Shown here: positions 1-64,000 of the stretch, piece after piece
How the letters are laid out: every line of letters starts with the position of its first letter
Numbering within the stretch: position 1 is the first letter of the stretch
Assembly (NCBI GenBank): GCA_037447435.1
Contig: JBBIGR010000014.1
Location: 21,305-85,304, forward strand
Origin: Fibrobacteria bacterium
Lineage (GTDB): Bacteria; Fibrobacterota; Chitinivibrionia; Chitinivibrionales; FEN-1185
Reading direction: 5' to 3'
DNA length: 64,000 nucleotides
Notes under the pieces: model-generated
The model's database searches: none
Told to the model about the DNA's origin: nothing
The model's input: only the letters and a program-made list of their open reading frames with translations
Position numbers and translations under genes: made by a program

Positions 1-231
1 ACTACCATGAAAATAAAAACATCAAACTCATTGCAACTGGCTCAGTTTTGCTCCGACCATTCGATGAAATCGTCTATGAGCGATAATCAAGTTACTATTT
101 ACTCGACGGATGTCAAAGGAATAATGGACATAGTTTCCCTCTTTAAGGAATCCATAGAAGATATCGAAATAAACAAAGGCACACTTAACGATGTTTTTAT
201 CGCAATAACGGGCAAGGAGATCAGAAACTGA
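1..231 (+). CDS. ABC transporter ATP-binding protein, C-terminal fragment (5' end lies outside the window)
   Basis: The frame is open from base 1. The tail ...GTLNDVFIAITGKEIRN resembles the C-terminus of ABC-2/DrrA-type ATPases. The stop TGA 229-231 shares its A with the ATG of the downstream permease. Confidence 0.65.
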   Translation, partial: TTMKIKTSNSLQLAQFCSDHSMKSSMSDNQVTIYSTDVKGIMDIVSLFKESIEDIEINKGTLNDVFIAITGKEIRN

Positions 232-1058
232 TGCGTGCGATTCAAGCGATTCTCATGAGAAACCTGATAAAATTCTTTCGTGACAGAATGCGTTTTATTT
301 TCACCCTGTTCATGTCGGCATTTTTTCTTTTCGTTTTTTCTTTTGTCATGAAATCAAGTGCCGCAGGCCTCGACCATCCCATGAACTACCTTATTTCCGG
401 CATTATTATCATGACGGTATTTCAAACTGCATTGAATAATTCCATGGACATTCTGGAAGACATTTCAAGCGGATTCATGAAGGAAATTTTGGTTGCGCCG
501 ATAGCCAGGTGGCAAATTGCCATTGGTCAGGTTCTATCGTCGACCGCCATTTCGGTTTTACAAGGAATAATCATAATCGGAATCGGATTCTTCATGGGCC
601 TCTCGCTTGATATACCCCATACGATCGTCATGATAGGACTCATGTGCCTTGTCGGCATCACGTTCAGTTCAATGGGATTGTTTCTCGCGGCATTATCCAA
701 AGAATCAACAACATTTCAAATTGTTATTTCGATCGTAGCCATGCCGCTTACGTTTTTATCGGGCGCCTATATTCCAACGATGGTCATGCCCGCCATTTTA
801 CGCCCAATTGTTTTTTTAAACCCATTGACATACACAACGTCTATGTTCAGATATGTTGCTCTGCATATGGAAAAAATGTCGACTCCCCAGCTTTTAAAAG
901 CCGGTGTTGCTTTTAACATTCACGGCAATATTATTCAACCGTATTTCGGCGTAATTCTGATCGTTGCAACCGGCGTGGTTTTTTTTAGCTTGTGCGTCGA
1001 CCAGTTCAGTAAGGCCGATTTCTCTAAGGTAAAGGTTTTTAAGCGCGGCCACCGGTGA
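231..1058 (+). CDS. ABC-2 type transporter permease
   Basis: 275 aa with multiple hydrophobic helices and an ABC-2 permease-like layout. It is translationally coupled to the upstream ATPase fragment. Confidence 0.8.
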   Translation: MRAIQAILMRNLIKFFRDRMRFIFTLFMSAFFLFVFSFVMKSSAAGLDHPMNYLISGIIIMTVFQTALNNSMDILEDISSGFMKEILVAPIARWQIAIGQVLSSTAISVLQGIIIIGIGFFMGLSLDIPHTIVMIGLMCLVGITFSSMGLFLAALSKESTTFQIVISIVAMPLTFLSGAYIPTMVMPAILRPIVFLNPLTYTTSMFRYVALHMEKMSTPQLLKAGVAFNIHGNIIQPYFGVILIVATGVVFFSLCVDQFSKADFSKVKVFKRGHR

Positions 1059-1129
1059 TCGAACGATCTGTTGTTTTCTTGAGTCATGCGATATATTTTT
1101 AAATCCCCTTACTCAAGAAAGCAATACCG

Positions 1130-2557
1130 GTGAATTCGCAAATATCCCTATTGGTAACCAACCGCTGGCGAGAAAAAGGCGGATATCGTGAACTCTTGGT
1201 CACGGCAATTCCCCTTATTTTAAGTACCGGCACCTGGTCTTTGCAAACATTTATCGACAGAATGTTTCTCTCTTGGTATTCTCCGCAGGCAATAGCGGCA
1301 TCCATGCCTGCCTCGCTTTTGCAATTTACCATTATGAGTGTTTTCATCGGAACATGCAGTTATGCGGGTACTTTTGTCGCCCAATATTTCGGTGCCAATA
1401 ATCATAAGCGCATCGGAATTGTCATGTGGCAAGGAATTTATATTGGTGTTTTCGGCAGCATAATTGTCGCGTTGTTTTATCCTTTGGCCCCGCTGATTTT
1501 TAATAACATCGGTCATGCTGCCGAATTACAGCCTTTAGAAATCACCTTTTTTCAAATTCTTTGCCTCGGAAGTGCGGGCCCCATTGTCAGCGCCGTTCTG
1601 GCGGGCTTTTTTTCAGGACAAAACAAAAATTGGCCGGTCATGTGGGCAAATTTATTAACCACGCTGATAAATATCATTCTCGATTATTTTTTGATTTTTG
1701 GTCACGCGGGCTTTCCTCGCATGGGAATTGCCGGCGCGGCTTGGGCAACCGTCATCGCAGGAATTTTCCCGGTATGCTTTTACATTTTCCTCATGTTCTC
1801 GTCTGAAAACGATAAAAAATTCTCGACGCGTTCCGGATATAAAATCGATTTGAAACTGATAAAACGGCTTTTGATGTTCGGATTGCCAAGCGGCATACAA
1901 TTTTTTATCGACGTAGCCGGGTTCAGCCTTTTCCTTTTGGTAATCGGTCGCCTCGGGATAACACAACTCGCCGCAACCAATATCGCATTCAATATCAACA
2001 CCGTTGCATTTATGCCGATGATGGGAACAGGCATAGCAATATCGATGCTGGTTGGACAATACCTGGGAAATAATGAGGAAAAACTGGCGCAACGCAGTGC
2101 ATATTCCGGATTTCATTTGACAATTTTATACATGACGATAATTGCCGCAACGTACGTTTTTTTGCCTCAGGCATACATTTGGTTTTTCTCACGCAATGCG
2201 GACCCGGTAACATTTGCGCCTATTGCGGATTTGACAAAAACGCTTCTCAAATTCGTGGCATTATATTGTTTGTTTGACACAATGACAATAGTATTCTCTA
2301 TGGCTGTCAAAGGCGCGGGCGATACGAGATTCGTGATGACCATGATGATATTGTTGTCTATTTTCGTATTGGTGATTCCGAGCTATGTCGCGATTGTCGT
2401 TTTTCACAAAGGTGTTTTTACCGCATGGCTCATCGGGACAAGCTACATCATCATCTGCGGTTTTGCATTTCTATTCCGATTTCTGTCTGGCGCATGGAAG
2501 AAAATGCGGGTCATTGAAGCGCAGGAACGGCTTCCAGATTACGATTTCCCTCAATAA
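1130..2557 (+). CDS. MATE family efflux transporter
   Basis: 475 aa polytopic membrane protein. The N-terminus ELLVTAIPLILSTGTWSLQTFIDRMFLS and the duplicated MatE-like halves are typical of NorM/MATE pumps. GTG start. Confidence 0.85.
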   Translation: MNSQISLLVTNRWREKGGYRELLVTAIPLILSTGTWSLQTFIDRMFLSWYSPQAIAASMPASLLQFTIMSVFIGTCSYAGTFVAQYFGANNHKRIGIVMWQGIYIGVFGSIIVALFYPLAPLIFNNIGHAAELQPLEITFFQILCLGSAGPIVSAVLAGFFSGQNKNWPVMWANLLTTLINIILDYFLIFGHAGFPRMGIAGAAWATVIAGIFPVCFYIFLMFSSENDKKFSTRSGYKIDLKLIKRLLMFGLPSGIQFFIDVAGFSLFLLVIGRLGITQLAATNIAFNINTVAFMPMMGTGIAISMLVGQYLGNNEEKLAQRSAYSGFHLTILYMTIIAATYVFLPQAYIWFFSRNADPVTFAPIADLTKTLLKFVALYCLFDTMTIVFSMAVKGAGDTRFVMTMMILLSIFVLVIPSYVAIVVFHKGVFTAWLIGTSYIIICGFAFLFRFLSGAWKKMRVIEAQERLPDYDFPQ

Positions 2558-2769
2558 GGTCGATATCGCATTTTACAGGGACCTTAGTTTCTGGTGTACA
2601 CATTTTGAGAACGGTATTTTTCCAAATAATTGCCACTTATTAAAAAAAAAATGCTTTTTTCAAATGACCCACTATCTTATATATGATATTGGCAAAATAT
2701 AGGCAAAAATAAACTTAACCCTAAGCATATTAAGCGATTAAATAAACTACTTTAATATCAGGAGGCGCC

Positions 2770-3876
2770 ATGAAAAAACTGTGTCTGTTATTTTTAATCG
2801 TAGGTTTGACTTTTACATTTACGTCGGCCCAGCAAAAAACCGTAGGCTGGTCACTTGGATATTATCCGACTTGGGATCATTCATATTCACCCGCGAGTAT
2901 TCCTTGGGAAGCATTCACCCATGTAGCAAATTTTCAGGTGTGGCCAAATAGCGACGGCAGTCTTGGCTTACCTGACGAGACCATGTCCAAACAGCTCATT
3001 TCCGAAGGGCATAAACGTGGCAAAAAAGTAATTTTTTGCGTTGGCGGCGCTGGCGTTGGCGACGGATTTAAAGGCGCTTGCTCAAATGCAAATAGAGGAA
3101 AATTCATTTCGAATATTATCGCATATTTGAAAAAATTGGGATATGACGGTATTGATACGGATTGGGAAGAAAATTTTGACGATAATTTGTTCATGGCCTG
3201 GCATAAAGACCTCCGCGATTCGATAAACAAACTTAATCCGGTACCGAGCCTTTCCATTGCAGCCGAAGATTGGTATCCCGTTACCGGCAAGATTTATCCG
3301 TATGTCGATATGATTAACGATATGTGGTATGGCGCAACCGCAGACAAGTATCCGGGAATACTTAAAACATTTACCGACCTTGGTGCTCCTAAAAGTAAAT
3401 TAGGACCGGGATTCGGCGAAGATCCGTCTTCAGGAAATCTCAGTCCGCAAGCTTGCAAAGATTTGTGCAATATGGTGATAAATCAAGGCTATGGCGGCAT
3501 CATGCATTGGGATATTGTAAACAATGGACAATGTGCTGCCGACTTTGCCGCCATAGCCCCTTTTGTTCCGGCACAAACAGGTATAATTGCAAATTCCCAA
3601 ATTTCAAACGATATGCCGCTTACTTTTTCAATCAAATCGGGTCGATCGGTAAAAGGCACTCAAATTTGCTATTCGATTCCTTCAAGTTCCGCCGGAAAAG
3701 CCATGGATATCGGAGTATATGATATAAAAGGAGCATTGGTGAAAACGCTTGTTCACGGGCAAGTTAATGCCGGTATCTTTTCAGTCCCGTTCACTCAGGC
3801 AGCAGCTGGAACCTATGTCATAAAATTCGCAGCAAATAATACTCTTCAAACGGCAAAAGCGTTTGTTACGAAATAA
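2770..3876 (+). CDS. Secreted glycoside hydrolase family 18 (chitinase-like) with T9SS-type C-terminal sorting domain
   Basis: Signal peptide MKKLCLLFLIVGLTFTFTSAQQ. GH18 catalytic motif YDGIDTDWEE (DxxDxDxE). The last ~70 aa (..MDIGVYDIKGALVKTLV..GTYVIKFAANNTLQTAKAFVTK) look like a Por secretion tail. RBS AGGAGG lies upstream. Confidence 0.8.
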   Translation: MKKLCLLFLIVGLTFTFTSAQQKTVGWSLGYYPTWDHSYSPASIPWEAFTHVANFQVWPNSDGSLGLPDETMSKQLISEGHKRGKKVIFCVGGAGVGDGFKGACSNANRGKFISNIIAYLKKLGYDGIDTDWEENFDDNLFMAWHKDLRDSINKLNPVPSLSIAAEDWYPVTGKIYPYVDMINDMWYGATADKYPGILKTFTDLGAPKSKLGPGFGEDPSSGNLSPQACKDLCNMVINQGYGGIMHWDIVNNGQCAADFAAIAPFVPAQTGIIANSQISNDMPLTFSIKSGRSVKGTQICYSIPSSSAGKAMDIGVYDIKGALVKTLVHGQVNAGIFSVPFTQAAAGTYVIKFAANNTLQTAKAFVTK

Positions 3877-3906
3877 TTAAAAGCAGACTATTGAACTCGT
3901 TGCAAA

Positions 3907-3936
3907 GCCTTCCGCGAAATTGCGGAAGGCTTTTTT
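3907..3936 (+). terminator. Rho-independent terminator after the GH18 gene
   Basis: GCCTTCCGC-gaaatt-GCGGAAGGC followed by TTTTTT. Confidence 0.8.
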
Positions 3937-4537
3937 ATTTTTTATCGATCCGCATCCACATGTTCATTCCGGATTCAAAAAAACCTTTTGTGACCTTGCA
4001 GTCGCCAAATCGGGTTTTGTCAACAACGGAACAAAGCTCTTTCATAGAATAAGTGTATTTGTGATCATCGATTTCGGTTTTACTTAAAAACCCCGTTCTG
4101 GACAAAATTATAAGCAATGGCGCGGTCCAAGAAGGTGGACTTGTGAGAATAAGCGTCCCGTTGGTTTTTAAAACCCGATGAATTTCATTCAGTACATCCA
4201 AGAGGTTGCCGGGCTCCAAATGTTCGAGTACCGCCAGCATGGTTATTGCCTCAAAACTTTCATTATCAAAAGGCAATTTTTTTTCATTTCCAAGATCCCA
4301 TTTCTTCAATTCTATACCGTCAACTTCCCGTGCAGCGGCACCCAATTCCTGGTCAATTCCCGTTTTACGGGCAAATGCGGTTTGAGAAAGAAAATAAGGA
4401 TAATTTCCGCAACCGATATCCAAAATATGGCCGCTCCGTAACGTATCGGGAATAAGGGCGTTTGCCCGGCCGACTCGTTTTTTCGACAAGAACTTTTCTA
4501 AAATGCCAAAGCCTCTGGTTAGTCTTGGTTTTTCCAT
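3935..4537 (-). CDS. Class I SAM-dependent methyltransferase
   Basis: Motif I ILDIGCGNYPY and the post-I/II region AITMLAVLEHLEP are typical of Methyltransf_11/25-type enzymes. Confidence 0.75.
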   Translation of the reverse strand: MEKPRLTRGFGILEKFLSKKRVGRANALIPDTLRSGHILDIGCGNYPYFLSQTAFARKTGIDQELGAAAREVDGIELKKWDLGNEKKLPFDNESFEAITMLAVLEHLEPGNLLDVLNEIHRVLKTNGTLILTSPPSWTAPLLIILSRTGFLSKTEIDDHKYTYSMKELCSVVDKTRFGDCKVTKGFFESGMNMWMRIDKK

Positions 4538-4602
4538 AAAATAAAAGCATCCTCATTAATAATTTTTGACGACCAAATAGCCGCTTCCATTAAATAGACG
4601 CA

Positions 4603-5628
4603 TCACTTTTGCAAAACGCCTTCAAACATCGGCACATATCGAACTGTCAACTCAAGACCTTTCGATGATTTTTGAGTTATTATAGAGCGCCAAATATTCC
4701 AAAGATTTTTTTTAAAAACAATGGACCCGACTGGTTGCATATAAACCATCGCTCTGCCCATGGAAATATATCGGGGAATTTTCTTGCTTGTAATTAAAAG
4801 CTGTTTAAACGCAGAAATGTACCGTGCCTTTTCATTATTGTCGGCTATTGTATCCGGACGAATATTTAAAAGCTGTTCGATGTACGAAGAGTCTTCCTGA
4901 CTACCAGCTTTATTTTGTTGTCCGAGCGTATTGAAAGCCTGTTTTATCCATTGCAACTCATCGTCGTTTTGAAACCTGACGCAGCTTATAATGTTCCCAA
5001 TATCATTGGGATTTTGGGTTCTCGCAGTGAGAATGTTTAATAAAGCAAACCGGTCATCGTATGCATCAATGAGTTCAAAATCCGATAACGCAAGATTAAT
5101 GTACCGCCTGCCGGGAAAAACATCCGTGATCTTCAATTGAAACATCTTCGAGGTAAATGCCGTATCCGAATCGAACCACAAAACGGTTTTCCGCATATTC
5201 ACATCGGAATGGGACAAGCCTTCCTGATTTGCATCCCAATCCAGGGCATATTCTACCGCAGGTTTTTCATCGAGCTTTAATGATAGTTTCGCCGGTTTGC
5301 CAAAATCCTCCAAAGACAACATGTCTTTCCGGTTACCTGAACCAATAATGATTCCTTTACAACGTTTTTTTTCGGAATAAGTGATGTCGACCCATTGACC
5401 GGCCAGGCTGTTTTGTACACCTTCGATCCAACAAGTCGTCGAATCATTGTCGAACATATTCGAAAGCGTGAATACGCGTTGGCCCTGCAATTTCGAAGAA
5501 GCTCTCACCACAATCGTGTTACCGCGGACATTTATTGTCTCGGTTTCCGTTGTGACAAGTGCGTTACCAGGAATAGCAATGGCGATTATTGCCAAAGCAA
5601 AAACCGTGTTCCGACAAACGTTTTTCAT
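4603..5628 (-). CDS. Secreted hypothetical protein with N-terminal discoidin (F5/8 type C)-like region
   Basis: Signal peptide MKNVCRNTVFALAIIAIAIPGNA. SNMFDNDSTTCWIEG...GQWVDITY resembles the start of discoidin/galactose-binding-like domains. The C-terminal half is unrecognised. Confidence 0.5.
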   Translation of the reverse strand: MKNVCRNTVFALAIIAIAIPGNALVTTETETINVRGNTIVVRASSKLQGQRVFTLSNMFDNDSTTCWIEGVQNSLAGQWVDITYSEKKRCKGIIIGSGNRKDMLSLEDFGKPAKLSLKLDEKPAVEYALDWDANQEGLSHSDVNMRKTVLWFDSDTAFTSKMFQLKITDVFPGRRYINLALSDFELIDAYDDRFALLNILTARTQNPNDIGNIISCVRFQNDDELQWIKQAFNTLGQQNKAGSQEDSSYIEQLLNIRPDTIADNNEKARYISAFKQLLITSKKIPRYISMGRAMVYMQPVGSIVFKKNLWNIWRSIITQKSSKGLELTVRYVPMFEGVLQK

Positions 5629-5645
5629 GATTTATTCCTAACCGA

Positions 5646-6668
5646 TTATAACCCGCTTACTGCAGGATTGGCCGCAACGCGAGGATTTGTTTTTAAAAAA
5701 CCTGTTACTTTTTCATGCAAGGTCTCAAGCGTCAAAGCCGATTGCGCCATAGATTTAAGCTGTTGACCAAAAAAGAAATTGCAGGAATAATATTTTGTAA
5801 ACTCTTTCAACCTGCCAATCGCCTTTTCGGGCCTGAAATCTTCAGTAACGTATTCATAATATCGTTGCCAGATCCCTGCATAATCAACATTGACAACAGT
5901 CTTTTCAGGCATATTGAAAAGTGGAGCAAATTCATTGAACATCCACGGCCGGACCACTGCCTGGCGTCCGATCATTATTCCGGAGACGCCATAGAACCAT
6001 TCTGCGTTTTCAAATATGTCCTGCGGTCCCCGAATATCGCCGTTTGCAATGACCGGCATTTTTGTTTGCTCGCAAACCCAGGGAAAAAATTCCCATCGCG
6101 CTTTTCGTTTGAGTTTTTCGTCGAAAAACCTGGGATGCACTGTAACGGCATCGACCCCGCAATCTTCAATAATTTTTATTCGAGTCGCGAATTCCTGCTT
6201 CCAGTTTTGATCGTTTTTCCAAAGTCGACATTTAACCGTTAATACTCCTGACCAGGCTTTGCGTAGTCGGGTGACAACGGTTTTAAGCCTGTCCAAATCG
6301 GCAAACAATGATACCCCGGTACCGATTTTCTCCATTTCCGGTGCCGGACAACCGGCATTTAAATCAATGGCCGCAGGACCAACCTGCTCTAATTTTTCCA
6401 ATCCTTTTTCAATATCTTCAGTCCCGTTTAGCGCGAGCTGATACCAAACCAGCCCTTCGGAATTTCTTTTCTTTGTAAAAGGCGACTCTCCCACTTTTTC
6501 GTGGAGCAACGCCTTTCCCGAAAGCATTTCGGTAAACATCGCACCGTAACCGCCGAAGTCGGAAACCAACCGCCTGAACGCACTATGCGTTACTCCCGCC
6601 AATGGCGCACTAAAAAGAGGCGGCGAAACAGTAATGTTTTTAAGCGATAGCGATGTTTTTTTTATCAT
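5646..6668 (-). CDS. dus: tRNA-dihydrouridine synthase
   Basis: Motifs PLAGVTHSAFRRL, TEML, IDLNAGCP (catalytic Cys), LTVKCRL, VTVHPR, VIANGDI and MIGRQAVVRPWMF match the Dus TIM-barrel family. There is an ATGA overlap with the upstream gene. Confidence 0.8.
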   Translation of the reverse strand: MIKKTSLSLKNITVSPPLFSAPLAGVTHSAFRRLVSDFGGYGAMFTEMLSGKALLHEKVGESPFTKKRNSEGLVWYQLALNGTEDIEKGLEKLEQVGPAAIDLNAGCPAPEMEKIGTGVSLFADLDRLKTVVTRLRKAWSGVLTVKCRLWKNDQNWKQEFATRIKIIEDCGVDAVTVHPRFFDEKLKRKARWEFFPWVCEQTKMPVIANGDIRGPQDIFENAEWFYGVSGIMIGRQAVVRPWMFNEFAPLFNMPEKTVVNVDYAGIWQRYYEYVTEDFRPEKAIGRLKEFTKYYSCNFFFGQQLKSMAQSALTLETLHEKVTGFLKTNPRVAANPAVSGL

Positions 6669-7930
6669 CCTGCCCGCTTACAAATATCAATGATTCCGTA
6701 TCGCTTGCCAAGATCCGAAAGTTTTTGCAAATCGTCGACCGTCTTGATGTTTTCATAGCAATCAAGATTTACGGAAAGCACTGCCGGATCTTTTGCCAAG
6801 GCTACCAGATCGGTTGCCGCATATCCTATTTTCGGGCTTTTCGGAATCGAGGGCAGGATTTCCTTCGGCGGCGTCGCATAATCAGGCAGGCTATTCTCTA
6901 AAAGCAACTCAACGTCAAATATATAGAGCCCCGTGTTATAGGGAAGGTGAAACGTATTGGACGGATCCATGAGATTCATGGTCGCATCATTCCTGATCGC
7001 CTGCTCAACAATTATGGTCGATTGCTTACCTTTTTTTTCAAGTGTGACAAATGTTCCGAACGGGTCTTTTGCCTCAAATCCTTTCCGCAGCACCCCAACC
7101 CCAACACAATCGTGTTGTTTTCCCGCATGTGCCATAGCAAGAATTATTGAAGGGTCAAAAAGTGCAGTCGCCTGCAATGCTATGATTTTTTTGCAACCCA
7201 AGCTCTTTAACCATTCGATTGCGCTTTTCCCTTCATCAAAACCGGCTTTTTTCATTTTCATGAACGGACCTCCTGTTTCATCAGGATTTGTTGCCGGCCA
7301 TGGCAATTCGTCGATCATTACGCAAACGATTTTCCCGTCCTGGGATAAATGGAGACGTTCTCCCTGGTTCAAGGTTCGCACATGGGTTAATCCGAATGAA
7401 TTATTCCGTTCAATTACCTGCGGGATAACCCTAGCAGTTGTCGAACCTTTGGGACCGGTTGTAACAATAACCGGAATTTGAAATCCCGCCTGTTTCGACA
7501 AATCTTCAATAACGGCTAGGTCCGCCTGAAGACAACCAAAACCGTTAGGAAACCCCGGGATCTGGTATGTCGCTTTGATAAAATCCTGTAGCGCATCTTC
7601 CCCAATGCCTTGGCTACGAAGACTCGATCGCATTCGTACGCCGTCACCGCCCGCGGTAAGTACAATTGCATACTCGTGCAAATCGGCCAATGCTCCCGAG
7701 ATGTGATCGCTTTGTATGAGGCGGGGATATCGCTGTGTTGCTTCGGCAAGAATATGTTTTGACTCTCCGGCGTTAACCAATGCTTTTTTTTGCAGGTCCG
7801 CATGCCACTCAAAAGTTTTTGGGGGAAATTTTTCATCGAGGATAGAAAGCAAATGTTTTTTTTGAATTTCGCTCAGCGTATCAAATTCATGAATATGTTC
7901 CTCGGCAAATTCGTTCGACCATTTGCTCAT
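6665..7930 (-). CDS. UDP-sugar pyrophosphorylase-like nucleotidyltransferase (UDPGP family, divergent)
   Basis: VLTAGGDGVRM (compare LAGGQGTRLG) and NPDETGGPF (compare PDGNGG) are in the spacing seen in UAP/UGP-type enzymes. The motifs are divergent, so substrate is unknown. Confidence 0.5.
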   Translation of the reverse strand: MSKWSNEFAEEHIHEFDTLSEIQKKHLLSILDEKFPPKTFEWHADLQKKALVNAGESKHILAEATQRYPRLIQSDHISGALADLHEYAIVLTAGGDGVRMRSSLRSQGIGEDALQDFIKATYQIPGFPNGFGCLQADLAVIEDLSKQAGFQIPVIVTTGPKGSTTARVIPQVIERNNSFGLTHVRTLNQGERLHLSQDGKIVCVMIDELPWPATNPDETGGPFMKMKKAGFDEGKSAIEWLKSLGCKKIIALQATALFDPSIILAMAHAGKQHDCVGVGVLRKGFEAKDPFGTFVTLEKKGKQSTIIVEQAIRNDATMNLMDPSNTFHLPYNTGLYIFDVELLLENSLPDYATPPKEILPSIPKSPKIGYAATDLVALAKDPAVLSVNLDCYENIKTVDDLQKLSDLGKRYGIIDICKRAG

Positions 7931-8027
7931 ATCATCTCCTGTTGCTTTTGGAAAAAATATATGGTATACTTATTATTCGGATTTTACGCTTTTGATACGT
8001 TTACAAATAAATTATTTTACGGTGCGT

Positions 8028-8867
8028 ATGACAAACAACGGAACTTCCAACGCCTTTCAAACATTAAAAATCATTCATCCGATTCACGAAGATTCGACTA
8101 TTGCAAAAACCGCTTTCGCGCATGCCCTGGCTATGGCCCATTCCGGAAACGGCGAACTGGAAATAATTGACGTAAGAGACTCGCGAGAACGGCGTAAAGA
8201 TTTCAGTGTTCGGACATTATTTGAAAAATGGTCGGTTTTAAAGCCCAATTCCGAGCGAAGCGATGTTGCCAAATTGGGCCTTAAGATTACTAAAATAATT
8301 AAAAGAGGGCAGCCAAAAAAGATTATTGGACATCGGATGGAAAAACATCGCCATGATTTGCTCGTAATCGGGACACAACGACATCGAGGCATTTCTAAAT
8401 TTTTCGATGCCAATCTGGCGGATTATCTGGCAAACGAATATCGGCAGACAACTCTATACATTCCAGAAAACAGCAGATTTTTTGTCGATGAGAATAACGG
8501 TAATATCGCTTTGCATACTATTTTGCTTCCTGTTGCAAAGCACCCTTCGGCCGATTACGCTTTGGGAAGATTACAATCACTGCTTTCCATTTTCGCACAG
8601 CCCGGGGCGACCATCATAGGCCTCCATTGCGGGGAACAGTTTCCTTCTTTCGAAAACATTATTCCGCAGAGCATGATTATCGAAAAAAAACTGACACCTT
8701 TACCGGTCGTAAAAAACATTATCAAGACCGCCAGGGAAAGAAATGTCGACCTTATTGTCATGGCAACGCAAGGGCGAAATACTTTTCCAAAAAAAATTAT
8801 CGGCAGTTTGACCGAACAAGTTCTCGCCGATGCGCCGTGTCCTGTATTGTCAATTCCCGTCGATTAG
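8028..8867 (+). CDS. Universal stress protein, tandem Usp domains
   Basis: Two Usp-like halves end in HDLLVIGTQRHRGISKFF..TLYIPE and VDLIVMATQGRNTFPKKIIGSLTEQVLADAPCPVLSIPV. I prefer the ATG at 8028 to the ORF-track start 7923, which overlaps the divergent gene. Confidence 0.75.
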   Translation: MTNNGTSNAFQTLKIIHPIHEDSTIAKTAFAHALAMAHSGNGELEIIDVRDSRERRKDFSVRTLFEKWSVLKPNSERSDVAKLGLKITKIIKRGQPKKIIGHRMEKHRHDLLVIGTQRHRGISKFFDANLADYLANEYRQTTLYIPENSRFFVDENNGNIALHTILLPVAKHPSADYALGRLQSLLSIFAQPGATIIGLHCGEQFPSFENIIPQSMIIEKKLTPLPVVKNIIKTARERNVDLIVMATQGRNTFPKKIIGSLTEQVLADAPCPVLSIPVD

Positions 8868-8888
8868 CGGGTTCGTTTTAAATACTTA

Positions 8889-8920
8889 CTGTGGCGGCGA
8901 AATATATTTCGCCGCCACAG
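8889..8920. terminator. Bidirectional terminator hairpin between usp and fliC
   Basis: Perfect 16-bp inverted repeat CTGTGGCGGCGAAATA/TATTTCGCCGCCACAG, followed by TTTATT on the + strand. Confidence 0.75.
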
Positions 8921-8975
8921 TTTATTATCAATAACTTCCCCATGCGAGTGAGAATTTATCGAAAACCTTTCGCGA

Positions 8976-9830
8976 CTACTTCAATAAAGTAAGGACCGAC
9001 GACGGGAGCATATTCGATTGCGAAAGCATGGCTGTTGCCGATTGCATGAGTATCTGGTTTTTCGTGAAATTAGCCGTCTCATGGGCAAAATCCGCATCAC
9101 GAATCGAAGATTCCGCCGCCTGTTGATTTGTTTCGCTCACCATCAGGTTATTGACAGCGTGCTCGAGCCTATTGATATATGCGCCCAGATTTGCACGAAT
9201 ACTATTGACACTGTCGAGAGCGGTATCGACCTCGCTGATTGCAAGTACCGCATTGCCCTGTGTCGTGATATCTCGTGTGCCCAGATTTGCGCTCAGCGCG
9301 GGGGCGGTCAAGGTACCTATCGAAATAGTTATATTGTCCACACCCGACGTATGATTGGCATCTATCCACAAATTATTTCCGGCTGCACCATTGACTATAC
9401 CAAACCGACCGGCAGTGGATGATATCAATTCCTGCTTGTTATAATTGGTGACTGCGGCAATACGATTGACTTCACTTCGTAACGCGGCAAATTCCTGATT
9501 TGTATAGGAACGTTCCGTTGAGGTCAACGTATCGTTGGAAGATTGTATAGCAAGCTCGCGCATGCGTTGCAATACGGATGATATCTCGTTTGCCGCACCT
9601 TCTGCAATATTGAGCGCCGCAATGCCGTCCTGAGCGTTTTTCTGCGCTTGCGACACGCCGTTAATCTGGGTGCGAAGATTTTCAGAAACACCGAGGCCTG
9701 CCGCATCATCGCTTGCACGGTTGATTCGAAGTCCGGTAGAAAGTCTTTCCAAGGATTTTGAAAGATTGTTGTTGGTCTGATACAGAGCGCTCTGGGTAAC
9801 CATTGAAGCGATATTATGATTAATACGCAT
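8976..9830 (-). CDS. fliC: Flagellin
   Basis: N-terminus MRINHNIASM..LSKSLERLSTGLRINRASDDAAGL and C-terminus ..FTKNQILMQSATAMLSQSNMLPSSVLTLLK are canonical flagellin D0/D1 segments. Strong RBS AGGGAGG. Confidence 0.95.
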   Translation of the reverse strand: MRINHNIASMVTQSALYQTNNNLSKSLERLSTGLRINRASDDAAGLGVSENLRTQINGVSQAQKNAQDGIAALNIAEGAANEISSVLQRMRELAIQSSNDTLTSTERSYTNQEFAALRSEVNRIAAVTNYNKQELISSTAGRFGIVNGAAGNNLWIDANHTSGVDNITISIGTLTAPALSANLGTRDITTQGNAVLAISEVDTALDSVNSIRANLGAYINRLEHAVNNLMVSETNQQAAESSIRDADFAHETANFTKNQILMQSATAMLSQSNMLPSSVLTLLK

Positions 9831-9860
9831 AAAGAAACCTCCCTGTTAAAACATGAATAG

Positions 9861-9881
9861 AACTAACAATCCTTGTTAGTT
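9861..9881 (-). promoter_or_regulatory. CsrA-type binding hairpin in the flagellin 5' leader
   Basis: The minus strand reads AACUAACA-AGGAU-UGUUAGUU, an 8-bp stem presenting GGA in the loop (compare SELEX consensus RUACARGGAUGU). A second GGA lies in the SD ACAGGGAGG at 9838-9846. Confidence 0.5.
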
Positions 9882-9995
9882 CAGTGAAAGGTCAAACAAA
9901 AAAAATCTTGACCCTCCTTTCGAATTTTTTTGCAGGGAGAATGTAAGGACTTGCCGTTCCTTTTCCCCTGCGCTGTATAAAATCTCCTGCTTAAT

Positions 9996-10023
9996 TTATC
10001 GGTCAAAATCGGTTTAACTTTAA
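9996..10023 (-). promoter_or_regulatory. Sigma28 (FliA/SigD)-type promoter for flagellin
   Basis: The minus strand reads TAAAGTTA-N11-ACCGATAA versus consensus TAAAGTTT-N11-GCCGATAA. It lies ~165 nt upstream of the fliC ATG and overlaps the tadA stop codon. Confidence 0.6.
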
Positions 10024-10475
10024 TTTTTTCTTACATTTTTAAAAAAAGATTTCAAAAGAGTGCCGCATTCTTCCGCCATAACGCCAGAAGTTATCCGAGG
10101 AAAATAACGATAGGCGCGCTCTAATTCCTGCCGATGAAAATAACTGTCTATCGCGCCAACTCGCGGATCGGCGGTTGCATAAACGATGGCATCGACACGA
10201 GTTTGCAAAATAGCGCCCAGACACATTATGCACGGTTCCAATGTGACATACAAAGTGCAGCCGTTTAAACGCCAACTCGATTCATGCGATGACGCAGCGC
10301 CTATTGCAAGAATTTCGGCATGCGCCGTTGCGTCGAAAAGCTTTTCCACTCTATTATACCCTCGCCCGATTATCCTTCCGTCTTTTTCAATGACGGCGCC
10401 TATAGGCACTTCGCCTTCATCAAAAGCCTTGACAGCCTCCTGATAAGCACTATTCATAAAATATGAAGTATCCAC
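10020..10475 (-). CDS. tadA: tRNA-specific adenosine deaminase
   Basis: Motifs HAEILAI and PCIMCLGAI (zinc ligands) with 151 aa length fit TadA. GTG start. Confidence 0.9.
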   Translation of the reverse strand: MDTSYFMNSAYQEAVKAFDEGEVPIGAVIEKDGRIIGRGYNRVEKLFDATAHAEILAIGAASSHESSWRLNGCTLYVTLEPCIMCLGAILQTRVDAIVYATADPRVGAIDSYFHRQELERAYRYFPRITSGVMAEECGTLLKSFFKNVRKN

Positions 10476-10665
10476 AGCCGTAATCCCTTTCTTTAAGGAA
10501 AATTGATTATATTAATTAGATTGTAATTGCCCGATTTTTCCTAACATTTGCCTAATAAATTGCGCCGTAACCGGATAGTTGCAACTGTGATTTGTCTACA
10601 TACCATGCGTAGATACTTTTTATTGAGACACTAATACTGACGTTAATATACTTTCGAAAAACACC

Positions 10666-12426
10666 ATGACAGAACGTATTGGACAGATTTTAATCAAAAA
10701 AAACGCTGTTGACGCGCAGTCTATGGAGCGTGCTATATCTTTACAACAGCAAAACGTCGACTTGAACGTGCCTCACCAACGACTCGGCGAATTGCTCATG
10801 ACCCGGTTCGCTGTTGCGGAGATCGATATTTTTTCAGCGCTTTCCGAACAATTTTCTTTGCCTTTCGCGCAAAACATAGACGATAAATTATGCCGCGAAA
10901 TTATCCAGGAACTTTCGGCCGATTTTTTCAAAGAGTTGCCCTGCCTGCCCTTGGAGCATCGGGACAACACGCTCGTCATTGCAATAAGCGACCCGATAGA
11001 TCTTGATACCCTCCTAAATGTCCAGGCCCAAAGCGGGCTTTGCGTAGAATCGTGCATTTGCTGTCCGTCGACACTTGACAAAACCAGACAAAAGCTATTC
11101 GAGCAGAAATCGTTTCTAAGTCAATCGGCCGGGAAGCTTTCTCGGGAACAGGAACAATTGGCGCAATTCGACGATTCTTTATCGGTCGAAGAAATTAAGA
11201 AGCGGACCGAAAGCGAGCCGGTTGTCAAAATGGCTTCCTTGATTTTCGATGAAGCATTGGCGCTTAACGCATCCGATATCCACATAGAACCGACTCAGGA
11301 GAATGCTGTCGTCCGGTACCGGGTCGACGGCCTGCTGACTGCACATATGGAAACACCTCGGGCAATGTATGTGCCGCTTACGTCCCGAATTAAAATAATG
11401 GCCGATCTTGATATTGCTGAAAAACGGGTTCCCCAGGACGGCCGCATCCGTTATGCCCATAGAGGAGAACAATTCGATTTTCGTGTTTCCACCCTGCCGA
11501 CGCATTACGGAGAAAAAACGGTAATTCGAATCTTAAAGCACGATATCGGTCTTTTGGAATTATCGCGGCTCGGGATTCCGGCGCAGGAATACGAAAAGCT
11601 CGCGGATTTAATAGAAAAACCTCAAGGCATTATTTTCGTCACCGGCCCTACGGGCTCGGGAAAATCTTCTACCCTATTCGGTTGCCTCAACCGGATCAAG
11701 ACAAAAGCCATCAACATTACGACGATTGAAAATCCTATCGAGTATAAAATCGACGGCATAAATCAGGTGCAGATCAATGAAAAGGCCGGTGTCACGTTCG
11801 CAACGACGTTACGTTCTATCTTACGTCAAGATCCCGATGTTATATTAATCGGGGAAATCCGCGACCGCGAAACCGCTGAAATCGCCATTCAATCGGCGCA
11901 AACCGGACATTTGGTACTTTCTACATTGCATACAAACGACGCGCTTTCGGCAATTACGCGGCTCCGAGACCTCGGTATTCCAGGGTTCCTCATATCTTCA
12001 TCATTGATCGGCATTTTAGCACAACGACTGGTCAGAGTTTTATGCCCGCATTGCAAGCAACGCGGCGAAGTTTCGACAGATATACGGCAACGGTGGAACA
12101 TGATGCTTTCCAATATAGAATTGCCTCCGTTTTATTCGCCTCGAGGGTGCGACCAATGCCATGGACGCGGGTATAAAGGTCGCTCGGGAATTTTCGAGCT
12201 TGCAGTCGTCAATGACGTAGCACGTGAAATGATTTCGGCAAATCAAAGCGAAGGAAATATCAGGAAGTATTTTCGTGAAATCGGGATGAATACGATGATA
12301 CAAAACGGGCTTGAGAAAATCCGTAACGGCACAACCTCACCCGACGAATTATTGCGGGTTGTTATGGTCGAAGATATTTTGAGCCATAAACAATCGGCAT
12401 TTGAAAAACAAAAGGAATCCCTATGA
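10666..12426 (+). CDS. Type II secretion / type IV pilus assembly ATPase (GspE/PilB/MshE family)
   Basis: Walker A GPTGSGKSST, Asp box, Walker B DPDVILIGEIRD, His box LVLSTLHTND, and a tetracysteine CPHC...CDQC. The N-terminus carries two MshEN-like 24-residue motifs. Confidence 0.9.
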   Translation: MTERIGQILIKKNAVDAQSMERAISLQQQNVDLNVPHQRLGELLMTRFAVAEIDIFSALSEQFSLPFAQNIDDKLCREIIQELSADFFKELPCLPLEHRDNTLVIAISDPIDLDTLLNVQAQSGLCVESCICCPSTLDKTRQKLFEQKSFLSQSAGKLSREQEQLAQFDDSLSVEEIKKRTESEPVVKMASLIFDEALALNASDIHIEPTQENAVVRYRVDGLLTAHMETPRAMYVPLTSRIKIMADLDIAEKRVPQDGRIRYAHRGEQFDFRVSTLPTHYGEKTVIRILKHDIGLLELSRLGIPAQEYEKLADLIEKPQGIIFVTGPTGSGKSSTLFGCLNRIKTKAINITTIENPIEYKIDGINQVQINEKAGVTFATTLRSILRQDPDVILIGEIRDRETAEIAIQSAQTGHLVLSTLHTNDALSAITRLRDLGIPGFLISSSLIGILAQRLVRVLCPHCKQRGEVSTDIRQRWNMMLSNIELPPFYSPRGCDQCHGRGYKGRSGIFELAVVNDVAREMISANQSEGNIRKYFREIGMNTMIQNGLEKIRNGTTSPDELLRVVMVEDILSHKQSAFEKQKESL

Positions 12427-14582
12427 ACAATGTCTTTGTCGCATTGATACTTGCGATCCTGGCGGTAACGGGCATAGTGCAAGCGGCCCCGCAAGGCAAA
12501 GAACCCTCAAAAGCTTTATCCGAGCAAAAACCGGCGGAACAATCTGCAGTCGCACCCGAATTGCAAATGATGTCGCCTTTGGATGTGAAAGACGCCGACA
12601 TTCAAGATGTAATACGCACGATTTCCAAAGGATATAATGTCAATATCATCCTCGACAAAGATGTTTCCGGCAAAGTTACGGTGCATTTGTCCGATGTGCC
12701 CGTCATTGAGGGACTTCGAACCCTTTCCCGGTCCATCGGGTTAGAGGTAGTTAAGGAAGGCAACGTTTACCGTATTCGCAAGGCGATGGACGAGCAGCGA
12801 TCGGTAATCACTTTTATAAATAATAAACTGACCGTCGATGTCCAAAACGTCGATGTCAAGGATTTCCTCAAGGACATCAGTGCGAAGACGGCAATAAGCA
12901 TAGTCCCCGATGCAAAAGTGAGCGGCAAAATTTCGGGAAAACTTTTCCAGGTCGAACTTGACGATGGGTTACGGGCTTTGCTGCAGGGAAGCGGGCTAAA
13001 GCTTACAAAACGTAAAAATATTTACCAAGTACTTGCCGACGACGACGCACCGCCGGCGGGAAACCCTGCACCGGGTAATCCGTATCCCGGCTATCGCAGA
13101 TACGGAGGAAACCCCGGCGGCGGATCCACCTCGTTTTTTGTTGAATGCGCAAACGGCAAGATTTCATTGGATGTGGTAAACGGAAATCTTAATGATGTTA
13201 TAAAAGCAATTGCAGAACAAAGCGATATGGAAATCATCACCTACGGTACGATTTCGGGCGAAATAAATGCCAAGTTAAAGAATGTTCCGCTTACGCAGGC
13301 ATTGGCATTACTTTTAGGCGGTACGATGTTTACATTTGTGCAAAAAGATTCCATCATTCTCATCGGCGACCGAAACGCCGCAACCCCCTCAGGGCAAGCT
13401 CTTTCGAAATCGGAACTTATTCACTTGAATTGCATCAAGGCCGACGGCGTCATGCAAATACTGCCCAAAGATATCCCGCCGAGCAATGTGAAAGTCATTA
13501 AAGAACAGAATGCGCTGCTAGTGTCCGGTACTTCCGAAGACATCGTATCGGTACGGGAATTTATCTCGACCATCGATGTTCCAACACCTCAGGTTTCAAT
13601 TGACGCGGTTATTGTCGAGTACTCTGAAAACCTTAACAAGTCTTTTAATGTCAAGGCAAGCTTAAATCGGCCCGACCTAAATAATCAGTCATATTTTGCT
13701 CTTCCTTCAGATGACTTTAGAATCGAAAAAGGAACAGATGCAGTCGAGCTGGGGTCAAGCGGTACTGCTATAAAATCTTTTTTTCAAAACTTGCTCGGCC
13801 AAACATTCAATGGCAACACTATTATCAGCCATCTGCCCGATAATTTTTTCATTTTCTTGAAATTCCTTGAATCGCAAAACCAGGCAAAAGTCCTTGCGCA
13901 ACCATCTATTGTTACGCTAAACGGAAATAAAGCATCTATCAATGTGAATAAAACCAGCTATTTCAAAGTCACTACCGGAAACCCGCTCGGGGGCGACTAT
14001 TCAATACGGTTCCAACCCATCACATTCGGTATAAAGCTAGACATAACACCTTGGATATCCATGGGAGGACAAATCACGGCTGAAATAGCTCCCGAAGTGT
14101 CAAATTCCGACGGCCAAAGCGCTGACGGATATCCCAATGTATCGACACGATCCATTACGACCACTGTGCGCTTAAATAACGGAGAAACTATAGTCCTTGG
14201 TGGCTTAGTACAAAACCAACAAACCGATGCAAAACAAAAGATACCCATTCTTGGTGATATTCCGTTCATTGGGTTTTTGTTTAGAACCAATGTCAAGATC
14301 CGGACAAAATCCAATCTCGTTGTATATATAACGCCGCATATTATCATACCACAAACAAATAACGTTGATTTAAAAAAAGAACTTTCTAATTTCGAAAAAA
14401 ATGACATGGGGATAATAGACAAGAAAAACTCCTATGAGAACAACGCGGACAAGCAGGATAAAAAATCAGATAAACATATCGATACTACTAAAGAAAAAGA
14501 TTTGAAAAAAATGCCGATAAACCCTATACCGCAGAACACGGTAACGCCTGCTGCCAAAGATACGGTCCGACAGGCGCAATAA
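12423..14582 (+). CDS. Secretin (PilQ/GspD/MshL family)
   Basis: Signal peptide, N-terminal repeated N-domains, and a C-terminal secretin core ending ..VVLGGLVQNQ..KIPILGDIPFIGFLFR. ATGA overlap with the ATPase gene. Confidence 0.85.
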   Translation: MNNVFVALILAILAVTGIVQAAPQGKEPSKALSEQKPAEQSAVAPELQMMSPLDVKDADIQDVIRTISKGYNVNIILDKDVSGKVTVHLSDVPVIEGLRTLSRSIGLEVVKEGNVYRIRKAMDEQRSVITFINNKLTVDVQNVDVKDFLKDISAKTAISIVPDAKVSGKISGKLFQVELDDGLRALLQGSGLKLTKRKNIYQVLADDDAPPAGNPAPGNPYPGYRRYGGNPGGGSTSFFVECANGKISLDVVNGNLNDVIKAIAEQSDMEIITYGTISGEINAKLKNVPLTQALALLLGGTMFTFVQKDSIILIGDRNAATPSGQALSKSELIHLNCIKADGVMQILPKDIPPSNVKVIKEQNALLVSGTSEDIVSVREFISTIDVPTPQVSIDAVIVEYSENLNKSFNVKASLNRPDLNNQSYFALPSDDFRIEKGTDAVELGSSGTAIKSFFQNLLGQTFNGNTIISHLPDNFFIFLKFLESQNQAKVLAQPSIVTLNGNKASINVNKTSYFKVTTGNPLGGDYSIRFQPITFGIKLDITPWISMGGQITAEIAPEVSNSDGQSADGYPNVSTRSITTTVRLNNGETIVLGGLVQNQQTDAKQKIPILGDIPFIGFLFRTNVKIRTKSNLVVYITPHIIIPQTNNVDLKKELSNFEKNDMGIIDKKNSYENNADKQDKKSDKHIDTTKEKDLKKMPINPIPQNTVTPAAKDTVRQAQ

Positions 14583-14592
14583 GGCAACAACA

Positions 14593-15846
14593 ATGCAAAA
14601 CACCGCTCATGGGATTACCTTAACCGATGATGGTTCTTTTCTATTTGTTTCGCTTAAAAAGCGCGACAATTCGTGGCGGATTATAACCAAAAAAAAATGG
14701 GACAGTTCAAATACTTTTAAAAACGGCCTTTTACTGAATCGCGGCGTTGTCGCCGCAGTTCCTTGTTCATTTAAAAACGCAAACACTAAAATCAACAATG
14801 AACAAGATTTGATTTATTCACAAGACAACGGCCTGCTTGCGCCCTATGCGCACACACCTTCGGTATCGCCGTTTTCAAATTATCTGGCGGCGAACTGCAT
14901 AGCTGCGGTTCCGGACGATTCGTTTTTGGCAACCCTTCCTCTCGCTTTTTCAAACAAAGATTTACATTCTTTTGTCAGCATATTCCAAACAGCGACTGAG
15001 TATAAAATCGGTATTATCATTAATAGCGCGTTGACGGCGGTTTTCACCATGTCCCCGGTCTCTCCCGAAGCGATCATCTCGCATCTCGCAAGGATCGAAC
15101 GTTACTGTTCGATCATGACGCCGGAAACTCCCATGCCAAGACATGTTTATACATTCAACTTTAAATCCGACGGTATCAATCAAAGTCATTTCCAATGCAA
15201 CGACCTGACCATTCCTCCGGAAATCGTTTCAAATAAGGAAACGGCTGTTGCAATCGGCGCAGCCTTGGCAAACGTTACTTGCAAGATTCCGACGCTTTCT
15301 TTCGATGCAACCCGTTCCTCCTTTCGCCACATCCGCGCAATCGGTTATGCGATCTCTATGGCTTTTTTAGGAAGCGTTATCGCCTGTTCGTTGTTTTTTG
15401 GAATTTTTTCCGCATACTCCGCCACAGCGCTTTCCAAATACAAATCAAAATATCAAACCATTGTACAACAAAATCCCGATATTAAAAAGCTTTTGGACGA
15501 AAATGAATCGTTTGCAAAAGATTTGCTATCCCTTTCTTCCGTATTCGCAAACCGTACGGGATGGGCCGATTTTCTTCAATTATTGGGCGTAATTCGACCA
15601 AGCGGTTTGTATTTTGAAATGCTTGGTTCCGAATCATTGAATAAAACAAATGGCACAGTCCGAATCGCTTTATCGGGCTATGCTTCAAACGAATCGCTTA
15701 TAACCGATTTTATTTCCGGCCTGCAAAAAAGCAATATTATATCCCAGGTCTCTTTGTCCTCGATGGAACGGGACAAAGCCCAAAATGTCGTTACGTATAA
15801 GGTCATATGCTTATTAAAATGTACCGCTTTATCCAAAACGAAATAA
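14593..15846 (+). CDS. PilM/PilN-like fusion (GspL/MshI-like inner-membrane alignment protein)
   Basis: About 245 aa cytoplasmic part ending AVAIGAALANV, one TM helix (AISMAFLGSVIACSLFFGIFSAY), then a coiled stretch and a PilN/GspM-like periplasmic domain. Called from architecture and context only. Confidence 0.5.
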   Translation: MQNTAHGITLTDDGSFLFVSLKKRDNSWRIITKKKWDSSNTFKNGLLLNRGVVAAVPCSFKNANTKINNEQDLIYSQDNGLLAPYAHTPSVSPFSNYLAANCIAAVPDDSFLATLPLAFSNKDLHSFVSIFQTATEYKIGIIINSALTAVFTMSPVSPEAIISHLARIERYCSIMTPETPMPRHVYTFNFKSDGINQSHFQCNDLTIPPEIVSNKETAVAIGAALANVTCKIPTLSFDATRSSFRHIRAIGYAISMAFLGSVIACSLFFGIFSAYSATALSKYKSKYQTIVQQNPDIKKLLDENESFAKDLLSLSSVFANRTGWADFLQLLGVIRPSGLYFEMLGSESLNKTNGTVRIALSGYASNESLITDFISGLQKSNIISQVSLSSMERDKAQNVVTYKVICLLKCTALSKTK

Positions 15847-16364
15847 TCCATATTTGCGCTTGTTCCTTATTGATCCTCGCAGCGCTTATATTGCTTAAAA
15901 TCGTTGCTATACCAATGGCCGTTTCATGCAGCACGGTTGCAGCGCAATCCGCCGTTTATCGTGGTTTGGTATCCGACAACAACCGGTACGGGGCAATTAA
16001 AGAGCAGTTAATTCTAAAAAAATCCGCTCTTGAGGATACGCGTGCCCGATTTGCCCTGGCGACTTTGCAGACGGGCGATTTGTCGTCCATTTTGCAATTA
16101 CTCATATCCCGCGCCAAAGAATCTGATATACGATTTGTAAAAATGCTGCCCGAAACCGATAGCAAAGCAAGTCCAAATAGCTATCCCGTTGTTTTGGAAA
16201 TGAACACATCGTATCATTCGCTTGGCCGTTTTATTGCGTCGCTTGAAAGTTTGCCGCATATTTTTTTGATACAGCGGTTAGCCATTAATTCCGAAAAAAA
16301 CGATATCAACGTCCGGATGCTCGTGAGTTGCGTTCTTGCACAACAGCCAAAGGACGTAAAATGA
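15807..16364 (+). CDS. PilO/GspM-like protein
   Basis: N-terminal TM helix, a coiled region, then YPVVLEMNTSYHSLGRFIASLESLPHIFLIQRLAI, which resembles the PilO core. The start is uncertain (15807 or 15819). Confidence 0.5.
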   Translation: MLIKMYRFIQNEIIHICACSLLILAALILLKIVAIPMAVSCSTVAAQSAVYRGLVSDNNRYGAIKEQLILKKSALEDTRARFALATLQTGDLSSILQLLISRAKESDIRFVKMLPETDSKASPNSYPVVLEMNTSYHSLGRFIASLESLPHIFLIQRLAINSEKNDINVRMLVSCVLAQQPKDVK

Positions 16365-16855
16365 TCCGCCAAAATAAACTTCGCTTTGTCCTGATGGCCG
16401 CAGTTACCGTTTTTGCATGGATCTTCGCAATTCGCATTACCGGCAGCGTCCTCAGTTTTCATCGCCCGGCAATTTCGGCGGTAAAGCCCGAAAGCGAAAA
16501 TGCCTTTTCAGCCTCTTTCGCCATTGTCAACAAAGCCCTCTTAATTCCTGAGTATAAAGCGTCTCACTATAACCCGACTTTCGAAACGCCGTTTAAAACG
16601 GTTTCCGAGTCCCGGGCACAAACCAATCCGACTTCGGTAAAAACGCGCGTATTGCCGGCTCCCCGGCCAAGGCTTTCTTTGCAGGGAGTATTGTTCAAGT
16701 CCAGTCCGCTGTCTATTCTTGCGAACGAATCCGGCGCAACGTTTATTCTTGGTGTGGGAGACTCAATTTCAGGTCAAAAAATCGTTTCCATTACTAAAAC
16801 CACTGTTACGCTCAAAGACAAATTCGGGACCTATGAACTTTCGGTAAAAGAATAG
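16361..16855 (+). CDS. PilP/GspC-like protein
   Basis: I prefer the ATG at 16361, which forms an ATGA overlap with the upstream stop. It has a TM anchor. The C-terminus LSLQGVLFKSSPLSILANESGATFILGVGDSISGQKIVSITKTTVTLKD fits the PilP/GspC-HR beta-domain pattern. Confidence 0.45.
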   Translation: MIRQNKLRFVLMAAVTVFAWIFAIRITGSVLSFHRPAISAVKPESENAFSASFAIVNKALLIPEYKASHYNPTFETPFKTVSESRAQTNPTSVKTRVLPAPRPRLSLQGVLFKSSPLSILANESGATFILGVGDSISGQKIVSITKTTVTLKDKFGTYELSVKE

Positions 16856-16867
16856 CGAAACACGGCA

Positions 16868-18271
16868 ATGGACGTTCGCAATGAGCACGGATCAAGCCTT
16901 ACCATAGTGCTTATCTTTTCGGTTTTCGCATTAATCACCACTTCCGTTTATATAATAAGTCAATGGACCATCGCCAAACCCGGGCTATTGGCCCCCTCGT
17001 CGTTTCAAGCGCTTTTAAACGCCCGATCGGGCATTTGGAAAGCAATGGAACTTATGAACGCCCCGCCGCCCGATACTCTTGCCTCCATCAATACTCTTGG
17101 CACCAAATTCAACGACACCTTATTTGGTAAGCAAACGCAAAACATCGCAGACAGCTCGGCTTTGCCGCCGGACGATACGACCGATGTCTCGATTTTCAGT
17201 TCCGATTCGTTCGGAAAATGCAAAGTAATTTTCACCTATATACCTTGCTTTAAAAATTTGGAATCCAACGGCATATTTCGAATGCAATCAAAAACGGTTT
17301 CAGCCCGTTTGGGCGGCATTTTGCATACGTCGCCAGATACGGTTTGTTTTCTTGGTACTAAAATTCCACCACAAGGAGGCGGATTAATTGACGGTAAGGT
17401 CACCCAAATTCCCGATTCAACCTTAGGAGGACCCACTAAAAGTAAATTCATATCTGAGTTCAGAAAACAAGATCTTGTCAAGGTTATTTCTTACTATAAA
17501 GCAAAATTTTCAAATACTAATGATTCTTTGTTTCAAAACTCGGTAATTACTATACAAGATAACGATAAAATCCCCACCATAAAAGATATTGTCAATGGTC
17601 CTTTACTCTTAGATGGATCTCATCATGATTTGTATTGGAAAGAAAAACGTAGAATCCTAGTACTCGGTGATCTGCAAATTACCGGAACGGTTACTGTTGA
17701 AAACATTGAATTTCTTGTTAGTGGAAATGTTAATCTTTTTGACAATTGCGTATTTAGAAATGTTTCCATATTTTGCAGTAAAACATTGACAATTACGGAC
17801 AAAGCCGTTTTTTCAGGAAATGCCTTATCTCTTTATCAAATTAATGCTAGTAAACGAGGACGGATTGAGAATAACAGCGTACTTGTGGCATATAATGAAA
17901 AAAAAGATACATCATCTTCCAGGATCAAAGTATTGTGCTCAATTTTTTTAACTCAAGAGGTACGATGCGATGGAACCGTCATTTCGTGTGGCAATCGGGC
18001 CGGGATAAAGACTGACAAAAATGTCATTATACATGGATCTCTTTGGTCCGATAGTGTTATTTGCCACGAAGGAACCCTTTTGGGGTTTATGCGCTGTAAA
18101 GAATTGATCTCATCCGAAGAACTCGATTCCCGGCAAACAAGCACACCACCACCTATTTCCGGAAAAAACGTAATGAAAGGTTCCGTTCGCAGGCTTGAAA
18201 CAATCGCCGATTACCCATATCCGTTTTTTATGGGCAAACCGTCGATCGTGAGCTGGGAAGAGAGTATGTGA
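16868..18271 (+). CDS. Large PilX/GspK-like protein with repetitive beta-rich C-terminal region
   Basis: The N-terminus EHGSSLTIVLIFSVFALITTSVYI resembles the non-cleaved pseudopilin-like anchor of PilX/GspK (no Glu5). The rest (467 aa) is unrecognised. Its position is directly before two prepilin genes. Confidence 0.4.
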   Translation: MDVRNEHGSSLTIVLIFSVFALITTSVYIISQWTIAKPGLLAPSSFQALLNARSGIWKAMELMNAPPPDTLASINTLGTKFNDTLFGKQTQNIADSSALPPDDTTDVSIFSSDSFGKCKVIFTYIPCFKNLESNGIFRMQSKTVSARLGGILHTSPDTVCFLGTKIPPQGGGLIDGKVTQIPDSTLGGPTKSKFISEFRKQDLVKVISYYKAKFSNTNDSLFQNSVITIQDNDKIPTIKDIVNGPLLLDGSHHDLYWKEKRRILVLGDLQITGTVTVENIEFLVSGNVNLFDNCVFRNVSIFCSKTLTITDKAVFSGNALSLYQINASKRGRIENNSVLVAYNEKKDTSSSRIKVLCSIFLTQEVRCDGTVISCGNRAGIKTDKNVIIHGSLWSDSVICHEGTLLGFMRCKELISSEELDSRQTSTPPPISGKNVMKGSVRRLETIADYPYPFFMGKPSIVSWEESM

Positions 18272-18678
18272 TGAAGCACGCACGATACCAGGATGGTATG
18301 ACCATTCTTGAGGCGCTCATCGCGATTCTTATTCTCGGCATTACGACAACGGCCATAACGAGCCTGATCGTAACCGGTGACAGGATTGCGGGCCGTCGCA
18401 CAACGATATATACCGCAACGACCCTTGCGAAAAGCGAAATTGAACGTCTTCGTGCGTATGAGAAATCATTGGTGCTTCCGAAGGATACGCTATACGACGA
18501 GGTCGTCAACGGCGTGGAATACGAAGTCAAACGAAACTGGATACCCAATGATACGATTTCCATGAATTCCACGGTTTTACATAGGGAATATTCCGTTTCG
18601 GTAACCAGAAAAATCAATCAATCCGTATCGGTCTCATTCAGGACATTGCAAGGATATTATGGCGAACCGACTCAATAA
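18268..18678 (+). CDS. Prepilin-type N-terminal cleavage/methylation domain protein (PilV/GspI-like minor pilin)
   Basis: Leader MMKHARYQDG, then MTILEALIAILILGI (G|xTxxE class III signal). The start is GTG 18268 or ATG 18271, overlapping the upstream stop. Confidence 0.75.
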   Translation: MMKHARYQDGMTILEALIAILILGITTTAITSLIVTGDRIAGRRTTIYTATTLAKSEIERLRAYEKSLVLPKDTLYDEVVNGVEYEVKRNWIPNDTISMNSTVLHREYSVSVTRKINQSVSVSFRTLQGYYGEPTQ

Positions 18679-19213
18679 AGCACACGGAGTGACGCTTGTG
18701 GAGCTCATGATTGCGATTGCTATGTCGGGTATCGTCATTGGTCTTGCCATGTTTACCTGGACATATATTTCCCGGCACACGACGCTGCAAAAGCAAAAAA
18801 GTCTTTTTTATTCGCAAGCCGAGGCAATTGCAGCGGGAATTGCCAATACCGTACGAACGTCGCCGAACGTTATTTCGTACTCCACAAATGCAATAACCTG
18901 CGTCGATAAAAATCATGGCGATACGGTCACGTATGAATTGTACGGGGACAGCTTGCGGAAAAATACCGTCGGTATCCCTTGTGTGGCCGAAGGCGCCCGT
19001 TTTACAACCTTTGCAATCGAAGAAAAGGCCATTCCAATTCAGTTGCCTCCCGGCGCTGTTTACGACGAAAAAAAGCAAATAGATGTCTTATTGGTTCTTA
19101 CTCTCGGCATGGAAAACGGTACCGGATTATCGTGTACCGTTCCCATGCAAATCAAGGTAAAGAAACCGCTCGACAACACGGGAATATCCGCACGGGGACT
19201 TTGGAATTTCTGA
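18659..19213 (+). CDS. Prepilin-type N-terminal cleavage/methylation domain protein (PilW/GspJ-like minor pilin)
   Basis: Leader MANRLNKAHG, then VTLVELMIAIAMSGIVIGLAMF. It overlaps the previous gene by 20 nt. Confidence 0.75.
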   Translation: MANRLNKAHGVTLVELMIAIAMSGIVIGLAMFTWTYISRHTTLQKQKSLFYSQAEAIAAGIANTVRTSPNVISYSTNAITCVDKNHGDTVTYELYGDSLRKNTVGIPCVAEGARFTTFAIEEKAIPIQLPPGAVYDEKKQIDVLLVLTLGMENGTGLSCTVPMQIKVKKPLDNTGISARGLWNF

Positions 19214-19225
19214 TATTACATTAAA

Positions 19226-19756
19226 TCAATCGCCATATTTTCCGTTATACGATTCCCAATGCACGATTTCGTCCAGTTTTTTACGTTTCTTCGTCACCGG
19301 GACGCTTGCCGGATAGCCAATCGGCGTAAACACGATCGGCTCGATCGTTTCCGGCAAAGTAAGAACTCTGCGGGCTTCTTCAAGATTGAAATTTGCGACC
19401 CAGCAGGTGCCCAGCCCCGCTTCGGTCGCAGCAAGCGTCAAATGATCCATTGCAATCGCGATGTCGATTTCACCGTAATTTTTACCGTCTTTTCGTTGCC
19501 AGGATTGCGTGATATCGCAGCATAAGGCGATAATTGCCGGCGCTGCGCAGAACCAGGGGCGTTCATAGACTGCGGCAAGTTTTTTTTTCGTTTCGTCCTT
19601 ACGGATAACAATGAAAACCCATGGTTGGTTATTACATGCCGACGGCGCCAAACTTGCCGTTTCCAGTATTTTGAGCAACAGGGTTTCCTCGATTTTTTTA
19701 TCTTGATACGTACGTACCGAATAGCGTTTTTTTACGAGTTCTAAAAATGTCGACAT
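19226..19756 (-). CDS. Nitroreductase family protein
   Basis: RYSVRTYQDKKI, SLAPSACNNQPW and a C-terminal dimer-swap region are typical of the NADH/FMN nitroreductase fold. Confidence 0.8.
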   Translation of the reverse strand: MSTFLELVKKRYSVRTYQDKKIEETLLLKILETASLAPSACNNQPWVFIVIRKDETKKKLAAVYERPWFCAAPAIIALCCDITQSWQRKDGKNYGEIDIAIAMDHLTLAATEAGLGTCWVANFNLEEARRVLTLPETIEPIVFTPIGYPASVPVTKKRKKLDEIVHWESYNGKYGD

Positions 19757-19784
19757 TCTTGCCTCCCCCTTTTGATCGATCCGC

Positions 19785-21275
19785 TTATTGCGGATTTATT
19801 TCGAGCGGTTTTATTTCCACATCAGAGTAATATGCTTTTAAAATTTCCCTGTATCCTGCGCCGCTTTTTGCACGTCCCAAGGCGCCTCGTTGACACATTC
19901 CGACACCATGACCGTACCCTTTTCCCCGTAATACTACCGTATTTCCTTTTACAAACGCCTCTGTTAAACAACTGCTCTTAAGAATAGGATACCCCGAAAC
20001 ATTTCGCCGAAAAGCAAAGCGGATTTTATCGCCCCCATACACAAAATCGCCTTCCGTTGTCGAAAGCCTGCATTCCTTTATTCTACCGCAATGGAAACGC
20101 GAACCAAGAGATATTGAAGTAATACGTCCATGAAAGGGATTTTGAGGAAACGCTTCTTTTGAATATTTATTGACAATAAAGGTGAACTGGTCTTTTGTCC
20201 ATAGTTCTTCCCAATCGATAGGCCCAGCTGTCGCGCAAAACGGTTCGGAACCGTCCCGAACGGAACGCAGATACGGCAGAGACGATTTGTTCCACACGTC
20301 AGAAATATTGGCCGTGTTGCCGCCGCAGGTGGAATGGTAATATGCATAAATCAAGCTATCATGATAGACGATTACTTCATCAGTCGTCGCACGAATCGCT
20401 TTATTGCATATTTCCGATTCGGCAGACACCCCGCCGTATACCTGGTCCGAAACCGTTGCAAGCATATCATATTGTCCGCCGCCGGCACTTTCCAACAGTT
20501 TCTTATAAGTATAGGTACGAGCCGCAACAGCCTGGGCTTTGACCGCTTCAATTACTTCGTCGCTTCCTTTTCCAACCTCAAGCGGTACTACCCCTCGTAA
20601 ATAATCTTCTACGTTCAGCATATTTATGATAGAACACCCATTTGACCCCGGTACAAGCAAAATGGACCCGCGATAGCTTTGCCCATCGACTCTTTCGACC
20701 GAAAATTCATTAACGCATATTAACGTACAGGGATATGCGACTTCGCTTTTCTCGCTTCCGTCGACCAGCACTTTGGCCCACTGCTGCTCCGAACGCTCGA
20801 TCGTCAGTTTGCTGCAGACAGTCGGGTCCTTACGACCGTCGTGAATGCTCATAGTCATCGAGGCAACGATTTCAGCGGTTTTCTTATTCGCGCTAAGCAA
20901 TATCCTTACAGTGTGATCGCTGCGCGAAGCCAGGCGGATACTTTGTTGTGTTGGTTTCCGCGGCGGCAACGATTCTAAAGATTCTTTATGATTTTGCACG
21001 CCGACGGTTGTGTCTGCGTCCCACTGAATGGTTTCAGCCGCGTGTTGCGTATCGGGCTTCAATGCGGGCGCGGCATCTTCGGAAGCGGATTCAACAGGTT
21101 CGGCTTCCGGCTGTTTTTGTTGCTGCTTGACTTCTTGTTTTTTTCGGATATTTTTTTCTGTGTGATGCGAGGTCTGATTGGTGTTGAAAAAACGCGGATT
21201 GGGCGTACACCCGCCAATGGTTAGGAGAACGCAAAGAAACATCATCATAATGGCTTGGTTTTTATAGTCTAGCAT
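19785..21275 (-). CDS. SpoIID/LytB domain protein (probable lipoprotein)
   Basis: Motifs AQAVAARTYTY, YHSTCGGNTAN and GHGVGMCQRGA match SpoIID-type lytic transglycosylase/amidase enhancers. The signal FLCVLLTIGGC is lipobox-like. Confidence 0.85.
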   Translation of the reverse strand: MLDYKNQAIMMMFLCVLLTIGGCTPNPRFFNTNQTSHHTEKNIRKKQEVKQQQKQPEAEPVESASEDAAPALKPDTQHAAETIQWDADTTVGVQNHKESLESLPPRKPTQQSIRLASRSDHTVRILLSANKKTAEIVASMTMSIHDGRKDPTVCSKLTIERSEQQWAKVLVDGSEKSEVAYPCTLICVNEFSVERVDGQSYRGSILLVPGSNGCSIINMLNVEDYLRGVVPLEVGKGSDEVIEAVKAQAVAARTYTYKKLLESAGGGQYDMLATVSDQVYGGVSAESEICNKAIRATTDEVIVYHDSLIYAYYHSTCGGNTANISDVWNKSSLPYLRSVRDGSEPFCATAGPIDWEELWTKDQFTFIVNKYSKEAFPQNPFHGRITSISLGSRFHCGRIKECRLSTTEGDFVYGGDKIRFAFRRNVSGYPILKSSCLTEAFVKGNTVVLRGKGYGHGVGMCQRGALGRAKSGAGYREILKAYYSDVEIKPLEINPQ

Positions 21276-21407
21276 GGTAGTAATATATATATAAATTATC
21301 TGCGCGGGACGCGCAGATAAAATCTGTGTTAAAACTATCCAATAACGAAGAAGAAAGCAACGGATTAGTAAAATACGTAGTAAGCCGCATCATTGTGCGG
21401 TTTTCTT

Positions 21408-21908
21408 TCAAGCGGTCGCGGCAAGTTTTTTAAGTTTTCCGCTGAGCAATTTTCTCTGTATAACCGAAATATGGTCTATTATAAGAATGCCGTTGAGATG
21501 ATCTATTTCATGCTGTAATGCCCGTGCCAAAAGATCGTCTGCTTTATCGATGGTAAAGAATTCGCCTTTTTCGTTCTGGGCCTTTACAGATACAATGGTT
21601 GGCCGAGTAATATCGAGGTGAATGTCCGGAAAACTGAGGCATCCCTCTTCCCGTTGCACTTCTTCTTCGGACTTATAGGTGAACTCCGGGTTTATAATTA
21701 CGAGCGGAGGATTTTCACCCTTGGTGGTATCGATAACCACCAATTGAATGGATTGGCCCACCTGCGGTGCGGCCAATCCTACGCCGTCGTATTCGACCAT
21801 TGTTTCATTCATTTCATTTACCAATGCCTTTAAAGCATCATCGAAAACAAGAACCGGCTTGGCTTTTTTTCTTAAAATCGGATTTCCATAATAAACAACG
21901 TCGAACAT
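21408..21908 (-). CDS. def: Peptide deformylase
   Basis: All three signature motifs are present: GVGLAAPQVG, EGCLSFP, HEIDHLNG. Confidence 0.95.
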   Translation of the reverse strand: MFDVVYYGNPILRKKAKPVLVFDDALKALVNEMNETMVEYDGVGLAAPQVGQSIQLVVIDTTKGENPPLVIINPEFTYKSEEEVQREEGCLSFPDIHLDITRPTIVSVKAQNEKGEFFTIDKADDLLARALQHEIDHLNGILIIDHISVIQRKLLSGKLKKLAATA

Positions 21909-21916
21909 GATTTAAA

Positions 21917-22306
21917 CTATCCTTTTTTCTCTGCTTTTTCTGCATCCGCTTTTTCTTTTTCTTCATTGACAATAGTTGCAATTGCAGATTTTTTAAACTC
22001 AACAACGGTGTTCTCGGCAATTTTAACCATAACCGTCGTATCTTTTACATTGCCGACAATTCCCAGAGCACCGCCAATGGTCAGAACTTTGTCCCCTTTT
22101 TTCATATTATTGAGCATGTTCTGAGTTTCCTTTTGCTTTTTACGCTGCGGTAAAATCATCAGGAAATAAATGATCGCAAAAATGACAGCCATCATTATAA
22201 GAAACGTCATTGGGTCCTGACCGCCTGCTTTCGGTGCGGCTTTATCTTGAGCAAACAATGAAAATGCGCTTATCGCTACAAGGGCAGAAGCAAATTTAGA
22301 CTTCAT
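21917..22306 (-). CDS. yajC: Preprotein translocase subunit YajC
   Basis: A TM helix is followed by ILPQRKKQKE...KKGDKVLTIGGALGIV, the YajC signature. It has an unusual N-terminal signal-like extension. Confidence 0.8.
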   Translation of the reverse strand: MKSKFASALVAISAFSLFAQDKAAPKAGGQDPMTFLIMMAVIFAIIYFLMILPQRKKQKETQNMLNNMKKGDKVLTIGGALGIVGNVKDTTVMVKIAENTVVEFKKSAIATIVNEEKEKADAEKAEKKG

Positions 22307-22656
22307 GAAGAATCCTTTCTTGTCCGGAAAACCGGACTATGATTAAATCCAATTATTGACTCTGAAAAACGAAATTAACATACGTAATTTTTCGATTTCA
22401 GGCCAATAATATATGTTGCCCTTGATTAAAAAGTCAATGCTCACACACCCCGCACAATCCGACTCTCTAGACTTTAAAAAAATACAATACGAATTAATTA
22501 AGATTCCAAAACCAGGAAAATCAAAATAATTACCGTCGTTTCTATACTGTTTTCGCATATCCCGGATTTGATATTGCATTTTTTATTTTCCATCGTCTTT
22601 AATTGAGTTAAAGTTTTTTTCGATCATACCCGATATAGTTACTTGGGAGCAAACCT

Positions 22657-22944
22657 ATGCGAATTGAGCAATTAATAGGCAATTACACCAGCCTTTCCGG
22701 GCAAAAACGGCCCTGGAAGGATCCAACAGGTAGTTATCCTAAAAAATCTTTTTTAGGCCGGGCTTCAGTTTTGGATATCGTTTGCATTAATCCCGAAGAA
22801 ACCGAAGATGACTTGGCCTGGCTTGAATCATACATACGACAACTTTCATGTGAAGCGGTGCTTGAAAAAATCGATCAGCTTTTTTCATCTAACCAATCTC
22901 CTGATGAGCTGCTGATAGAAAAGCTTCTTTTCGAATTGCTTTAA
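22657..22944 (+). CDS. Hypothetical protein (95 aa)
   Basis: ORF only; it has a plausible RBS GGGAG upstream. No recognisable motif. Confidence 0.4.
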   Translation: MRIEQLIGNYTSLSGQKRPWKDPTGSYPKKSFLGRASVLDIVCINPEETEDDLAWLESYIRQLSCEAVLEKIDQLFSSNQSPDELLIEKLLFELL

Positions 22945-23023
22945 CTAATAAATTCATCGGTTTTCAAACAAAATAAAAACCTGCACCCCCAAGCAAGGTA
23001 ATTGTAATTATTTTCTGCATACC

Positions 23024-24250
23024 ATGGCATATGTATACTTTGCAAAATGGATACTTTTACCCTCCTTTGAAGTGCTTCTTAACGGCGCCATAAGTGTTGA
23101 AAATGGAAGAATCAAGGACATTGGTTCTCGTAGCCAAGTTCATAAAAACACCTCGGACCATGTAATTAATTTAGGCGACATATTCCTTCTGCCCGGTCTT
23201 ATTAATATTCATACTCATTTAGAGGAAAATGCGCTTCGCGATATGCCCCGGCAAGAATCCGACACCTTTGCCGCCTGGCTCGCAAAACGCAATTCCAAAC
23301 TTAAACAAATACCGGCCCATGCCATTGAGAAATCAATAGCATTAGGCGCCCGCGAATTGCTGTCGCATGGCATAACCGCAGTTGCCGACTTTTCTAAATT
23401 AGGCCTCGGCACAACTATTATTTCGCAAGAGGGAATTCGGGCATTTGTATTTCATGAAGCCCATCCGCAAAGCACGGAGGAAGAAAAATCGATTGTGGAT
23501 ATGATATCCAAGCGCACCGGACCTCATTCTCACGATCGCTACACGGGAATTGGTCCCTATGCTTTATTTTCACTTTCTCCCAAAAGCCATCGTACTATCG
23601 CTGCGCTGGCAAAAAACGAGGGTTTTTTATACGCACTTCACATTGCGGAAAGCAACGAGGAATTACAGGCATTTTCCGAGCAAAGCGGCGACCTTTACTT
23701 CCATATATCAAGAAAAAAGGGATGGCCGTACGGCGTCGTCCGTCGCGGCTCGATGGATTTTGCTCTACAAGAAAACTTGATACCGCAAAACGCAATCTGT
23801 TTACATTGCAATTATTTAAGCGGTGCCGAATTCGAAAAGCTTGCGGCAATTAACGCGTCGGTGGTTCTTTGTTTCCAATATTCAAAAGAAATGCTTCACA
23901 AGGAATTTCCGCTTGATGTCGCCATAAACCGCGGCCTTAACTTATGCGTCGGAACCGAAAGTATTTCCTGCGAAAGATCGTTCAATCTATTTGACGAACT
24001 GTATTGCGCACGGAAACAATTTCCCCATATTAGCGCCAAACAAATGCTGCGATGGGTCACAAGCAATCCCGCGGCAGCGCTTGGCGCAGCCGAGAACCTG
24101 GGCAGCCTGGACAAGGGCAAACTTGCGGATTTCATCGGCGTACGCTTTCACACCGACCCGGGCGAAAACATCCTCGAAGAGCTGATTGAAGGCGAGCCTG
24201 AAATTAGGCTTGTCATCATTAACGGCGAAGAAATAATCGCGGAATACTGA
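23024..24250 (+). CDS. Amidohydrolase family protein (nucleoside/aminofutalosine deaminase-like)
   Basis: Metal-binding motif LPGLINIHTHLEEN, LHIAES in mid-protein, and a C-terminal LGSLDKGKLADFI pattern typical of the amidohydrolase_1 superfamily. Confidence 0.7.
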   Translation: MAYVYFAKWILLPSFEVLLNGAISVENGRIKDIGSRSQVHKNTSDHVINLGDIFLLPGLINIHTHLEENALRDMPRQESDTFAAWLAKRNSKLKQIPAHAIEKSIALGARELLSHGITAVADFSKLGLGTTIISQEGIRAFVFHEAHPQSTEEEKSIVDMISKRTGPHSHDRYTGIGPYALFSLSPKSHRTIAALAKNEGFLYALHIAESNEELQAFSEQSGDLYFHISRKKGWPYGVVRRGSMDFALQENLIPQNAICLHCNYLSGAEFEKLAAINASVVLCFQYSKEMLHKEFPLDVAINRGLNLCVGTESISCERSFNLFDELYCARKQFPHISAKQMLRWVTSNPAAALGAAENLGSLDKGKLADFIGVRFHTDPGENILEELIEGEPEIRLVIINGEEIIAEY

Positions 24251-24276
24251 ACACTATTTGAAAAGGCAATGGTTTT

Positions 24277-24744
24277 TTATCGGAATCTGTCCTTTCCGAC
24301 TATTCTTTCAATTGTTTCAAAATCGACATTCTCCGCAATTTCTTTGGAAAACGATCGATCGAATACTATGCTTTTATCAAAAGGGTTGGTTGCATCAAGA
24401 ATGTACACGGGTGTCGGATTATCCAGGTAGGCGAAAATCGTCGCATCTTCAAACGACATGCTTTTCGCAACCCTCGACTGTTTAACCGACGCTTTATCGA
24501 TCCAGCCGATATTTCCCTTTAAATCGCTTACCTTGAGCATTTCACCTTTGGCATCCATTACAAGCAGCCAATCATTCTCACTGACGGTAAAGACTGGTTC
24601 CTCTGCGGATATTTTGGGATTATTCAAAAAAGCCGGAACATTGTTTTGAATCGGAACGACATATTTACCCTGATTAACAGCAGCGCTGAAAACAATGTTG
24701 AGACTTGCAAGAATTATTAAGGCGCTATAAATCGATATTCGCAT
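24277..24744 (-). CDS. Secreted hypothetical protein with SH3b-like segment
   Basis: I prefer the start at 24744, preceded by AAGGAGGA with 6-nt spacing. Signal peptide MRISIYSALIILASLNIVFSA. DWLLVMDAKGEMLKVSDLKGNIGWIDKASV resembles a bacterial SH3. Confidence 0.5.
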   Translation of the reverse strand: MRISIYSALIILASLNIVFSAAVNQGKYVVPIQNNVPAFLNNPKISAEEPVFTVSENDWLLVMDAKGEMLKVSDLKGNIGWIDKASVKQSRVAKSMSFEDATIFAYLDNPTPVYILDATNPFDKSIVFDRSFSKEIAENVDFETIERIVGKDRFR

Positions 24745-24905
24745 GATACATCCTCCTTTCCGCAAAATCCTACGTCTTGTATTGGTTATTACGGAACCGG
24801 ACCTGTTGATATTTCGTTTTCCGGGTTTGGGGATGGAAGGGCTCGAAGAGGAAACGACAAAGTTTTTTTAAACGATCTCAATATTATATTTGAGCAACAA
24901 ATTCA

Positions 24906-25418
24906 TCACATCGGGTAATGAAAATTTTGCTCCTTTATTTTTTTTTTTTCAAGATCGACGAAATACCTCTTGGCAGTGGTGAAATCGGCTTTTTCGATAT
25001 TCGACTTTTCAAAAAGCGTCTTATAAAGATCGCATTCCCGGAATACGACCGATTTTAGATTGGATTCTATAAAACAGGCCTCTTTGACCGAACATTTTTC
25101 GAATTTCGTATTCAACAAATTGTTTTTTTCAAATATCGCATAATCAAGAATGCAGCTCAAAAACGATACCCCGAATGCGAGTTGATTTATCTTGCCGAAA
25201 TTTACACCCGAAAGCTTGCAATTTTCAAACGAGACATTATCGAATGTCCAATCGTCGCTTTTCATAAGCGTGCAATTACAATTGTAAAACTCACAATCGT
25301 GGAACTCCAGAATTTCGGTTTGTTCCTTGGAAAAATCGCATCCTTCGAACCTTGTATTGTAGAATTCAGACTCCGACATGCAAGATTCGAGCGAAGTAAA
25401 TACGGCTTCAACTTTCAT
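24906..25418 (-). CDS. Pentapeptide repeat protein
   Basis: Repeating A(D/N)LxX-type pentads run through most of the 170 aa (FEGCDFSKEQ.., FENCKLSGVNF.., FEKCSVKEACF.., FRECDLYKTLF..). Confidence 0.8.
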   Translation of the reverse strand: MKVEAVFTSLESCMSESEFYNTRFEGCDFSKEQTEILEFHDCEFYNCNCTLMKSDDWTFDNVSFENCKLSGVNFGKINQLAFGVSFLSCILDYAIFEKNNLLNTKFEKCSVKEACFIESNLKSVVFRECDLYKTLFEKSNIEKADFTTAKRYFVDLEKKKIKEQNFHYPM

Positions 25419-25647
25419 TAATCATCCTTTAATTCGATCTTCGTAAAATTTTCGCTATTTTTTTAAATATAAATGATTCGTTTATAATTTTTTAGTATCG
25501 TAATGAACGTTTTTGAAATTGATTTATATATTAAAATCAATTCGCAAATTACTAATGATAAATATATTATATTAATCATTAGTTAGTTTACACAAGAAGA
25601 CCCGACTTACGAGTCGATTTCTCTTTGATTGCCACAAAGGAGGAAAC

Positions 25648-26223
25648 ATGGATCATACGTGGTGGGGTTCCCTTAGTCCTGTGCAGCATTTATACTGGAT
25701 AATCGCTATTCCAGCTACCGTAATACTTTTCGTACAGTTGATTTTAGCCTTCATTTCCGGATTTGAATTCCATATGGGCAGTGATTTGGGCGCTCATCAT
25801 GCTGGCGATGTGGGCGCGCCTCATTTTCAACTTTTAACGCTTCGGAATGTGGTTGCTTTTTTTTCTGTTTTCGGATGGACCGGCTTGGCGTTAAAGCATG
25901 CAGGGGTATCAAACCTTTTTACGATTCTTATATCATTTAGTTCTGGTCTATTGATGATGATTATCATGACTTCCATGTTTGTCGGATTATCGAAGTTACA
26001 AAGTGACGGGACAATAATGATTTCAGGAGCGAAAGGCCTTTCTGCGCAAATATATCTCACAGTGCCCTCCAATAGGACTGGATTTGGGAAAATAGAGGTC
26101 GTACTCCAGGGAAGGAAAATTGAATTGGATGCCTTAACAGATGATCTTGTAGATATTCCTACCGGTTCAAACGTGAAAATCTTAGATATAATTAATAATC
26201 AAGCAATTGTTGAAAGGATATAA
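25648..26223 (+). CDS. NfeD/YqiJ-like membrane protein
   Basis: Several TM helices are followed by a C-terminal OB-like soluble domain (..GFGKIEVVLQGRKIELDALT..). It sits immediately upstream of a flotillin gene, the classic NfeD-SPFH pairing. Confidence 0.7.
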   Translation: MDHTWWGSLSPVQHLYWIIAIPATVILFVQLILAFISGFEFHMGSDLGAHHAGDVGAPHFQLLTLRNVVAFFSVFGWTGLALKHAGVSNLFTILISFSSGLLMMIIMTSMFVGLSKLQSDGTIMISGAKGLSAQIYLTVPSNRTGFGKIEVVLQGRKIELDALTDDLVDIPTGSNVKILDIINNQAIVERI

Positions 26224-26227
26224 AACC

Positions 26228-27799
26228 ATGTATGTTTTAGCCGCCGTAGCCGTCGCTACTCTTGTAATCGTTATCATGCTTATCAGCGTTCTGTCAAGAT
26301 ATAAACGATGTCCTTCGGACAAGGTACTGGTAATTTTTGGAAAAGTCGCAAAGGGTCAAACTGCGCGCTGTGTTCATGGTGGCGCGGCATTTGTTTGGCC
26401 GATCATCCAAGATTACAAGATGTTAAACCTTACTCCAATCCAAATCGATATTCCGCTCGATAATGCGCTCTCACGACAAAACATTCGTGTTTCTGTTCCG
26501 GCAGTTTTTACAATCGGTGTATCCACAAAGCCTGAAATCATGATTTCGGCAGCCGAACGACTCTTGGGTTTATTGCCCCAAGACATTTCCAAGCTTGCAG
26601 AAGAAATCATCATTGGACAAATGCGACTTGTTGTGGCGCAAATGGATATTGAAGAAATCAATTCCAATCGTGATAAATTTCTAGATGGAATTTATAAAAA
26701 CGTTGAAACAGAACTTGAAAAAGTAGGATTGCGTTTAATTAATGTTAATATAAAAGATATTAAAGATGCCTCCGGCTACCTTGAAGCATTAGGAAAAAAC
26801 GCTGCTGCGGAAGCGTTAAACAATGCAAAGAAAGCAGTCGCAGAAAAGGACCGGGATGGCGCAATCGGCCAAGCTGATGCGGTAAAAGAACAAACGATTA
26901 AAGTGGCTGAAGCAACTGCTGCGGCCGAATCGGGCAAAGCCGATGCTGACCGCCTCATGCGCGTAAACATTGCTTCTGCAAATGCAACTGCCGTTGAAGG
27001 AGAAAATAAGGCAACCGTTACAATTGCCAATTCATCGGCTTCTGCGGAATCGGGTAAGGCAGATGCGCAACGATTCATGCGAGTAAATATCGCCAATGCC
27101 AATGCCACTGCCGTACAGGGTGAAAACCTTGCTGCAGTGACTATTGCAAACTCAACTTCGGAAATGCGCCAGAAAAAAGCAGAAGCAGAAAGAGCTGCTC
27201 TTGCAGCGGAAAAAGTTCGATCTGCGCAAGCATTGGAAGAAGCCTATAAGGCGGAACAATTGGCTGAAACCGCCCGAGCAGAACGCGAACGAGCTACAAA
27301 AACCGCTAATGAAGTAGTCAATGCCGAAATCGAGCGTCAAAAGATTCTCATCGCAGCTGAGGCTGAGAAAGCGAAACTCATCAAAGAAGCTGAAGGAGAA
27401 GGAGAAGCAATTTTCGCCAAAATGAATGGCCAGGCACGCGGCATCATGGAAATACTCACAAAGCAAGCTGAGGGACTTGAAAAGATTGTAAAGGCGGCGG
27501 GTGGAAACCCCGACAAAGCTGCGACATTACTCATCATAGACAAACTGCCTGAATTGGTCAAGACACAGGTAGAGGCAATCAAGGGTATTAAAATTGACAA
27601 AGTTACTGTTTGGGATTCTGGATCCAAAGATGGAGGTCCAAATTCAACAGCAAGTTTTTTTCAAGGGTTAATGAAATCGGTTCCCCCTTTGAATGACATA
27701 TTTCAACAAGCTGGCATGGTTTTGCCTGAAATTTTGGGAAAGCCTTCCAATTCCAAACCGAAACCTGAACCAAAGGAAACGGAACCGTCTGAACAATAA
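26228..27799 (+). CDS. Flotillin-like SPFH/band 7 protein (YqiK/FloT type)
   Basis: N-terminal TM helix, an SPFH core (..VFTIGVSTKPE..AEEIIIGQMRLVVAQMDIEEINSNRDKF..), and a long Ala/Glu-rich coiled flotillin domain. I prefer the ATG at 26228 to 26207, which would overlap nfeD. Confidence 0.85.
   Translation: MYVLAAVAVATLVIVIMLISVLSRYKRCPSDKVLVIFGKVAKGQTARCVHGGAAFVWPIIQDYKMLNLTPIQIDIPLDNALSRQNIRVSVPAVFTIGVSTKPEIMISAAERLLGLLPQDISKLAEEIIIGQMRLVVAQMDIEEINSNRDKFLDGIYKNVETELEKVGLRLINVNIKDIKDASGYLEALGKNAAAEALNNAKKAVAEKDRDGAIGQADAVKEQTIKVAEATAAAESGKADADRLMRVNIASANATAVEGENKATVTIANSSASAESGKADAQRFMRVNIANANATAVQGENLAAVTIANSTSEMRQKKAEAERAALAAEKVRSAQALEEAYKAEQLAETARAERERATKTANEVVNAEIERQKILIAAEAEKAKLIKEAEGEGEAIFAKMNGQARGIMEILTKQAEGLEKIVKAAGGNPDKAATLLIIDKLPELVKTQVEAIKGIKIDKVTVWDSGSKDGGPNSTASFFQGLMKSVPPLNDIFQQAGMVLPEILGKPSNSKPKPEPKETEPSEQ
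26924..27163 (+). repeat. Tandem 120-bp (40-aa) in-frame duplication inside the flotillin gene
   Basis: AESGKADADRLMRVNIASANATAVEGENKATVTIANSSAS and AESGKADAQRFMRVNIANANATAVQGENLAAVTIANSTSE share 31/40 residues, with many synonymous DNA differences. Confidence 0.85.
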
Positions 27800-27832
27800 C
27801 TACGGTATAATTCTGGATAATAGGACAATGGC

Positions 27833-28552
27833 ATGATGAAAACTACTATGAATTCGTTTTCCGGATTTTCGAGAAAAACTCTTACGTTCCTTTCGCAAAA
27901 CCATCGGAAAAACAGTAAATCCTGGTTTGAAGCTCATCGGGACGACTATCAAAACTTTGTTCTAACCCCATTTCGGGCTCTATCGGATTCGTTGGCAATG
28001 ATCGTTGGCCAGATAGACGAGGAAATTGAAACCCGATCACAACGCACCGTGTCCCGGATTTACCGGGATACCCGTTTTTCTAAAGACAAATCGCTGTACA
28101 AAAAAGCTCTCTGGATAACATTTAAAAGATCAATAGACGATTGGCCGGATTTTCCGGCTTTCTTTTTTGAACTATCGCCGACATCGTATTGTTTTGGAAT
28201 GGGGTTTTACGCAGCCTCGCGAGACACAATGGATAAAATCCGCACCTTACTCGAAAAAAAGCCGAAAATCATTCTCACGCAATTATCGGCCTTGAAAAAA
28301 CTTCATGGGTTCGAATTAGAGGGTGATGAATACAAACGGATAATAAACCCTGCAATACCCGGCGGCATCATGTCTTTATATCAAAAGAAAAACATTTATC
28401 TGATCAAAAACAGCACAATCAATGAAAACGTTTTTTCGGAATCGTTATTGTCAGAAATAGGTAACGGTTTCGGCGCATTAGGATCCTTATACCACCTATT
28501 TGCAGATCTTCATTCAAAAGACATCGATAAAATTATTATCGCCGACAGTTAA
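27833..28552 (+). CDS. DUF2461 (TIGR02453) family protein
   Basis: FLSQNHRKNSKSWFEAHRDDYQNFVLTPF and IYRDTRFSKDKSLYKK match the conserved blocks of this family. Confidence 0.7.
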   Translation: MMKTTMNSFSGFSRKTLTFLSQNHRKNSKSWFEAHRDDYQNFVLTPFRALSDSLAMIVGQIDEEIETRSQRTVSRIYRDTRFSKDKSLYKKALWITFKRSIDDWPDFPAFFFELSPTSYCFGMGFYAASRDTMDKIRTLLEKKPKIILTQLSALKKLHGFELEGDEYKRIINPAIPGGIMSLYQKKNIYLIKNSTINENVFSESLLSEIGNGFGALGSLYHLFADLHSKDIDKIIIADS

Positions 28553-28585
28553 ACCAGGCTAACCGCCAAAAAAACCAAAGTAAAG

Positions 28586-28613
28586 ACGGGCATTTAAATA
28601 AACGCCCGTTTTT
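28586..28613 (+). terminator. Terminator hairpin after the DUF2461 gene
   Basis: ACGGGC-12 nt-GCCCGT followed by TTTT. The stem is modest. Confidence 0.55.
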
Positions 28614-28641
28614 ACTTTTCAAGAACCAGTTGCGATACACA

Positions 28642-31482
28642 TCATTTCGAATTAACAAAAGATACTACCGCATCGTCTTTTCCGCCGAATTTCACATACT
28701 TCTTGTAAAAATCTTTTGCCTTATCCTGATTCTTAAGATCGTAAAAGTAAATATCGCCGATGTCCTTATAGGCAATAAAGAATTTCTTTTCGTCGTCCCG
28801 ACCCCGAACGGACTTTTTGTACGCATCGATGGCGTCTTCGAATTTGAGCACAAGCTTAAGTTCGCGGGCAAGCCCATACGCCAATGACGCGCTCTTCGGA
28901 TACACTTCAAGTCCGCGTTTAAAAGCGGATATTGCCTGGTCATGAAGTTGCTGCATGCTCAATACCCTGCCTAAAAGTCCAAACACTTCGGGTTGGCGAG
29001 GTGCTTTGCGCGCAACTTCTGCGTATAATTCGAATGCTGCCTGGTATTGAGATATCCCTTCATACGCTTTGCCCATTCCAAGGATAAAATCGACATTATG
29101 GGGTGAAGAGCCAAGGGCACGGCCAAAACTTTCAATCGCCTTGTCATATTGCTTTTTTGAGAGATTTACTCTTCCTGCACCTGCATGGGCAAGCGAATTT
29201 TCGGGCATGAGCGTGGAGGCAACGGTAAACGAAATGATTGCTTCATCCTGCCGATCTTCCAGTTCCGCAATTTCACCGTTCATCAGGTGTGCCCATCCGC
29301 TCTTTTTGTTTGATGCATATTGAGAATACATGGTTTTTGCCTTATCCTTCATCCCCATGCGCAAGTACACGGAACAAAGACGATATACCAATTCCTCGTT
29401 TTTGGAATTACCTGAAAAAACTTTTTCATAAATCATGGCGGCCCGTTCGTAATCGCCGAGCAAAAACAACGCTTTTCCCAAACCTATCGCGGCTGGCTCG
29501 CTAAACGTGCCGAAAGCAAGGGACTGATTGTAGAATTTAACGGCCAAATCATATTCTCCGTTGTCTAAATAAATATCGGCAAGATATTTATAACAAGAAG
29601 CACAGGACTTGCTCTTGACAATTGCCTTCAGAAGCAAGTCTTTGGCGGTTTCAAAATCGCCCGCCTCTTTATATAAAATCCCTGCCCATTGAATTATTTC
29701 GAACGACGAAGAATCGCGGGACAAAGCGCGCTTTATGTAATCGAATGCGACATCGCGTCGCCCAATGGAATTGGCCACCTGCGCAAATTGGACCAAAAAG
29801 ACGGTATTAAAAGGATCAAGGCGCGCGGCGACTCCAAGATGTTCGTACGCGCTGTCTTTGTCTCCTATCGATAGCAGCAACTTGCCATATTCATATCTGC
29901 AATTTGCGTTTTGCGGATCAATGCCGATCGACTGAGACAAAAGCGGCTTTGCAGTTGCGATTTGCTTCTTCGCGGCATATAATTTTCCGAATTCATAGAG
30001 TATTTCCGCATTACCCGATTCCAGTGAATAGGCTTTTCGCAGCTGTAAAAACCGCCCGTTATCGTTCCCGTTCTTTTCGTAAGCCCTCGCAAGTAACAGA
30101 TGCGACATCGCAACGGTGCTGTCGAGATTATTGACGTTTTCCAGCACGGCAATCGCGTCGCGCCATTTTTGATCGGCCAGGTAAATTTGGGCTAAATCTA
30201 TTTGCGCTTTGACATTTCTCGGATCCGCTATTGTCCATTCCTTGATAACGCTCAGCAGTTTCTTGCTGTCGTTTTCTATGCTGTAACATGACGCAAGCAA
30301 TGAAAGAATACGAACATTTCCTTTCATTTGGGCACGGCATTTTTCCAACGATTCAATAGCCTCCTTTGGTTGATTGTTTTTAATCAGGCATTCACCGAGC
30401 AATGAAAGGCATTCGAAATTTTTAGGCATCATTTCAATTGATTTCTGCAAAACGACGACAGCGTCATTAAAGTGCTCTTGGGAGTAATACACGCTACCCA
30501 ATTCACACCACGCAGCGGAATCGGTCGGCATTTTCTCCAGATATTTTTTGTATTGGTTTACCGCGGCAACCCTGTTGGCCTGAGCGGCAAGGCATTGACC
30601 GAGCATTTTCGACATTATGGGTTTTGCATCGGGAAGCAAGAGAGCTTTATCGAGCAAAACTTCGGCCTTGTGCCAGTTGCGTTCTGCAATGTAAATACCG
30701 GCCAAACGTTCGAAATTCCGGATATCGTTCGGATAATCGCTGATGTTCTTTTCAAAAGCCCGTATCGCCTTTTGCGTTTGAGACGATAATTCGAAGAGTT
30801 TTGCATAATTATAGAGATACTCCTGCTTTTTCGCCGAGGTCGCCATAGTCATGAGCTTGTCATATGCGGCAATCGCCTTTTTATAATCCCCCATTTTTTC
30901 ACTTGCAAATGCAGCCAGTTCCAACGCTCTACGGTTTTTCGCGAACTTCGCATCCGAATAGAGCGCAAGAACTTCATCGTAAGCGCCAAGCGCATTTTGG
31001 GATTCCATCACCATGAGGGTCAATCCGTCCTGAGCAGCTAAAAGATTCGATATATTTTGAGCAAGTTCAGCCACTTTGGCATGATTTTTTTTAGCGGAAT
31101 AAGCAGCTATCATTTTTGCGATGATTTGCGGCGAGGGATGTTGCTTCGTGCAATAGAGCTCGAACGCTGCAATGGCTTTGTCGGTACATACCGAGCGCAT
31201 AAACCCTTCCCCGGCCTTAATAAGCCAATCCTTATTCGAATCATTATCCAATTCATATAATTTCATACATGTTTCAGCTGCGATGCTGTCTTGGCCGGCC
31301 TTGAACTGATCTTGTGCGGTGCGAATCATATCGGTACTTAATTTTGTAACCGTTGATTGCATTGTCGGATTTGCCGAAGCATTATCCTGGGTGTCAAACT
31401 TTATATGTGTTTTACCATAGCTGGGTATCGCAAACCCGATTGCAGCGCAGATGATGATGGTTTTCAGTTTTGTGTTTTTCAT
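28642..31482 (-). CDS. Large tetratricopeptide-repeat (TPR) protein, exported
   Basis: Dozens of TPR-like 34-mers (A..Y....G.Y..A...Y..AL) run across ~940 aa. I prefer the start at 31482 (MKNTKLKTIIICAAIGFAIPSYG signal), preceded by GAGGAGGAAAGT. Confidence 0.85.
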   Translation of the reverse strand: MKNTKLKTIIICAAIGFAIPSYGKTHIKFDTQDNASANPTMQSTVTKLSTDMIRTAQDQFKAGQDSIAAETCMKLYELDNDSNKDWLIKAGEGFMRSVCTDKAIAAFELYCTKQHPSPQIIAKMIAAYSAKKNHAKVAELAQNISNLLAAQDGLTLMVMESQNALGAYDEVLALYSDAKFAKNRRALELAAFASEKMGDYKKAIAAYDKLMTMATSAKKQEYLYNYAKLFELSSQTQKAIRAFEKNISDYPNDIRNFERLAGIYIAERNWHKAEVLLDKALLLPDAKPIMSKMLGQCLAAQANRVAAVNQYKKYLEKMPTDSAAWCELGSVYYSQEHFNDAVVVLQKSIEMMPKNFECLSLLGECLIKNNQPKEAIESLEKCRAQMKGNVRILSLLASCYSIENDSKKLLSVIKEWTIADPRNVKAQIDLAQIYLADQKWRDAIAVLENVNNLDSTVAMSHLLLARAYEKNGNDNGRFLQLRKAYSLESGNAEILYEFGKLYAAKKQIATAKPLLSQSIGIDPQNANCRYEYGKLLLSIGDKDSAYEHLGVAARLDPFNTVFLVQFAQVANSIGRRDVAFDYIKRALSRDSSSFEIIQWAGILYKEAGDFETAKDLLLKAIVKSKSCASCYKYLADIYLDNGEYDLAVKFYNQSLAFGTFSEPAAIGLGKALFLLGDYERAAMIYEKVFSGNSKNEELVYRLCSVYLRMGMKDKAKTMYSQYASNKKSGWAHLMNGEIAELEDRQDEAIISFTVASTLMPENSLAHAGAGRVNLSKKQYDKAIESFGRALGSSPHNVDFILGMGKAYEGISQYQAAFELYAEVARKAPRQPEVFGLLGRVLSMQQLHDQAISAFKRGLEVYPKSASLAYGLARELKLVLKFEDAIDAYKKSVRGRDDEKKFFIAYKDIGDIYFYDLKNQDKAKDFYKKYVKFGGKDDAVVSFVNSK

Positions 31483-31717
31483 ACTTTCCTCCTCTTGCTT
31501 CGTCTGTATTTTTATTGCTACGTTTTTGTTAAGCGCGTAAATATTAGGGCACAACTCGCCCTTTGATTATTAAAATTGCTCCCTCATTTTATCTGTTCTT
31601 GCCCTCGGTAACCCAATAAAGCATTTTAAAGGCAAGACTATTTCCACCCTTATTATATCATCCACTTTTAAAGAGTACAATAGTTTTTTAATCTTTTTTT
31701 TAGGATTAGTAGAGGCG

Positions 31718-33484
31718 ATGAAAAATAGCGAATCTGTTAATTACTATAATACGGCACAAATACTTAAAAATAATGGTGACTTTTCAAGTGCATTGGAAGC
31801 TTTGGAATCTGCATTAAGAATCAGCCCTGATTTTTTTGAAGCAAGGGTAAATTGTTCCGAAGCGAACAGAATTTTGGGAAATACCGCTCAAGCCATTGAA
31901 AATATGAACGTTGCGCTGACATTAAAACCAGATTTTTTTGAGGGCCACAATGCTATCGGGCTTTTATACCATAGTATTTCTTCATTCGACCATGCCATAG
32001 GCCACTTTAAAAAGGCCGTTTCTATTAATCCGGAATTTGCCGAGGCATTTTATAACTTGGGCAATTGCCATAGAGATACTGAAAATTTTGATGAATCCAT
32101 AGCAGGTTTTAAAGCTGCAATTGCATTAAATCCGCATTTTTTCCAGGCGATCGCAAATTGCGGCGAGGCGATGCAAATTACGGGGATGATTGACCAAGCA
32201 GAGGAATATTTTAAAAAAGCGCTCGATATTAATCCGTCAAGCGACATCGTCATCAGCAATTTGTTGTTGACCCAGAACTATAATCCGGGCTATTCCCAAC
32301 TTCAACTGTTTGAAAACCATAAAAAGTATGCAGCCTTGATTGCACACCGCAATGATAAATTTCCACCCATTTTAAAAAAAATGTGCACGGCGGATAAAAA
32401 ATTACGTATCGGATATGTTTCCGGCGACTTTAGAAACCACCCGGCTTCATATTTTCTAACACCGTTATTTTCATATTGTAATCATGAGGATTTCCGGATT
32501 TATTGCTATAGTAACACACAGGTTCCCGACGCCAAAACCGTTTTTTTCAGGGATCGTTCCGATTCATGGAACTCGATTCGCGACATGACGGATCGGGAAG
32601 CTGCGGAAAAAATCCGGAAAGACGGGATAGACATTCTCGTTGATTTATGCGGACATAGCGCCGACAACAGGCTGGGGATTTTCTGTTTTAAACCCAGCCC
32701 CGTCCAAGTTACCTACCTTGGATACCCGAATTCGACCGGTCTTACGGTTATGGATTATAGATTGACAGACAACATTTGCGATCCGGAGGGCCAGCAATCT
32801 TTTTATACAGAAGCCCTGCGGTATTTGCCGCACTGTTTTTGTAACTATGCGCCGCAGGAAAGGATACAAGCGTCCAGCGAACCGCCGGTAAAGAGAAACA
32901 ATTTCATTACCTTTGGATCCACCCATACGCTGGCACGACTGAACAATCAGGTACTTGACCTTTGGGCAAATATTTTGGAGCGTATCCCTTCTTCACGATT
33001 GCGTATTGTGCGCAATACTTTGAAAGGAAATGCGGCCAAACGCATTAGGGATCGCTTCATAGGTCAGGGAATAACTGCGGATAGAATTTCCCTGGTGCAC
33101 GACATACCTCCTAACGCTCACCTTGATATTTATACTGAAATCGATGTTTTATTGGATACGTTTCCCTGGAGCGGCCACACGTCGGCCTGCGAGGCGCTTT
33201 TTATGGGTGTTCCTGTAATTTCATTGCACGGCGAAAGGTATGCAGGAAACATGGTCAATAGCGTCCTATCGAACATCGGCCTTCCGGAATATATCGCGCA
33301 GTCGAAGGAGGAATATATTCTCAAAGCCGAACGCGCAGCAACGGATAGTTCCTCGCTCATCGATCTGCGATCGACATTGCGAAGAAAAATGCTCGAAAGC
33401 CCTTTATGCGATTCTAAAACCTTTGTAAAGAATATCGAATCCGCTTATCGAAGTATGTGGGAAGCCTACTGCAATGCACTATAG
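31718..33484 (+). CDS. TPR-domain glycosyltransferase, GT41 / SPINDLY-OGT-like
   Basis: N-terminal TPRs (ALRISPDFFEA.., ALTLKPDFFEG.., AVSINPEFAEAFYNLG..). The C-terminal half has KLRIGYVSGDFRNHPASYF, DILVDLCGHSADNRL, VQVTYLGYPNSTG and DTFPWSGHTSACEALFMGVPV, typical of bacterial SPY-type GT41. Confidence 0.75.
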   Translation: MKNSESVNYYNTAQILKNNGDFSSALEALESALRISPDFFEARVNCSEANRILGNTAQAIENMNVALTLKPDFFEGHNAIGLLYHSISSFDHAIGHFKKAVSINPEFAEAFYNLGNCHRDTENFDESIAGFKAAIALNPHFFQAIANCGEAMQITGMIDQAEEYFKKALDINPSSDIVISNLLLTQNYNPGYSQLQLFENHKKYAALIAHRNDKFPPILKKMCTADKKLRIGYVSGDFRNHPASYFLTPLFSYCNHEDFRIYCYSNTQVPDAKTVFFRDRSDSWNSIRDMTDREAAEKIRKDGIDILVDLCGHSADNRLGIFCFKPSPVQVTYLGYPNSTGLTVMDYRLTDNICDPEGQQSFYTEALRYLPHCFCNYAPQERIQASSEPPVKRNNFITFGSTHTLARLNNQVLDLWANILERIPSSRLRIVRNTLKGNAAKRIRDRFIGQGITADRISLVHDIPPNAHLDIYTEIDVLLDTFPWSGHTSACEALFMGVPVISLHGERYAGNMVNSVLSNIGLPEYIAQSKEEYILKAERAATDSSSLIDLRSTLRRKMLESPLCDSKTFVKNIESAYRSMWEAYCNAL

Positions 33485-33502
33485 GTTACGATTTTGCCAA
33501 GT

Positions 33503-34588
33503 TCAGTCACGCTTCGGGGCGAATTTTGAACCGCCATACATTCCCATATCGTTCCGTGAATTGTCTCCATTTTTAAATTCACCGCTCGGGTTTCCGGCGT
33601 GAATGCACGGAGAATATCGGGACAAAGTATAGCGATCGGACGTTTTTTTCCGTTTTTTTGACGCGGTTGAATCGGACAATTCCGTGTGAAGCGACTTGGC
33701 AAGCACCGTGTCTTTGATGCGCGATTTATCGGTGGGTAAAGAAACATCCCGTTCGACTGCCACAGAGTCGAATTCCGAACCGGCAAAAATAGGGTTTTTA
33801 AATAAATTATTCTTGATATCCGTGGAGTCTTTCCGATCATTTTTCTTTTTAAGAATGCCCAGTTCGGGATCACAATCCAGTAAATTGCCGTCGGAATTTC
33901 CATAAACGCAATTATACTCAAACGTTATAGCCGACGTACCGTCGCACCAGAGCCCATTGCTTTTATTAAAGGCAATAATATTGTTTTGAAATACCGGGTT
34001 TGATTGGGAGCTCTTAATACCGAACGTATAATTGGAGGCGATGACATTATTTATGGCAGTTATATTTCCCCGTTGCTGGCAAACAATACCAACATTATTA
34101 TAATCGATTCGACAATGATGGACATTGGGACTGCAATTTAAAACGCTTATCGCATTATACGCGCCGCTAATATCGGCATACCCGAATTCAACACCTTTTT
34201 CGGGTGCATTTTTAAAAACGATACCGTACCATCGCGGCCCGGCTCCCTTTGCTCCTTCCGGCATAAATGAAATACGTTTATCGGCAATCCCGACGCATTC
34301 GAATCCGCCCTGAACAACAATTGAAATCGTGCCGGAATCCAATGCGTCAAGCTGCGGTACCGCCTTGTTGCGCACACGCTCCTTGCCGATGAGAATAGCG
34401 GTCCCCGGCCCGATTGCAAGATGCGCACTTTTACTCACCATAATATCCTGGGTAACCACATACGGTCCCTCTTCGGCAGTCCAGCGCGTATCTTTATTGA
34501 TAATTCCGCCCACTACCGTTTCCGCATCGGTTGCTCCCGGAAAAACAAAAAGCCCCGTGAATAGCACTATAAAAAAGCGGTTCTTCAT
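33503..34588 (-). CDS. Secreted right-handed parallel beta-helix repeat protein
   Basis: Signal peptide and PbH1-like repeats (CSPNVHHCRIDYNNVGIVC.., NNVIASNYTFGI.., NNIIAFNKSNGLWC..). C-terminus SPCIHAGNP...DMGMYGG. ATGA overlap with the upstream regulator gene. Confidence 0.65.
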   Translation of the reverse strand: MKNRFFIVLFTGLFVFPGATDAETVVGGIINKDTRWTAEEGPYVVTQDIMVSKSAHLAIGPGTAILIGKERVRNKAVPQLDALDSGTISIVVQGGFECVGIADKRISFMPEGAKGAGPRWYGIVFKNAPEKGVEFGYADISGAYNAISVLNCSPNVHHCRIDYNNVGIVCQQRGNITAINNVIASNYTFGIKSSQSNPVFQNNIIAFNKSNGLWCDGTSAITFEYNCVYGNSDGNLLDCDPELGILKKKNDRKDSTDIKNNLFKNPIFAGSEFDSVAVERDVSLPTDKSRIKDTVLAKSLHTELSDSTASKKRKKTSDRYTLSRYSPCIHAGNPSGEFKNGDNSRNDMGMYGGSKFAPKRD

Positions 34589-35547
34589 TCTGTTTCCACC
34601 AAATCTTTGTAAGCGTAATACAGCAAATACTTTTCGTATGTCGGAACAGTAATAAAAAACTGATATCCTTCTATCGGATGAGCATCCGGTTTTGCCGCTT
34701 GTACCTTTACATACGTTAAAATTTCGGAATCCTTGAATTCCGTCAGCACCCTGACATGATCGCGCTCGATTTTCGCCTGAGAACAGGCGGAAATCATGTC
34801 TGCATTCGATATTTCGCTCTTAATTTCGGTTCCGCCTTTTTGTAGTGCAACAAAATTCCCAAGCGAAAAGATAAGCGCAATTGCCTCGGAAGAAAATCCG
34901 GGGATTTTTTCATACGCTTTTTTAAAAACCATTCGTAAATAATCGCAGAAGCCCGACAGCTTGGTTCCGTCCAGTAGAATTATCCTTCCCTCTTTTACCT
35001 CTATGATGCCGTTTGTTTGCAACACATCGAGCAAATGCATAATGCAACGATTATTGACGGTCAAAAGTTGAGACAATTCGCACGTCGTATGAGCGAGATC
35101 CAATTCTCTGAAAGAAGCGGTGCCCGTCGCCGAACCGTGACGCAGAAAATAATAGTGCAACGCTATAATTGTATGTAAACAATGATTCTTGGTTTGAATG
35201 GATTCCAGCCGCGAATTCGCTTTTCGTATTTTTTCGCTGGTCGTTCTAATCATCGACATAAACCAGGCCGGGACACCGCTTATTTTTTTAAGAAACGTGT
35301 CTGCGTCGATCACGATAACGGCTGTCTCTTTAATCGCAAGAGCCGAAGCACTACGCGGCTTACCGTCTATAAGCGCCATTTCGCCGAAAACCGAACCTTT
35401 TGCAAGTTTTGTAAGTTCGACATCTTTTGTACCGATTTTGCGATATATCTTTATCATACCGGATTGAACAATATACAATTCCTGGGAATGGTCGTTCTCA
35501 TGGAAAAGATGGGTTCCGGGTTTGAATGTCTTGGCAAAAGGTTGCAT
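34585..35547 (-). CDS. Cyclic nucleotide-binding domain regulator (Crp/Fnr-like, extended)
   Basis: cNMP-binding signature FGEMALIDGKPRSASALA, followed by a wHTH-like ELSQLLTVNNRCIMHLLDVLQTNGIIEVKEGRIILLD, plus ~120 extra C-terminal residues. Confidence 0.8.
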   Translation of the reverse strand: MQPFAKTFKPGTHLFHENDHSQELYIVQSGMIKIYRKIGTKDVELTKLAKGSVFGEMALIDGKPRSASALAIKETAVIVIDADTFLKKISGVPAWFMSMIRTTSEKIRKANSRLESIQTKNHCLHTIIALHYYFLRHGSATGTASFRELDLAHTTCELSQLLTVNNRCIMHLLDVLQTNGIIEVKEGRIILLDGTKLSGFCDYLRMVFKKAYEKIPGFSSEAIALIFSLGNFVALQKGGTEIKSEISNADMISACSQAKIERDHVRVLTEFKDSEILTYVKVQAAKPDAHPIEGYQFFITVPTYEKYLLYYAYKDLVETE

Positions 35548-35631
35548 AGTTTTTTTAACGACAGGAATTATTTTAAAATTTCCCTTTTAATTGTACGTTT
35601 CACGCTTTGTAAAATCAAGGAGAATACTTCG

Positions 35632-36447
35632 TTGCGTCCCATTACGTTTTCAATTGTTTTCGCACTAATCATAACACTATCGGGCGGATGCTCCCGGAAT
35701 AAAGAAGTTGCATTGACCGTGGATTTTTCGGGGAAACGGCAATTCCGTTATTGTATTGATGCCGTTGTTCGCGGATCAATAGCCTCGATCGACACGCAGC
35801 GCTCTTTTCAAAGCGCCGCAATGTGTACGCTCATTTGCTCGGGAGACGGCAAAAACAGAACAATGTTTCATGCCACCGTGCCGTATGCAAAATTTAGCTC
35901 CACAATTCTCGGGGAAGACGAAATCAACAACCTGACGCAACAAGCGCGTGACGTAAAACTCACTTGCGCTTTGGACAATGCAACCATTGTTCCCGATGAT
36001 TCCATGGATTTGCCGCTTATACGAATCGGCGAATGGGATGTCTTTACCGATCTTATAAAGGCGATTCCTGCTTTGCCTAAAACAAAAGTGAAAAAAGGCG
36101 CTTCGTGGGACAGAGAAAAAATCATCCCGCTTGACACTAAACAGGGAAAAGCAACGGGGCACTTATACCAATCCTTTAAACTCGATAGTATTTCATATCC
36201 GGCAAATAAATTCCTGATCGCCTATATTTCATGGAACTTCACCTATCAAATCGAACTTCACGAACGCGATTCCTTAAAAATCCTGGACCGGATGCCCTCT
36301 CGCGGTATCGGACAGGGGCAAGCCGCGGTGGATATAAGCAACAAAAGGCTTGAATATGCAAAAGCGAGTTTTTCGGTGCCTCAAGCGAGCGAAGGATTGT
36401 ACAAAATATCCTGGAATGAATCTATTTCCCTGAAGTATGTCCCATGA
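35632..36447 (+). CDS. Hypothetical exported protein / probable lipoprotein
   Basis: A TTG start at 35632 is preceded by AAGGAG with 9-nt spacing. It gives (M)RPITFSIVFALIITLSGGCSRNKE, a signal peptide with Cys. The ORF-track start 35182 would overlap the divergent regulator by 366 nt. Confidence 0.55.
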   Translation: MRPITFSIVFALIITLSGGCSRNKEVALTVDFSGKRQFRYCIDAVVRGSIASIDTQRSFQSAAMCTLICSGDGKNRTMFHATVPYAKFSSTILGEDEINNLTQQARDVKLTCALDNATIVPDDSMDLPLIRIGEWDVFTDLIKAIPALPKTKVKKGASWDREKIIPLDTKQGKATGHLYQSFKLDSISYPANKFLIAYISWNFTYQIELHERDSLKILDRMPSRGIGQGQAAVDISNKRLEYAKASFSVPQASEGLYKISWNESISLKYVP

Positions 36448-37136
36448 AATTTTTACTTTTCTTTTTATCCATAGCGGCATTCTCAAACGTCGTACGTGCC
36501 CAAAACGATAAATTCGTCATTAATAAAGACACAATTCTTTCATCGAGTTTTGAAGTTCCCGACAGCATGACCTGTTCGATTTCGCCCGGAGTCACGATTA
36601 AATTCAATTGCTATGGAAAATTTATCGTGCGGGGCCTGCTCATTGCCCAAGGCACTTCACAAAAACCGATTACCTTTACCTGTATCGACCGTGCGCATGG
36701 TGCGGAAAAACCTCCCTGTTGGTACGGTTTGTTCGTTATGGGAAAATCGTCCCATGCCGATATGCGTAATTGTCGATTCGAAGGAATGTATCGTGCGCTT
36801 ATTTACGAGTCGCGCCCACTATTCGATTCTTGCGAATTTGCAGGGAATCATTGCGGACTCTATTGCACAAAAAAAGCCGCGCCACTCGTGCGTAATTGCC
36901 GGTTCTACAGAAATATATACGGCATTGTGTCCGACTTTTCGGCACCCTTGCTTGCCAACAATATCATTTCGGAAAACACCATCGGAATAGATTTACAAGT
37001 AGGTTCGATGCCCCTTGCGGGTCCAAATACAATTTTTGGAAACCAAACAAATATCAAGACGGAAGCCGCACTCAAAGGTGACAGTACTGCCTTGCCTGCT
37101 CGATATTTGTGGGAACTTATGAACGAATTATTTTAA
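36444..37136 (+). CDS. Secreted right-handed beta-helix repeat protein (paralog of 33503-34588)
   Basis: Signal peptide MKFLLFFLSIAAFSNVVRA. It shares the N-terminal INKDT...PG..I.F pattern and has PbH1-like repeats (MRNCRFEG.., FDSCEFAGNHCGLYC.., VRNCRFYRNIYGI.., NNIISENTIGI). ATGA overlap with the lipoprotein gene. Confidence 0.6.
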   Translation: MKFLLFFLSIAAFSNVVRAQNDKFVINKDTILSSSFEVPDSMTCSISPGVTIKFNCYGKFIVRGLLIAQGTSQKPITFTCIDRAHGAEKPPCWYGLFVMGKSSHADMRNCRFEGMYRALIYESRPLFDSCEFAGNHCGLYCTKKAAPLVRNCRFYRNIYGIVSDFSAPLLANNIISENTIGIDLQVGSMPLAGPNTIFGNQTNIKTEAALKGDSTALPARYLWELMNELF

Positions 37137-37176
37137 TTGGGTTACGGCTTAATTCTCTTTTACAAGGAGGTTTCGC

Positions 37177-37911
37177 GTGCAAAACGAAGTGAGCAGACGC
37201 TCTTTCATGAAAACCGCAGCGGCAACAGGCGCCGCTTTGGGGCTGGGCTCGACTGCCGATACGATATTTGCCGATGTCAAACCGGTACAATTGCCCCAGG
37301 TTCCCAAAGACGTTTCGATGATTCAACTTCCTTATGCGCAATCGGCGCTGAGCCCTTCCATTTCGGCAAGGACCGTTGATTTACATTATCGAATGCATCA
37401 TACCGGATATTATACAATGTTAAAGGGGTGGATCAATGTCCATCCGGAATATCAGAATCAAACATTGGTACAATTGATTCAATCCAATAAAAACGGCATC
37501 AATATGGCGGAAACGGTTTTCCACTATTCGATTCTCCTTAACAACCACAACTGGTATTGGGCAAGCCTGACGCCGCACGGAGGCGGCTTGCCTAAAGGGA
37601 AAATATCAAAATTGATAAATGATTCTTACGGATCCTATGATGCATTCAGAAAATCATTTCTCGAAGAAGGTATGCAGCTTGGAATCGGATGGGTTTGGAC
37701 CGTCTTGGACAACAACAAACTCAAAGTGTATCTTTCGGAATACGGCGACACGCCCATTTTACGTGGATATCAACCCCTCCTTGCAATCGATGTATGGGAG
37801 CATGCCTACTACATGGATTACCAAAACGAACGGCAGAAATATCTTGAAGCTGTTTTAGATAAGCTGCTCAATTGGGATTTTGCAGAAAGCAATTTACCTG
37901 CGGTAAAGTGA
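37177..37911 (+). CDS. Fe/Mn superoxide dismutase with twin-arginine (Tat) signal peptide
   Basis: Tat motif SRRSFMK, then a hydrophobic region and IFA|D. SOD motifs LHYRMHHTGYY, NNHNWYWASL and DVWEHAYYMDYQN. GTG start with RBS AAGGAGG. Confidence 0.9.
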   Translation: MQNEVSRRSFMKTAAATGAALGLGSTADTIFADVKPVQLPQVPKDVSMIQLPYAQSALSPSISARTVDLHYRMHHTGYYTMLKGWINVHPEYQNQTLVQLIQSNKNGINMAETVFHYSILLNNHNWYWASLTPHGGGLPKGKISKLINDSYGSYDAFRKSFLEEGMQLGIGWVWTVLDNNKLKVYLSEYGDTPILRGYQPLLAIDVWEHAYYMDYQNERQKYLEAVLDKLLNWDFAESNLPAVK

Positions 37912-37939
37912 TTGCACCGAGGCGTCATTTATCGGCAAG

Positions 37940-37967
37940 GCCCCGGCAGAACGCCGGGGCTTTTTTT
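37940..37967 (+). terminator. Rho-independent terminator after sod
   Basis: GCCCCGGC-agaac-GCCGGGGC followed by TTTTTTT. Confidence 0.85.
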
Positions 37968-37987
37968 GTCGATAAAGCGGGGCATTT

Positions 37988-39241
37988 TTATTGATATTTT
38001 TTAAACAACAGACTTGCGTTTTGGCCTCCAAAGCCGAATGTATTGCTGAGTGCGGCCCGTATGTTCTTTTTGACCGGTTTATGCAATGTCAAATCCACGC
38101 GTATATCGATTGCGGGGTCGAGCACTTCGGTATTGATGGTGGGCGGTATTTCGCCTTCTTTAACCGCAAGAACGGTCGCAACTGCCTCGATGGCACCCGC
38201 AGCGCCGAGGAGATGTCCGGTCATGGATTTTGTACCGCTGACATGGAGCGTGCTCAGAGAAGCTTCGAACAATTTCTGTACGGCCAGGAGCTCCGGAGGG
38301 TCACCCGCCGGTGTCGACGTCGCATGCAAATTGACATAATCGACATCCGGAGGCAATAATCCCGCTTCATCCATCGCGCTTTTCATTGCCATGAATACGG
38401 ATCTGCCTTCGGGTTGAGGCAGCGCATAATGATGAGCGTCGGCAGTCATACCGCCGCCAACTACCTCGGCCAGTATTCTTGCGTTGCGTTTCTCTGCGTG
38501 GGCAAGCGTTTCCAAAACCAAGGCACCCGCACCTTCGCCTAAAACAAAGCCATCGCGTTTTACATCAAACGGGCGTGAAGACTTTTGAGGCTCGTCGTTA
38601 TTTTCGGACAGGGCATGCATCGCATTGAAGCCTCCTATAGCGGTCTCGTTGACCGACGCTTCGGAACCGCCGGCAAGCACGACATCGGCTTTTCCGAGTC
38701 TCAACACATTGAATGCATCGATTATCGCATGGGACGACGAGGCGCAGGCGCTGACCGTGCCATAATTGACACCTCGGAAATCGTACCGCATGGCGATAAT
38801 GCCGGCCGCTATATTGGATATCATCTTGATGATCATATGAGGAGAGAATCTCGGGTTGGAGCCCTTTTGCGCGAATCGGATAATTTCGTCTTGCAACGAG
38901 GTAAGACCTCCGATTCCCGACGAAAAAATCACTCCATAGCGGAATTGGTCGGCCTCAAGTTTTTTAAGACCGGCATTGTCCATTGCCTGGCTGGCCGCTG
39001 CTATTGCAAATTGAGTAAAGAGGTCCATTGAACGGACTTCTTTGGAGTCGAGATATTGCAAAGCGTCGAACCCTTTTACTTCACAGGCAAATTTAGTCTT
39101 GAAATTAGAACTATCGAATCTTGTTATCGGTCCTGCACCGTTTTTGCCGTTTAGTAAGGCGGCCCAGTATTGATCCACTGTATTGCCGATGGGCGTGACT
39201 GCGCCCAAGCCGGTTACAACAACCCTATTCAAAGACGTCAT
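37988..39241 (-). CDS. fabF: 3-oxoacyl-ACP synthase II
   Basis: 417 aa with the active-site context GTVSACASS, HATSTPAGD and GHLLGAAG, and C-terminus SNTFGFGGQNASLLF. Confidence 0.95.
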   Translation of the reverse strand: MTSLNRVVVTGLGAVTPIGNTVDQYWAALLNGKNGAGPITRFDSSNFKTKFACEVKGFDALQYLDSKEVRSMDLFTQFAIAAASQAMDNAGLKKLEADQFRYGVIFSSGIGGLTSLQDEIIRFAQKGSNPRFSPHMIIKMISNIAAGIIAMRYDFRGVNYGTVSACASSSHAIIDAFNVLRLGKADVVLAGGSEASVNETAIGGFNAMHALSENNDEPQKSSRPFDVKRDGFVLGEGAGALVLETLAHAEKRNARILAEVVGGGMTADAHHYALPQPEGRSVFMAMKSAMDEAGLLPPDVDYVNLHATSTPAGDPPELLAVQKLFEASLSTLHVSGTKSMTGHLLGAAGAIEAVATVLAVKEGEIPPTINTEVLDPAIDIRVDLTLHKPVKKNIRAALSNTFGFGGQNASLLFKKYQ

Positions 39242-39263
39242 CGGTATCCTCCTTATATGAATT

Positions 39264-39277
39264 GTACCGTTTGGTAT
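39264..39277. promoter_or_regulatory. Candidate TetR operator in the fabF promoter/leader
   Basis: GTACCGTTTGGTAT, 23-36 nt upstream of the fabF ATG, matches 12/14 positions of the palindrome upstream of the adjacent TetR gene. Confidence 0.4.
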
Positions 39278-39418
39278 ATTTTATTAAGCTTTCTGCCGCG
39301 TATAGTTAAAACAACTGTCTATTAATACTATGCATCAAGTTTTACGGAAGATCATTCCGTACACTATTGACAATTAATTATTTCGTTGCATCGCCCCGCG
39401 CTATCGCTTTGGAAAACA

Positions 39419-40009
39419 TCACGGCTTCATCTGATTGATCATTTCATCTATTTTGTCCAAAACCATGCCGAGACTCGAACTTTCATTGTACGCTTTCGAC
39501 ATCATCGTGGCACCTTCAAGCAGCGCAATAAACAACGTCGCTATCATATGGGGGTTTGCATCCTGTTTGATCTCGCCGCATCGTATTCCTTTTGTAATGA
39601 TTGATGAAAACAACCGACGCCATAATTCCAGAGCGCGTACCACTTTTTCCTGCAGAAGCGGATTGGTATCGTCGGCCTCTATGGATGTATTGAGAATCGG
39701 ACAACCGCCCTTGATTGGCCAGAAATCGGGAAAAGTCCGGTACATATCGAAAATCGCTCTCAATTTTTCAATCGCATTACCTTTTTTAGCCGCTTCGCAA
39801 TCCATCTTTTCATGGATAAGGTCTCTGGCATATTCAAAACATTCAACGGCGAGTTCTTCCTTGCTGTTGAAGAGTCCGTATATGCAACCTTTGGTAAGAC
39901 CGGTCGCAGTTTCCAAATCCGAAAGGGATGTGCCGACAAAGCCCTTTTGATTGAAAACTGGGGCGCATCTGGCAAGAATGAATTCCCGGGTTTTTTCGGA
40001 TTTCTTCAT
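39419..40009 (-). CDS. TetR/AcrR family transcriptional regulator
   Basis: N-terminal HTH FNQKGFVGTSLSDLETATGLTKGCIYGLFNSKEEL, 196 aa. Confidence 0.85.
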   Translation of the reverse strand: MKKSEKTREFILARCAPVFNQKGFVGTSLSDLETATGLTKGCIYGLFNSKEELAVECFEYARDLIHEKMDCEAAKKGNAIEKLRAIFDMYRTFPDFWPIKGGCPILNTSIEADDTNPLLQEKVVRALELWRRLFSSIITKGIRCGEIKQDANPHMIATLFIALLEGATMMSKAYNESSSLGMVLDKIDEMINQMKP

Positions 40010-40056
40010 TTGGAAACGACCAATGTCAATCTACAGCTTTTTCCCATATCTAAAAT

Positions 40057-40070
40057 ATACCATTTGGTAT
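40057..40070. promoter_or_regulatory. Candidate TetR autoregulatory operator
   Basis: Perfect palindrome ATACCA-TT-TGGTAT, 48-61 nt upstream of the TetR start, in the region divergent from ychF. Confidence 0.4.
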
Positions 40071-40217
40071 TTTTTGATGCAATTGAATCGTTTTGACTCG
40101 AACCGGCCGCTACGATTTACCTGTAAAAAATGAGTTTGCTCCCGGGCCGTATGCTATTTTTTAGGCATTCCTTATTTTGATTATTTTTTTATACCTTATA
40201 TTGGACAGGAACTTTTC

Positions 40218-41312
40218 ATGGGACTTTCTGCAGGAATTGTCGGGCTGCCGAACGTGGGAAAATCCACGCTGTTTAATGCACTGACCAGCGCAAAAGCCGA
40301 GGTGCAAAACTATCCGTTTACCACTATCGATCCAAACAACGGTATCGTTGCAGTCCCGGACGAACGCCTCAACCGCATCACGCAGCTTATTCCTACCGCA
40401 AAAGTCGTTCCTGCATTTTTGGAACTCGTGGACATTGCGGGCCTTGTCAAAGGAGCATCTAAGGGCGAAGGATTGGGCAATCAGTTTTTGGGTCATATAA
40501 AAAATGTCGATGCTATTGTCCATGTTGTGCGGTGCTTCAAGGATCCCAACGTCATTCATGTTGAAGGCTCGGTTGACCCATTGCGAGACATCGGCCTCAT
40601 TGATACCGAGCTTATGTTTGCAGACCTCGGCACTGCCGAACGCGGATTGCTTCGAGTTTCAAAAGCAGCCAAATCGGGCGATAAGGAAGCCAAAGAACAA
40701 TTGGTTGTTTTTGAAAAAGTGCAGGATTCCCTTTCCCGCGGTGTGCCGGTACGGCAAACCATTACCGAGCCTTCTCAATTGCAGATGCTCTCGCAACTTA
40801 ATTTGCTGACCGCCAAACCGGTATTATACATTGCCAATGTCGACGAAGACAATATCCTGGCCGACAATGAAGCTGTCGCCGCAGTACGAAAGCATGCCGC
40901 CCTGACAAATTCGGAAGTTGTTCGCATAAGCGGTAAAATGGAATCCGAAATCGCAGCGCTTTCGCCTGAAGAGCGGCCTGAATTTTTAGCAAGTGTCGGA
41001 CTTACCCAACCCGGATTGGCGCAGTTGGCGCAGGCTATTTATAAATTACTCGGGTTGGAAACATTTTTTACCGCAGGAGCGGAAGAGAATCGCGCCTGGA
41101 CCATTAGAAAAGGAATTACGGCACCTAAAGCAGCCGGAACGATCCATACCGATTTTGAAAAAGGCTTCATAAAGGCGGACGTTTATACTCTTGGCGACCT
41201 CGAGCAATATAAATCCGAGGCAGCAATTCGTGCGGCAGGCAAGATTCGGTCGGAAGGCAAGGAATATATTGTCAAGGACGGAGATATTATGTTTTACAAA
41301 TTTAATGTTTAA
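40218..41312 (+). CDS. ychF: Ribosome-binding ATPase YchF
   Basis: GIVGLPNVGKSTLFNALT, DIAGLVKGAS, the TGS-like C-terminus and the 364 aa length are canonical. Confidence 0.95.
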   Translation: MGLSAGIVGLPNVGKSTLFNALTSAKAEVQNYPFTTIDPNNGIVAVPDERLNRITQLIPTAKVVPAFLELVDIAGLVKGASKGEGLGNQFLGHIKNVDAIVHVVRCFKDPNVIHVEGSVDPLRDIGLIDTELMFADLGTAERGLLRVSKAAKSGDKEAKEQLVVFEKVQDSLSRGVPVRQTITEPSQLQMLSQLNLLTAKPVLYIANVDEDNILADNEAVAAVRKHAALTNSEVVRISGKMESEIAALSPEERPEFLASVGLTQPGLAQLAQAIYKLLGLETFFTAGAEENRAWTIRKGITAPKAAGTIHTDFEKGFIKADVYTLGDLEQYKSEAAIRAAGKIRSEGKEYIVKDGDIMFYKFNV

Positions 41313-41327
41313 TAAATAACCCCAGTC

Positions 41328-42548
41328 ATGAATGACAGACTTTTATATTTGTACCGATGGACATTATGGAATGTTTTTTCCAGGATTTTTGTAAAATTCT
41401 GGCTTGGGCCCAGATATAATTTTTCCAAGTCACCCAATTCCGATTCGCTCCCGAAACCGCCGTTTATCGTCGTTGCCAATCACGGAACGTTTTTTGACCC
41501 CTGGATAATCGGTTATTACAGCCGATACCCCTTTACAATTATGTGCAACGACGATGCCTTCCGCGGTAATGCGGTATCGCGCTGGTACCTCAAAAACATC
41601 GGAGCATTTCCCAAGAAAAAAGGCGCTTCCGATTTCAAGGCCATGAAAACAACATTGGCCTCTTTGGCCGCAGGCTATCCGGTTTGCATTTTTCCGGAAG
41701 GCCAGACGACCTGGGACGGGGAAACGCAGCTTATTTACAAAGGTATAGAAAAAATCATTCGCCACAGCAAAGCAAGCTTGGTTATGGTGCGAAGTAACGG
41801 AAATTTCCTTACAAAACCGTGGTGGGCCGACCATATGCGGAAAGGCAAGATAGATTGTCTGTACAAAACCCTCACGCCCGACCAGCTGCAAACCATGTCC
41901 GACGCCGATTTGTTTTTAACAATTAAGAATTTTATCGCGCACAACGACATCAAGGCGAATTCGGCATTGACAACCGTATTTTCCGGGCATAATTGCGCCG
42001 ACGGCTTGCAACGGTTCATGTGGATGTGCATGCATTGCGAAGGTGAAGATACGCTTACCATGAAGCACGACACCATCAAATGCAAAGCCTGCGGATCTAT
42101 GTGGACTATAAACGCGCTCGGCAAATTGACACCAAAGAAAACTCTTACAAAATCATTCTCCGATTTGCACGATTGGTCGCAATGGCATAAAATCAAGGTT
42201 AAAAACCGATTGCGCTTTGCATCCGATACCGATACCCTCACGACAGGGCAAAACATCCATTTCCAGGAACTTCACGACAACAATCAGTACTACGAATGCG
42301 GAGTCGGAACGCTGGTACTCACCAAAACGGCATTGTCGTTTTCAGCTCCAACTAAAAATATGACAATGGAATTTGCGATGGATAAAATCAACGATTACGT
42401 AATTCAAAAGAAAAACATTCTCGAAATCCGCTACGAAACATCGTATTTCCGTTTTGTCTTTCACAATACGAGCACTATGAAATGGTTGTTTTATCTGCGA
42501 TACATTAAAGGATATGAAAAATCCGAAAAACAGGGATTTATTTCCTGA
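41328..42548 (+). CDS. Lysophospholipid/glycerol-3-phosphate acyltransferase family protein with C-terminal extension
   Basis: HX4D motif ANHGTFFD and FPEGQTT. The C-terminal ~200 aa includes a four-Cys zinc ribbon, CMHC...CKAC. Confidence 0.7.
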   Translation: MNDRLLYLYRWTLWNVFSRIFVKFWLGPRYNFSKSPNSDSLPKPPFIVVANHGTFFDPWIIGYYSRYPFTIMCNDDAFRGNAVSRWYLKNIGAFPKKKGASDFKAMKTTLASLAAGYPVCIFPEGQTTWDGETQLIYKGIEKIIRHSKASLVMVRSNGNFLTKPWWADHMRKGKIDCLYKTLTPDQLQTMSDADLFLTIKNFIAHNDIKANSALTTVFSGHNCADGLQRFMWMCMHCEGEDTLTMKHDTIKCKACGSMWTINALGKLTPKKTLTKSFSDLHDWSQWHKIKVKNRLRFASDTDTLTTGQNIHFQELHDNNQYYECGVGTLVLTKTALSFSAPTKNMTMEFAMDKINDYVIQKKNILEIRYETSYFRFVFHNTSTMKWLFYLRYIKGYEKSEKQGFIS

Positions 42549-42560
42549 TATGTATTAAAA

Positions 42561-42591
42561 AGGCACTTGCGGCGGCATAGCGCAAGTGCCT
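42561..42591 (-). terminator. Terminator of the ilv-leu operon (bidirectional hairpin)
   Basis: AGGCACTTGCG-9 nt-CGCAAGTGCCT, with TTTTT following on the minus strand and TTT on the plus strand. Confidence 0.7.
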
Positions 42592-42658
42592 TTACAAAAA
42601 GCGTAGATTATCCTGCCAAGGTAACAGGTGCATATTTCAGATAGACATTAATCGAATA

Positions 42659-43684
42659 TTATTCCACGTTTACCGGCAGCATCCACCCATGAGTATCGGG
42701 CTTGTCGCCGTATTGAATGCCGGTAATTTCATTGTACAACCGAGTCAATGTGGCGCCTGCTTCATTTTCTTTTCCAAAGGTATAAATCCGCTCACCGTGA
42801 AGAATCGACGAAACCGGCGTGATGACAACGGCCGTACCGCAGGCTCCCACTTCGGTGAAATCGGCAAGTTCGCTCACATGGATTTTCCGCTTTTCCACTT
42901 TTAGCCCGAAATCCTGAGCAATGACCTGCAAGCTTTTGTTGGTAACACTGCCTAAAATCGACTGCGAATCCGGGGTAACATAGCTTCCGGCTTTTGAAAT
43001 GGCCAAAAAGTTTGATGTGCCGAATTCGTCGATATAGCTGTGCGTTTGCGCATCGAGATATAAACAAACAGGAAAGCCTTTTTTCTTGCCGTCCAGATCA
43101 CCGGCCAACCCTGCCGCATAATTTCCGGCAGCCTTGACATTACCGACACCGAGAGGTGCGGCCCGGTCATATTGCTCCTGGATATACGCTTTCACCGGAA
43201 AAAATCCGTTCTTATAATACGGCCCCATGGGTGTCGCAAGCATGATAAAGACATATTCTTCGGAAGCGTGGACGCCGATATGAGGGCTTGATCCGATAAG
43301 AAAAGGTCTGACATAGAGGCTTGCGCCGGTCCCATAAGGAGGCACATATTGCTTATTAAGAAGAACGAGCTTTTTTGCCATTTCCAAGAACAATTCCTGG
43401 GAAGGCGGCTCCATAACGAGGCGTGTTGCAGAGGTAATAAGCCGTTTGGCATTTTCGTCGGGCCTAAACAAAGCGATGGATTCATCTTTTCTGCCGAATG
43501 CTTTAAGGCCCTCGAATATCGCCTGTCCATAATGCAGACAGGTTGAGGCGATGTGAAGCGAAATATGGGGATCGGTGCAAATTTGGATATCTCCCCACGA
43601 ACCGTTTTTATATTCGCATTTCACATAATACTCTGTTTGCATATATGAAAAGCCGAGATTTTTCCAATCGATATTTTTAGCCAT
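42659..43684 (-). CDS. ilvE: Branched-chain amino acid aminotransferase
   Basis: 341 aa long-form BCAT: ..YGQAIFEGLKAF.., ..GTGASLYVRP.., ..GVGNVKAAGNYA.., ..EVGACGTAVVITPV. Confidence 0.9.
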   Translation of the reverse strand: MAKNIDWKNLGFSYMQTEYYVKCEYKNGSWGDIQICTDPHISLHIASTCLHYGQAIFEGLKAFGRKDESIALFRPDENAKRLITSATRLVMEPPSQELFLEMAKKLVLLNKQYVPPYGTGASLYVRPFLIGSSPHIGVHASEEYVFIMLATPMGPYYKNGFFPVKAYIQEQYDRAAPLGVGNVKAAGNYAAGLAGDLDGKKKGFPVCLYLDAQTHSYIDEFGTSNFLAISKAGSYVTPDSQSILGSVTNKSLQVIAQDFGLKVEKRKIHVSELADFTEVGACGTAVVITPVSSILHGERIYTFGKENEAGATLTRLYNEITGIQYGDKPDTHGWMLPVNVE

Positions 43685-43714
43685 AGTCTACCTCTACTAT
43701 TTGGTTTTCTATCC

Positions 43715-45307
43715 CTATTTCTTCGCAGTATGCTTTCGAGTATCCTTCATAAGTTTATATGTAAGACTATCGATAAGCGCGAGCCATGCGGCTTCGATGA
43801 CATTCGTCGAAACGCCGATAGTACCCCAGCGGTCTTTCCCGTCCGACGATTCGATGAGAACCCGAACCTTTGCGGCCGTACCGTCTCTGCCGTCGAGCAC
43901 CCGGACTTTAAAGTCTTCAAGCTTTACTTCCGATAGATTGGGGTAAAACTTGCACAGCGCCTTCCGGAGAGCATTGTCGAGCGCATTGACCGGCCCGTCC
44001 CCTTCGGCGGCAGTATGCTCGAAATCGCCATCTTTTTGTACTTTGATCGTAGCTTCGGAAAACACGTCTCCGCTTTCCCGTTTTTCTTCTATGACGCGGA
44101 ATCCTTTGAATTCGAAGGTTTTTTTAAACAGCCCGAGCATTTCCTGGGCTAAAAGTTCAAACGATGCGTCTGCAGCCTCGAATTGATACCCATCGGACTC
44201 AAGCGATTTGATTTTCATCAAAAGTTTCTTGACCATAGGGTCCTGTTTGTCGAGATGCGGCATGAATCCGGCGAGTTTTTCAAGCATAGTGCTCGAACCG
44301 GCCTGTGCGGACACCACGAATTGCCGTTGATTGCCGACAAGTGCCGGCTTGACATGTTCAAACGACTCGCTTACTTTGCGAACGCCGTCGGCATGAGCCC
44401 CGGCTTTATGGGAAAACGCGCATTCGCCGACATACGGCTGACGGATATTATGCGTAATGTTTGCTATTTCCGAAACGAATATCGATACTTCGGTCAGTTG
44501 TTTCAGAGAATCCTCATGCAAAACAGGAACGCCGCGCTTTAGCTGGATATTTGGAATTATGGTGCACAAATTTGCATTGCCGCAACGCTCTCCAAGCCCG
44601 TTTATGGTTCCCTGGACCTGGACGGCACCTTCGGCAACGGCAATCATGCTGTTTGCTTCTGCGCAGCCGGAATCGTTATGCGTATGTATGCCGAGCGGGC
44701 AATCGATGCTTGACGCAATAGATCGCCAAACCGAGAGAAATTCATCCGGAAGCATACCGCCGTTTGTATCGCATAAGACAATACAATCGGCCCCGGCTTC
44801 TTTTGCTGCAAACAATGTTTTCAAAGCATAATCCGGATTGTGCTTATACCCGTCGAAAAAATGTTCCGCGTCATACACGACCTCGTCCATGTGCTTTTTA
44901 AGATAGGAAATCGTATCCCCGATGATATCGATATTTTCCTGCAAGGAAAAACGAAGCACATTTGTCACATGCAGATCCCATGATTTTCCGAAAATCGTCG
45001 CGACCGGCGCGCCCGATTTGACAAGCATTTGCAAAAACAGGTCTTCGCCGTACGGCGTGTGCGGCCTCTTGGTTGAGCCGAAAACCGCGAGTTTTGATTT
45101 CAGTTTAAGTTTTTTCGCTTCCTGAAAGAACTCGGTATCGATGGCATTCGTCGGGTTCGGCCACCCGCCTTCAACATACTGGATTCCCAAATCGCTGAGC
45201 CGTTCGGCTATGCGCAATTTGTCGGAAAGAGACAAGCTTATGCCCAATGCCTGATTACCATCGCGAAGCGTGGTATCGTATATTGCTATTTTCTTCTGTA
45301 AATTCAT
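43715..45307 (-). CDS. cimA: Citramalate synthase (LeuA-related, CimA type)
   Basis: IYDTTLRDGNQ and HTHNDSGCAEAN, with 530 aa and a LeuA-dimer-type C-terminus. It is a second LeuA paralog of the citramalate-synthase size class in an ilv/leu operon. Confidence 0.75.
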   Translation of the reverse strand: MNLQKKIAIYDTTLRDGNQALGISLSLSDKLRIAERLSDLGIQYVEGGWPNPTNAIDTEFFQEAKKLKLKSKLAVFGSTKRPHTPYGEDLFLQMLVKSGAPVATIFGKSWDLHVTNVLRFSLQENIDIIGDTISYLKKHMDEVVYDAEHFFDGYKHNPDYALKTLFAAKEAGADCIVLCDTNGGMLPDEFLSVWRSIASSIDCPLGIHTHNDSGCAEANSMIAVAEGAVQVQGTINGLGERCGNANLCTIIPNIQLKRGVPVLHEDSLKQLTEVSIFVSEIANITHNIRQPYVGECAFSHKAGAHADGVRKVSESFEHVKPALVGNQRQFVVSAQAGSSTMLEKLAGFMPHLDKQDPMVKKLLMKIKSLESDGYQFEAADASFELLAQEMLGLFKKTFEFKGFRVIEEKRESGDVFSEATIKVQKDGDFEHTAAEGDGPVNALDNALRKALCKFYPNLSEVKLEDFKVRVLDGRDGTAAKVRVLIESSDGKDRWGTIGVSTNVIEAAWLALIDSLTYKLMKDTRKHTAKK

Positions 45308-45378
45308 AATTTCTTTTCTATTGAAATGGCCTCACCTCTTTCCCCCGAGAGAGACGAGGTGAGGTTGTCAACCTTCAT

Positions 45379-46458
45379 TTATTTGACAAACGATGCGACA
45401 AAATCGCCAAGTTCACGGGTGCCCATGCCCATTTTACCTGCGGCAAGGCTCTTGATTTTGCCTGAAGCGAGCGCATCATGCACGGCGCGTTCGATTGCGC
45501 TTCCCGCAGCTTCTTCGCCAAGGGATTCGAGCATCATACCTGCAGCTGCGATTGCCGCAAGAGGATTGATCACGTTTTTGCCCGTATACTTCGGCGCACT
45601 GCCGCCCATTGGCTCGAACATGGAAACACCTTGCGGATTGATATTTCCGCCTGCTGCGATACCAAGCCCGCCCTGGATGATTGCGGCAAGATCGGTGATG
45701 ATGTCGCCGAAGAGATTTTCGGTCACGATGACATCATAGAATTCCGGACTCTTTACGAACCACATGGTGCACGCATCGACATGGTTGTAATCCTGCTTGA
45801 TGTCCGGATACTCTGCATCACCCATTTCCTTATGGCTCCGTACCCACAAATCGCCGCAATGCGTGAGTACATTGCATTTATGAACGAGCGTGAGCTGTTT
45901 GCGTTTATTGCGTTTACGAGTGAATTCGTACGCATAGCGCATGCATCGGTCGACAATGGGCCGGCTGTATTGCATGACCTGCGTCGCTATTTCATACTGA
46001 GTGCCTTTTTGCGTCGCACCACCGATACCGGTGTAGATACCGCCGGTATTTTCGCGGATCACGACAAAGTCTATATGTTCGGGCCCTTTGTCTTTAAGCG
46101 GCGTTTCGACGTTCGGATAAAGCTTGACAGGCCGTAAATTGATGTATTGATCGAGTGCGAAACGCGCCTTGAGCAATATGCCGAGCTCCAGGATTCCGGG
46201 CTTGACATCGGGATGTCCGATAGCGCCAAGGAATATCGAATCGTGCTTGCGCAATTCTTCGATGGCACTGTCGGGAAGCGTTTCACCGGTTTTAAGATAT
46301 CGCTCGCCGCCGAAATCATAATTTTCGTAATTGAGTTTGACATTATACTTTGCAGCCGCGACATTAAGAACCTTAAGACCTTCATTGACCACTTCCGGAC
46401 CGGTTCCGTCTCCCGGAATCACCGCTATGTTATACGATTTCATGAACACTTGCTCCAT
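45379..46458 (-). CDS. leuB: 3-isopropylmalate dehydrogenase
   Basis: IAVIPGDGTGPEV, VIRENTGGIY and NLFGDIITDLAA..GGLGIAAGGNI signatures. Confidence 0.9.
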   Translation of the reverse strand: MEQVFMKSYNIAVIPGDGTGPEVVNEGLKVLNVAAAKYNVKLNYENYDFGGERYLKTGETLPDSAIEELRKHDSIFLGAIGHPDVKPGILELGILLKARFALDQYINLRPVKLYPNVETPLKDKGPEHIDFVVIRENTGGIYTGIGGATQKGTQYEIATQVMQYSRPIVDRCMRYAYEFTRKRNKRKQLTLVHKCNVLTHCGDLWVRSHKEMGDAEYPDIKQDYNHVDACTMWFVKSPEFYDVIVTENLFGDIITDLAAIIQGGLGIAAGGNINPQGVSMFEPMGGSAPKYTGKNVINPLAAIAAAGMMLESLGEEAAGSAIERAVHDALASGKIKSLAAGKMGMGTRELGDFVASFVK

Positions 46459-46481
46459 TCACGTTAAAAGAAATATGACGA

Positions 46482-48032
46482 TTATAATTTGGGTAAAGGC
46501 AATTTTTTATTGAACTTTTTCATTCGCGCGATTTTATTGACGATATCCATATACGATAAGGCCGATGCCTCGACGATATCGGTGCTGGTCCCAACACCGG
46601 TAAATACGCCTTCTTTACTTCTGGCAACGATCTTCACTTTTCCGAGCGCTTCCCTGCCTTCGGTCAGCGAGGTCAAGGTAAAATCGTCGATGCTGATTTT
46701 GAAACCGGTAATACGGTCTATCGCCTTTGTCGCCGCATCAACCGCCCCGTCCCCGCACGCCGCTTCGAATCGCACTTTATCTTCTTTTGCGACACGGATA
46801 CGGACCGTCGCCGTCGGCACAGTACCTTTGCCGCTTGACACGTTCAAATACTCAAGCACATAGGTGTCGGTCATATCCCCGGCTGTTTTCGACTCCATAA
46901 GGGAAATCAAATCATCGTCGTAGACCGTGCCCTTTTTATCAGCAAGCTCGATGAACCGCGTATAAAACGCCGACACATCGACTTCTTCTATATTATAGCC
47001 CAGCGCAACCAACCTCGAACGGACCATATGACTCCCCGAGCGACTCGTCAGGTTCATACGATTGTCCTTGAGCCCGATGGATTGCGGGGTCATGATTTCA
47101 TATGTTTTCCGCGATTTGAGCACGCCGTCCTGATGAATACCCGACGAATGCGCAAATGCATTGCTTCCCACAACCGCTTTGTTAGGCTGCACCGGCATAT
47201 TGCAGATATCGGAAACAAGTTTACTGGTGCGCATTATCTCCCGAGTCTCGATGCCGACGTCGACCTTGAAAATGTCTTTGCGAACATTAAGCATCATAAC
47301 CACTTCCTCGAGCGCGGCGTTTCCCGCACGTTCACCCAAGCCGTTTATCGCGCATTCGATTTGACGCGCACCATGCGAAACAGCGGTAATGGAATTCGCC
47401 GACGCCATGCCAAGATCGTTATGACAATGCACCGAAATGACGGCCTTGTCGATATTAGGCACACGGTTGAAAAGCGATTCGATTATCCACGCGAATTTCT
47501 CGGGGGACGTATAGCCCACGGTATCGGGAATATTGACCGTCGTCGCGCCGGTTTTTATCACGGTTTCGACGATACGGCACAGAAAATCGATATCCGAGCG
47601 CCCGGCATCTTCCGCCGAAAATTCGACGTCGCTGGTATATTTTTTACACAACTTTACCGCAGCGATTGCCATGGCAACGATTTCATCGTTGGTTTTGCGC
47701 ATTTTCTTTTCCATATGCAGAGCCGACGTGCCGACAAACGTGTGTATACGCGGACGCTCGGCCGGTTTCAAGGCCTTTCCGCATGCAACAATATCTTTTT
47801 CGACAAGCCGCGCAAGCCCGCAGATGACGGGGCCCTTTACTTCGCGAGCAATTGTCGAGACAGACTCGAAATCACCCGGCGACGAAATGGGAAAACCCGC
47901 TTCGATGATATCGACATTCAATTTTTGCAATTGCTTTGCAATACGTAATTTCTGGTGCACCGACAAGCTTGACGGCAATGCCTGTTCACCATCTCTCAAA
48001 GTCGTATCGAATATGAATACTTTGTCTTTCAT
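46482..48032 (-). CDS. leuA: 2-isopropylmalate synthase
   Basis: IFDTTLRDGEQ, HCHNDLGMASAN and the C-terminal LeuA allosteric domain; 516 aa. Confidence 0.9.
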   Translation of the reverse strand: MKDKVFIFDTTLRDGEQALPSSLSVHQKLRIAKQLQKLNVDIIEAGFPISSPGDFESVSTIAREVKGPVICGLARLVEKDIVACGKALKPAERPRIHTFVGTSALHMEKKMRKTNDEIVAMAIAAVKLCKKYTSDVEFSAEDAGRSDIDFLCRIVETVIKTGATTVNIPDTVGYTSPEKFAWIIESLFNRVPNIDKAVISVHCHNDLGMASANSITAVSHGARQIECAINGLGERAGNAALEEVVMMLNVRKDIFKVDVGIETREIMRTSKLVSDICNMPVQPNKAVVGSNAFAHSSGIHQDGVLKSRKTYEIMTPQSIGLKDNRMNLTSRSGSHMVRSRLVALGYNIEEVDVSAFYTRFIELADKKGTVYDDDLISLMESKTAGDMTDTYVLEYLNVSSGKGTVPTATVRIRVAKEDKVRFEAACGDGAVDAATKAIDRITGFKISIDDFTLTSLTEGREALGKVKIVARSKEGVFTGVGTSTDIVEASALSYMDIVNKIARMKKFNKKLPLPKL

Positions 48033-48051
48033 GATTGTAACCGATCATTGC

Positions 48052-48074
48052 AGGGGCACGGCTACCGTGCCCCT
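48052..48074 (-). other. Intercistronic GC-rich stem-loop between ilvC and leuA
   Basis: AGGGGCACGG-cta-CCGTGCCCCT, a 10-bp perfect stem with no U tract. Confidence 0.5.
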
Positions 48075-48092
48075 ACGTGCCAAATGTTTTAA

Positions 48093-49193
48093 TTAATTCT
48101 GTCCTCTTCCGCCGATGCCTTTGGTCTCCTTGGAAATGTCTTTAGCTTTTTCCTTGGGACGTAGAGCGCGAACTGCGGCTCCCGCGCGCCACATTTCATT
48201 CTCATGAACTTCGGCAAGCTTCTTTTCCAGGAACTTCTTATAGTCTTTGCCGCCGCAATCACGGATAACCTCACGGGTTTCCTGGCCGGTTTTAACCGAT
48301 TTGTAAAGCTGTTCGAAAACCGGCAGATTCGCTTTGCGGAAAATGGGCCTCCATTTGAGCGCGCCGTGCTGAGCGGTCGCGGAACAGTTGGAATACATCC
48401 AGTCCATTCCATTTTCGTCAACAAGACGGATAAGACTTTGCGTAAGTTCTTCCGATGTTTCGTTGAACGCTTCCGACGGCGAATGGCCGTTTTTGCGAAG
48501 CACGTCGTATTGTGCCTGCATGATGCCGGCTAATGCGCCCATGAGAACGCCGCGTTCGCCGGTAAGATCGCTATACACTTCTTTTTGAAATGTTGTCGGG
48601 AACAGATAGCCGCTGCCGATGCCGATACCAACGGCCAGGCAACGTTCTTCGGCTCTGCCGGTTGCATCTTGAAAAACCGCATAGCTGGAATTGATTCCAG
48701 CGCCCGACAAAAAGTTGCGGCGAACCGATGTGCCGCTGCCTTTGGGCGCAACCATGATAACGTCGACATTTTTTGGCGGAATCACTCCGGTCTGTTCCTT
48801 ATACACGATAGAGAACCCGTGCGAAAAGTAAACCGCATCGCCTTTTTTGAGAAGCTTTGCTATGGTTGGCCATACTTTACGTTGTGCAGCATCGGAAACA
48901 AGGATTTGGATGATCGTTCCTTTTTGAACTGCCTCTTCGATCGGGAAAAGAGTTTTTCCGGGAACCCAACCGTCTTTCACCGCACGGTCCCAGTCTTTTT
49001 TAAATTCCTTGGACTGTCCGATGATGACGTTTATTCCGTTGTCTTTCATGTTAAGCGCCTGGGCAGGGCCCTGAACGCCGTAACCGATGATAGCGACGAC
49101 TTCTTTTTTAAGAACCTTGCGGGCCTTAACAAGAGAAAATTCCTTACGGGTAACGACGGTTTCCTTCACTCCTCCGAAATCGATGACTGCCAT
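48093..49193 (-). CDS. ilvC: Ketol-acid reductoisomerase
   Basis: VAIIGYGVQGPAQALNMKDNG Rossmann motif, ..FSHGF.., ..ERGVLMGA... Confidence 0.9.
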   Translation of the reverse strand: MAVIDFGGVKETVVTRKEFSLVKARKVLKKEVVAIIGYGVQGPAQALNMKDNGINVIIGQSKEFKKDWDRAVKDGWVPGKTLFPIEEAVQKGTIIQILVSDAAQRKVWPTIAKLLKKGDAVYFSHGFSIVYKEQTGVIPPKNVDVIMVAPKGSGTSVRRNFLSGAGINSSYAVFQDATGRAEERCLAVGIGIGSGYLFPTTFQKEVYSDLTGERGVLMGALAGIMQAQYDVLRKNGHSPSEAFNETSEELTQSLIRLVDENGMDWMYSNCSATAQHGALKWRPIFRKANLPVFEQLYKSVKTGQETREVIRDCGGKDYKKFLEKKLAEVHENEMWRAGAAVRALRPKEKAKDISKETKGIGGRGQN

Positions 49194-49259
49194 AGACTGT
49201 TCTCCTTTGATTGAAAGTGATGTATTAAAAAATGCGATAAATTCACTGTGACCCTCACC

Positions 49260-49742
49260 CTACTTCTTTGTTTGCGCCATTGCAACTTTACCAGTGCGAA
49301 TAAGCTCCTTGACCCCGTACGGCTTTATCAGGTCGATGAAATCGCTGACCGTTTCGCACGGCGCCGACAATTCGAACGTAATCGAGGTCGCTCCGACATA
49401 CGCGACTTTAGCGCCGAACAAGTCGGCAAGCTCTATGATTTCGTGGCGACTCGACTTCGTGGAATCGACCCGAACGAGAATGAATTCACGTTCGATGATC
49501 GAACATCCCTCAAAATCGATTACCTTGATCACGTCGATAAGCTTGTTGAGTTGCTTGACAACTTGCTCGATAATCGCGCTATCTCCCTCGACGACGATGG
49601 TCATCCTGGAAATAGACGGATCTTCGGTTTCCCCGACCGTAAGGCTTGCTATATTGTAACCGCGGCTTGCAAAAAGCCCTGAGATTCTCGACAATGTGCC
49701 GCTATGGTTTTCGACCAGCACCGAAATTGTTCGTGTGTTCAT
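49260..49742 (-). CDS. ilvN: Acetolactate synthase small (regulatory) subunit
   Basis: ACT domain ISVLVENHSGTLSRISGLFASRGYNIASLTV; 160 aa. ATGA overlap with ilvB. Confidence 0.9.
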   Translation of the reverse strand: MNTRTISVLVENHSGTLSRISGLFASRGYNIASLTVGETEDPSISRMTIVVEGDSAIIEQVVKQLNKLIDVIKVIDFEGCSIIEREFILVRVDSTKSSRHEIIELADLFGAKVAYVGATSITFELSAPCETVSDFIDLIKPYGVKELIRTGKVAMAQTKK

Positions 49743-51469
49743 GCTTCCTCCATTGCATCGTCAAGCGATTTTCCGGCCGGGACCATCGGATATACGTTTT
49801 CCTCGGTCGCGGTCATGAATTCCATAAGCGACGGGCCATCGACGGCCAGGCCTTTTTTCAGCACATCGACAACTTCCGAAACCTTGCTGGTACGAAATCC
49901 CGGTATGGCATAGCTTTCGGCGAGCTTGACAAAATCGGGTACGTATCCTTTGCCGCAATTTTCGGGCGACGTGCAATCGCCGCACAGGTTACTGCCGCGT
50001 AAACACGTCGCGCTGTAGCGCCTGTTCCAGAACAATTCCTGCCACTGCCGCACCATTCCCAGATACTCGTTATTGAGAATGAGCACCTTGACCGGGATAC
50101 GGTTTATCGAAATGGTCGCAAGTTCCTGGATGTTCATTTGTATGGAACCATCACCTGCAATATTGACAACCGGTTTCCGCTTCATGCCCAGGCTTGCACC
50201 CATTGCAGCCGGAAGGCCGAACCCCATGGTTCCCAGGCCGCCCGACGACAAAAACATGCGCGGCCGCGCAAACTTGTAATATTGCGCCGCAAACATCTGA
50301 TGCTGCCCCACCTCGGTTGCGATGAGAATATCGGTATTCTTGGTGAGTTCATATAATTGCTCGATGACATATTGCGGTTTAATAACATCATTAGAACTTT
50401 TATAAGTAAACAACTTTCCGTTTTTCCACGAGTCGATTTGAGCGTTCCATTCATTGCGGCTCCGCGGCTCTACGACCTTGTTCAGCGCCGTAAGAATATT
50501 TTTGGCATCGCCCACAACCGGCACATCGACACGGACAATTTTTGAAATCGCGGCCGGATCAATATCAAGATGGATGATCTTGGCATTGGGCGCAAACGAG
50601 GCAACGTGTCCGGTCACACGGTCGTCGAAACGCGCGCCAACGGAAATTATCACATCGGCATTCTGAAACGCCGTGTTTGCCGTTTTAGAACCGTGCATAC
50701 CGGGCATACCGATGAACAAATCATGCTCGCCGGGAAATGCGCCCAGCCCCATGAGAGTCAAGGTAACCGGCGCATTCAGTTTTGTCGCCAATTCAAAAAG
50801 TTCGGCATGCGCTCCGGAAGAGATGACTCCGCCGCCGGCATATACCAATGGTTTTTTTGCCGATTTAATCAGCTCGGCCGCCTTCTCGATTTGACGCGGA
50901 TGCCCCATAAGTGTCGGCTTATAGCTGCGCATCGAAATTTCGGCAGGATACTCATAATTATCAAGATACCCGCGCGAAATGTCGGACGGCAAATCGACGA
51001 GCACGGGCCCCGGCCGTCCTGAGCGGGCGATGTAAAACGCCTGCTTGAGAATTGCCGGAAGGTCTTTGATGTCTTTGACCAGAAAGTTATGCTTTGTTAC
51101 CGGCCTGCTGATACCGACCATGTCGGCTTCCTGAAACGCGTCGGTGCCGAGATACGGGGTCGATACCTGGCCCGTTATCGCGACCATGGGAATCGAATCG
51201 AGATACGCGTCGGCAATACCGGTGATAAGATTTGTTGCGCCGGGACCCGAGGTCGCTATGCAAACCCCGACCTTCCCCGTTGCCCGTGCATATCCTTCGG
51301 CAGCGTGAGCCGCGCCCTGTTCATGACGAACAAGAACCGTATTGATATTCTTTGCATCGTATAATGCATCGAAAATCGGAATTGCCTGGCCGCCCGGATA
51401 GCCGAACAGCACATCGACGCCCTCTTTTGTCAGGGCATCAACAAGAATTTCGGCACCTTTCTTTTTCAA
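49739..51469 (-). CDS. ilvB: Acetolactate synthase large subunit
   Basis: GAEILVDALTKEGVDVLFGYPGG and the ThDP motif GDGSIQMNIQELAT..NN; 576 aa. TTG start with RBS GGAGGA at 5-nt spacing. Confidence 0.95.
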   Translation of the reverse strand: MKKKGAEILVDALTKEGVDVLFGYPGGQAIPIFDALYDAKNINTVLVRHEQGAAHAAEGYARATGKVGVCIATSGPGATNLITGIADAYLDSIPMVAITGQVSTPYLGTDAFQEADMVGISRPVTKHNFLVKDIKDLPAILKQAFYIARSGRPGPVLVDLPSDISRGYLDNYEYPAEISMRSYKPTLMGHPRQIEKAAELIKSAKKPLVYAGGGVISSGAHAELFELATKLNAPVTLTLMGLGAFPGEHDLFIGMPGMHGSKTANTAFQNADVIISVGARFDDRVTGHVASFAPNAKIIHLDIDPAAISKIVRVDVPVVGDAKNILTALNKVVEPRSRNEWNAQIDSWKNGKLFTYKSSNDVIKPQYVIEQLYELTKNTDILIATEVGQHQMFAAQYYKFARPRMFLSSGGLGTMGFGLPAAMGASLGMKRKPVVNIAGDGSIQMNIQELATISINRIPVKVLILNNEYLGMVRQWQELFWNRRYSATCLRGSNLCGDCTSPENCGKGYVPDFVKLAESYAIPGFRTSKVSEVVDVLKKGLAVDGPSLMEFMTATEENVYPMVPAGKSLDDAMEEA

Positions 51470-51667
51470 ACTGTCCTCCAGCTGTTAAATGTGCACTGTT
51501 GCCGTTACTTCGTCTTGTTCAGTGCCGCAAAAAAACAATCTCGTAAAATACCTTGTCCCCATGGGGTAATCAAGGGTACAAGGGCTTTTGTGGCACTTAT
51601 ATAATGAATTATAATAATCACGGTATTCATCTTGGCTTTCTAACCGACACATTCCGTCCAAGCAAGC

Positions 51668-51703
51668 AAAAAAAAAGGCCCGTCTTTTTTAAGAGACGGG
51701 CCT
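51668..51703 (-). terminator. Intrinsic terminator of the ilv attenuator (also the only terminator downstream of metH)
   Basis: The minus strand reads AGGCCCGUCU-cuuaaaaa-AGACGGGCCU followed by a run of 9 U. Confidence 0.8.
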
Positions 51704-51745
51704 TTGGATTTTTCATTACTTACTGTAATATTATAAGCCCGTCTC
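51693..51745 (-). promoter_or_regulatory. Candidate antiterminator pairing of the ilv attenuator
   Basis: GAGACGGGC (51745-51737) is complementary to GCCCGUCUC (51701-51693), the 5' arm of the terminator. The two structures are mutually exclusive. Confidence 0.55.
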
Positions 51746-51838
51746 CTGTTTTGGCAATACGACTACTACCCGTACTACGGCTAGTAGAACGGTACTAATA
51801 ATATTAATAATGCTGTCTGTATATGTTTTTGTAAACAT
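51731..51838 (-). CDS. ilv-leu operon leader peptide (35 aa, Ile/Val/Leu-rich)
   Basis: ATG 51838 to TAA 51733-51731 encodes MFTKTYTDSIINIISTVLLAVVRVVVVLPKQETGL. The stop codon abuts the antiterminator arm. It lies upstream of ilvB. Confidence 0.7.
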   Translation of the reverse strand: MFTKTYTDSIINIISTVLLAVVRVVVVLPKQETGL

Positions 51839-51847
51839 GATAAAATA

Positions 51848-51876
51848 AATATACCGTATATCGGAATTGGAGTCAA
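51848..51876 (-). promoter_or_regulatory. Sigma70-like promoter for the ilv leader
   Basis: The minus strand reads TTGACT-N17-TATATT, 10 nt after the metH stop. It would give a very short 5' UTR before the leader ATG. Confidence 0.5.
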
Positions 51877-51885
51877 TATATTTTT

Positions 51886-54800
51886 TTATTCACTGCGTAT
51901 GGCCGCAGGTTTTTCATACCCTAATACCGGATCCAGCCATTTTTCAACCTCCTCATTTTTCATGCCTTTTCTTCCCGCATACGATTCCACCTGATCGCGA
52001 CCAATGGCCTGCAATCCAAAATACCGCGATTGCGGATGAGAGAAATAATAGCCGCAGACCGACGCGGCGGGATACATTGCCCCGCTCACGGTCAACGACA
52101 TACCGATATTTTTACTTACATCGAGCAATTGAAATATCTGATTCTTTTCGCTATGATCCGGGCAAGCCGGATACCCCGGTGCCGGACGAACCCCTTGGTA
52201 TTTCACACGAAGCATTTCTTTTATTTGTAACGATTCGTGCGGGGCGTAAGCCCAATATTCTTTTCTGACCTTTTCGTGCAGCCATTCGGCGCATGCCTCC
52301 GCGAGCCTGTCGGCAAGGAGTTTTACCATGATTGCGGAATAATCGTCTTTGGCGTTTTCGTATTTAGCAACAACGTCTTCAAGCCCGATCCCTGCGGTGC
52401 AGGCAAAAAGACCGACATAATCCTTTACGCCGCTTTCGATCGGCGCCACAAAATCGGACAGTGAGACGTACTCCGTTTTCTCATTTTTTCTCACTTGTTG
52501 GCGAAGGCAATGAATGGCGGAAAGCTTTGTTTCCCTGGTTTCGTCCGAGTACAAAATAATGTCCTCAAAATCCTTTGTTTGCGCCGGAAAGAAACCGACG
52601 ACCGCTTTTGCAGCAAGCAAGTTATGCGCAACAATTTCATCGAGCAATGCCGCCGCGTCGTCGAACAATTTTTTCGCGGATGGTCCGACAATCGGGTCTT
52701 CCAGTAAATACGGGTACGCGCCTTTTAATCCCCATGCGGAGAAAACGAAATTCCAGTCTATATAGCCTCGCAAATCCCCCAGCGATATAGTATCGAGGAC
52801 AAAGACTCCGTCCTTTTGAGGCTTGGGAGGCTCATACCCATGCCATGAAATCGAGACCCGATTCGATTTCGCTTCAAGGTACGGGATAATTTCCATAGAG
52901 ACATTCGCCTTTTCATGTTTTTCGCGCAAAAGCGTTTGCTTTGCGACAATCTCCTTGCCGAATAAAAACCTGTCTTTTGTATCCACAAGCCTTTGACATA
53001 CCGGAACAGCAAGCGAAGCATCGGCGACATGCACGCAAATACCGCTGTATTGCGTTGCGATTTTAACCGCAGTGTGCATAGGTGAGGTCGTGGCCCCGCC
53101 GATTAAAAGCGGCATGGTTATTTTGCATCGCTCCATTTCCGAAGCAATATGGGCCATCTCCACAAGAGAGGGAGTTATAAGGCCGGAGACGCCGATAAAA
53201 TCCGCTTTTTCCTTTATCGCTGTGTCAAGAATCGTTTCGCATGGAACCATGACGCCCAGGTCAATGACGCGGAAATTATTGCATTGCAGGACTACTTCGA
53301 CGATTTTTTTACCGATATCATGAACGTCGCCTTTGACGGTTGCAAGAACAATCGTTGCCTGCGGCGTTTGGTTTCCGTCGGCGTCGCTTTCCATGAACGG
53401 CAGCAAAATGGCAACGGCCTTTTTCATCACCCGGGCGCTTTTAATCACCTGCGGCAAAAACATCTTTCCTTCTCCGAACAATTTCCCGACCTCGTTCATA
53501 CCGGCCATGAGCGGCCCCTCGATGACTTTCAAAGGCGACCCTATGAGCGCATAGGCCTCTTTCGTGTCATCTTCGACAAACGCGTCGACCCCCTTGACCA
53601 ACGCATAGGTCAAACGCGCGTTTACCTCCATACCGCGCCACGACAAGTCCTCTTTTTTCGCTTTCGATTGCGCGCCGACGGTTTGTGCGAGGTCAAGCAA
53701 CCGCTCCGCCGCGTCTTCGCGCCTGTCAAATATGACGTCTTCGATGCGCTCGCGTAACCCCGCATCGATTGTTTCATACGGAACAAGTTGCCCGGCATTG
53801 ACGATTCCCATGGTAAGTCCGGCTTTAATCGCATGGTATAAAAACGCCGCGTTGATTGCTTCCCGCAGTCCGTTGTTACCGCGAAAGGCAAACGACACGT
53901 TGCTGAGCCCCCCGCTTATGCCGCATTCGGGAAACAACTGCCTTATTCTTTTTACCGCATTGAGAAAATCGATTCCGTATTTTCTATGTTCGGCAAGACC
54001 GGTCGCTATAGCAAAAACGTTTGGGTCAAAAACGATATCGTGGGGGGCAAATCCTAATTGTTCGACCAGCAATTTATAGGCGCGCGAACAAATTTCAACT
54101 TTCCGGATTTCGGTGTCCGCCTGACCTTTTTCATCAAAAGCCATGACAACGACCGCGGCTCCGAATTTCGCTATTTCTTTGGCCCTATTGCAAAAAACGT
54201 CTTCCCCTTCCTTGAGGGAAAGCGAATTGACAATACATTTTCCCTGTACGCATGCCAAGCCTGCAAGCAAAACATCCCACTGCGAGGAATCTATCATTAT
54301 CGGAACATGTGCAATATCGGGCTCGGCTGCAACAAGGTTTAGAAACTCGACCATTGCAGCCTTGGCATCGAGCATCGAATCGTCCATATTGATATCTATG
54401 ACGCTAGCACCATTGTCGATTTGCTGTTTCGCAACCGACAATGCCGCGTCATAATCCTTTGCGCGTATCAGAGCGGCAAATTTTGCCGATCCCGTAACGT
54501 TCGTGCGCTCCCCTATATTTACAAATAATGATTCTGGCCCGACGACGCACGCCGCAAGCCCACTTAAGCAAATACCGGGCTTGCGATGGGGTATTTCGCG
54601 GATCTTCGCATCGATCAACGCCTCGCCGATCGCCCGTATATGAGCGGGTGTCGTACCGCAGCAGCCGCCGACGATATTGACGATGCCGTCGCGTGCAAAT
54701 CCGGCCAGCGTTTGCGCCATTGTTTGGGGCGTTTCGTCGTAGGTCCCATATGCATTCGGTAAACCGGCATTGGGATGAACGCTGATAAAATACGGCGCAA

Positions 54801-55614
54801 TGCCGCTTAATTCCTGTACGTATTGCCGCAATTGCCCTGCACCGAGCGCGCAATTGAAGCCGATTGAAAACGGCTTTATATGTTCGACGGAATATAAAAA
54901 CGCTTCGACCGTTTGCCCCGATAACGTCCGTCCGCTTGCATCCGTAATCGTGGAGGACACCATGACCGGCACCCGGCAATGCGTTTCTTCGAAAAGCCGC
55001 AATAGGCCGTGAATTGCCGCTTTACAATTAAGCGTATCGAAAACCGTTTCGATGATGAACAGGTCGACACCGCCGTCCAGGAGTCCTTTAGCAGCCTCTG
55101 TATATGCGCTGGCCAATTCATCGAATGCTATATTCCTATACCCGGGCCTGTTGACATCTGGAGAAATGCTCAATGTTTTATTGGTCGGCCCCAAATCGCC
55201 TGCAACAAATCGCGGTTTGTGGGGCGTCGTATGTGTCGCGGCAAGCGCCGCCTGTTTTGCGATTCGCGCACCTTCGTAATTAAGCGTATAGACAATGCTT
55301 TCCAAACCATAATCAGCTTGCGACACCGCGGTCGAATTGAACGTATTGGTTTTAATGATGTCGGCCCCGGCGTTTAAATATTGAGAATGAATATCGACAA
55401 CAACATTCGGCTGCGTCAGGTTCAAGACATCGTTATTCCCGCGCAAATCGCGCGTGTGCGAAGCGAATTCTTTTCCCCGGAAGTCTGCTTCCGATAATTC
55501 TTTCTGTTGAAGCATCGTGCCCATAGCACCGTCGAGTATCACGATACGCTTACATATAATATCCGAAAGTTGCCGTTCGCTTTTCGAAACGGCCGAAGAA
55601 ATGGTTGATTGCAT
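51886..55614 (-). CDS. metH: Cobalamin-dependent methionine synthase
   Basis: 1242 aa with Hcy-binding, pterin-binding, B12-binding (DVHDIGK) and AdoMet-activation modules in canonical order. Confidence 0.95.
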
Positions 55615-55711
55615 GATTTAACTTCTATTGATGATTTTTATACTATCTTATTGAATAATATAAATTTAAACATACACGGTATACCGTCTGAAACGCAAAA
55701 GAAGCAAAACC

Positions 55712-56536
55712 ATGCTCATCACCGATTATCTCCCTTTTGTCCCGGGGCATACTCCCGGCCATGGCCCGACCGCCACGGACCAATGGTTGTTATTTTCCGG
55801 TTCAAAATTATTATTCGGCAATAAAAACGATCTTCCGACCACTGCCGAAATTCCGTTTTTGCCGCAGCCGACCAATACCGCCTTATACCTCGGTAATTCG
55901 GGGCCGACACAATACTTCTGCGCAAATGTTCCAACGGAATCAAAGGCGCCTGCGTCTTTTGATTTTGTAGAATTAAGAACCGCTCTGTTACGGGCAACAC
56001 CCGATACGTTTATGATCATAAGCAGGGCCAGCAAACTCTTATCATGGGAAAAGCTCAATCGGTTTTGCGGACAATGCGGCGGCCCAACCGTCGATAAAGC
56101 AACCGAGCACGCAAAGGAATGTACCGCTTGCAAAACAGTCGTGTATCCGCGAATATCGCCCGCCGTCATTGTTGCAATAGTAAACAACGGTAAACTGCTT
56201 CTGGCCAGAAAAAAAGACTGGCCGTACAAATTTCACAGCGTCATTGCGGGATTTGTCGAAGCCGGCGAATCGTTGGAGACTTGCGCCAAAAGGGAAGCGT
56301 TCGAAGAAGTCGGCATCAGGATAAAAAACATCCGGTATTTTGCCAGTCAACCGTGGCCGTTTCCCGACTCGCTCATGTGCGCCTTTACCTCCGAATACGA
56401 CGGCGGGGAAATCGTCGTTGACAATGTCGAACTGGAAACGGCGGATTGGTATGGTCCCTCGGAACTTCCAGCAATACCTGCGCCGGGCAGCGTTTCTCGG
56501 AAACTCATAGACTGGTTTGTGCAAACCTATTCCTGA
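55712..56536 (+). CDS. nudC: NAD+ diphosphatase (NudC-type Nudix hydrolase)
   Basis: Zinc ribbon CGQCGG...CTAC, followed by the Nudix box GFVEAGESLETCAKREAFEEVG. Confidence 0.85.
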   Translation: MLITDYLPFVPGHTPGHGPTATDQWLLFSGSKLLFGNKNDLPTTAEIPFLPQPTNTALYLGNSGPTQYFCANVPTESKAPASFDFVELRTALLRATPDTFMIISRASKLLSWEKLNRFCGQCGGPTVDKATEHAKECTACKTVVYPRISPAVIVAIVNNGKLLLARKKDWPYKFHSVIAGFVEAGESLETCAKREAFEEVGIRIKNIRYFASQPWPFPDSLMCAFTSEYDGGEIVVDNVELETADWYGPSELPAIPAPGSVSRKLIDWFVQTYS

Positions 56537-56557
56537 TTTTAACCGATCGGATTTCGC

Positions 56558-57076
56558 ATGATTGCTATTTTACGAAAACGCCGCAGTATCAGAAAATATG
56601 CTGATAAGAAAATCGGCAAGGCGGCCATCGCCGTACTGAAAGAATCCCTGCTTCGGTCGCCTTCGTCGCGCGATATAAAACCGTGGGAATTTGTTTTTGT
56701 TTCCGATCCCCAAACACTGCACAAGCTTTCGGCTGCAAAAGAACACGGCAGCGAATTTCTCAAGAATTCAGGTCTTGGTATAGTGGTCTGTGCAGACGAA
56801 ACTAAATCGGACGTTTGGATCGAAGATTGTTCGATTGCATCGACGATTGCGCATTGTACCGCCCACACTTTAGGCTTGGGAAGTTGCTGGATTCAAATTC
56901 GCAACCGTAGACATTCTGAAAAAATCACGTCCGAAAAATTCATCAAAAAAATACTTGGTATTCCATCACATATCCGTGTAGAAGCTATAATCAGCATTGG
57001 CATACCTGCGGAAAGTAAAAAACCGCTGGGTAAAAGAAAATTGCTCTATAGTAAAATTCATGAAAACACCTATTAA
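56558..57076 (+). CDS. Nitroreductase family protein
   Basis: LRKRRSIRKYADKKI and SPSSRDIKPWEF blocks; 172 aa. Confidence 0.8.
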   Translation: MIAILRKRRSIRKYADKKIGKAAIAVLKESLLRSPSSRDIKPWEFVFVSDPQTLHKLSAAKEHGSEFLKNSGLGIVVCADETKSDVWIEDCSIASTIAHCTAHTLGLGSCWIQIRNRRHSEKITSEKFIKKILGIPSHIRVEAIISIGIPAESKKPLGKRKLLYSKIHENTY

Positions 57077-57134
57077 TAGTATTTGCAATAATTTGTTATT
57101 TTCTTTTTGATACGCTTCGCCGATAATTTATTTT

Positions 57135-57159
57135 ATAGTTTATAAATATTATAAACTAT
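57135..57159. promoter_or_regulatory. Perfect 25-bp palindrome upstream of the Cys/Met PLP gene pair (candidate operator)
   Basis: ATAGTTTATAA-ATA-TTATAAACTAT, with 11-bp arms, lies 76-100 nt upstream of the ATG at 57235. Confidence 0.4.
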
Positions 57160-57234
57160 TTATTGTTTGATATTATATTAATGTTATTTGAATGCATATT
57201 AATTGTTTTATCAGTGAAAGTTAGATTATAGCTT

Positions 57235-58389
57235 ATGAATAAAAATCAAGGCAATATTGCAACTAAGCTTTGTCAGGTCGGTTTGTGCACAGACGAAAAA
57301 ACCGGTGCTATCAGCACGCCCATTTACCAAACAGCGACGTTTAGGCATATTGGTCCCGGACAATCTACGGGATACGATTATTCACGCACCTTAAATCCCA
57401 CTCGAGAAGTGCTTGAAAAAGAAATAGCAGGCCTGGAAAACGGCGATTGCGGTTTTGCTTTTTCATCGGGCATGGCGGCAATCGCAGCAGTCGTCGGAAT
57501 TTTTAAACCCGGCGATACCATCCTGGCTTCGGACGATTTATACGGCGGTACATACCGATTTTTCGAAACATTTGCCAGGCCTCACGGAATAAAAACGTTA
57601 TATGTGGATACAACGAAAGACAAAGAAGTTGCCGCCCTTTTTTCAAAAGAGAAAATTGCCGGCATATTCATTGAAACACCCACAAACCCGATTATGAAAA
57701 TTACCGATGTAAAAAAAATGGCTGCGCTCGCAAAAAACAACAATGCGATCGTCATTGTCGATAACACGTTCATGACGCCGCTGTTGCAACAGCCTATCGG
57801 CCTCGGTGCGGATGTGGTGATTCATAGCGGAACAAAATTCCTTGCCGGCCACAACGACACCCTGTGCGGACTTGTGGTGACAAAATCGCAGAAACTTTCG
57901 GAACGGATCGGTTTCATTCAAAATGCTTCGGGCGGCATATTGTCGCCGTTCGATTCCTGGCTTGTTTTGCGCGGCATCAAAACGCTTTCCGTTCGCCTTG
58001 AACGTTCACAGAATAACGCGCAAAAAATCGCAACGTGGCTTTCCCGGCATCCTCATGTTGTCAACACCTACTATCCGGGCCTTGTTTCGCATCCCGGAGC
58101 CGCGCTCCACAAAAAGCAAGCAAGCGGACCCGGGGCCATCATTTCATTTCGCGTTACCAATGCAAAACGGGCACTCTCGATATTACGAAACGTCAAAGTC
58201 ATATCGTTTGCCGAGAGTCTGGGCGGCGTTGAAACGCTTATAACCCATCCGTCGCGGCAAACGCACACCGACATTCCTTTGACAACCCGACAATGCCTCG
58301 GCATTTCCGACGATTTGCTCCGGCTGTCGGTAGGCATAGAACACGTTGACGATCTTATCGCAGACCTTAAAACCGCTTTGGAGAAATAA
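57235..58389 (+). CDS. Cys/Met-metabolism PLP enzyme (cystathionine gamma-synthase/beta-lyase family)
   Basis: YSRTLNPTR, SSGMAAI, DNTFMTP and HSGTKFLAGHND (PLP lysine); 384 aa. Confidence 0.85.
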   Translation: MNKNQGNIATKLCQVGLCTDEKTGAISTPIYQTATFRHIGPGQSTGYDYSRTLNPTREVLEKEIAGLENGDCGFAFSSGMAAIAAVVGIFKPGDTILASDDLYGGTYRFFETFARPHGIKTLYVDTTKDKEVAALFSKEKIAGIFIETPTNPIMKITDVKKMAALAKNNNAIVIVDNTFMTPLLQQPIGLGADVVIHSGTKFLAGHNDTLCGLVVTKSQKLSERIGFIQNASGGILSPFDSWLVLRGIKTLSVRLERSQNNAQKIATWLSRHPHVVNTYYPGLVSHPGAALHKKQASGPGAIISFRVTNAKRALSILRNVKVISFAESLGGVETLITHPSRQTHTDIPLTTRQCLGISDDLLRLSVGIEHVDDLIADLKTALEK

Positions 58390-58392
58390 TTT

Positions 58393-59553
58393 ATGGACAT
58401 ACATAACCCTGTCAATTACGATACGTCTATATTACACGGCGCTGCAGACCGGGACGAAGTAACGGGCGCGCTTTCCATTCCAATTTATAATGCCTCGACA
58501 TTTCACCAAAAGGACATTTCCGTTCGTCAGGAATTCGATTACGGCCGTTCGGGAAACCCCACGCGCAAAGCATTGGAAGAAACGCTTGCAGGACTTGAAA
58601 GCGGGCATAGCGCCTATGCGTTTTCTTCCGGCATGTCGGCCATACACGCCGCAATAACCGCATTTGTAAAGGCTGGAGACCACATCGTGGTTACCCGGGA
58701 CATTTACGGAGGTTCGTACCGCTTTCTTACGGGATTTTTGTCCAAATTCGGCGTCACGCATACGTTTGTCGACACCACGGACCCGAAAAATGCTTTAGCA
58801 GCCATCCAGCCCAACACGAAAATCCTGTTCCTCGAAAGTCCGTCAAACCCTCTGTTGAAAATCACGGACATAGTCGCGCATGTAAAAATCGCAAAAGACC
58901 ACGACCTTGTGTCTATGATAGATAATACTTTTCTGTCGCCGTATTTTTTGCGTCCTCTTGAACTCGGTATTGACATAAGTATTCACAGTGCGACAAAATT
59001 TTTAGGCGGTCATAGCGATCTGATCGCCGGTGCCGTTATTGCAAAAACGAAAGATTTGGCAAGTTCTGTTCACTATGTACAAAACACCTGCGGTGCGGTC
59101 CTTTCGCCACAGGATTCCTGGCTTCTTTTACGCGGCATCAAAACGCTTGCTGCCCGCATGACGCATCAGCAAAAAACAGCCCTTACCGTGGCGGCATGGC
59201 TGCAAAAACAGTCATGGGTAAAATCCGTTTTTTTCCCCGGCCTCCAAACCCATCCCGGCCATAATATCCTTACCGGTCAAGCACACGGATTCGGCTGCGT
59301 ACTATCATTTGAAACCGATACCACCGAACGGTTGAACACGCTTGTCAAAAACGTGAAAATCCTTACTGTCGCGGTCAGCCTGGGCGGGGTCGAAAGCATT
59401 TTATCGTTTCCGGCAAAAATGTCGCATGCCGCAATGCCGGCTTCGACCCGGGCCCAACTCGGCATTTCCGACACTTTGCTCAGGTTGTCGATTGGCCTTG
59501 AAAACGCGGACGATATTATCGCGGATTTGGACAATAGCGCAAAGCCGTCGTAG
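58393..59553 (+). CDS. Cys/Met-metabolism PLP enzyme, second paralog (cystathionine beta-lyase/gamma-synthase family)
   Basis: YGRSGNPTR, SSGMSAI, DNTFLSP and HSATKFLGGHSD; 386 aa. It starts 3 nt after the previous stop. Confidence 0.85.
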   Translation: MDIHNPVNYDTSILHGAADRDEVTGALSIPIYNASTFHQKDISVRQEFDYGRSGNPTRKALEETLAGLESGHSAYAFSSGMSAIHAAITAFVKAGDHIVVTRDIYGGSYRFLTGFLSKFGVTHTFVDTTDPKNALAAIQPNTKILFLESPSNPLLKITDIVAHVKIAKDHDLVSMIDNTFLSPYFLRPLELGIDISIHSATKFLGGHSDLIAGAVIAKTKDLASSVHYVQNTCGAVLSPQDSWLLLRGIKTLAARMTHQQKTALTVAAWLQKQSWVKSVFFPGLQTHPGHNILTGQAHGFGCVLSFETDTTERLNTLVKNVKILTVAVSLGGVESILSFPAKMSHAAMPASTRAQLGISDTLLRLSIGLENADDIIADLDNSAKPS

Positions 59554-59607
59554 GCGATGAACCGTTCAGGGAAATCGGAACAGGCATCCACCTCCTACGA
59601 GACATCT

Positions 59608-61914
59608 TTACGGATACGCTGCGAGTCTTGCTATATTTGAATGGCCGTTGCCCGCCACTGCCGACGCCCCGACGCCGTTGATGATATGGGTAATGATTCC
59701 CACATTACTGCTGAGCCCCACCGTGAGAAGATTATGCATTTTTATTCCCGGTGCGTTGGCTGGAACTTCGAAAGCATTGTCGACCACGACCCCGTTCGTG
59801 TGAATTGCCGCATATGCACCGCCTGCCCAGCATTCATGTGTCGTTACCGGATTACCGACCTTATATGATGCCCAACCGTTGCCTGATCCGTTTTTCCACG
59901 CGGCTTGGTTCGGCATATCGTAGGGAAACTCGCTTTGATATAGGTATGTTCGCCCTAAGTTGCCGTTCCAAATTGTTTGATATTCCTGCATATGCTCTAC
60001 AAACAAACCATAAATGGTTACGTCGTTGCCGTTTACTATGATTCCGTTTGCATTTTTATTTACGGTCCAACTTGCACCGGTCCCATGATCCGCACGCCAT
60101 AGCCAAACATGGTCGACGATGACATCGCTGCTGTTTATCGTTACCATACACGACGTCATTCCGCTGAATTCTCCCCCTGCCCTGCAAAAGATATCCCATA
60201 CGCAACTTGGGTCGAGGGAATGGCTGGCGGTGCAACCGGTTTCGCCGATAACCACAAGATTTGCCGAATTAATTGTTGAAGCATCAACGATAAATCCACC
60301 TATTTTCAGACCGTCCACGTCGGCAGCCTCGAGAGCGGGCGTTCCTTTTACAGGACAAAGAGACGGCATACCAATGCCGAGGACTATGGTTTGTGGCCTC
60401 GTTATCTTGATACTTGCGTCGAGATTGTAGATACCCGGAGTGAACAACAGGTTTTTTCCTTGGTCAAGAGCCGCGTTGATGGTTGTCGCATTGTCTGTTG
60501 ATGCGTGTGCGATGTAAAACAAATCAATCGGAACGACCGAGCCCGTAATATTTCCATTTGTCCAGCTCATTCCCAGAGTACTGTCTTTTTTCAGATCCGG
60601 AACCATAACGCTGTAATTGCCGTTATTGTCGACAAATAAAAACGGTTTTTCGCGAATGATAGGCGTTTTGGGGATTATGGTATACGGCGGATTGGGCCAA
60701 ACCCCGGTTGGCGGATTGACATTTCCCACATAGACGAAGTTCCATCCTGTCGAGGACCATTTTCCATACTGGGAATTTCGTGAAAGCCACTGTTGCTGCC
60801 ATTGGTTTATGGTACCGTCAATTTTTGAATCCGCAATAAACCCGCCGCTGCCCGAACCGCCTGAGGCCGAAATGTCGAGGTTCCCCTTGACATGCATGCG
60901 GCGGTACGGTGCTGCCTGCGAAACGGCCCACCGTGTTGTTCCCGAAGCAGGAACAATGCACATTCCCGCTGCCGATCTCCAGAAATTGCATGTCCCGTTC
61001 CCACCCATCCAATCCGACTCTGCATGAACCGATCCGTTCACCACGACGCTGTCGGGAGATAATCCCAAACCAAGCACCTCCGTGTAGAATCCTACGTTGA
61101 TATCCAAATTGCTATAAGTACCGGGTTTGAGAAGAATCGCGTAGCGGGCAGATCCGAATTGATTCGCCTCCTGCTGTGTAAATATCTTTGTTGCTTGGCT
61201 TTGCATAGTGGCTACCGGTGTCGCCGGATCGAATATGTACGTGTTAGGACCGAAATCGGGTGCAACCGGGCTTGACATAGTAATATTAATAACCCCGGTA
61301 GTCGAAGCCAGTCTTTCGACATGAGACGCATACCCCGGTTTTGCGGCCTGCAACCAGTCGGTCCCTGTCGTTTTCGCAAGTCCTTGGGTCTGAGTAGTTG
61401 ATAATTCAGTAATACGGTAATTGCTGGATGCTAGCGGAAAAACCCGATATGCCGATGTTCGATCGCCGGTTTTCACGCTTAAAAGATACAAGGCTTTGCC
61501 ATAATTATCGAGCCGGCAGGGCATCGAGGTGATGCCCGCATTCAACATACCGGTAAACAAGGTCGAAACGCAGCGCCCATCCGTCGTGAAAAGCTTTACC
61601 GAAGCATAATGCCTCGAAGCGGCTTTAAAAAAGAATTGATTGTTTTGAAATGAAATTCCGTTTAAACTTTTACTCTCTTTGTTTGGTAAAACCGAACCGG
61701 TTCCAATTCCTGCAAGGGAATAAAGCCCATCATCTTTTGTAGTATCTTTTATCTGGGCAGCCATTAATTGGACAATTACACCGGAAAGGGGTTGCCCGCT
61801 TGCGTTGGTTACTTTACCCGAAATTGAAACGGTTTGCGCGTTTCCGGATAATGCGCAAAGCATCATCATAATCAACGCCTTTTTCATGGGCCGCTCCTTA
61901 TTTATGTTAATCAC
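59608..61914 (-). CDS. Secreted carbohydrate-active-like protein: CarboxypepD_reg-like N-domain plus pectate-lyase-fold beta-helix region
   Basis: Signal peptide, then SISGKVTNASGQPLSGVIVQL (Ig-like regulatory fold). The long beta-rich region has GLGLSPDSVVVNG and VWLWRADHG, recalling pectate_lyase_3/GH55-like proteins. The family is not certain. Confidence 0.5.
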   Translation of the reverse strand: MININKERPMKKALIMMMLCALSGNAQTVSISGKVTNASGQPLSGVIVQLMAAQIKDTTKDDGLYSLAGIGTGSVLPNKESKSLNGISFQNNQFFFKAASRHYASVKLFTTDGRCVSTLFTGMLNAGITSMPCRLDNYGKALYLLSVKTGDRTSAYRVFPLASSNYRITELSTTQTQGLAKTTGTDWLQAAKPGYASHVERLASTTGVINITMSSPVAPDFGPNTYIFDPATPVATMQSQATKIFTQQEANQFGSARYAILLKPGTYSNLDINVGFYTEVLGLGLSPDSVVVNGSVHAESDWMGGNGTCNFWRSAAGMCIVPASGTTRWAVSQAAPYRRMHVKGNLDISASGGSGSGGFIADSKIDGTINQWQQQWLSRNSQYGKWSSTGWNFVYVGNVNPPTGVWPNPPYTIIPKTPIIREKPFLFVDNNGNYSVMVPDLKKDSTLGMSWTNGNITGSVVPIDLFYIAHASTDNATTINAALDQGKNLLFTPGIYNLDASIKITRPQTIVLGIGMPSLCPVKGTPALEAADVDGLKIGGFIVDASTINSANLVVIGETGCTASHSLDPSCVWDIFCRAGGEFSGMTSCMVTINSSDVIVDHVWLWRADHGTGASWTVNKNANGIIVNGNDVTIYGLFVEHMQEYQTIWNGNLGRTYLYQSEFPYDMPNQAAWKNGSGNGWASYKVGNPVTTHECWAGGAYAAIHTNGVVVDNAFEVPANAPGIKMHNLLTVGLSSNVGIITHIINGVGASAVAGNGHSNIARLAAYP

Positions 61915-61993
61915 TTGTAATTTTAACGATTAAGCAGGATGAAACCGACAGATCCATCTGTACCAATATATGGCTAATATATAGAATGGGCTA

Positions 61994-62022
61994 TTGACTC
62001 CACCATCTTTTTTATGTACAAT
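61994..62022 (+). promoter_or_regulatory. Sigma70-like promoter upstream of trxA
   Basis: TTGACT-N17-TACAAT. It implies a ~108-nt leader before the trxA ATG. Confidence 0.55.
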
Positions 62023-62136
62023 ACACACAAGATACATACTCTGTACTTATTTTTTTCAGGCGAGGTACCGAACTTTTTCGTTAAATTTTAATTGTCTTGC
62101 TTCGGCCCGATATTTGCGGTTTAATTTAACGGAGGT

Positions 62137-62451
62137 GTGAAAATGGCAAATACTAAAAGTTTCCAGGAATTCATAGAAACCCACGAGAAACCGATTCTTG
62201 CGGATTTTTGGGCCAGTTGGTGCGGCCCTTGTAAGATGATGGCGCCTATTCTTGCAACGCTTGCTAAAGAATGGAAGGAGCGTTTGACTATTATAAAAGT
62301 GGATACGGAAGCAAAACCCTTTCTTTCGCAGCAATATGCGATTGCTTCCATACCTACCATGATCCTTTTTAAAAACGGGAAAGAATTGCATAGGATAAGC
62401 GGGGCAATTCCTCTTGTTAACCTTAAGGCAATATTAAGCGAGTTTGTTTAG
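62137..62451 (+). CDS. trxA: Thioredoxin
   Basis: WASWCGPCKMMAP active site; 104 aa. RBS GGAGGTG. Confidence 0.95.
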   Translation: MKMANTKSFQEFIETHEKPILADFWASWCGPCKMMAPILATLAKEWKERLTIIKVDTEAKPFLSQQYAIASIPTMILFKNGKELHRISGAIPLVNLKAILSEFV

Positions 62452-62481
62452 AATTTTTTGCCATGTTTATCGACACTGGAA

Positions 62482-63204
62482 TCATTTTTTTTCGGGTGAA
62501 CCACAATTGGTTTTAATGCCTCGGAGAACTGAGTTTTTTCCGCCAAATCCGGGCACGCGCTCGACCGTGAATCCCGCAGAAGAAAGTGCCCGCCTCACCG
62601 CTCCGGCAACGGTATACGTGGCACAAGTGCCGTGCAACACGGTCTTTTCTCCAATTGCGGATAAAAGTTCGGGGCTCCAAATTGTAGGATTTTTTTTAGG
62701 GCCATGACCATCGAGAAACCAGGCGTCACACGGTTTAGAGAGCGCATTAACCATTTCAAGCGCTTCACCGATCCAAAGATTGAGGGAAATAGTGCCAAAA
62801 CCTCCTTCAAAATACAGCGCATGCCACCCTGGTTTTGAAATGTCAATGTGATCGTATGAATTTACAAGTAAGTTTATCAGCGGACCAACTCGAGGTTTGA
62901 AACTTTCGAGTATGGCAGCCATTCGTTCCGAAGTAATTGGATGTAATTCAACGGAATTATAACAAATGGTCTGCCCTATAATTTTGTTTTGCTCTAAAAA
63001 ATCCATAAGAGAAATAAGCACTCGCCCGGCGCCAAAACCGGTTTCGCCGATCTTAAATTCGTTGTCCGATTTAGAAGCATTAGACAACGAATTGAGGATA
63101 TTACATCCGTTGAAATAAATCTGCTTTGCTTCTTCCAATGCATTCACGACATCGAAATATCGATCGTCATAAAACTCATTGACAAGATATGGGGGGATAT
63201 TCAT
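62482..63204 (-). CDS. tRNA (mnm5s2U34) methyltransferase domain protein (MnmC C-terminal/MnmD type, DUF752)
   Basis: ETGFGAGRV, AWFLDGHGPKKNPTIWSPELL and TYTVAGAVRRALSSAGFTVERVPGFGGK match the stand-alone MnmC methyltransferase domain. Confidence 0.75.
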   Translation of the reverse strand: MNIPPYLVNEFYDDRYFDVVNALEEAKQIYFNGCNILNSLSNASKSDNEFKIGETGFGAGRVLISLMDFLEQNKIIGQTICYNSVELHPITSERMAAILESFKPRVGPLINLLVNSYDHIDISKPGWHALYFEGGFGTISLNLWIGEALEMVNALSKPCDAWFLDGHGPKKNPTIWSPELLSAIGEKTVLHGTCATYTVAGAVRRALSSAGFTVERVPGFGGKNSVLRGIKTNCGSPEKK

Positions 63205-63308
63205 GAGTAATAATTTATATAAAGCTGCTTAATAATTCCATTTGACTTTATTTCCAAGACCTGTTATATTTATGAATAATGATTCATTAATAGCTTAAGG
63301 ATAGAATC

Positions 63309-63899
63309 ATGCGTACTAAAGAAGGTAACAAAGAAAAGGCGATAATCGATGCGGCAATCAGCGTCTTTGCCGGTGTCGGGTATTTTGATGCAAAGATTCA
63401 CCGAATCGCCGACAAAGCAGATGTGGCCACCGGAACCGTGTACCTCTATTTCGGTAATAAAGAGAAAATACTTTTAAAAATATTCGATTCGGTATGGAGT
63501 GAGTTATTCACTATTATGGAGCGAAATTACAAGCGTCACGATATAAATTCGGTTGAAAAATTCAATGGCGCCATTGACGCGATTTTCGACTATTTCACCT
63601 CAAATCCGTCCTTGGCTCTGGTTTTTGTCAACGAACAAAACCATATTGCATCAAAAAGTCATCATTTTACATCGTATTATGAAAAAACACTGGCCATAAT
63701 AGATTCGGTTTTTGAGGAAGGCGTCAAAACCGGGTTGTTCAATGAAAACGTCACCACCCCCATTTTCAGTTCGTTTTTCTTCGGCGGCATGCGGTTTCTT
63801 CTTCATCAATGGGCGTATCATAAAAACAAATTTGCACTGAGCGATATCCGGCAAAACGCAAAACTGATTATGCTCCACGGTGTTGCCAAAACGCGGTAA
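63309..63899 (+). CDS. TetR/AcrR family transcriptional regulator
   Basis: N-terminal HTH FAGVGYFDAKIHRIADKADVATGTVYLYFGNKEKIL; 196 aa. Confidence 0.85.
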   Translation: MRTKEGNKEKAIIDAAISVFAGVGYFDAKIHRIADKADVATGTVYLYFGNKEKILLKIFDSVWSELFTIMERNYKRHDINSVEKFNGAIDAIFDYFTSNPSLALVFVNEQNHIASKSHHFTSYYEKTLAIIDSVFEEGVKTGLFNENVTTPIFSSFFFGGMRFLLHQWAYHKNKFALSDIRQNAKLIMLHGVAKTR

Positions 63900-64000
63900 T
63901 ATGTGATTTAATTATTTGATGAAATGTAGGCCTTAAGGACATTTTTATGAAACATGATTCATTTATTATTAAAGGGTTTCTTATGATAACTTCCCAATCG

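Follow-up and report, generated by a model that had tools for sequence, protein, structure and literature searches.

A conserved Fibrobacterota gene cluster pairs a probable cAMP-sensing CRP-like regulator with exported beta-helix proteins and a lipoprotein

Introduction

The best-known relatives of the regulator described here are the cAMP receptors of the CRP/FNR type, including E. coli CAP, M. tuberculosis CRP, C. glutamicum GlxR and S. meliloti Clr, which have a beta-roll, the phosphate-binding cassette motif G-E...R-S-A, a long dimerisation helix and a winged helix-turn-helix (HTH). In many CRP/FNR members the beta-roll accommodates other ligands, and the cassette and the C-helix Asn residues are lost in members that do not bind cyclic nucleotides (cNMPs). 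Bd2879 of Bdellovibrio bacteriovorus (PDB 9sfa; CASP16 target T1298) carries two winged HTH domains after its nucleotide-binding domain and C-helix; this architecture was described as NBD+HTH1+HTH2 in PMC12750041, according to which the phosphate-binding cassette is degenerate (T65/S66, D54/Q55) and the protein ends in a zinc-finger tail. Right-handed beta-helices are typically found in pectate and alginate lyases, GH28 enzymes and C5-epimerases, and they also occur in NosD and the generic PbH1 (CASH) proteins.

Here we analyzed a four-gene cluster within a 64,000-nucleotide stretch of Fibrobacterota DNA (the window). We propose, with about an even chance of being right, that the region is a lineage-specific envelope module of Fibrobacterota with its own cyclic-nucleotide sensor, providing cAMP-responsive local control of a periplasmic or outer-membrane complex.

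Organization and conservation of the cluster

The cluster consists of two back-to-back gene pairs, as follows:

33503-34588, minus strand: bH1, beta-helix protein of 361 aa (ORF)
34585-35547, minus strand: REG, CRP/FNR-type regulator of 320 aa (ORF)
35548-35631, no strand: divergent control region of 84 bp, the sequence between the REG and LIPO starts
35632-36447, plus strand: LIPO, lipoprotein of 271 aa (ORF with a TTG start)
36444-37136, plus strand: bH2, beta-helix protein of 230 aa (ORF)

The four reading frames, the 84-bp spacer and two ATGA overlaps reported in a preliminary description were all found at these positions. bH1 overlaps the stop codon of REG at 34585-34588 (gaATGAag), and bH2 overlaps that of LIPO at 36444-36447 (ccATGAaa). 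The same description regarded the coupling of a regulator to an exported protein as unusual. A 4-nt ATGA overlap is among the commonest gene junctions in bacterial operons, and the REG/bH1 coupling is therefore not unusual in itself; the part of the claim that stands is the deep conservation of the pair, which is notable. Chromosomal synteny with relatives is stable; the genes flanking the module are not conserved from locus to locus.

The four-gene cluster is real and conserved in Fibrobacterota, mainly in Chitinivibrionales, Chitinispirillaceae and their relatives, and the gene-neighbourhood comparison suggested at the outset gave a positive result. bH1 lies downstream of REG in all 12 loci from related genomes; of 11 intact junctions, 7 have the 4-nt overlap and the others have gaps of at most 26 nt. 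The pairing was also found in 8 metagenomic loci whose flanking DNA was long enough, and in loci L119-L121. LIPO is located directly upstream of bH2 in 28 of 30 metagenomic loci, and the complete divergent layout occurs in half of the genome loci (6/12) and in about 12 of 18 metagenomic loci. None of bH1, bH2 and LIPO turned up in the 68 loci of other cNMP-binding proteins that served as a negative control. The recurrence of the arrangement in many independent genomes is far more than chance would produce. The two pairs also occur separately, REG-bH1 without LIPO-bH2 and LIPO-bH2 without REG-bH1, which counts against the module that we propose. In two variants REG is absent, and bH1 faces either LIPO-bH2 (L101) or bH2 (L095); that the envelope genes are kept together without REG fits a role for REG as an accessory regulator of an envelope unit.

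Alternatively, REG may be a general cAMP receptor acting as a global regulator, with bH1 merely sharing its transcript; the adjacency would then reflect inherited gene order, and the envelope genes would be at most one target among many. The presence of a single REG-family gene per recovered locus and the variable contexts of REG-bH1, including TonB/ExbBD, EPS export and GT41/TPR genes, agree with this explanation. We nevertheless consider it unlikely, as the REG-bH1 junction is retained, frequently with the 4-nt overlap, even where REG identity has fallen to 29-35 %, which can hardly be accounted for unless the two are functionally linked, and the other cNMP regulators in the 68 control loci never have these neighbours.

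The sensor domain of REG and its putative ligand

The following domains and motifs were delimited in REG:

35194-35547, minus strand: nucleotide-binding domain and C-helix (residues 1-118), from conservation and profile alignment
35344-35385, minus strand: phosphate-binding cassette F-G55-E56-M-A-L-I-D-G-K-P-R65-S66-A-S, from the orthologue alignment
34972-35184, minus strand: predicted winged helix-turn-helix 1 (residues 122-192; putative recognition helix 166-178), from AF2 secondary structure and alignment with the HTH of Clr, M. tuberculosis CRP and CAP
34648-34890, minus strand: predicted second winged-helix domain (residues about 220-300), from the AF2 pattern H-E-H-H-E-E

REG had been taken for a Crp/Fnr-like cNMP-binding regulator; our analysis agrees, revealing a CRP/FNR-type protein whose cNMP phosphate-binding cassette is intact, and adds the second winged-helix domain. 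The domain order is cNMP-binding domain, C-helix, winged helix 1, winged helix 2 and a C-terminal helix. Pfam cNMP_binding (PF00027) matches at E 1.9e-21 (76 bits vs a cut-off of 27.5), and the AF2 model (pLDDT 87) places the beta-roll at residues 4-81 and a helix at residues 94-117. About 92 full-length orthologues were found. In 35 of these that were compared, G55, E56, M57, A58, L59, R65, A67, S68, K106, R108 and N111 are invariant. In the profile alignment N111 corresponds to N135 of M. tuberculosis CRP. True cAMP receptor proteins are recognized by an intact cassette (G-E for ribose, R-S/T-A for phosphate) together with an adenine-contact residue in the C-helix, and REG has both. Furthermore, the invariant residues E56-M57, R65-S66, K106/R108 and N111 match the ribose, phosphate, base-capping and nucleobase contacts, respectively, of the cAMP-bound Bd1971 domain (PMC12750041). 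From these residues we infer cAMP as the ligand, and REG is probably a cAMP-sensing CRP-like regulator.

It is also conceivable that the domain resembles those of CooA, NtcA, CprK and FNR in sensing another ligand in place of cAMP or cGMP, or that REG acts by protein contacts instead of binding DNA. The range of ligands taken by CRP/FNR beta-rolls and the degenerate cassette of Bd2879, its closest structural relative, speak for such a function, as do the weakly conserved HTH domains of REG, on which Pfam HTH_Crp_2 stays below its cut-off (E 8e-4, 19.7 bits vs 27), and the lack of a nearby cyclase, none being detected among the ORFs scanned in the window. Yet REG, unlike Bd2879, keeps the full G-E-x-A...R-S-A cassette and the C-helix Asn across the 35 orthologues, and its profile aligns through the HTH of the DNA-bound Clr and CRP structures, so that we judge both forms of this proposal decidedly improbable.

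A search with PADLOC produced cross-matches of REG to Pycsar TIR effectors and PycC (E 5e-11 to 5e-7), as would be expected if the cluster belonged to a mobile element or served in phage defence, perhaps as a Pycsar-like system whose effector senses cNMPs. These matches are confined to the shared cNMP-binding domain (REG residues 7-126), whereas bH1, bH2 and LIPO have no PADLOC match, and the cluster contains no cyclase, TIR or transmembrane effector. The domain content effectively refutes a defence function; the window is also made up of housekeeping chromosome genes, even in GC content, and synteny with relatives is stable.

DNA-binding domains and relation to known regulators

Comparison with the CRP/FNR cAMP receptors gave profile matches at E 5e-21 to 1e-13 over REG residues 6-198 and Foldseek matches at E about 1e-13 to 1e-14; the profile matches to Clr (7pza; E 5e-21) and M. 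tuberculosis CRP (1e-19) span the nucleotide-binding domain and the HTH, and the alignment runs through the C-helix and HTH of CAP as well. The long C-helix followed by a winged HTH is present according to both the profile alignment (query 6-198) and the AF2 model, which puts the winged HTH at residues 122-191. REG differs from these receptors in being about 100 residues longer, because of the second winged-helix domain, and in being the conserved operon partner of an exported protein. As a candidate orthologue of CRP or FNR it scored 28.8 bits against the NCBIfam equivalog cut-off of 266 for CRP and 36.3 against 228 for FNR; these scores are far below the cut-offs, and REG is therefore not an orthologue of either.

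Foldseek placed Bd2879, GlxR, CRP and Clr nearest to the REG model. Bd2879 (9sfa) was the top match (E 2.6e-17, 346 columns), and no other match extended along the entire protein. Against the nucleotide-binding domain and HTH1 of Bd2879 the REG profile reaches E 6.9e-13, although sequence identity is only 15-18 %. Bd2879 has the same domain order, and its type is further marked by a crossover C-helix dimer and the C-terminal zinc-finger tail; REG differs in its canonical cassette and in lacking the tail, as it ends at residue 320 in a helix. We know of no beta-helix neighbour of Bd2879. Based on the predicted structure, REG is a CRP/FNR-type protein of the Bd2879-type two-winged-helix architecture and not a plain Crp.

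The sensor and DNA-binding parts of REG have diverged to different extents. The sensor domain is strongly conserved, with 24 invariant positions and a mean pairwise identity of 66 %, which would suit a global role for REG, whereas the winged-helix domains diverge quickly between orthologues (32 % and 22 %). The recognition helix, which is without the R-E...R pattern of CRP, averages only 35 % identity among orthologues. Global regulators normally keep the recognition helix and its binding site conserved, and this divergence argues against such a role.

The divergent control region

A promoter scan identified the following candidate in the spacer:

35590-35618, minus strand: putative REG-bH1 promoter TTGATT-17-TACAAT, sigma-70-like

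The LIPO Shine-Dalgarno sequence, read as its reverse complement, overlaps the -35 hexamer of this promoter, and the layout CTCCTTG(A/C)..17..(G)TA(C/A)AAT is found in most of 26 orthologous upstream regions. In L081 and L082, where REG is 68 % identical, a 35-nt block is identical. In contrast to typical promoters that depend on an activator, the predicted promoter looks strong and able to work by itself. Comparative analysis of the upstream regions for a conserved REG operator found none: no palindrome recurred above shuffle expectation in the 26 regions, no inverted repeat of at least 10 bp was present within 35400-35800, and the palindromy of the 20-bp imperfect palindrome GGAATTATTTTAAAATTTCC is lost in a 68 %-identical orthologue. 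An apparently constitutive promoter with no local operator found speaks against the local control that we propose and is in accordance with REG as a global regulator.

For the local control that we favor, it is only from their adjacency that we infer regulation of both operons by REG. In the mechanism that we consider most likely, a cytoplasmic REG dimer would bind cAMP, and cAMP-bound REG would then bind DNA in or near the spacer (35548-35631) and set the transcription of the two back-to-back operons, REG-bH1 and LIPO-bH2. The products bH1 and bH2 would be exported and become periplasmic or outer-membrane-associated, LIPO would be membrane-anchored, and the three may cooperate in one envelope task, most plausibly the binding or processing of a glycan or another envelope polymer. 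The initial view of a coherent, uncharacterized and probably cyclic-nucleotide-controlled module is thus supported by the conserved synteny, the intact cNMP cassette and the lack of a known enzyme family among its products.

The exported beta-helix proteins

Sec-type signal peptides in bH1 and bH2 and the lipobox signal in LIPO agree with the export predicted earlier, and all orthologues of the three proteins carry a signal peptide or lipobox. Such signals would place the proteins in the periplasm or outer membrane; the term 'surface' used for the module goes beyond what they can tell. Both beta-helix proteins match Pfam Beta_helix (PF13229; E 3.5e-12 for bH1 and 5.2e-12 for bH2, 46-47 bits vs 25.9 for both), and bH2 contains the TIGR03804 repeat (27.8 bits vs 19.45). 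The paralogy suggested for them is borne out by BLASTP (25 % identity over 209 residues, E 5e-8), by profile-profile comparison with hhalign (probability 99.3 %, E 1.8e-20, 179 columns) and by the common (I/V)INKDT...PG(T/V)xI motif near both N-termini. By sequence, bH1 is a predicted Sec-exported right-handed beta-helix and bH2 its short paralogue. About 73 orthologues of bH1 make up a discrete family, the next-best match lying at E 5e-8.

The predicted periplasmic location of bH1 and bH2 and their pairing with a lipoprotein at this locus recall NosD with NosL, and both beta-helix proteins just pass the Pfam gathering cut-off for NosD (25.2 and 25.4 bits vs 23.6). As candidates for the NosD of N2O reductase maturation they were rejected, with 14 bits for TIGR04247 NosD_copper_fam vs a cut-off of 300; no ABC transporter such as NosF/NosY, and neither nosZ nor other nos genes, adjoin the module in any locus, and no solved NosD appeared in PDB profile searches.

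Given their fold, bH1 and bH2 might be lyases, hydrolases or epimerases that have escaped recognition as carbohydrate-active enzymes, with a dietary or capsular polysaccharide as substrate, LIPO as a substrate-binding partner and REG exerting catabolite-type control. Polysaccharide degradation is a trait of the host lineage, and the window carries a GH18 gene at 2770-3876; in addition, an EPS export cluster follows the module at one locus, a weak Polysacc_lyase_14 neighbour was seen at another, and TonB-dependent receptor clusters flank several loci. This enzymatic role is doubtful, however. The flanking genes vary across loci, and most invariant residues of bH1 and bH2 form part of the Asn ladder or the C-terminal cap, or are Gly or Pro. 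Neither protein matched a CAZy-type Pfam family, and as members of the characterized beta-helix enzymes (pectate and alginate lyases, GH28, AlgG epimerase) they were rejected, the best PDB profile match, AlgG at E 0.13, being a generic alignment of the repeats only. In line with the preliminary description, which recognized no catalytic motif, we identified no catalytic or ligand-binding site in bH1, bH2 or LIPO. Our searches matched no characterized enzyme family, and bH1 and bH2 appear to be discrete families outside every one of these.

The lipoprotein

LIPO starts at TTG 35632, preceded by the Shine-Dalgarno sequence AAGGAG at 35617-35622. Its N-terminus MRPITFSIVFALIITLSGGC is a lipoprotein signal with an LSGGC lipobox at residues 16-20, the Cys of which is invariant or nearly invariant in the aligned orthologues. 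LIPO had no Pfam match; remote members of its family reach or approach the gathering score of DUF6263 (PF19777; up to 32.5 bits vs 26.7), and the link of LIPO to DUF6263 is therefore transitive only. DUF6263 lipoproteins are of similar size (about 270-300 aa) and themselves uncharacterized, and our literature search found no paper mentioning them. LIPO thus appears to represent a small orphan family distantly linked to DUF6263.

The AF2 model of LIPO (pLDDT 79, pTM 0.75) predicts an all-beta barrel, the best Foldseek matches of which are the N-terminal beta-barrels of ApoB100, vitellogenin/lipovitellin and MTP (E 2.7e-9 to 2e-4, probability 1.0). With TM 0.43-0.46 and 10-13 % identity, the likeness to these large lipid transfer proteins is at the fold level only; a vitellogenin/ApoB-like beta-barrel fold is predicted, and lipid binding is not implied.

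A more far-reaching proposal, rather speculative and improbable at present, is that bH1, bH2 and this DUF6263-like barrel lipoprotein form a new Fibrobacterota-specific periplasmic or outer-membrane machine that captures or remodels a glycan or lipid-linked envelope polymer, its level being set directly by cAMP through a distinct two-winged-helix CRP branch. If so, REG would be the first Bd2879-type member with an identifiable target. Relatives of LIPO are few, with only 91 found among 1.84 billion representatives.

Gene organization and conservation of the module

The divergent region is best described as an envelope module, conserved and specific to its lineage, together with a probable cAMP receptor that has the rare two-winged-helix CRP architecture. 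The module consists of four genes, whose reading frames, strands and junctions are exactly as they had been set out in the preliminary description:

34585-35547, minus strand, REG, CRP/FNR-type regulator (320 aa)
33503-34588, minus strand, bH1, beta-helix protein encoded downstream of REG (361 aa)
35632-36447, plus strand, LIPO, lipoprotein (271 aa)
36444-37136, plus strand, bH2, beta-helix protein encoded downstream of LIPO (230 aa)

The TGA stop codon of REG overlaps the bH1 ATG, and that of LIPO overlaps the bH2 ATG. LIPO starts with a TTG that has AAGGAG nine bases before it, its N-terminus is closed by the lipobox LSGGC, and 84 bp separate this TTG from the REG ATG. The preliminary description had read these genes as one module, which largely holds. 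The anatomy and export signals, the bH1/bH2 paralogy, the fold classes, the intact cNMP pocket and the synteny, with its negative control, are all shown. The argument of that description from an unusual translational coupling of REG to bH1 is weak, since ATGA overlaps, although present here, are commonplace. The real signal is the depth of conservation of the REG-bH1 pair.

The co-occurrence of these genes elsewhere was examined by gene-neighbourhood comparison, with a positive outcome. When one genome per species was scanned with the REG alignment, 12 loci encoding a REG-family protein were identified, all of them in Fibrobacterota MAGs (Chitinivibrionales, Chitinispirillaceae, 'Fibrobacteres' and one Fibrobacteraceae); one contig among them is labelled Bifidobacteriales, which we take to be a binning error. 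The bH1 gene lies immediately downstream of REG in 12/12 loci, with an identical 4-nt overlap in seven of the 11 intact junctions and a gap of at most 26 nt in the rest, and the pairing persists to ~29-35 % REG identity. A divergent LIPO-bH2 pair is located upstream of REG in 6/12. A metagenome scan seeded with bH2 yielded 36 loci, which were re-scanned with HMMs: LIPO is directly upstream of bH2 in 28/30 loci having upstream DNA, REG divergently adjoins LIPO in ~12/18 with enough flank, and in the latter bH1 follows REG wherever the contig is long enough. Among the longer contigs, L081/L082 (REG 68 % identical) and L119 (50 %) carry the four genes plus the GT41/TPR neighbours seen in the window, L121 carries all four genes adjoining an EPS export cluster, and L120 has REG-bH1 alone, with TonB/ExbBD clusters on both sides. 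As a negative control, no bH1, bH2 or LIPO was detected within ~6 kb of other cNMP-binding proteins from the same scan (0/68 loci).

Three variant arrangements were observed, with bH1 facing LIPO-bH2 in the absence of REG (L101), bH1 facing bH2 only (L095), and REG facing bH2 without LIPO (L097). The envelope genes therefore tend to stay together also where the regulator is missing, with bH1 as the hub. We infer that bH1, bH2 and LIPO cooperate.

Several flanking genes were considered as general extra partners and rejected, as they flank some loci only: the TonB/ExbBD/TonB-dependent receptor genes, an uncharacterised 388-aa protein, a C39-like peptidase, the GT41/TPR proteins and the EPS export cluster.

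The regulator

REG had been proposed to be a cNMP-binding, Crp/Fnr-like regulator, and this was confirmed by Pfam (cNMP_binding, E 1.9e-21; the HTH_Crp_2 match is sub-threshold) and by the REG family profile, which spans the nucleotide-binding domain, C-helix and HTH in three cAMP receptors of solved structure, namely Clr (a receptor for cAMP and cGMP; 7pza, E 5e-21), M. tuberculosis CRP (E 1e-19) and E. coli CAP (E ~1e-13). Orthology to CRP or FNR themselves was rejected because REG reaches only about one tenth of the NCBIfam cut-off scores. Approximately 92 full-length orthologues were found, of 304-354 aa (mostly 310-330), and the few that are named belong to Chitinivibrionales or Chitinispirillaceae. 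In an alignment of 35 orthologues hardly any variation is seen in the phosphate-binding cassette (F-G-E-M-A-L-I-D-G-K-P-R-S-A-S) or in K106, R108 and N111 of the C-helix; N111 aligns with N135 of M. tuberculosis CRP, the residue that contacts adenine in the CRP-cAMP structures. The AlphaFold model of REG (pLDDT 87) is composed of:

residues 4-81, beta-roll
residues 94-117, long helix
residues 122-191, winged HTH
residues ~220-300, second winged-helix-like domain
after this domain, terminal helix

The best Foldseek match, and the only one aligned over the whole length, is 9sfa, the CRP-like protein Bd2879 of Bdellovibrio, followed by GlxR, M. tuberculosis CRP, T. thermophilus CAP and Clr. Bd2879 contains NBD, HTH1 and HTH2 with a degenerate cassette, and in the related Bd1971 domain cAMP is contacted by E58/M59, R67/S68, R108 and N113 (CASP16 highlights, PMC12750041). 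In contrast to Bd2879, the REG cassette is intact, and REG has invariant counterparts for all four contact classes of Bd1971; because of these counterparts, genuine cAMP binding is judged more likely for REG than for Bd2879, and cAMP would be its ligand. Our literature search found Bd2879 only in the CASP16 highlights paper and nothing relevant on Chitinivibrionia with cAMP. No nucleotide cyclase was detected among the window ORFs scanned (all but five ORFs at 56.5-63.9 kb). A role in defence was rejected, as PADLOC gave only cNMP-domain-level cross-matches to Pycsar effectors.

Conservation of REG is strikingly uneven between domains, with mean pairwise identities of 66 % for the sensor (beta-roll) and 65 % for the C-helix, 32 % for wHTH1, 35 % for the recognition helix and 22 % for wHTH2.

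A cNMP-binding protein of a Neomarinimicrobiota MAG (L014:5974-6954), outside Fibrobacterota and without a beta-helix neighbour, aligns with the REG profile as far as position 260 and thereby reaches the second winged-helix region; the two-winged-helix architecture may be wider than the module. In the sole Fibrobacteraceae locus (L012:6001-6456), the REG frame leaves the family after approximately residue 93 and stops at 151 aa, with bH1 intact, which could reflect a frameshift, a pseudogene or an assembly indel.

The envelope proteins

Both beta-helix proteins match Pfam Beta_helix (E ~1e-12), with a borderline NosD match, and their suspected paralogy is supported by BLASTP (E 5e-8) and by profile-profile comparison (99.3 % probability, E 1.8e-20; bH1 residues 24-232 with bH2 residues 20-201). 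In essence, bH2 corresponds to the cap at the bH1 N-terminus together with the first bH1 rungs, and has no equivalent of the C-terminal third. The bH1 proteins form a discrete family of ~73 close orthologues, roughly 350-430 aa long and named only 'hypothetical' or 'parallel beta-helix repeat protein', after which the next match falls to E 5e-8. Sequence comparison of bH1 and bH2 with solved structures gave nothing significant, the best being a generic repeat alignment to AlgG (E 0.13), and true NosD membership was rejected by the NCBIfam test; neither protein maps to a characterised enzyme family. Invariant residues chiefly occupy Asn-ladder, Gly or Pro positions, or belong to a WYG motif or to the motif of the C-terminal cap, RYxLSxYSPCIxxG...D.DG..N..G..GG, with a few Asp also conserved (D81, D84, D216, D233 and D257).

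LIPO has no Pfam match and nothing significant by sequence among solved structures. In its model (pLDDT 79, pTM 0.75) two short helices accompany an all-beta barrel, and the best structural matches are N-terminal barrels, those of ApoB100, vitellogenin, lipovitellin and MTP (E 2.7e-9, TM ~0.46), with weaker matches to LolA/LolB-type proteins. An exhaustive profile search found only 91 relatives among 1.84 billion representatives, all single-domain and of similar size, and remote relatives reach the Pfam threshold of DUF6263, itself an uncharacterised family that our literature search did not find mentioned. A glycan- or polymer-related activity of the envelope proteins is plausible.

The kinds of regulator and folds are known already; no characterisation exists for the families or for the module taken as a unit. 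Fibrobacterota, notably Chitinivibrionales and Chitinispirillaceae, play an important part in polysaccharide degradation and have hardly any genetics, and the module is a tractable entry point because three compact conserved families without known function are tied to one sensor. To our knowledge the two-winged-helix CRP architecture is poorly understood and known so far only from the Bd2879 crystal structure; the module would supply a physiological target for it, and would for the first time make DUF6263-like lipoproteins and a discrete beta-helix family accessible to functional study. If REG responds to cAMP, the module also bears on the signalling meaning of cAMP in Fibrobacterota.

The control region

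Two candidate promoter elements were placed in the 84-bp spacer between REG and LIPO (35548-35631):

35618 to 35590, minus strand, putative sigma-70-like REG promoter, TTGATT-17-TACAAT
35574-35579, most plausible LIPO -10 by inspection, TAAAAT

The REG promoter layout is visible in most orthologous spacers, and L081/L082 have an identical 35-nt block that includes it. Within window 35590-35622, the putative REG -35 hexamer (TTGATT/TTGCxx) is reverse-complementary to the 3' part of the Shine-Dalgarno of LIPO (CTCCTTG(A/C)). One short stretch serves two opposite-strand genes in this manner, and the layout is kept across distant orthologues (L001, L002, L006, L008, L009, L081-L083, L087, L091, L096, L097, L100, L104 and L108). 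The candidate LIPO -10 sits within DNA encoding the REG 5' UTR, so each core promoter would reach into the other, and any protein binding within the 84 bp would be expected to affect both.

REG presumably controls the two operons, as their adjacency suggests, and would bind DNA at the spacer. No candidate operator emerged. When the upstream regions of REG from 26 orthologous loci were searched for palindromes of 5-mers spaced 0-10 nt apart, none was shared above shuffled controls, and the only common words were -10, -35 and Shine-Dalgarno elements. No inverted repeat of at least 10 bp was present in 35400-35800, and an imperfect palindrome at 35564-35583 was rejected as an operator, its symmetry being lost in L082. 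Rfam (E up to 1, 33000-37600) returned only a spurious snoRNA match and no known RNA element. Operators may differ between lineages, given the fast-evolving recognition helix of REG.

In the closest orthologous locus (L082:~1215-1355, and likewise L081), an insertion of ~140 bp lies between the conserved REG promoter block and a conserved block just before the ATG. It holds several GC-rich hairpin-like inverted repeats, e.g., CCGCCGACAGGAATCGGCGG and CTTCGGCTCCTTGAGCCGAAG, and could be a small repeat element or a structured leader.

Genomic setting and flanking genes

The window is ordinary chromosomal DNA of even GC content. In addition to SpoIID, deformylase, branched-chain amino-acid biosynthesis genes, MetH and FabF, it encodes:

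2770-3876, GH18 chitinase-like gene
8976-9830, flagellin
10666-19213, type IV pilus / T2SS-like cluster (T2SSE ATPase with MshEN domain, secretin with STN domain, PilN/PilO-like proteins, prepilin-type N-methylation protein)
37177-37911, plus strand, Fe/Mn superoxide dismutase with a twin-arginine (TAT) export signal

The pilus cluster, flagellin and GH18 gene fit a motile, chitin-using member of the Chitinivibrionales/Chitinispirillaceae. The superoxide dismutase gene starts 40 nt past the bH2 stop with no terminator-like site between them and may be co-transcribed with LIPO-bH2; this order is kept in the near-identical L111 and absent from more distant loci. At the same position, directly downstream of bH2, some relatives encode instead a third, more divergent beta-helix paralogue (L001:3429-4298(-), Pfam Beta_helix E 1.3e-4; L091:5888-6187; L094:1673-1942; L096:4935-5183; L117:1768-1926).

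In a Chitinispirillaceae-like subgroup (L001:8056-12789, L002, L003, L005, L004, L012, L120:2974-6124 and 10006-16424), the flanks of REG-bH1 recurrently, though not universally, carry TonB/ExbB/ExbD genes, a gene for a TonB-dependent receptor whose N-terminus bears a TonB_C domain, and one for a conserved ~375-390-aa protein without Pfam match. In L121 (10400-16966) genes for exopolysaccharide export come after the four-gene module, namely Poly_export (Wza-like), ParA/CbiA-type kinases, Wzz and LytR_cpsA_psr, a single case that fits an envelope-polymer role. Comparison of the metagenomic loci L085, L086 and L088 with window 28642-33484 revealed that the homologue of the 970-aa TPR protein directly adjoins LIPO-bH2, with neither REG-bH1 nor GT41 between, which suggests that REG-bH1 and the TPR-GT41 gene were gained or lost as one block relative to the window.

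Follow-up and report, generated by a model that had tools for sequence, protein, structure and literature searches.

The leader region of the ilvBNC-leuAB-cimA-ilvE operon in this Fibrobacterota genome probably acts as a transcription attenuator of the classical ribosome-mediated (leader-peptide) type. The window, i.e., the 64 kb stretch of DNA analyzed here, carries both the leader element and the operon on the minus strand, and all features below are read on that strand. The regulated operon, ilvB-ilvN-ilvC-leuA-leuB-cimA-ilvE (42659-51469), consists of seven co-directional genes with intergenic gaps of -4 to 71 nt, and according to their NCBIfam assignments the end products are Ile, Val and Leu. 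The ilvB gene begins with a TTG start codon (51469-51467) preceded by a Shine-Dalgarno sequence, GGAGG (51479-51475), which is kept across the alignment of relatives. Ahead of ilvB we found the hallmarks of an attenuator: an ORF rich in Ile, Val and Leu (I/V/L) codons, an intrinsic terminator, a mutually exclusive antiterminator and a further helix over the regulatory codons. A preliminary description of this DNA had proposed an I/V/L leader peptide with a terminator/antiterminator switch before the ilv-leu genes. Its features were all located in the sequence when the minus-strand positions were rechecked, and its core claim is supported by conservation, covariation, ribosome geometry and independence from the upstream metH gene.

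The leader ORF (51731-51838) runs for 35 codons from the ATG at 51838 to the TAA at 51733-51731, as described previously, and translates to MFTKTYTDSIINIISTVLLAVVRVVVVLPKQETGL. A recount confirmed that 14 of the 19 residues at peptide positions 10-28 are Ile, Val or Leu (4 Ile, 7 Val, 3 Leu); these codons form the regulatory block (51755-51811). The six frames of the whole window contain 313 ATG-ORFs of 25-60 aa, and the leader ORF is the single outlier in this set, with a best count of 14 I/L/V per 19 residues versus 11 for the runner-up. Across 27 leaders from Fibrobacterota, I/L/V account for 40% of the residues read in the ORF frame versus 22% and 10% in the other frames. The leader ORF is predicted to be translated. 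The mini-ORF was said to escape gene calling, and this appears to be general. Of ten leader peptides looked up by exact match among 15 billion collected proteins, nine were missing, and the only one present carries no name.

The leader RNA can be divided into four segments. Segment 1 (51788-51806), taken from the minimum-free-energy fold, lies within the Ile/Asn/Ser/Thr/Val codons 11-17 and is the 5′ strand of an anti-antiterminator. Segment 2 (51726-51746), supported by the fold, by repeats and by covariation, is made up of the final sense codons with the stop codon and reaches 5 nt past it. It has two alternative partners, pairing either with segment 1 (via 51743-51726) or, as the antiterminator, with segment 3 (via 51746-51735). 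Segment 3 (51692-51705) is the 5′ arm of the terminator and is common to the antiterminator, and segment 4 (51668-51685) holds the terminator 3′ arm (51685-51674) and the U tract. The terminator, AAAGGCCCGTCT / AGACGGGCCTTT (51705-51674), has 12 bp and a predicted energy of -20.5 kcal/mol. It was earlier given a tail of nine U; the run of nine T is present at 51676-51668, but one to three of these residues are in the stem, leaving 6-8 U free.

The terminator 3′ arm recurs exactly as GAGACGGGC at 51745-51737 (direct repeat D2), and this copy has 100% complementarity to 51701-51693 (inverted repeat I5; 9 nt, extendable to 12 bp). These repeats bear out the proposal that the GAG ACG GGC at the end of the ORF copies the 3′ arm of the terminator and pairs with its 5′ arm. 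The switch between terminator and antiterminator was thus correctly recognized, while a helix that joins the Ile codons to the ORF end was overlooked. This anti-antiterminator (1:2; 51806-51788 with 51743-51726) is part of the minimum-free-energy fold and appears as inverted repeat I4. With it the leader becomes a full four-segment attenuator (1:2 / 2:3 / 3:4). Nested in the 1:2 domain is an inner hairpin in the Leu/Val codons (51763-51787, CUACUA-G-CCGU-AGU-ACGG-G-UAGUAG), which had been noted before and is found in the minimum-free-energy fold. Its sequence is not conserved and relatives usually have some local hairpin there. It is a possible pause hairpin.

Several comparisons set the leader structures apart from chance. 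Relative to dinucleotide shuffles, the fold of the 186-nt leader has z = -6.45. Compensatory changes in the arms, which the preliminary description had suggested looking for, were found at 7 pairs of the terminator and 5 of the antiterminator, with 91% and 90% of cells paired, respectively (24 sequences in each case, values inflated by relatedness). When the partner columns of the antiterminator were slid by one, only 58-65% were paired. In place of the C-terminal 'ETG' of the peptide, the leaders have GAGACGGGC, GAAACGGGT, GGAACGGGA, AGCGCAGGT or AGAGCGGGC, each matching the terminator arm. The ORF end varies while the match is kept, and the constraint is therefore on the RNA and not on the peptide. 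When segment 1 is masked and segment 4 left out, 27/27 sequences have a 2:3 helix of 7 bp or more in their minimum-free-energy fold, and segment 2 pairs upstream in 26/27 leaders. The ORF bodies do not align column-wise, and the 1:2 helix was judged by codon-permuted controls; the pairing is stronger than in these controls both in the window (z = -2.81) and on average (mean z = -2.1, 27 leaders).

The two alternative folds were compared by energy, a check also raised at the outset. The whole leader is at -52.9 kcal/mol in the terminated form versus -44.1 kcal/mol with the antiterminator enforced, and the 2:3 helix of the window has -17.4 kcal/mol. With a ribosome placed on codons 11-18 the gap between the forms shrinks to 0.9-3.3 kcal/mol. 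Equilibrium slightly favors the terminator and the attenuator model relies on co-transcriptional kinetics, as all classical attenuators do. The positions of the ribosome were earlier argued to decide between the two folds, with a stall on the I/V/L codons permitting the antiterminator and a ribosome at the UAA blocking it. Computed footprints agree with this. The antiterminator can still form with the ribosome on 305/354 (86%) of the I/L/V codons, and it is lost in 26/27 leaders when the footprint is at the stop codon.

The element is conserved within the phylum. An I/L/V-rich mini-ORF of 19-38 codons followed by a 12-bp terminator lies 5′ of ilvB at 29 of the 31 Fibrobacterota loci collected, all relatives being metagenome-assembled genomes. 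The comparison of spacers that had been proposed shows both the ORF and its I/V/L content to be kept. An ORF length of ~30-38 codons is kept across highly diverged sequences, and the stop codon is 16-47 nt (mostly 20-27) ahead of the terminator. In ~49 ilvB loci of other phyla the element was not found, with just a few weak chance ORFs. A covariance model built from 24 members recovers a held-out leader (L014) at 75.7 bits and has just one strong match across the 64 kb, on the minus strand at 51666-51763 (74.1 bits); on other phyla it reaches at most 29 bits. The genes upstream of the leader differ between relatives, whereas the leader is always directly 5′ of ilvB and co-oriented with it. A tblastn of MetH against the relatives, with a valid positive control, gave no hits, and metH is upstream of the leader in none of them. 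By these comparisons the element is linked to ilvB and independent of metH, and the preliminary description was right not to take the hairpin for a plain metH terminator.

The candidate promoter of the leader, P1, is a promoter-like site, TTGACT (51876-51871)-N17-TATATT (51853-51848), with 10/12 consensus matches. The site is where it had been reported, but its distance from the metH stop codon (TAA, 51888-51886) is 9 nt and not 10. Equivalent TTGnnn-N17-TAnnnT sites occur 5′ of the mini-ORF in most relatives, and both the consensus match and this conservation mark P1 as a candidate promoter. In the window the -10 hexamer ends 9 nt ahead of the ATG, and there is no Shine-Dalgarno sequence. In ~20/27 relatives the -10 box is likewise 6-9 nt from the ATG without a purine-rich Shine-Dalgarno. 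With its ATG this near to the -10 box and no Shine-Dalgarno in front, the window ORF is probably leaderless, or else its 5′ UTR does not exceed 3 nt. Leaderless leader ORFs are known also from mycobacterial Cys leaders. Four relatives (L002, L003, L015, L018) instead have a UTR of 15-26 nt with an AAGGA, GAGG or GGAG motif, and in L004 and L005 no clear promoter was found 5′ of the leader ORF. An internal TTGCCA-N16-TATAAT (51757-51730) has 11/12 consensus matches. We judged it fortuitous since the closest relatives lack the TATAAT and its transcript would hold only the terminator.

We propose that transcripts from P1 would begin at the AUG of the 35-codon ORF or within ~3 nt of it. Since such a transcript would have no Shine-Dalgarno and start at the AUG, a ribosome would probably load on its 5′ end in the manner of leaderless mRNAs. 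When charged Ile-, Val- and Leu-tRNAs are available, the ribosome would reach the UAA and cover segment 2 (GGAGACGGGCUUAUAA), the terminator (3:4) would form and RNA polymerase would stop at the U tract near 51668. When Ile, Val or Leu is short, the ribosome would stall in codons 10-28 and open the 1:2 helix, leaving segment 2 free. Free segment 2 would then capture the terminator 5′ arm (2:3) while segment 4 has yet to be synthesized, and RNA polymerase would proceed into ilvB. Read-through is thereby predicted to respond to the branched-chain amino acids. A leader that is not translated would form both 1:2 and 3:4 and terminate by default, and this default may also stop read-through transcripts from metH.

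The preliminary description saw no convincing separate promoter before ilvB, which now appears doubtful. A candidate second promoter, P2 (51545-51573), reads TTGATT (51573-51568)-N17-TATTTT (51550-51545) and is 75 nt away from the ilvB start, on its upstream side. Of the 27 sequences with a leader that were analyzed (window included), 21 keep its hexamers and a spacing of 17-18 nt while the sequence of the spacer drifts, and TATATT variants were seen by eye in 3-4 more relatives (L012, L013, L026). RNAalifold with 15 relatives found 0 conserved pairs from P2 to ilvB, so RNA structure does not explain this conservation. We dropped a second structured RNA element between P2 and ilvB on the same result, and a short CCUUG...CAAGG hairpin over the -35 box of P2, noticed by eye, also has no RNAalifold support. 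P2 probably supplies ilvB transcription independent of the attenuator in this subclade, and could leave the attenuator only a small part.

A possible though less probable reading is therefore that the operon is transcribed mainly from P2. The P1-leader-terminator unit would then give a small boost on starvation, or would mainly insulate against or terminate transcription from upstream, e.g., from metH, which has no terminator of its own ahead of P1. The conservation of P2 just described speaks for this reading. It is harder to reconcile with the covariation between antiterminator and terminator, which would be selected only if regulated read-through matters downstream. In two relatives (L027, L029), moreover, the leader and terminator are ~30-35 nt from the ilvB Shine-Dalgarno and P2 is absent, so that ilvB would have to be expressed there by read-through from P1. 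P2 itself matches the consensus at only 8/12 positions, below the threshold of the promoter scanner.

A more speculative view, which we consider doubtful, combines the two promoters: the leaderless design would be a promoter-specific gate and insulator, with P2 as a constitutive floor and P1 as a starvation-gated boost. As the ORF has no Shine-Dalgarno, translation and antitermination would be limited to transcripts that start at P1 with a 5′ AUG. Those coming in from genes farther upstream (metH in the window) would invariably adopt 1:2 together with 3:4 and stop, and read-through from P1 may modulate P2. We know of no description of an attenuator in tandem with a downstream second promoter for amino acid operons.

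It is improbable that the alternative folds respond to some protein, tRNA or small ligand, with the I/L/V ORF not being the sensor. There are precedents that would allow it. The Bacillus subtilis ilv-leu operon is under a tRNA-sensing T-box. In Streptomyces coelicolor, regulation was unaffected when the presumed regulatory codons in the ilvB leader were mutated (PMC1262725). In the Fibrobacterota leaders, however, conservation extends to the frame, the length of the ORF, the frame-specific enrichment in I/L/V and the placement of the stop codon over segment 2, and an untranslated RNA does not account for these. Rfam likewise offers no T-box or riboswitch at either gathering or relaxed thresholds. 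At the gathering threshold the whole 64-kb window had no matches, T-box and leader families (Thr_leader, Trp_leader, Phe_leader and others) included. For the spacer, searched with E up to 10, all matches were sub-threshold and driven by the terminator, the best being Thr_leader (30.6 bits versus a threshold of 55). A search of the largest intergenic gap (34500-35250) against Rfam found nothing.

Very improbable is a stand-alone hydrophobic membrane peptide or toxin that has its own promoter and terminator and is unrelated to ilv. The leader peptide is hydrophobic, some homologs resemble a single transmembrane helix with basic flanks (e.g., MRSKAAIASLVLAIIASIAAVAGIVVGIVILVKKRSAG in L013), and the unit does have its own promoter-like site and terminator followed by a possible separate promoter for ilvB. 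Most members nevertheless have R, N, D, E or G breaking up the hydrophobic run, and F (2.7%), W (0.2%) and M are scarce versus 40% for I+L+V. A peptide of this kind would not need to be always directly 5′ of ilvB in the same orientation, whatever gene lies further upstream. Its C-terminal residues change freely while the RNA pairing stays, and the covariation of the antiterminator would be purposeless. Finally, that the hairpin is the terminator of metH and the ORF a chance frame is extremely unlikely: the hairpin is indeed the first intrinsic terminator downstream of metH on the same strand, but the ORF and terminator stand before ilvB in relatives where metH is never upstream, the ORF is an extreme outlier among the small ORFs of the window, and terminator and antiterminator covary.

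The mechanism is a textbook one. What is new is a conserved element in Fibrobacterota that is unrecorded in the searchable literature, Rfam, Pfam and NCBIfam. Six leader peptides compared at E up to 10 with the Pfam and NCBIfam leader families (IlvB_leader/IvbL, IlvGEDA_leader/IlvL, Leu_leader) gave 0/6 matches to these, and the weak matches obtained were to hydrophobic segments only. Our literature searches found no paper joining Fibrobacter, leader peptide and attenuation, and no study of transcription starts for Fibrobacter. Classical leader-peptide attenuation would thus be extended to a poorly studied phylum of fiber- and chitin-degrading bacteria, and the value of this lies in annotation and comparison and not in a new concept. 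Leader ORFs are essentially never called in metagenome-assembled genomes, and the family of ~29 members with its usable covariance model could improve their annotation. Two side-points are the probable leaderless translation in Fibrobacterota and the succession of an attenuator and a conserved promoter-like site.

The predicted sensing of all three amino acids resembles the Escherichia coli ilvGMEDA leader. The leader shares its mechanism and four-segment logic with the trp-type attenuators of E. coli (IvbL/IlvL), but the E. coli ilv leaders have Shine-Dalgarno sites and the window leader does not. Val runs split by Arg, as in the E. coli ilvBN leader peptide, were earlier compared with the window peptide. 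IvbL does have such runs (MTTSMLNAKLLPTAPSAAVVVVRVVVVVGNAP in the MG1655 annotation); since the Arg is not conserved in the Fibrobacterota relatives, the resemblance is incidental. We also rejected homology with the E. coli ilvBN leader, as the covariance model matches only the terminator half of that attenuator at 15.7 bits.

A close parallel is the Corynebacterium glutamicum ilvBNC leader, whose transcription start and leader start codon are 1 nt apart and whose three hairpins, H1, H2 and H3, are the anti-antiterminator, antiterminator and terminator (PMC11857589). Both have an I/V/L-rich leader ORF 5′ of ilvB and a three-helix attenuator, and a leaderless start is probable in the window. 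C. glutamicum is a member of the Actinomycetota, though, with no sequence similarity to the window leader, and the window operon (ilvBNC-leuAB-cimA-ilvE) is longer than ilvBNC. Additional promoters downstream of the C. glutamicum leader yield ilvNC and ilvC transcripts (PMC11857589), whereas the candidate P2 of the window sits between attenuator and ilvB. In the ilvB leaders of Streptomyces and Mycobacterium, a terminator is overlapped or preceded by a short ORF that contains runs of Ile/Val/Leu codons (PMC1262725, PMC13236596). The actinobacterial leaders, including that of M. tuberculosis ilvB1NC, thus resemble the window leader in having an I/V/L-codon short ORF and a terminator 5′ of ilvB. 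They differ in that the ORF overlaps the terminator, while the stop codon in the window is ~25 nt ahead of it and there is a separate covarying antiterminator. The S. coelicolor ilvB leader stands as an earlier failure of sequence-based attenuator prediction (PMC1262725). The ilv-leu operons of B. subtilis and Staphylococcus aureus are of the same operon type and are also under premature termination in the leader. The B. subtilis leader is a T-box, of which Rfam finds none at the window locus, and in S. aureus a Leu-rich attenuator peptide (PMC5794164) acts with CodY. The regulatory codons of the S. aureus leader are Leu only, while those of the window leader are Ile, Val and Leu.

The ilv-leu leader in the window is likely a ribosome-mediated attenuator. 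The gene order on the same strand is metH, then ilvB-ilvN-ilvC-leuA-leuB-cimA-ilvE, with gaps of -4 to 71 nt among the seven operon genes. By its gene content the operon spans the synthesis of Val, Leu and, via citramalate synthase, Ile. It includes cimA (citramalate synthase) and ilvE and lacks ilvA, ilvD and leuCD (43715-45307, minus strand), which implies that Ile is made by the citramalate route and that the missing genes are elsewhere in the genome. Ile synthesis by this route fits a leader that senses Ile besides Val and Leu.

All elements of the leader named in the preliminary description were found on the minus strand. The metH stop (51888-51886) is followed by P1, a sigma-70-like promoter (TTGACT-N17-TATATT, 51876-51848, 10/12 matches); the gap between them is 9 nt, not the 10 nt first reported. 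The 35-codon leader ORF, MFTKTYTDSIINIISTVLLAVVRVVVVLPKQETGL, runs from the ATG at 51838 to the TAA at 51733-51731. The predicted 12 bp terminator (AAAGGCCCGUCU / AGACGGGCCUUU) lies at 51705-51674, with a U tract ending at 51668. The tract is present as described, though the free tail is only 6-8 nt rather than nine, the first U residues being within the stem. An independent repeat search recovered the copy of the terminator 3' arm at the ORF end (51678-51685 = 51737-51744), and the proposed antiterminator as a 9 nt perfect inverted repeat (51693-51701 with 51737-51745). The same search gave a 12 nt inverted repeat, 92% complementary (51726-51737 with 51795-51806), that was absent from the preliminary description. 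Among 313 ATG-ORFs of 25-60 codons in the six frames of the window, the leader ORF is the lone outlier (14 Ile/Leu/Val per 19 residues; the runner-up has 11), and the fold of the leader has z = -6.45 relative to shuffled sequence. These features are beyond chance.

By amino acid identity (up to 82%), the closest ilvB genes come from metagenome-assembled genomes of Fibrobacterota, which carry the labels Chitinivibrionales, Chitinispirillaceae or 'Fibrobacter sp.'. We compared the 500-700 nt upstream of ilvB at 80 fetched loci, 31 from Fibrobacterota and 49 from other phyla. This comparison bore out the mini-ORF, its Ile/Leu/Val richness and the terminator in 29/31 Fibrobacterota loci; the exceptions are L031, which lacks a leader, and L043, in which ilvD and ilvB adjoin. 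The 49 loci from other phyla, our negative control, had a few weak chance ORFs without accompanying structure. Most of the mini-ORFs are 30-38 codons long; in L027 and L029, which are more distant, they have 19-23 codons (MMPVLKVLFFLLTVVMKKK, about 2820-2960, and MCNMNITVVVTVLVLLTGGK, about 2810-2950, respectively). In the 27 leaders studied in detail (window included), the stop codon precedes a 12 bp U-tailed terminator by 16-47 nt, mostly 20-27. The upstream neighbour varies among relatives and is never metH (the positive control of this search was valid), and thus the element goes with ilvB. We built a covariance model from 24 members. It scored 75.7 bits on the held-out L014 and from 40 down to 23 bits on the divergent L015, L012, L024, L029 and L027. 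The model has a single strong match in the window (74.1 bits, 51666-51763, minus strand), and no score on other phyla exceeded 29 bits.

Helix covariation, scored on a MAFFT alignment of 24 sequences, backs the mutually exclusive terminator and antiterminator first proposed. The terminator helix has 91% of cells in standard pairs and seven pairs with compensatory changes; the antiterminator helix, which joins the ORF end to the terminator 5' arm, has 90% and five. Shifting the antiterminator partner columns by one reduces pairing to 58-65%. Three-way covariation can be followed by eye: GAGACGGGC with GCCCGUCUC in the window, GGGAAACGGGC with GCCCGUUUCCC in L006, GAGAGCGGGC with GCCCGCUCUC in L026, and GCAGGU with GCCUGC in L023 and L025. 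The peptide C-terminal 'ETG' becomes GTG, GMG, SAG, RAG or ETA as the RNA varies, so it is the RNA that is constrained and not the peptide. In the minimum-free-energy fold of the window leader, the Ile-codon region (segment 1, 51806-51788) pairs with the ORF end and stop (segment 2, 51743-51726) in a long helix, the predicted anti-antiterminator (1:2) of a classical four-segment attenuator. The Leu/Val-codon hairpin noted earlier appears in this fold, nested within the 1:2 helix. Segment 2 pairs upstream in 26/27 leader-only folds, and the 1:2 pairing is stronger than in permuted-codon controls (mean z -2.1; below -1.64 in 16/27 leaders; -2.81 in the window).

Folding energies and ribosome geometry agree with this arrangement. 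Alone, the window's antiterminator region (2:3) gives -17.4 kcal/mol and the terminator (3:4) -20.5 kcal/mol. The full leader gives -52.9 kcal/mol with 1:2 plus 3:4 and -44.1 kcal/mol with the antiterminator enforced, and a ribosome footprint on codons 11-18 narrows this difference to 0.9-3.3 kcal/mol. The outcome would then be decided by the first helix to form, 2:3. When segment 1 is masked and segment 4, the terminator 3' arm, has yet to be transcribed, 27/27 sequences have the 2:3 helix in their minimum-free-energy fold. It had been proposed that a ribosome at the UAA blocks the antiterminator and that one stalled on Ile/Val/Leu codons permits it. The A-site scan along the ORFs predicts both: the antiterminator is abolished in 26/27 leaders with the ribosome at the stop codon, and is still possible with a stall at 305 of 354 Ile/Leu/Val codons. 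A Pro codon (CCN) is kept 6-8 codons before the stop, after the Ile/Val/Leu run (VIIP, IIIP, VLP), in L006, L007, L009, L010, L016, L019, L025, L030 and the window (codon 29). This is the A-site position at which a ribosome would begin to occlude segment 2, and in several relatives the Pro CCC pairs with the segment 2 GGG. E. coli IlvL also contains VVIIIPP.

Downstream of the terminator, 75 nt short of the TTG at which ilvB starts, is a candidate second promoter, P2 (TTGATT-N17-TATTTT, 51573-51545, minus strand). Its consensus score (8/12) is below the scanner threshold. Of the 27 leader-bearing sequences analysed (window included), 21 keep its hexamers and 17-18 nt spacing around a drifting spacer sequence, and RNAalifold found no conserved pairing from P2 to the ilvB start; a promoter is thus the most economical reading. 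The preliminary description saw no convincing separate promoter before ilvB, which this conservation makes doubtful. L012, L013 and L026 have TTGAyT-N16-18-TATATT in place of the P2 form. P2-like sites in L002-L033 are 18-120 nt past each attenuator terminator, often ...AGGTCGTATTTTA, and several relatives have a short CCUUG...CAAGG hairpin over the -35 box and CTGTTTT after the -10 box. Could so well kept a site be the whole story of ilvB transcription? Against this, L027 and L029 have no P2-like site: there the leader and its terminator immediately precede the ilvB Shine-Dalgarno (terminator ~30-35 nt away). The covariation of the antiterminator also implies that regulated read-through is under selection. 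It may be only the transcription from P1 that attenuation governs. Of the sigma-70 matches in the spacer, the best (TTGCCA-N16-TATAAT, 11/12, 51757-51730, minus strand) is inside the leader ORF, across segment 2. The closest relatives do not keep its TATAAT, so it probably arises as a side effect of the AU-rich 1:2 helix.

Mechanistically, this is a classical attenuator of the trp/ilv type. Bacillus regulates ilv-leu by T-box; the window leader has none. The element matched no Rfam family and the peptide no Pfam or NCBIfam leader family, 9/10 leader peptides are absent from a 15 billion-protein collection (the sole one present carries no name), and our literature search found no paper linking Fibrobacter with leader-peptide attenuation. 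The likeness to E. coli IvbL (MTTSMLNAKLLPTAPSAAVVVVRVVVVVGNAP) holds for the shared Val-Arg-Val motif and not for kinship: the Arg is not conserved among relatives and the covariance model matches only the E. coli terminator (15.7 bits). The likeness is convergent.

Among described systems the closest analogue is the near-leaderless ilvBNC leader of C. glutamicum, in which the transcription start and the leader start codon are 1 nt apart and mutagenesis backs a three-hairpin attenuator (PMC11857589); other ilvB leaders of actinobacteria come close as well (PMC1262725; PMC13236596). The window leader may have a similar start. From the end of the P1 -10 hexamer to the ATG the distance is 9 nt in the window and 6-9 nt in about 20/27 relatives, with no Shine-Dalgarno in the window or in these relatives; thus the ORF is probably leaderless or nearly so. 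L002, L003, L015 and L018 differ, with a 15-26 nt UTR and an AAGGA/GAGG/GGAG motif. The P1 spacing in L006-L033 and the window suggests leaderless translation in Fibrobacterota. In all predicted folds the start codon is sequestered by a small hairpin (AUGUUU-ACAA-AAACAU, 51823-51838, minus strand); compare the C. glutamicum model, in which a 5' hairpin blocks leaderless initiation. When the codons of a similar ilvB leader were mutated in S. coelicolor, the leader did not act like a classical attenuator (PMC1262725), a precedent for caution, and it is from sequence that we infer the function of the window leader. The core claim, an Ile/Val/Leu leader peptide and attenuator before ilv-leu, is nonetheless supported by conservation, covariation, energetics and geometry. 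The mechanism is well known, and this is in effect a new phylum-level family (~29 sequences) with two modest twists, the probable leaderless start and the promoter-like site conserved downstream; specialists would find it tidy, not surprising.

The 3' end of metH holds a plus-strand terminator-like hairpin (CTGCG-TATGGC-CGCAG then a T-rich run, 51893-51908). On the minus strand an A-rich run comes after it, leaving metH without its own terminator before the leader. By inference, transcripts reading in from metH would be untranslatable at the leader AUG and so end at the attenuator, whose hairpin probably doubles as the metH terminator. The window's largest intergenic gap (593 nt, 34589-35181, between divergent genes) had no Rfam match at E up to 0.01. 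Within the subclade of the window, the ilvB Shine-Dalgarno is closely preceded by a stem-loop (51486-51526, minus strand; also L002-L005). Its arms appear to covary: GCACUG...CAGUGC in the window, GCACU...AGUGC in L002 and L003, and GUGCG...CGCAC in L004.
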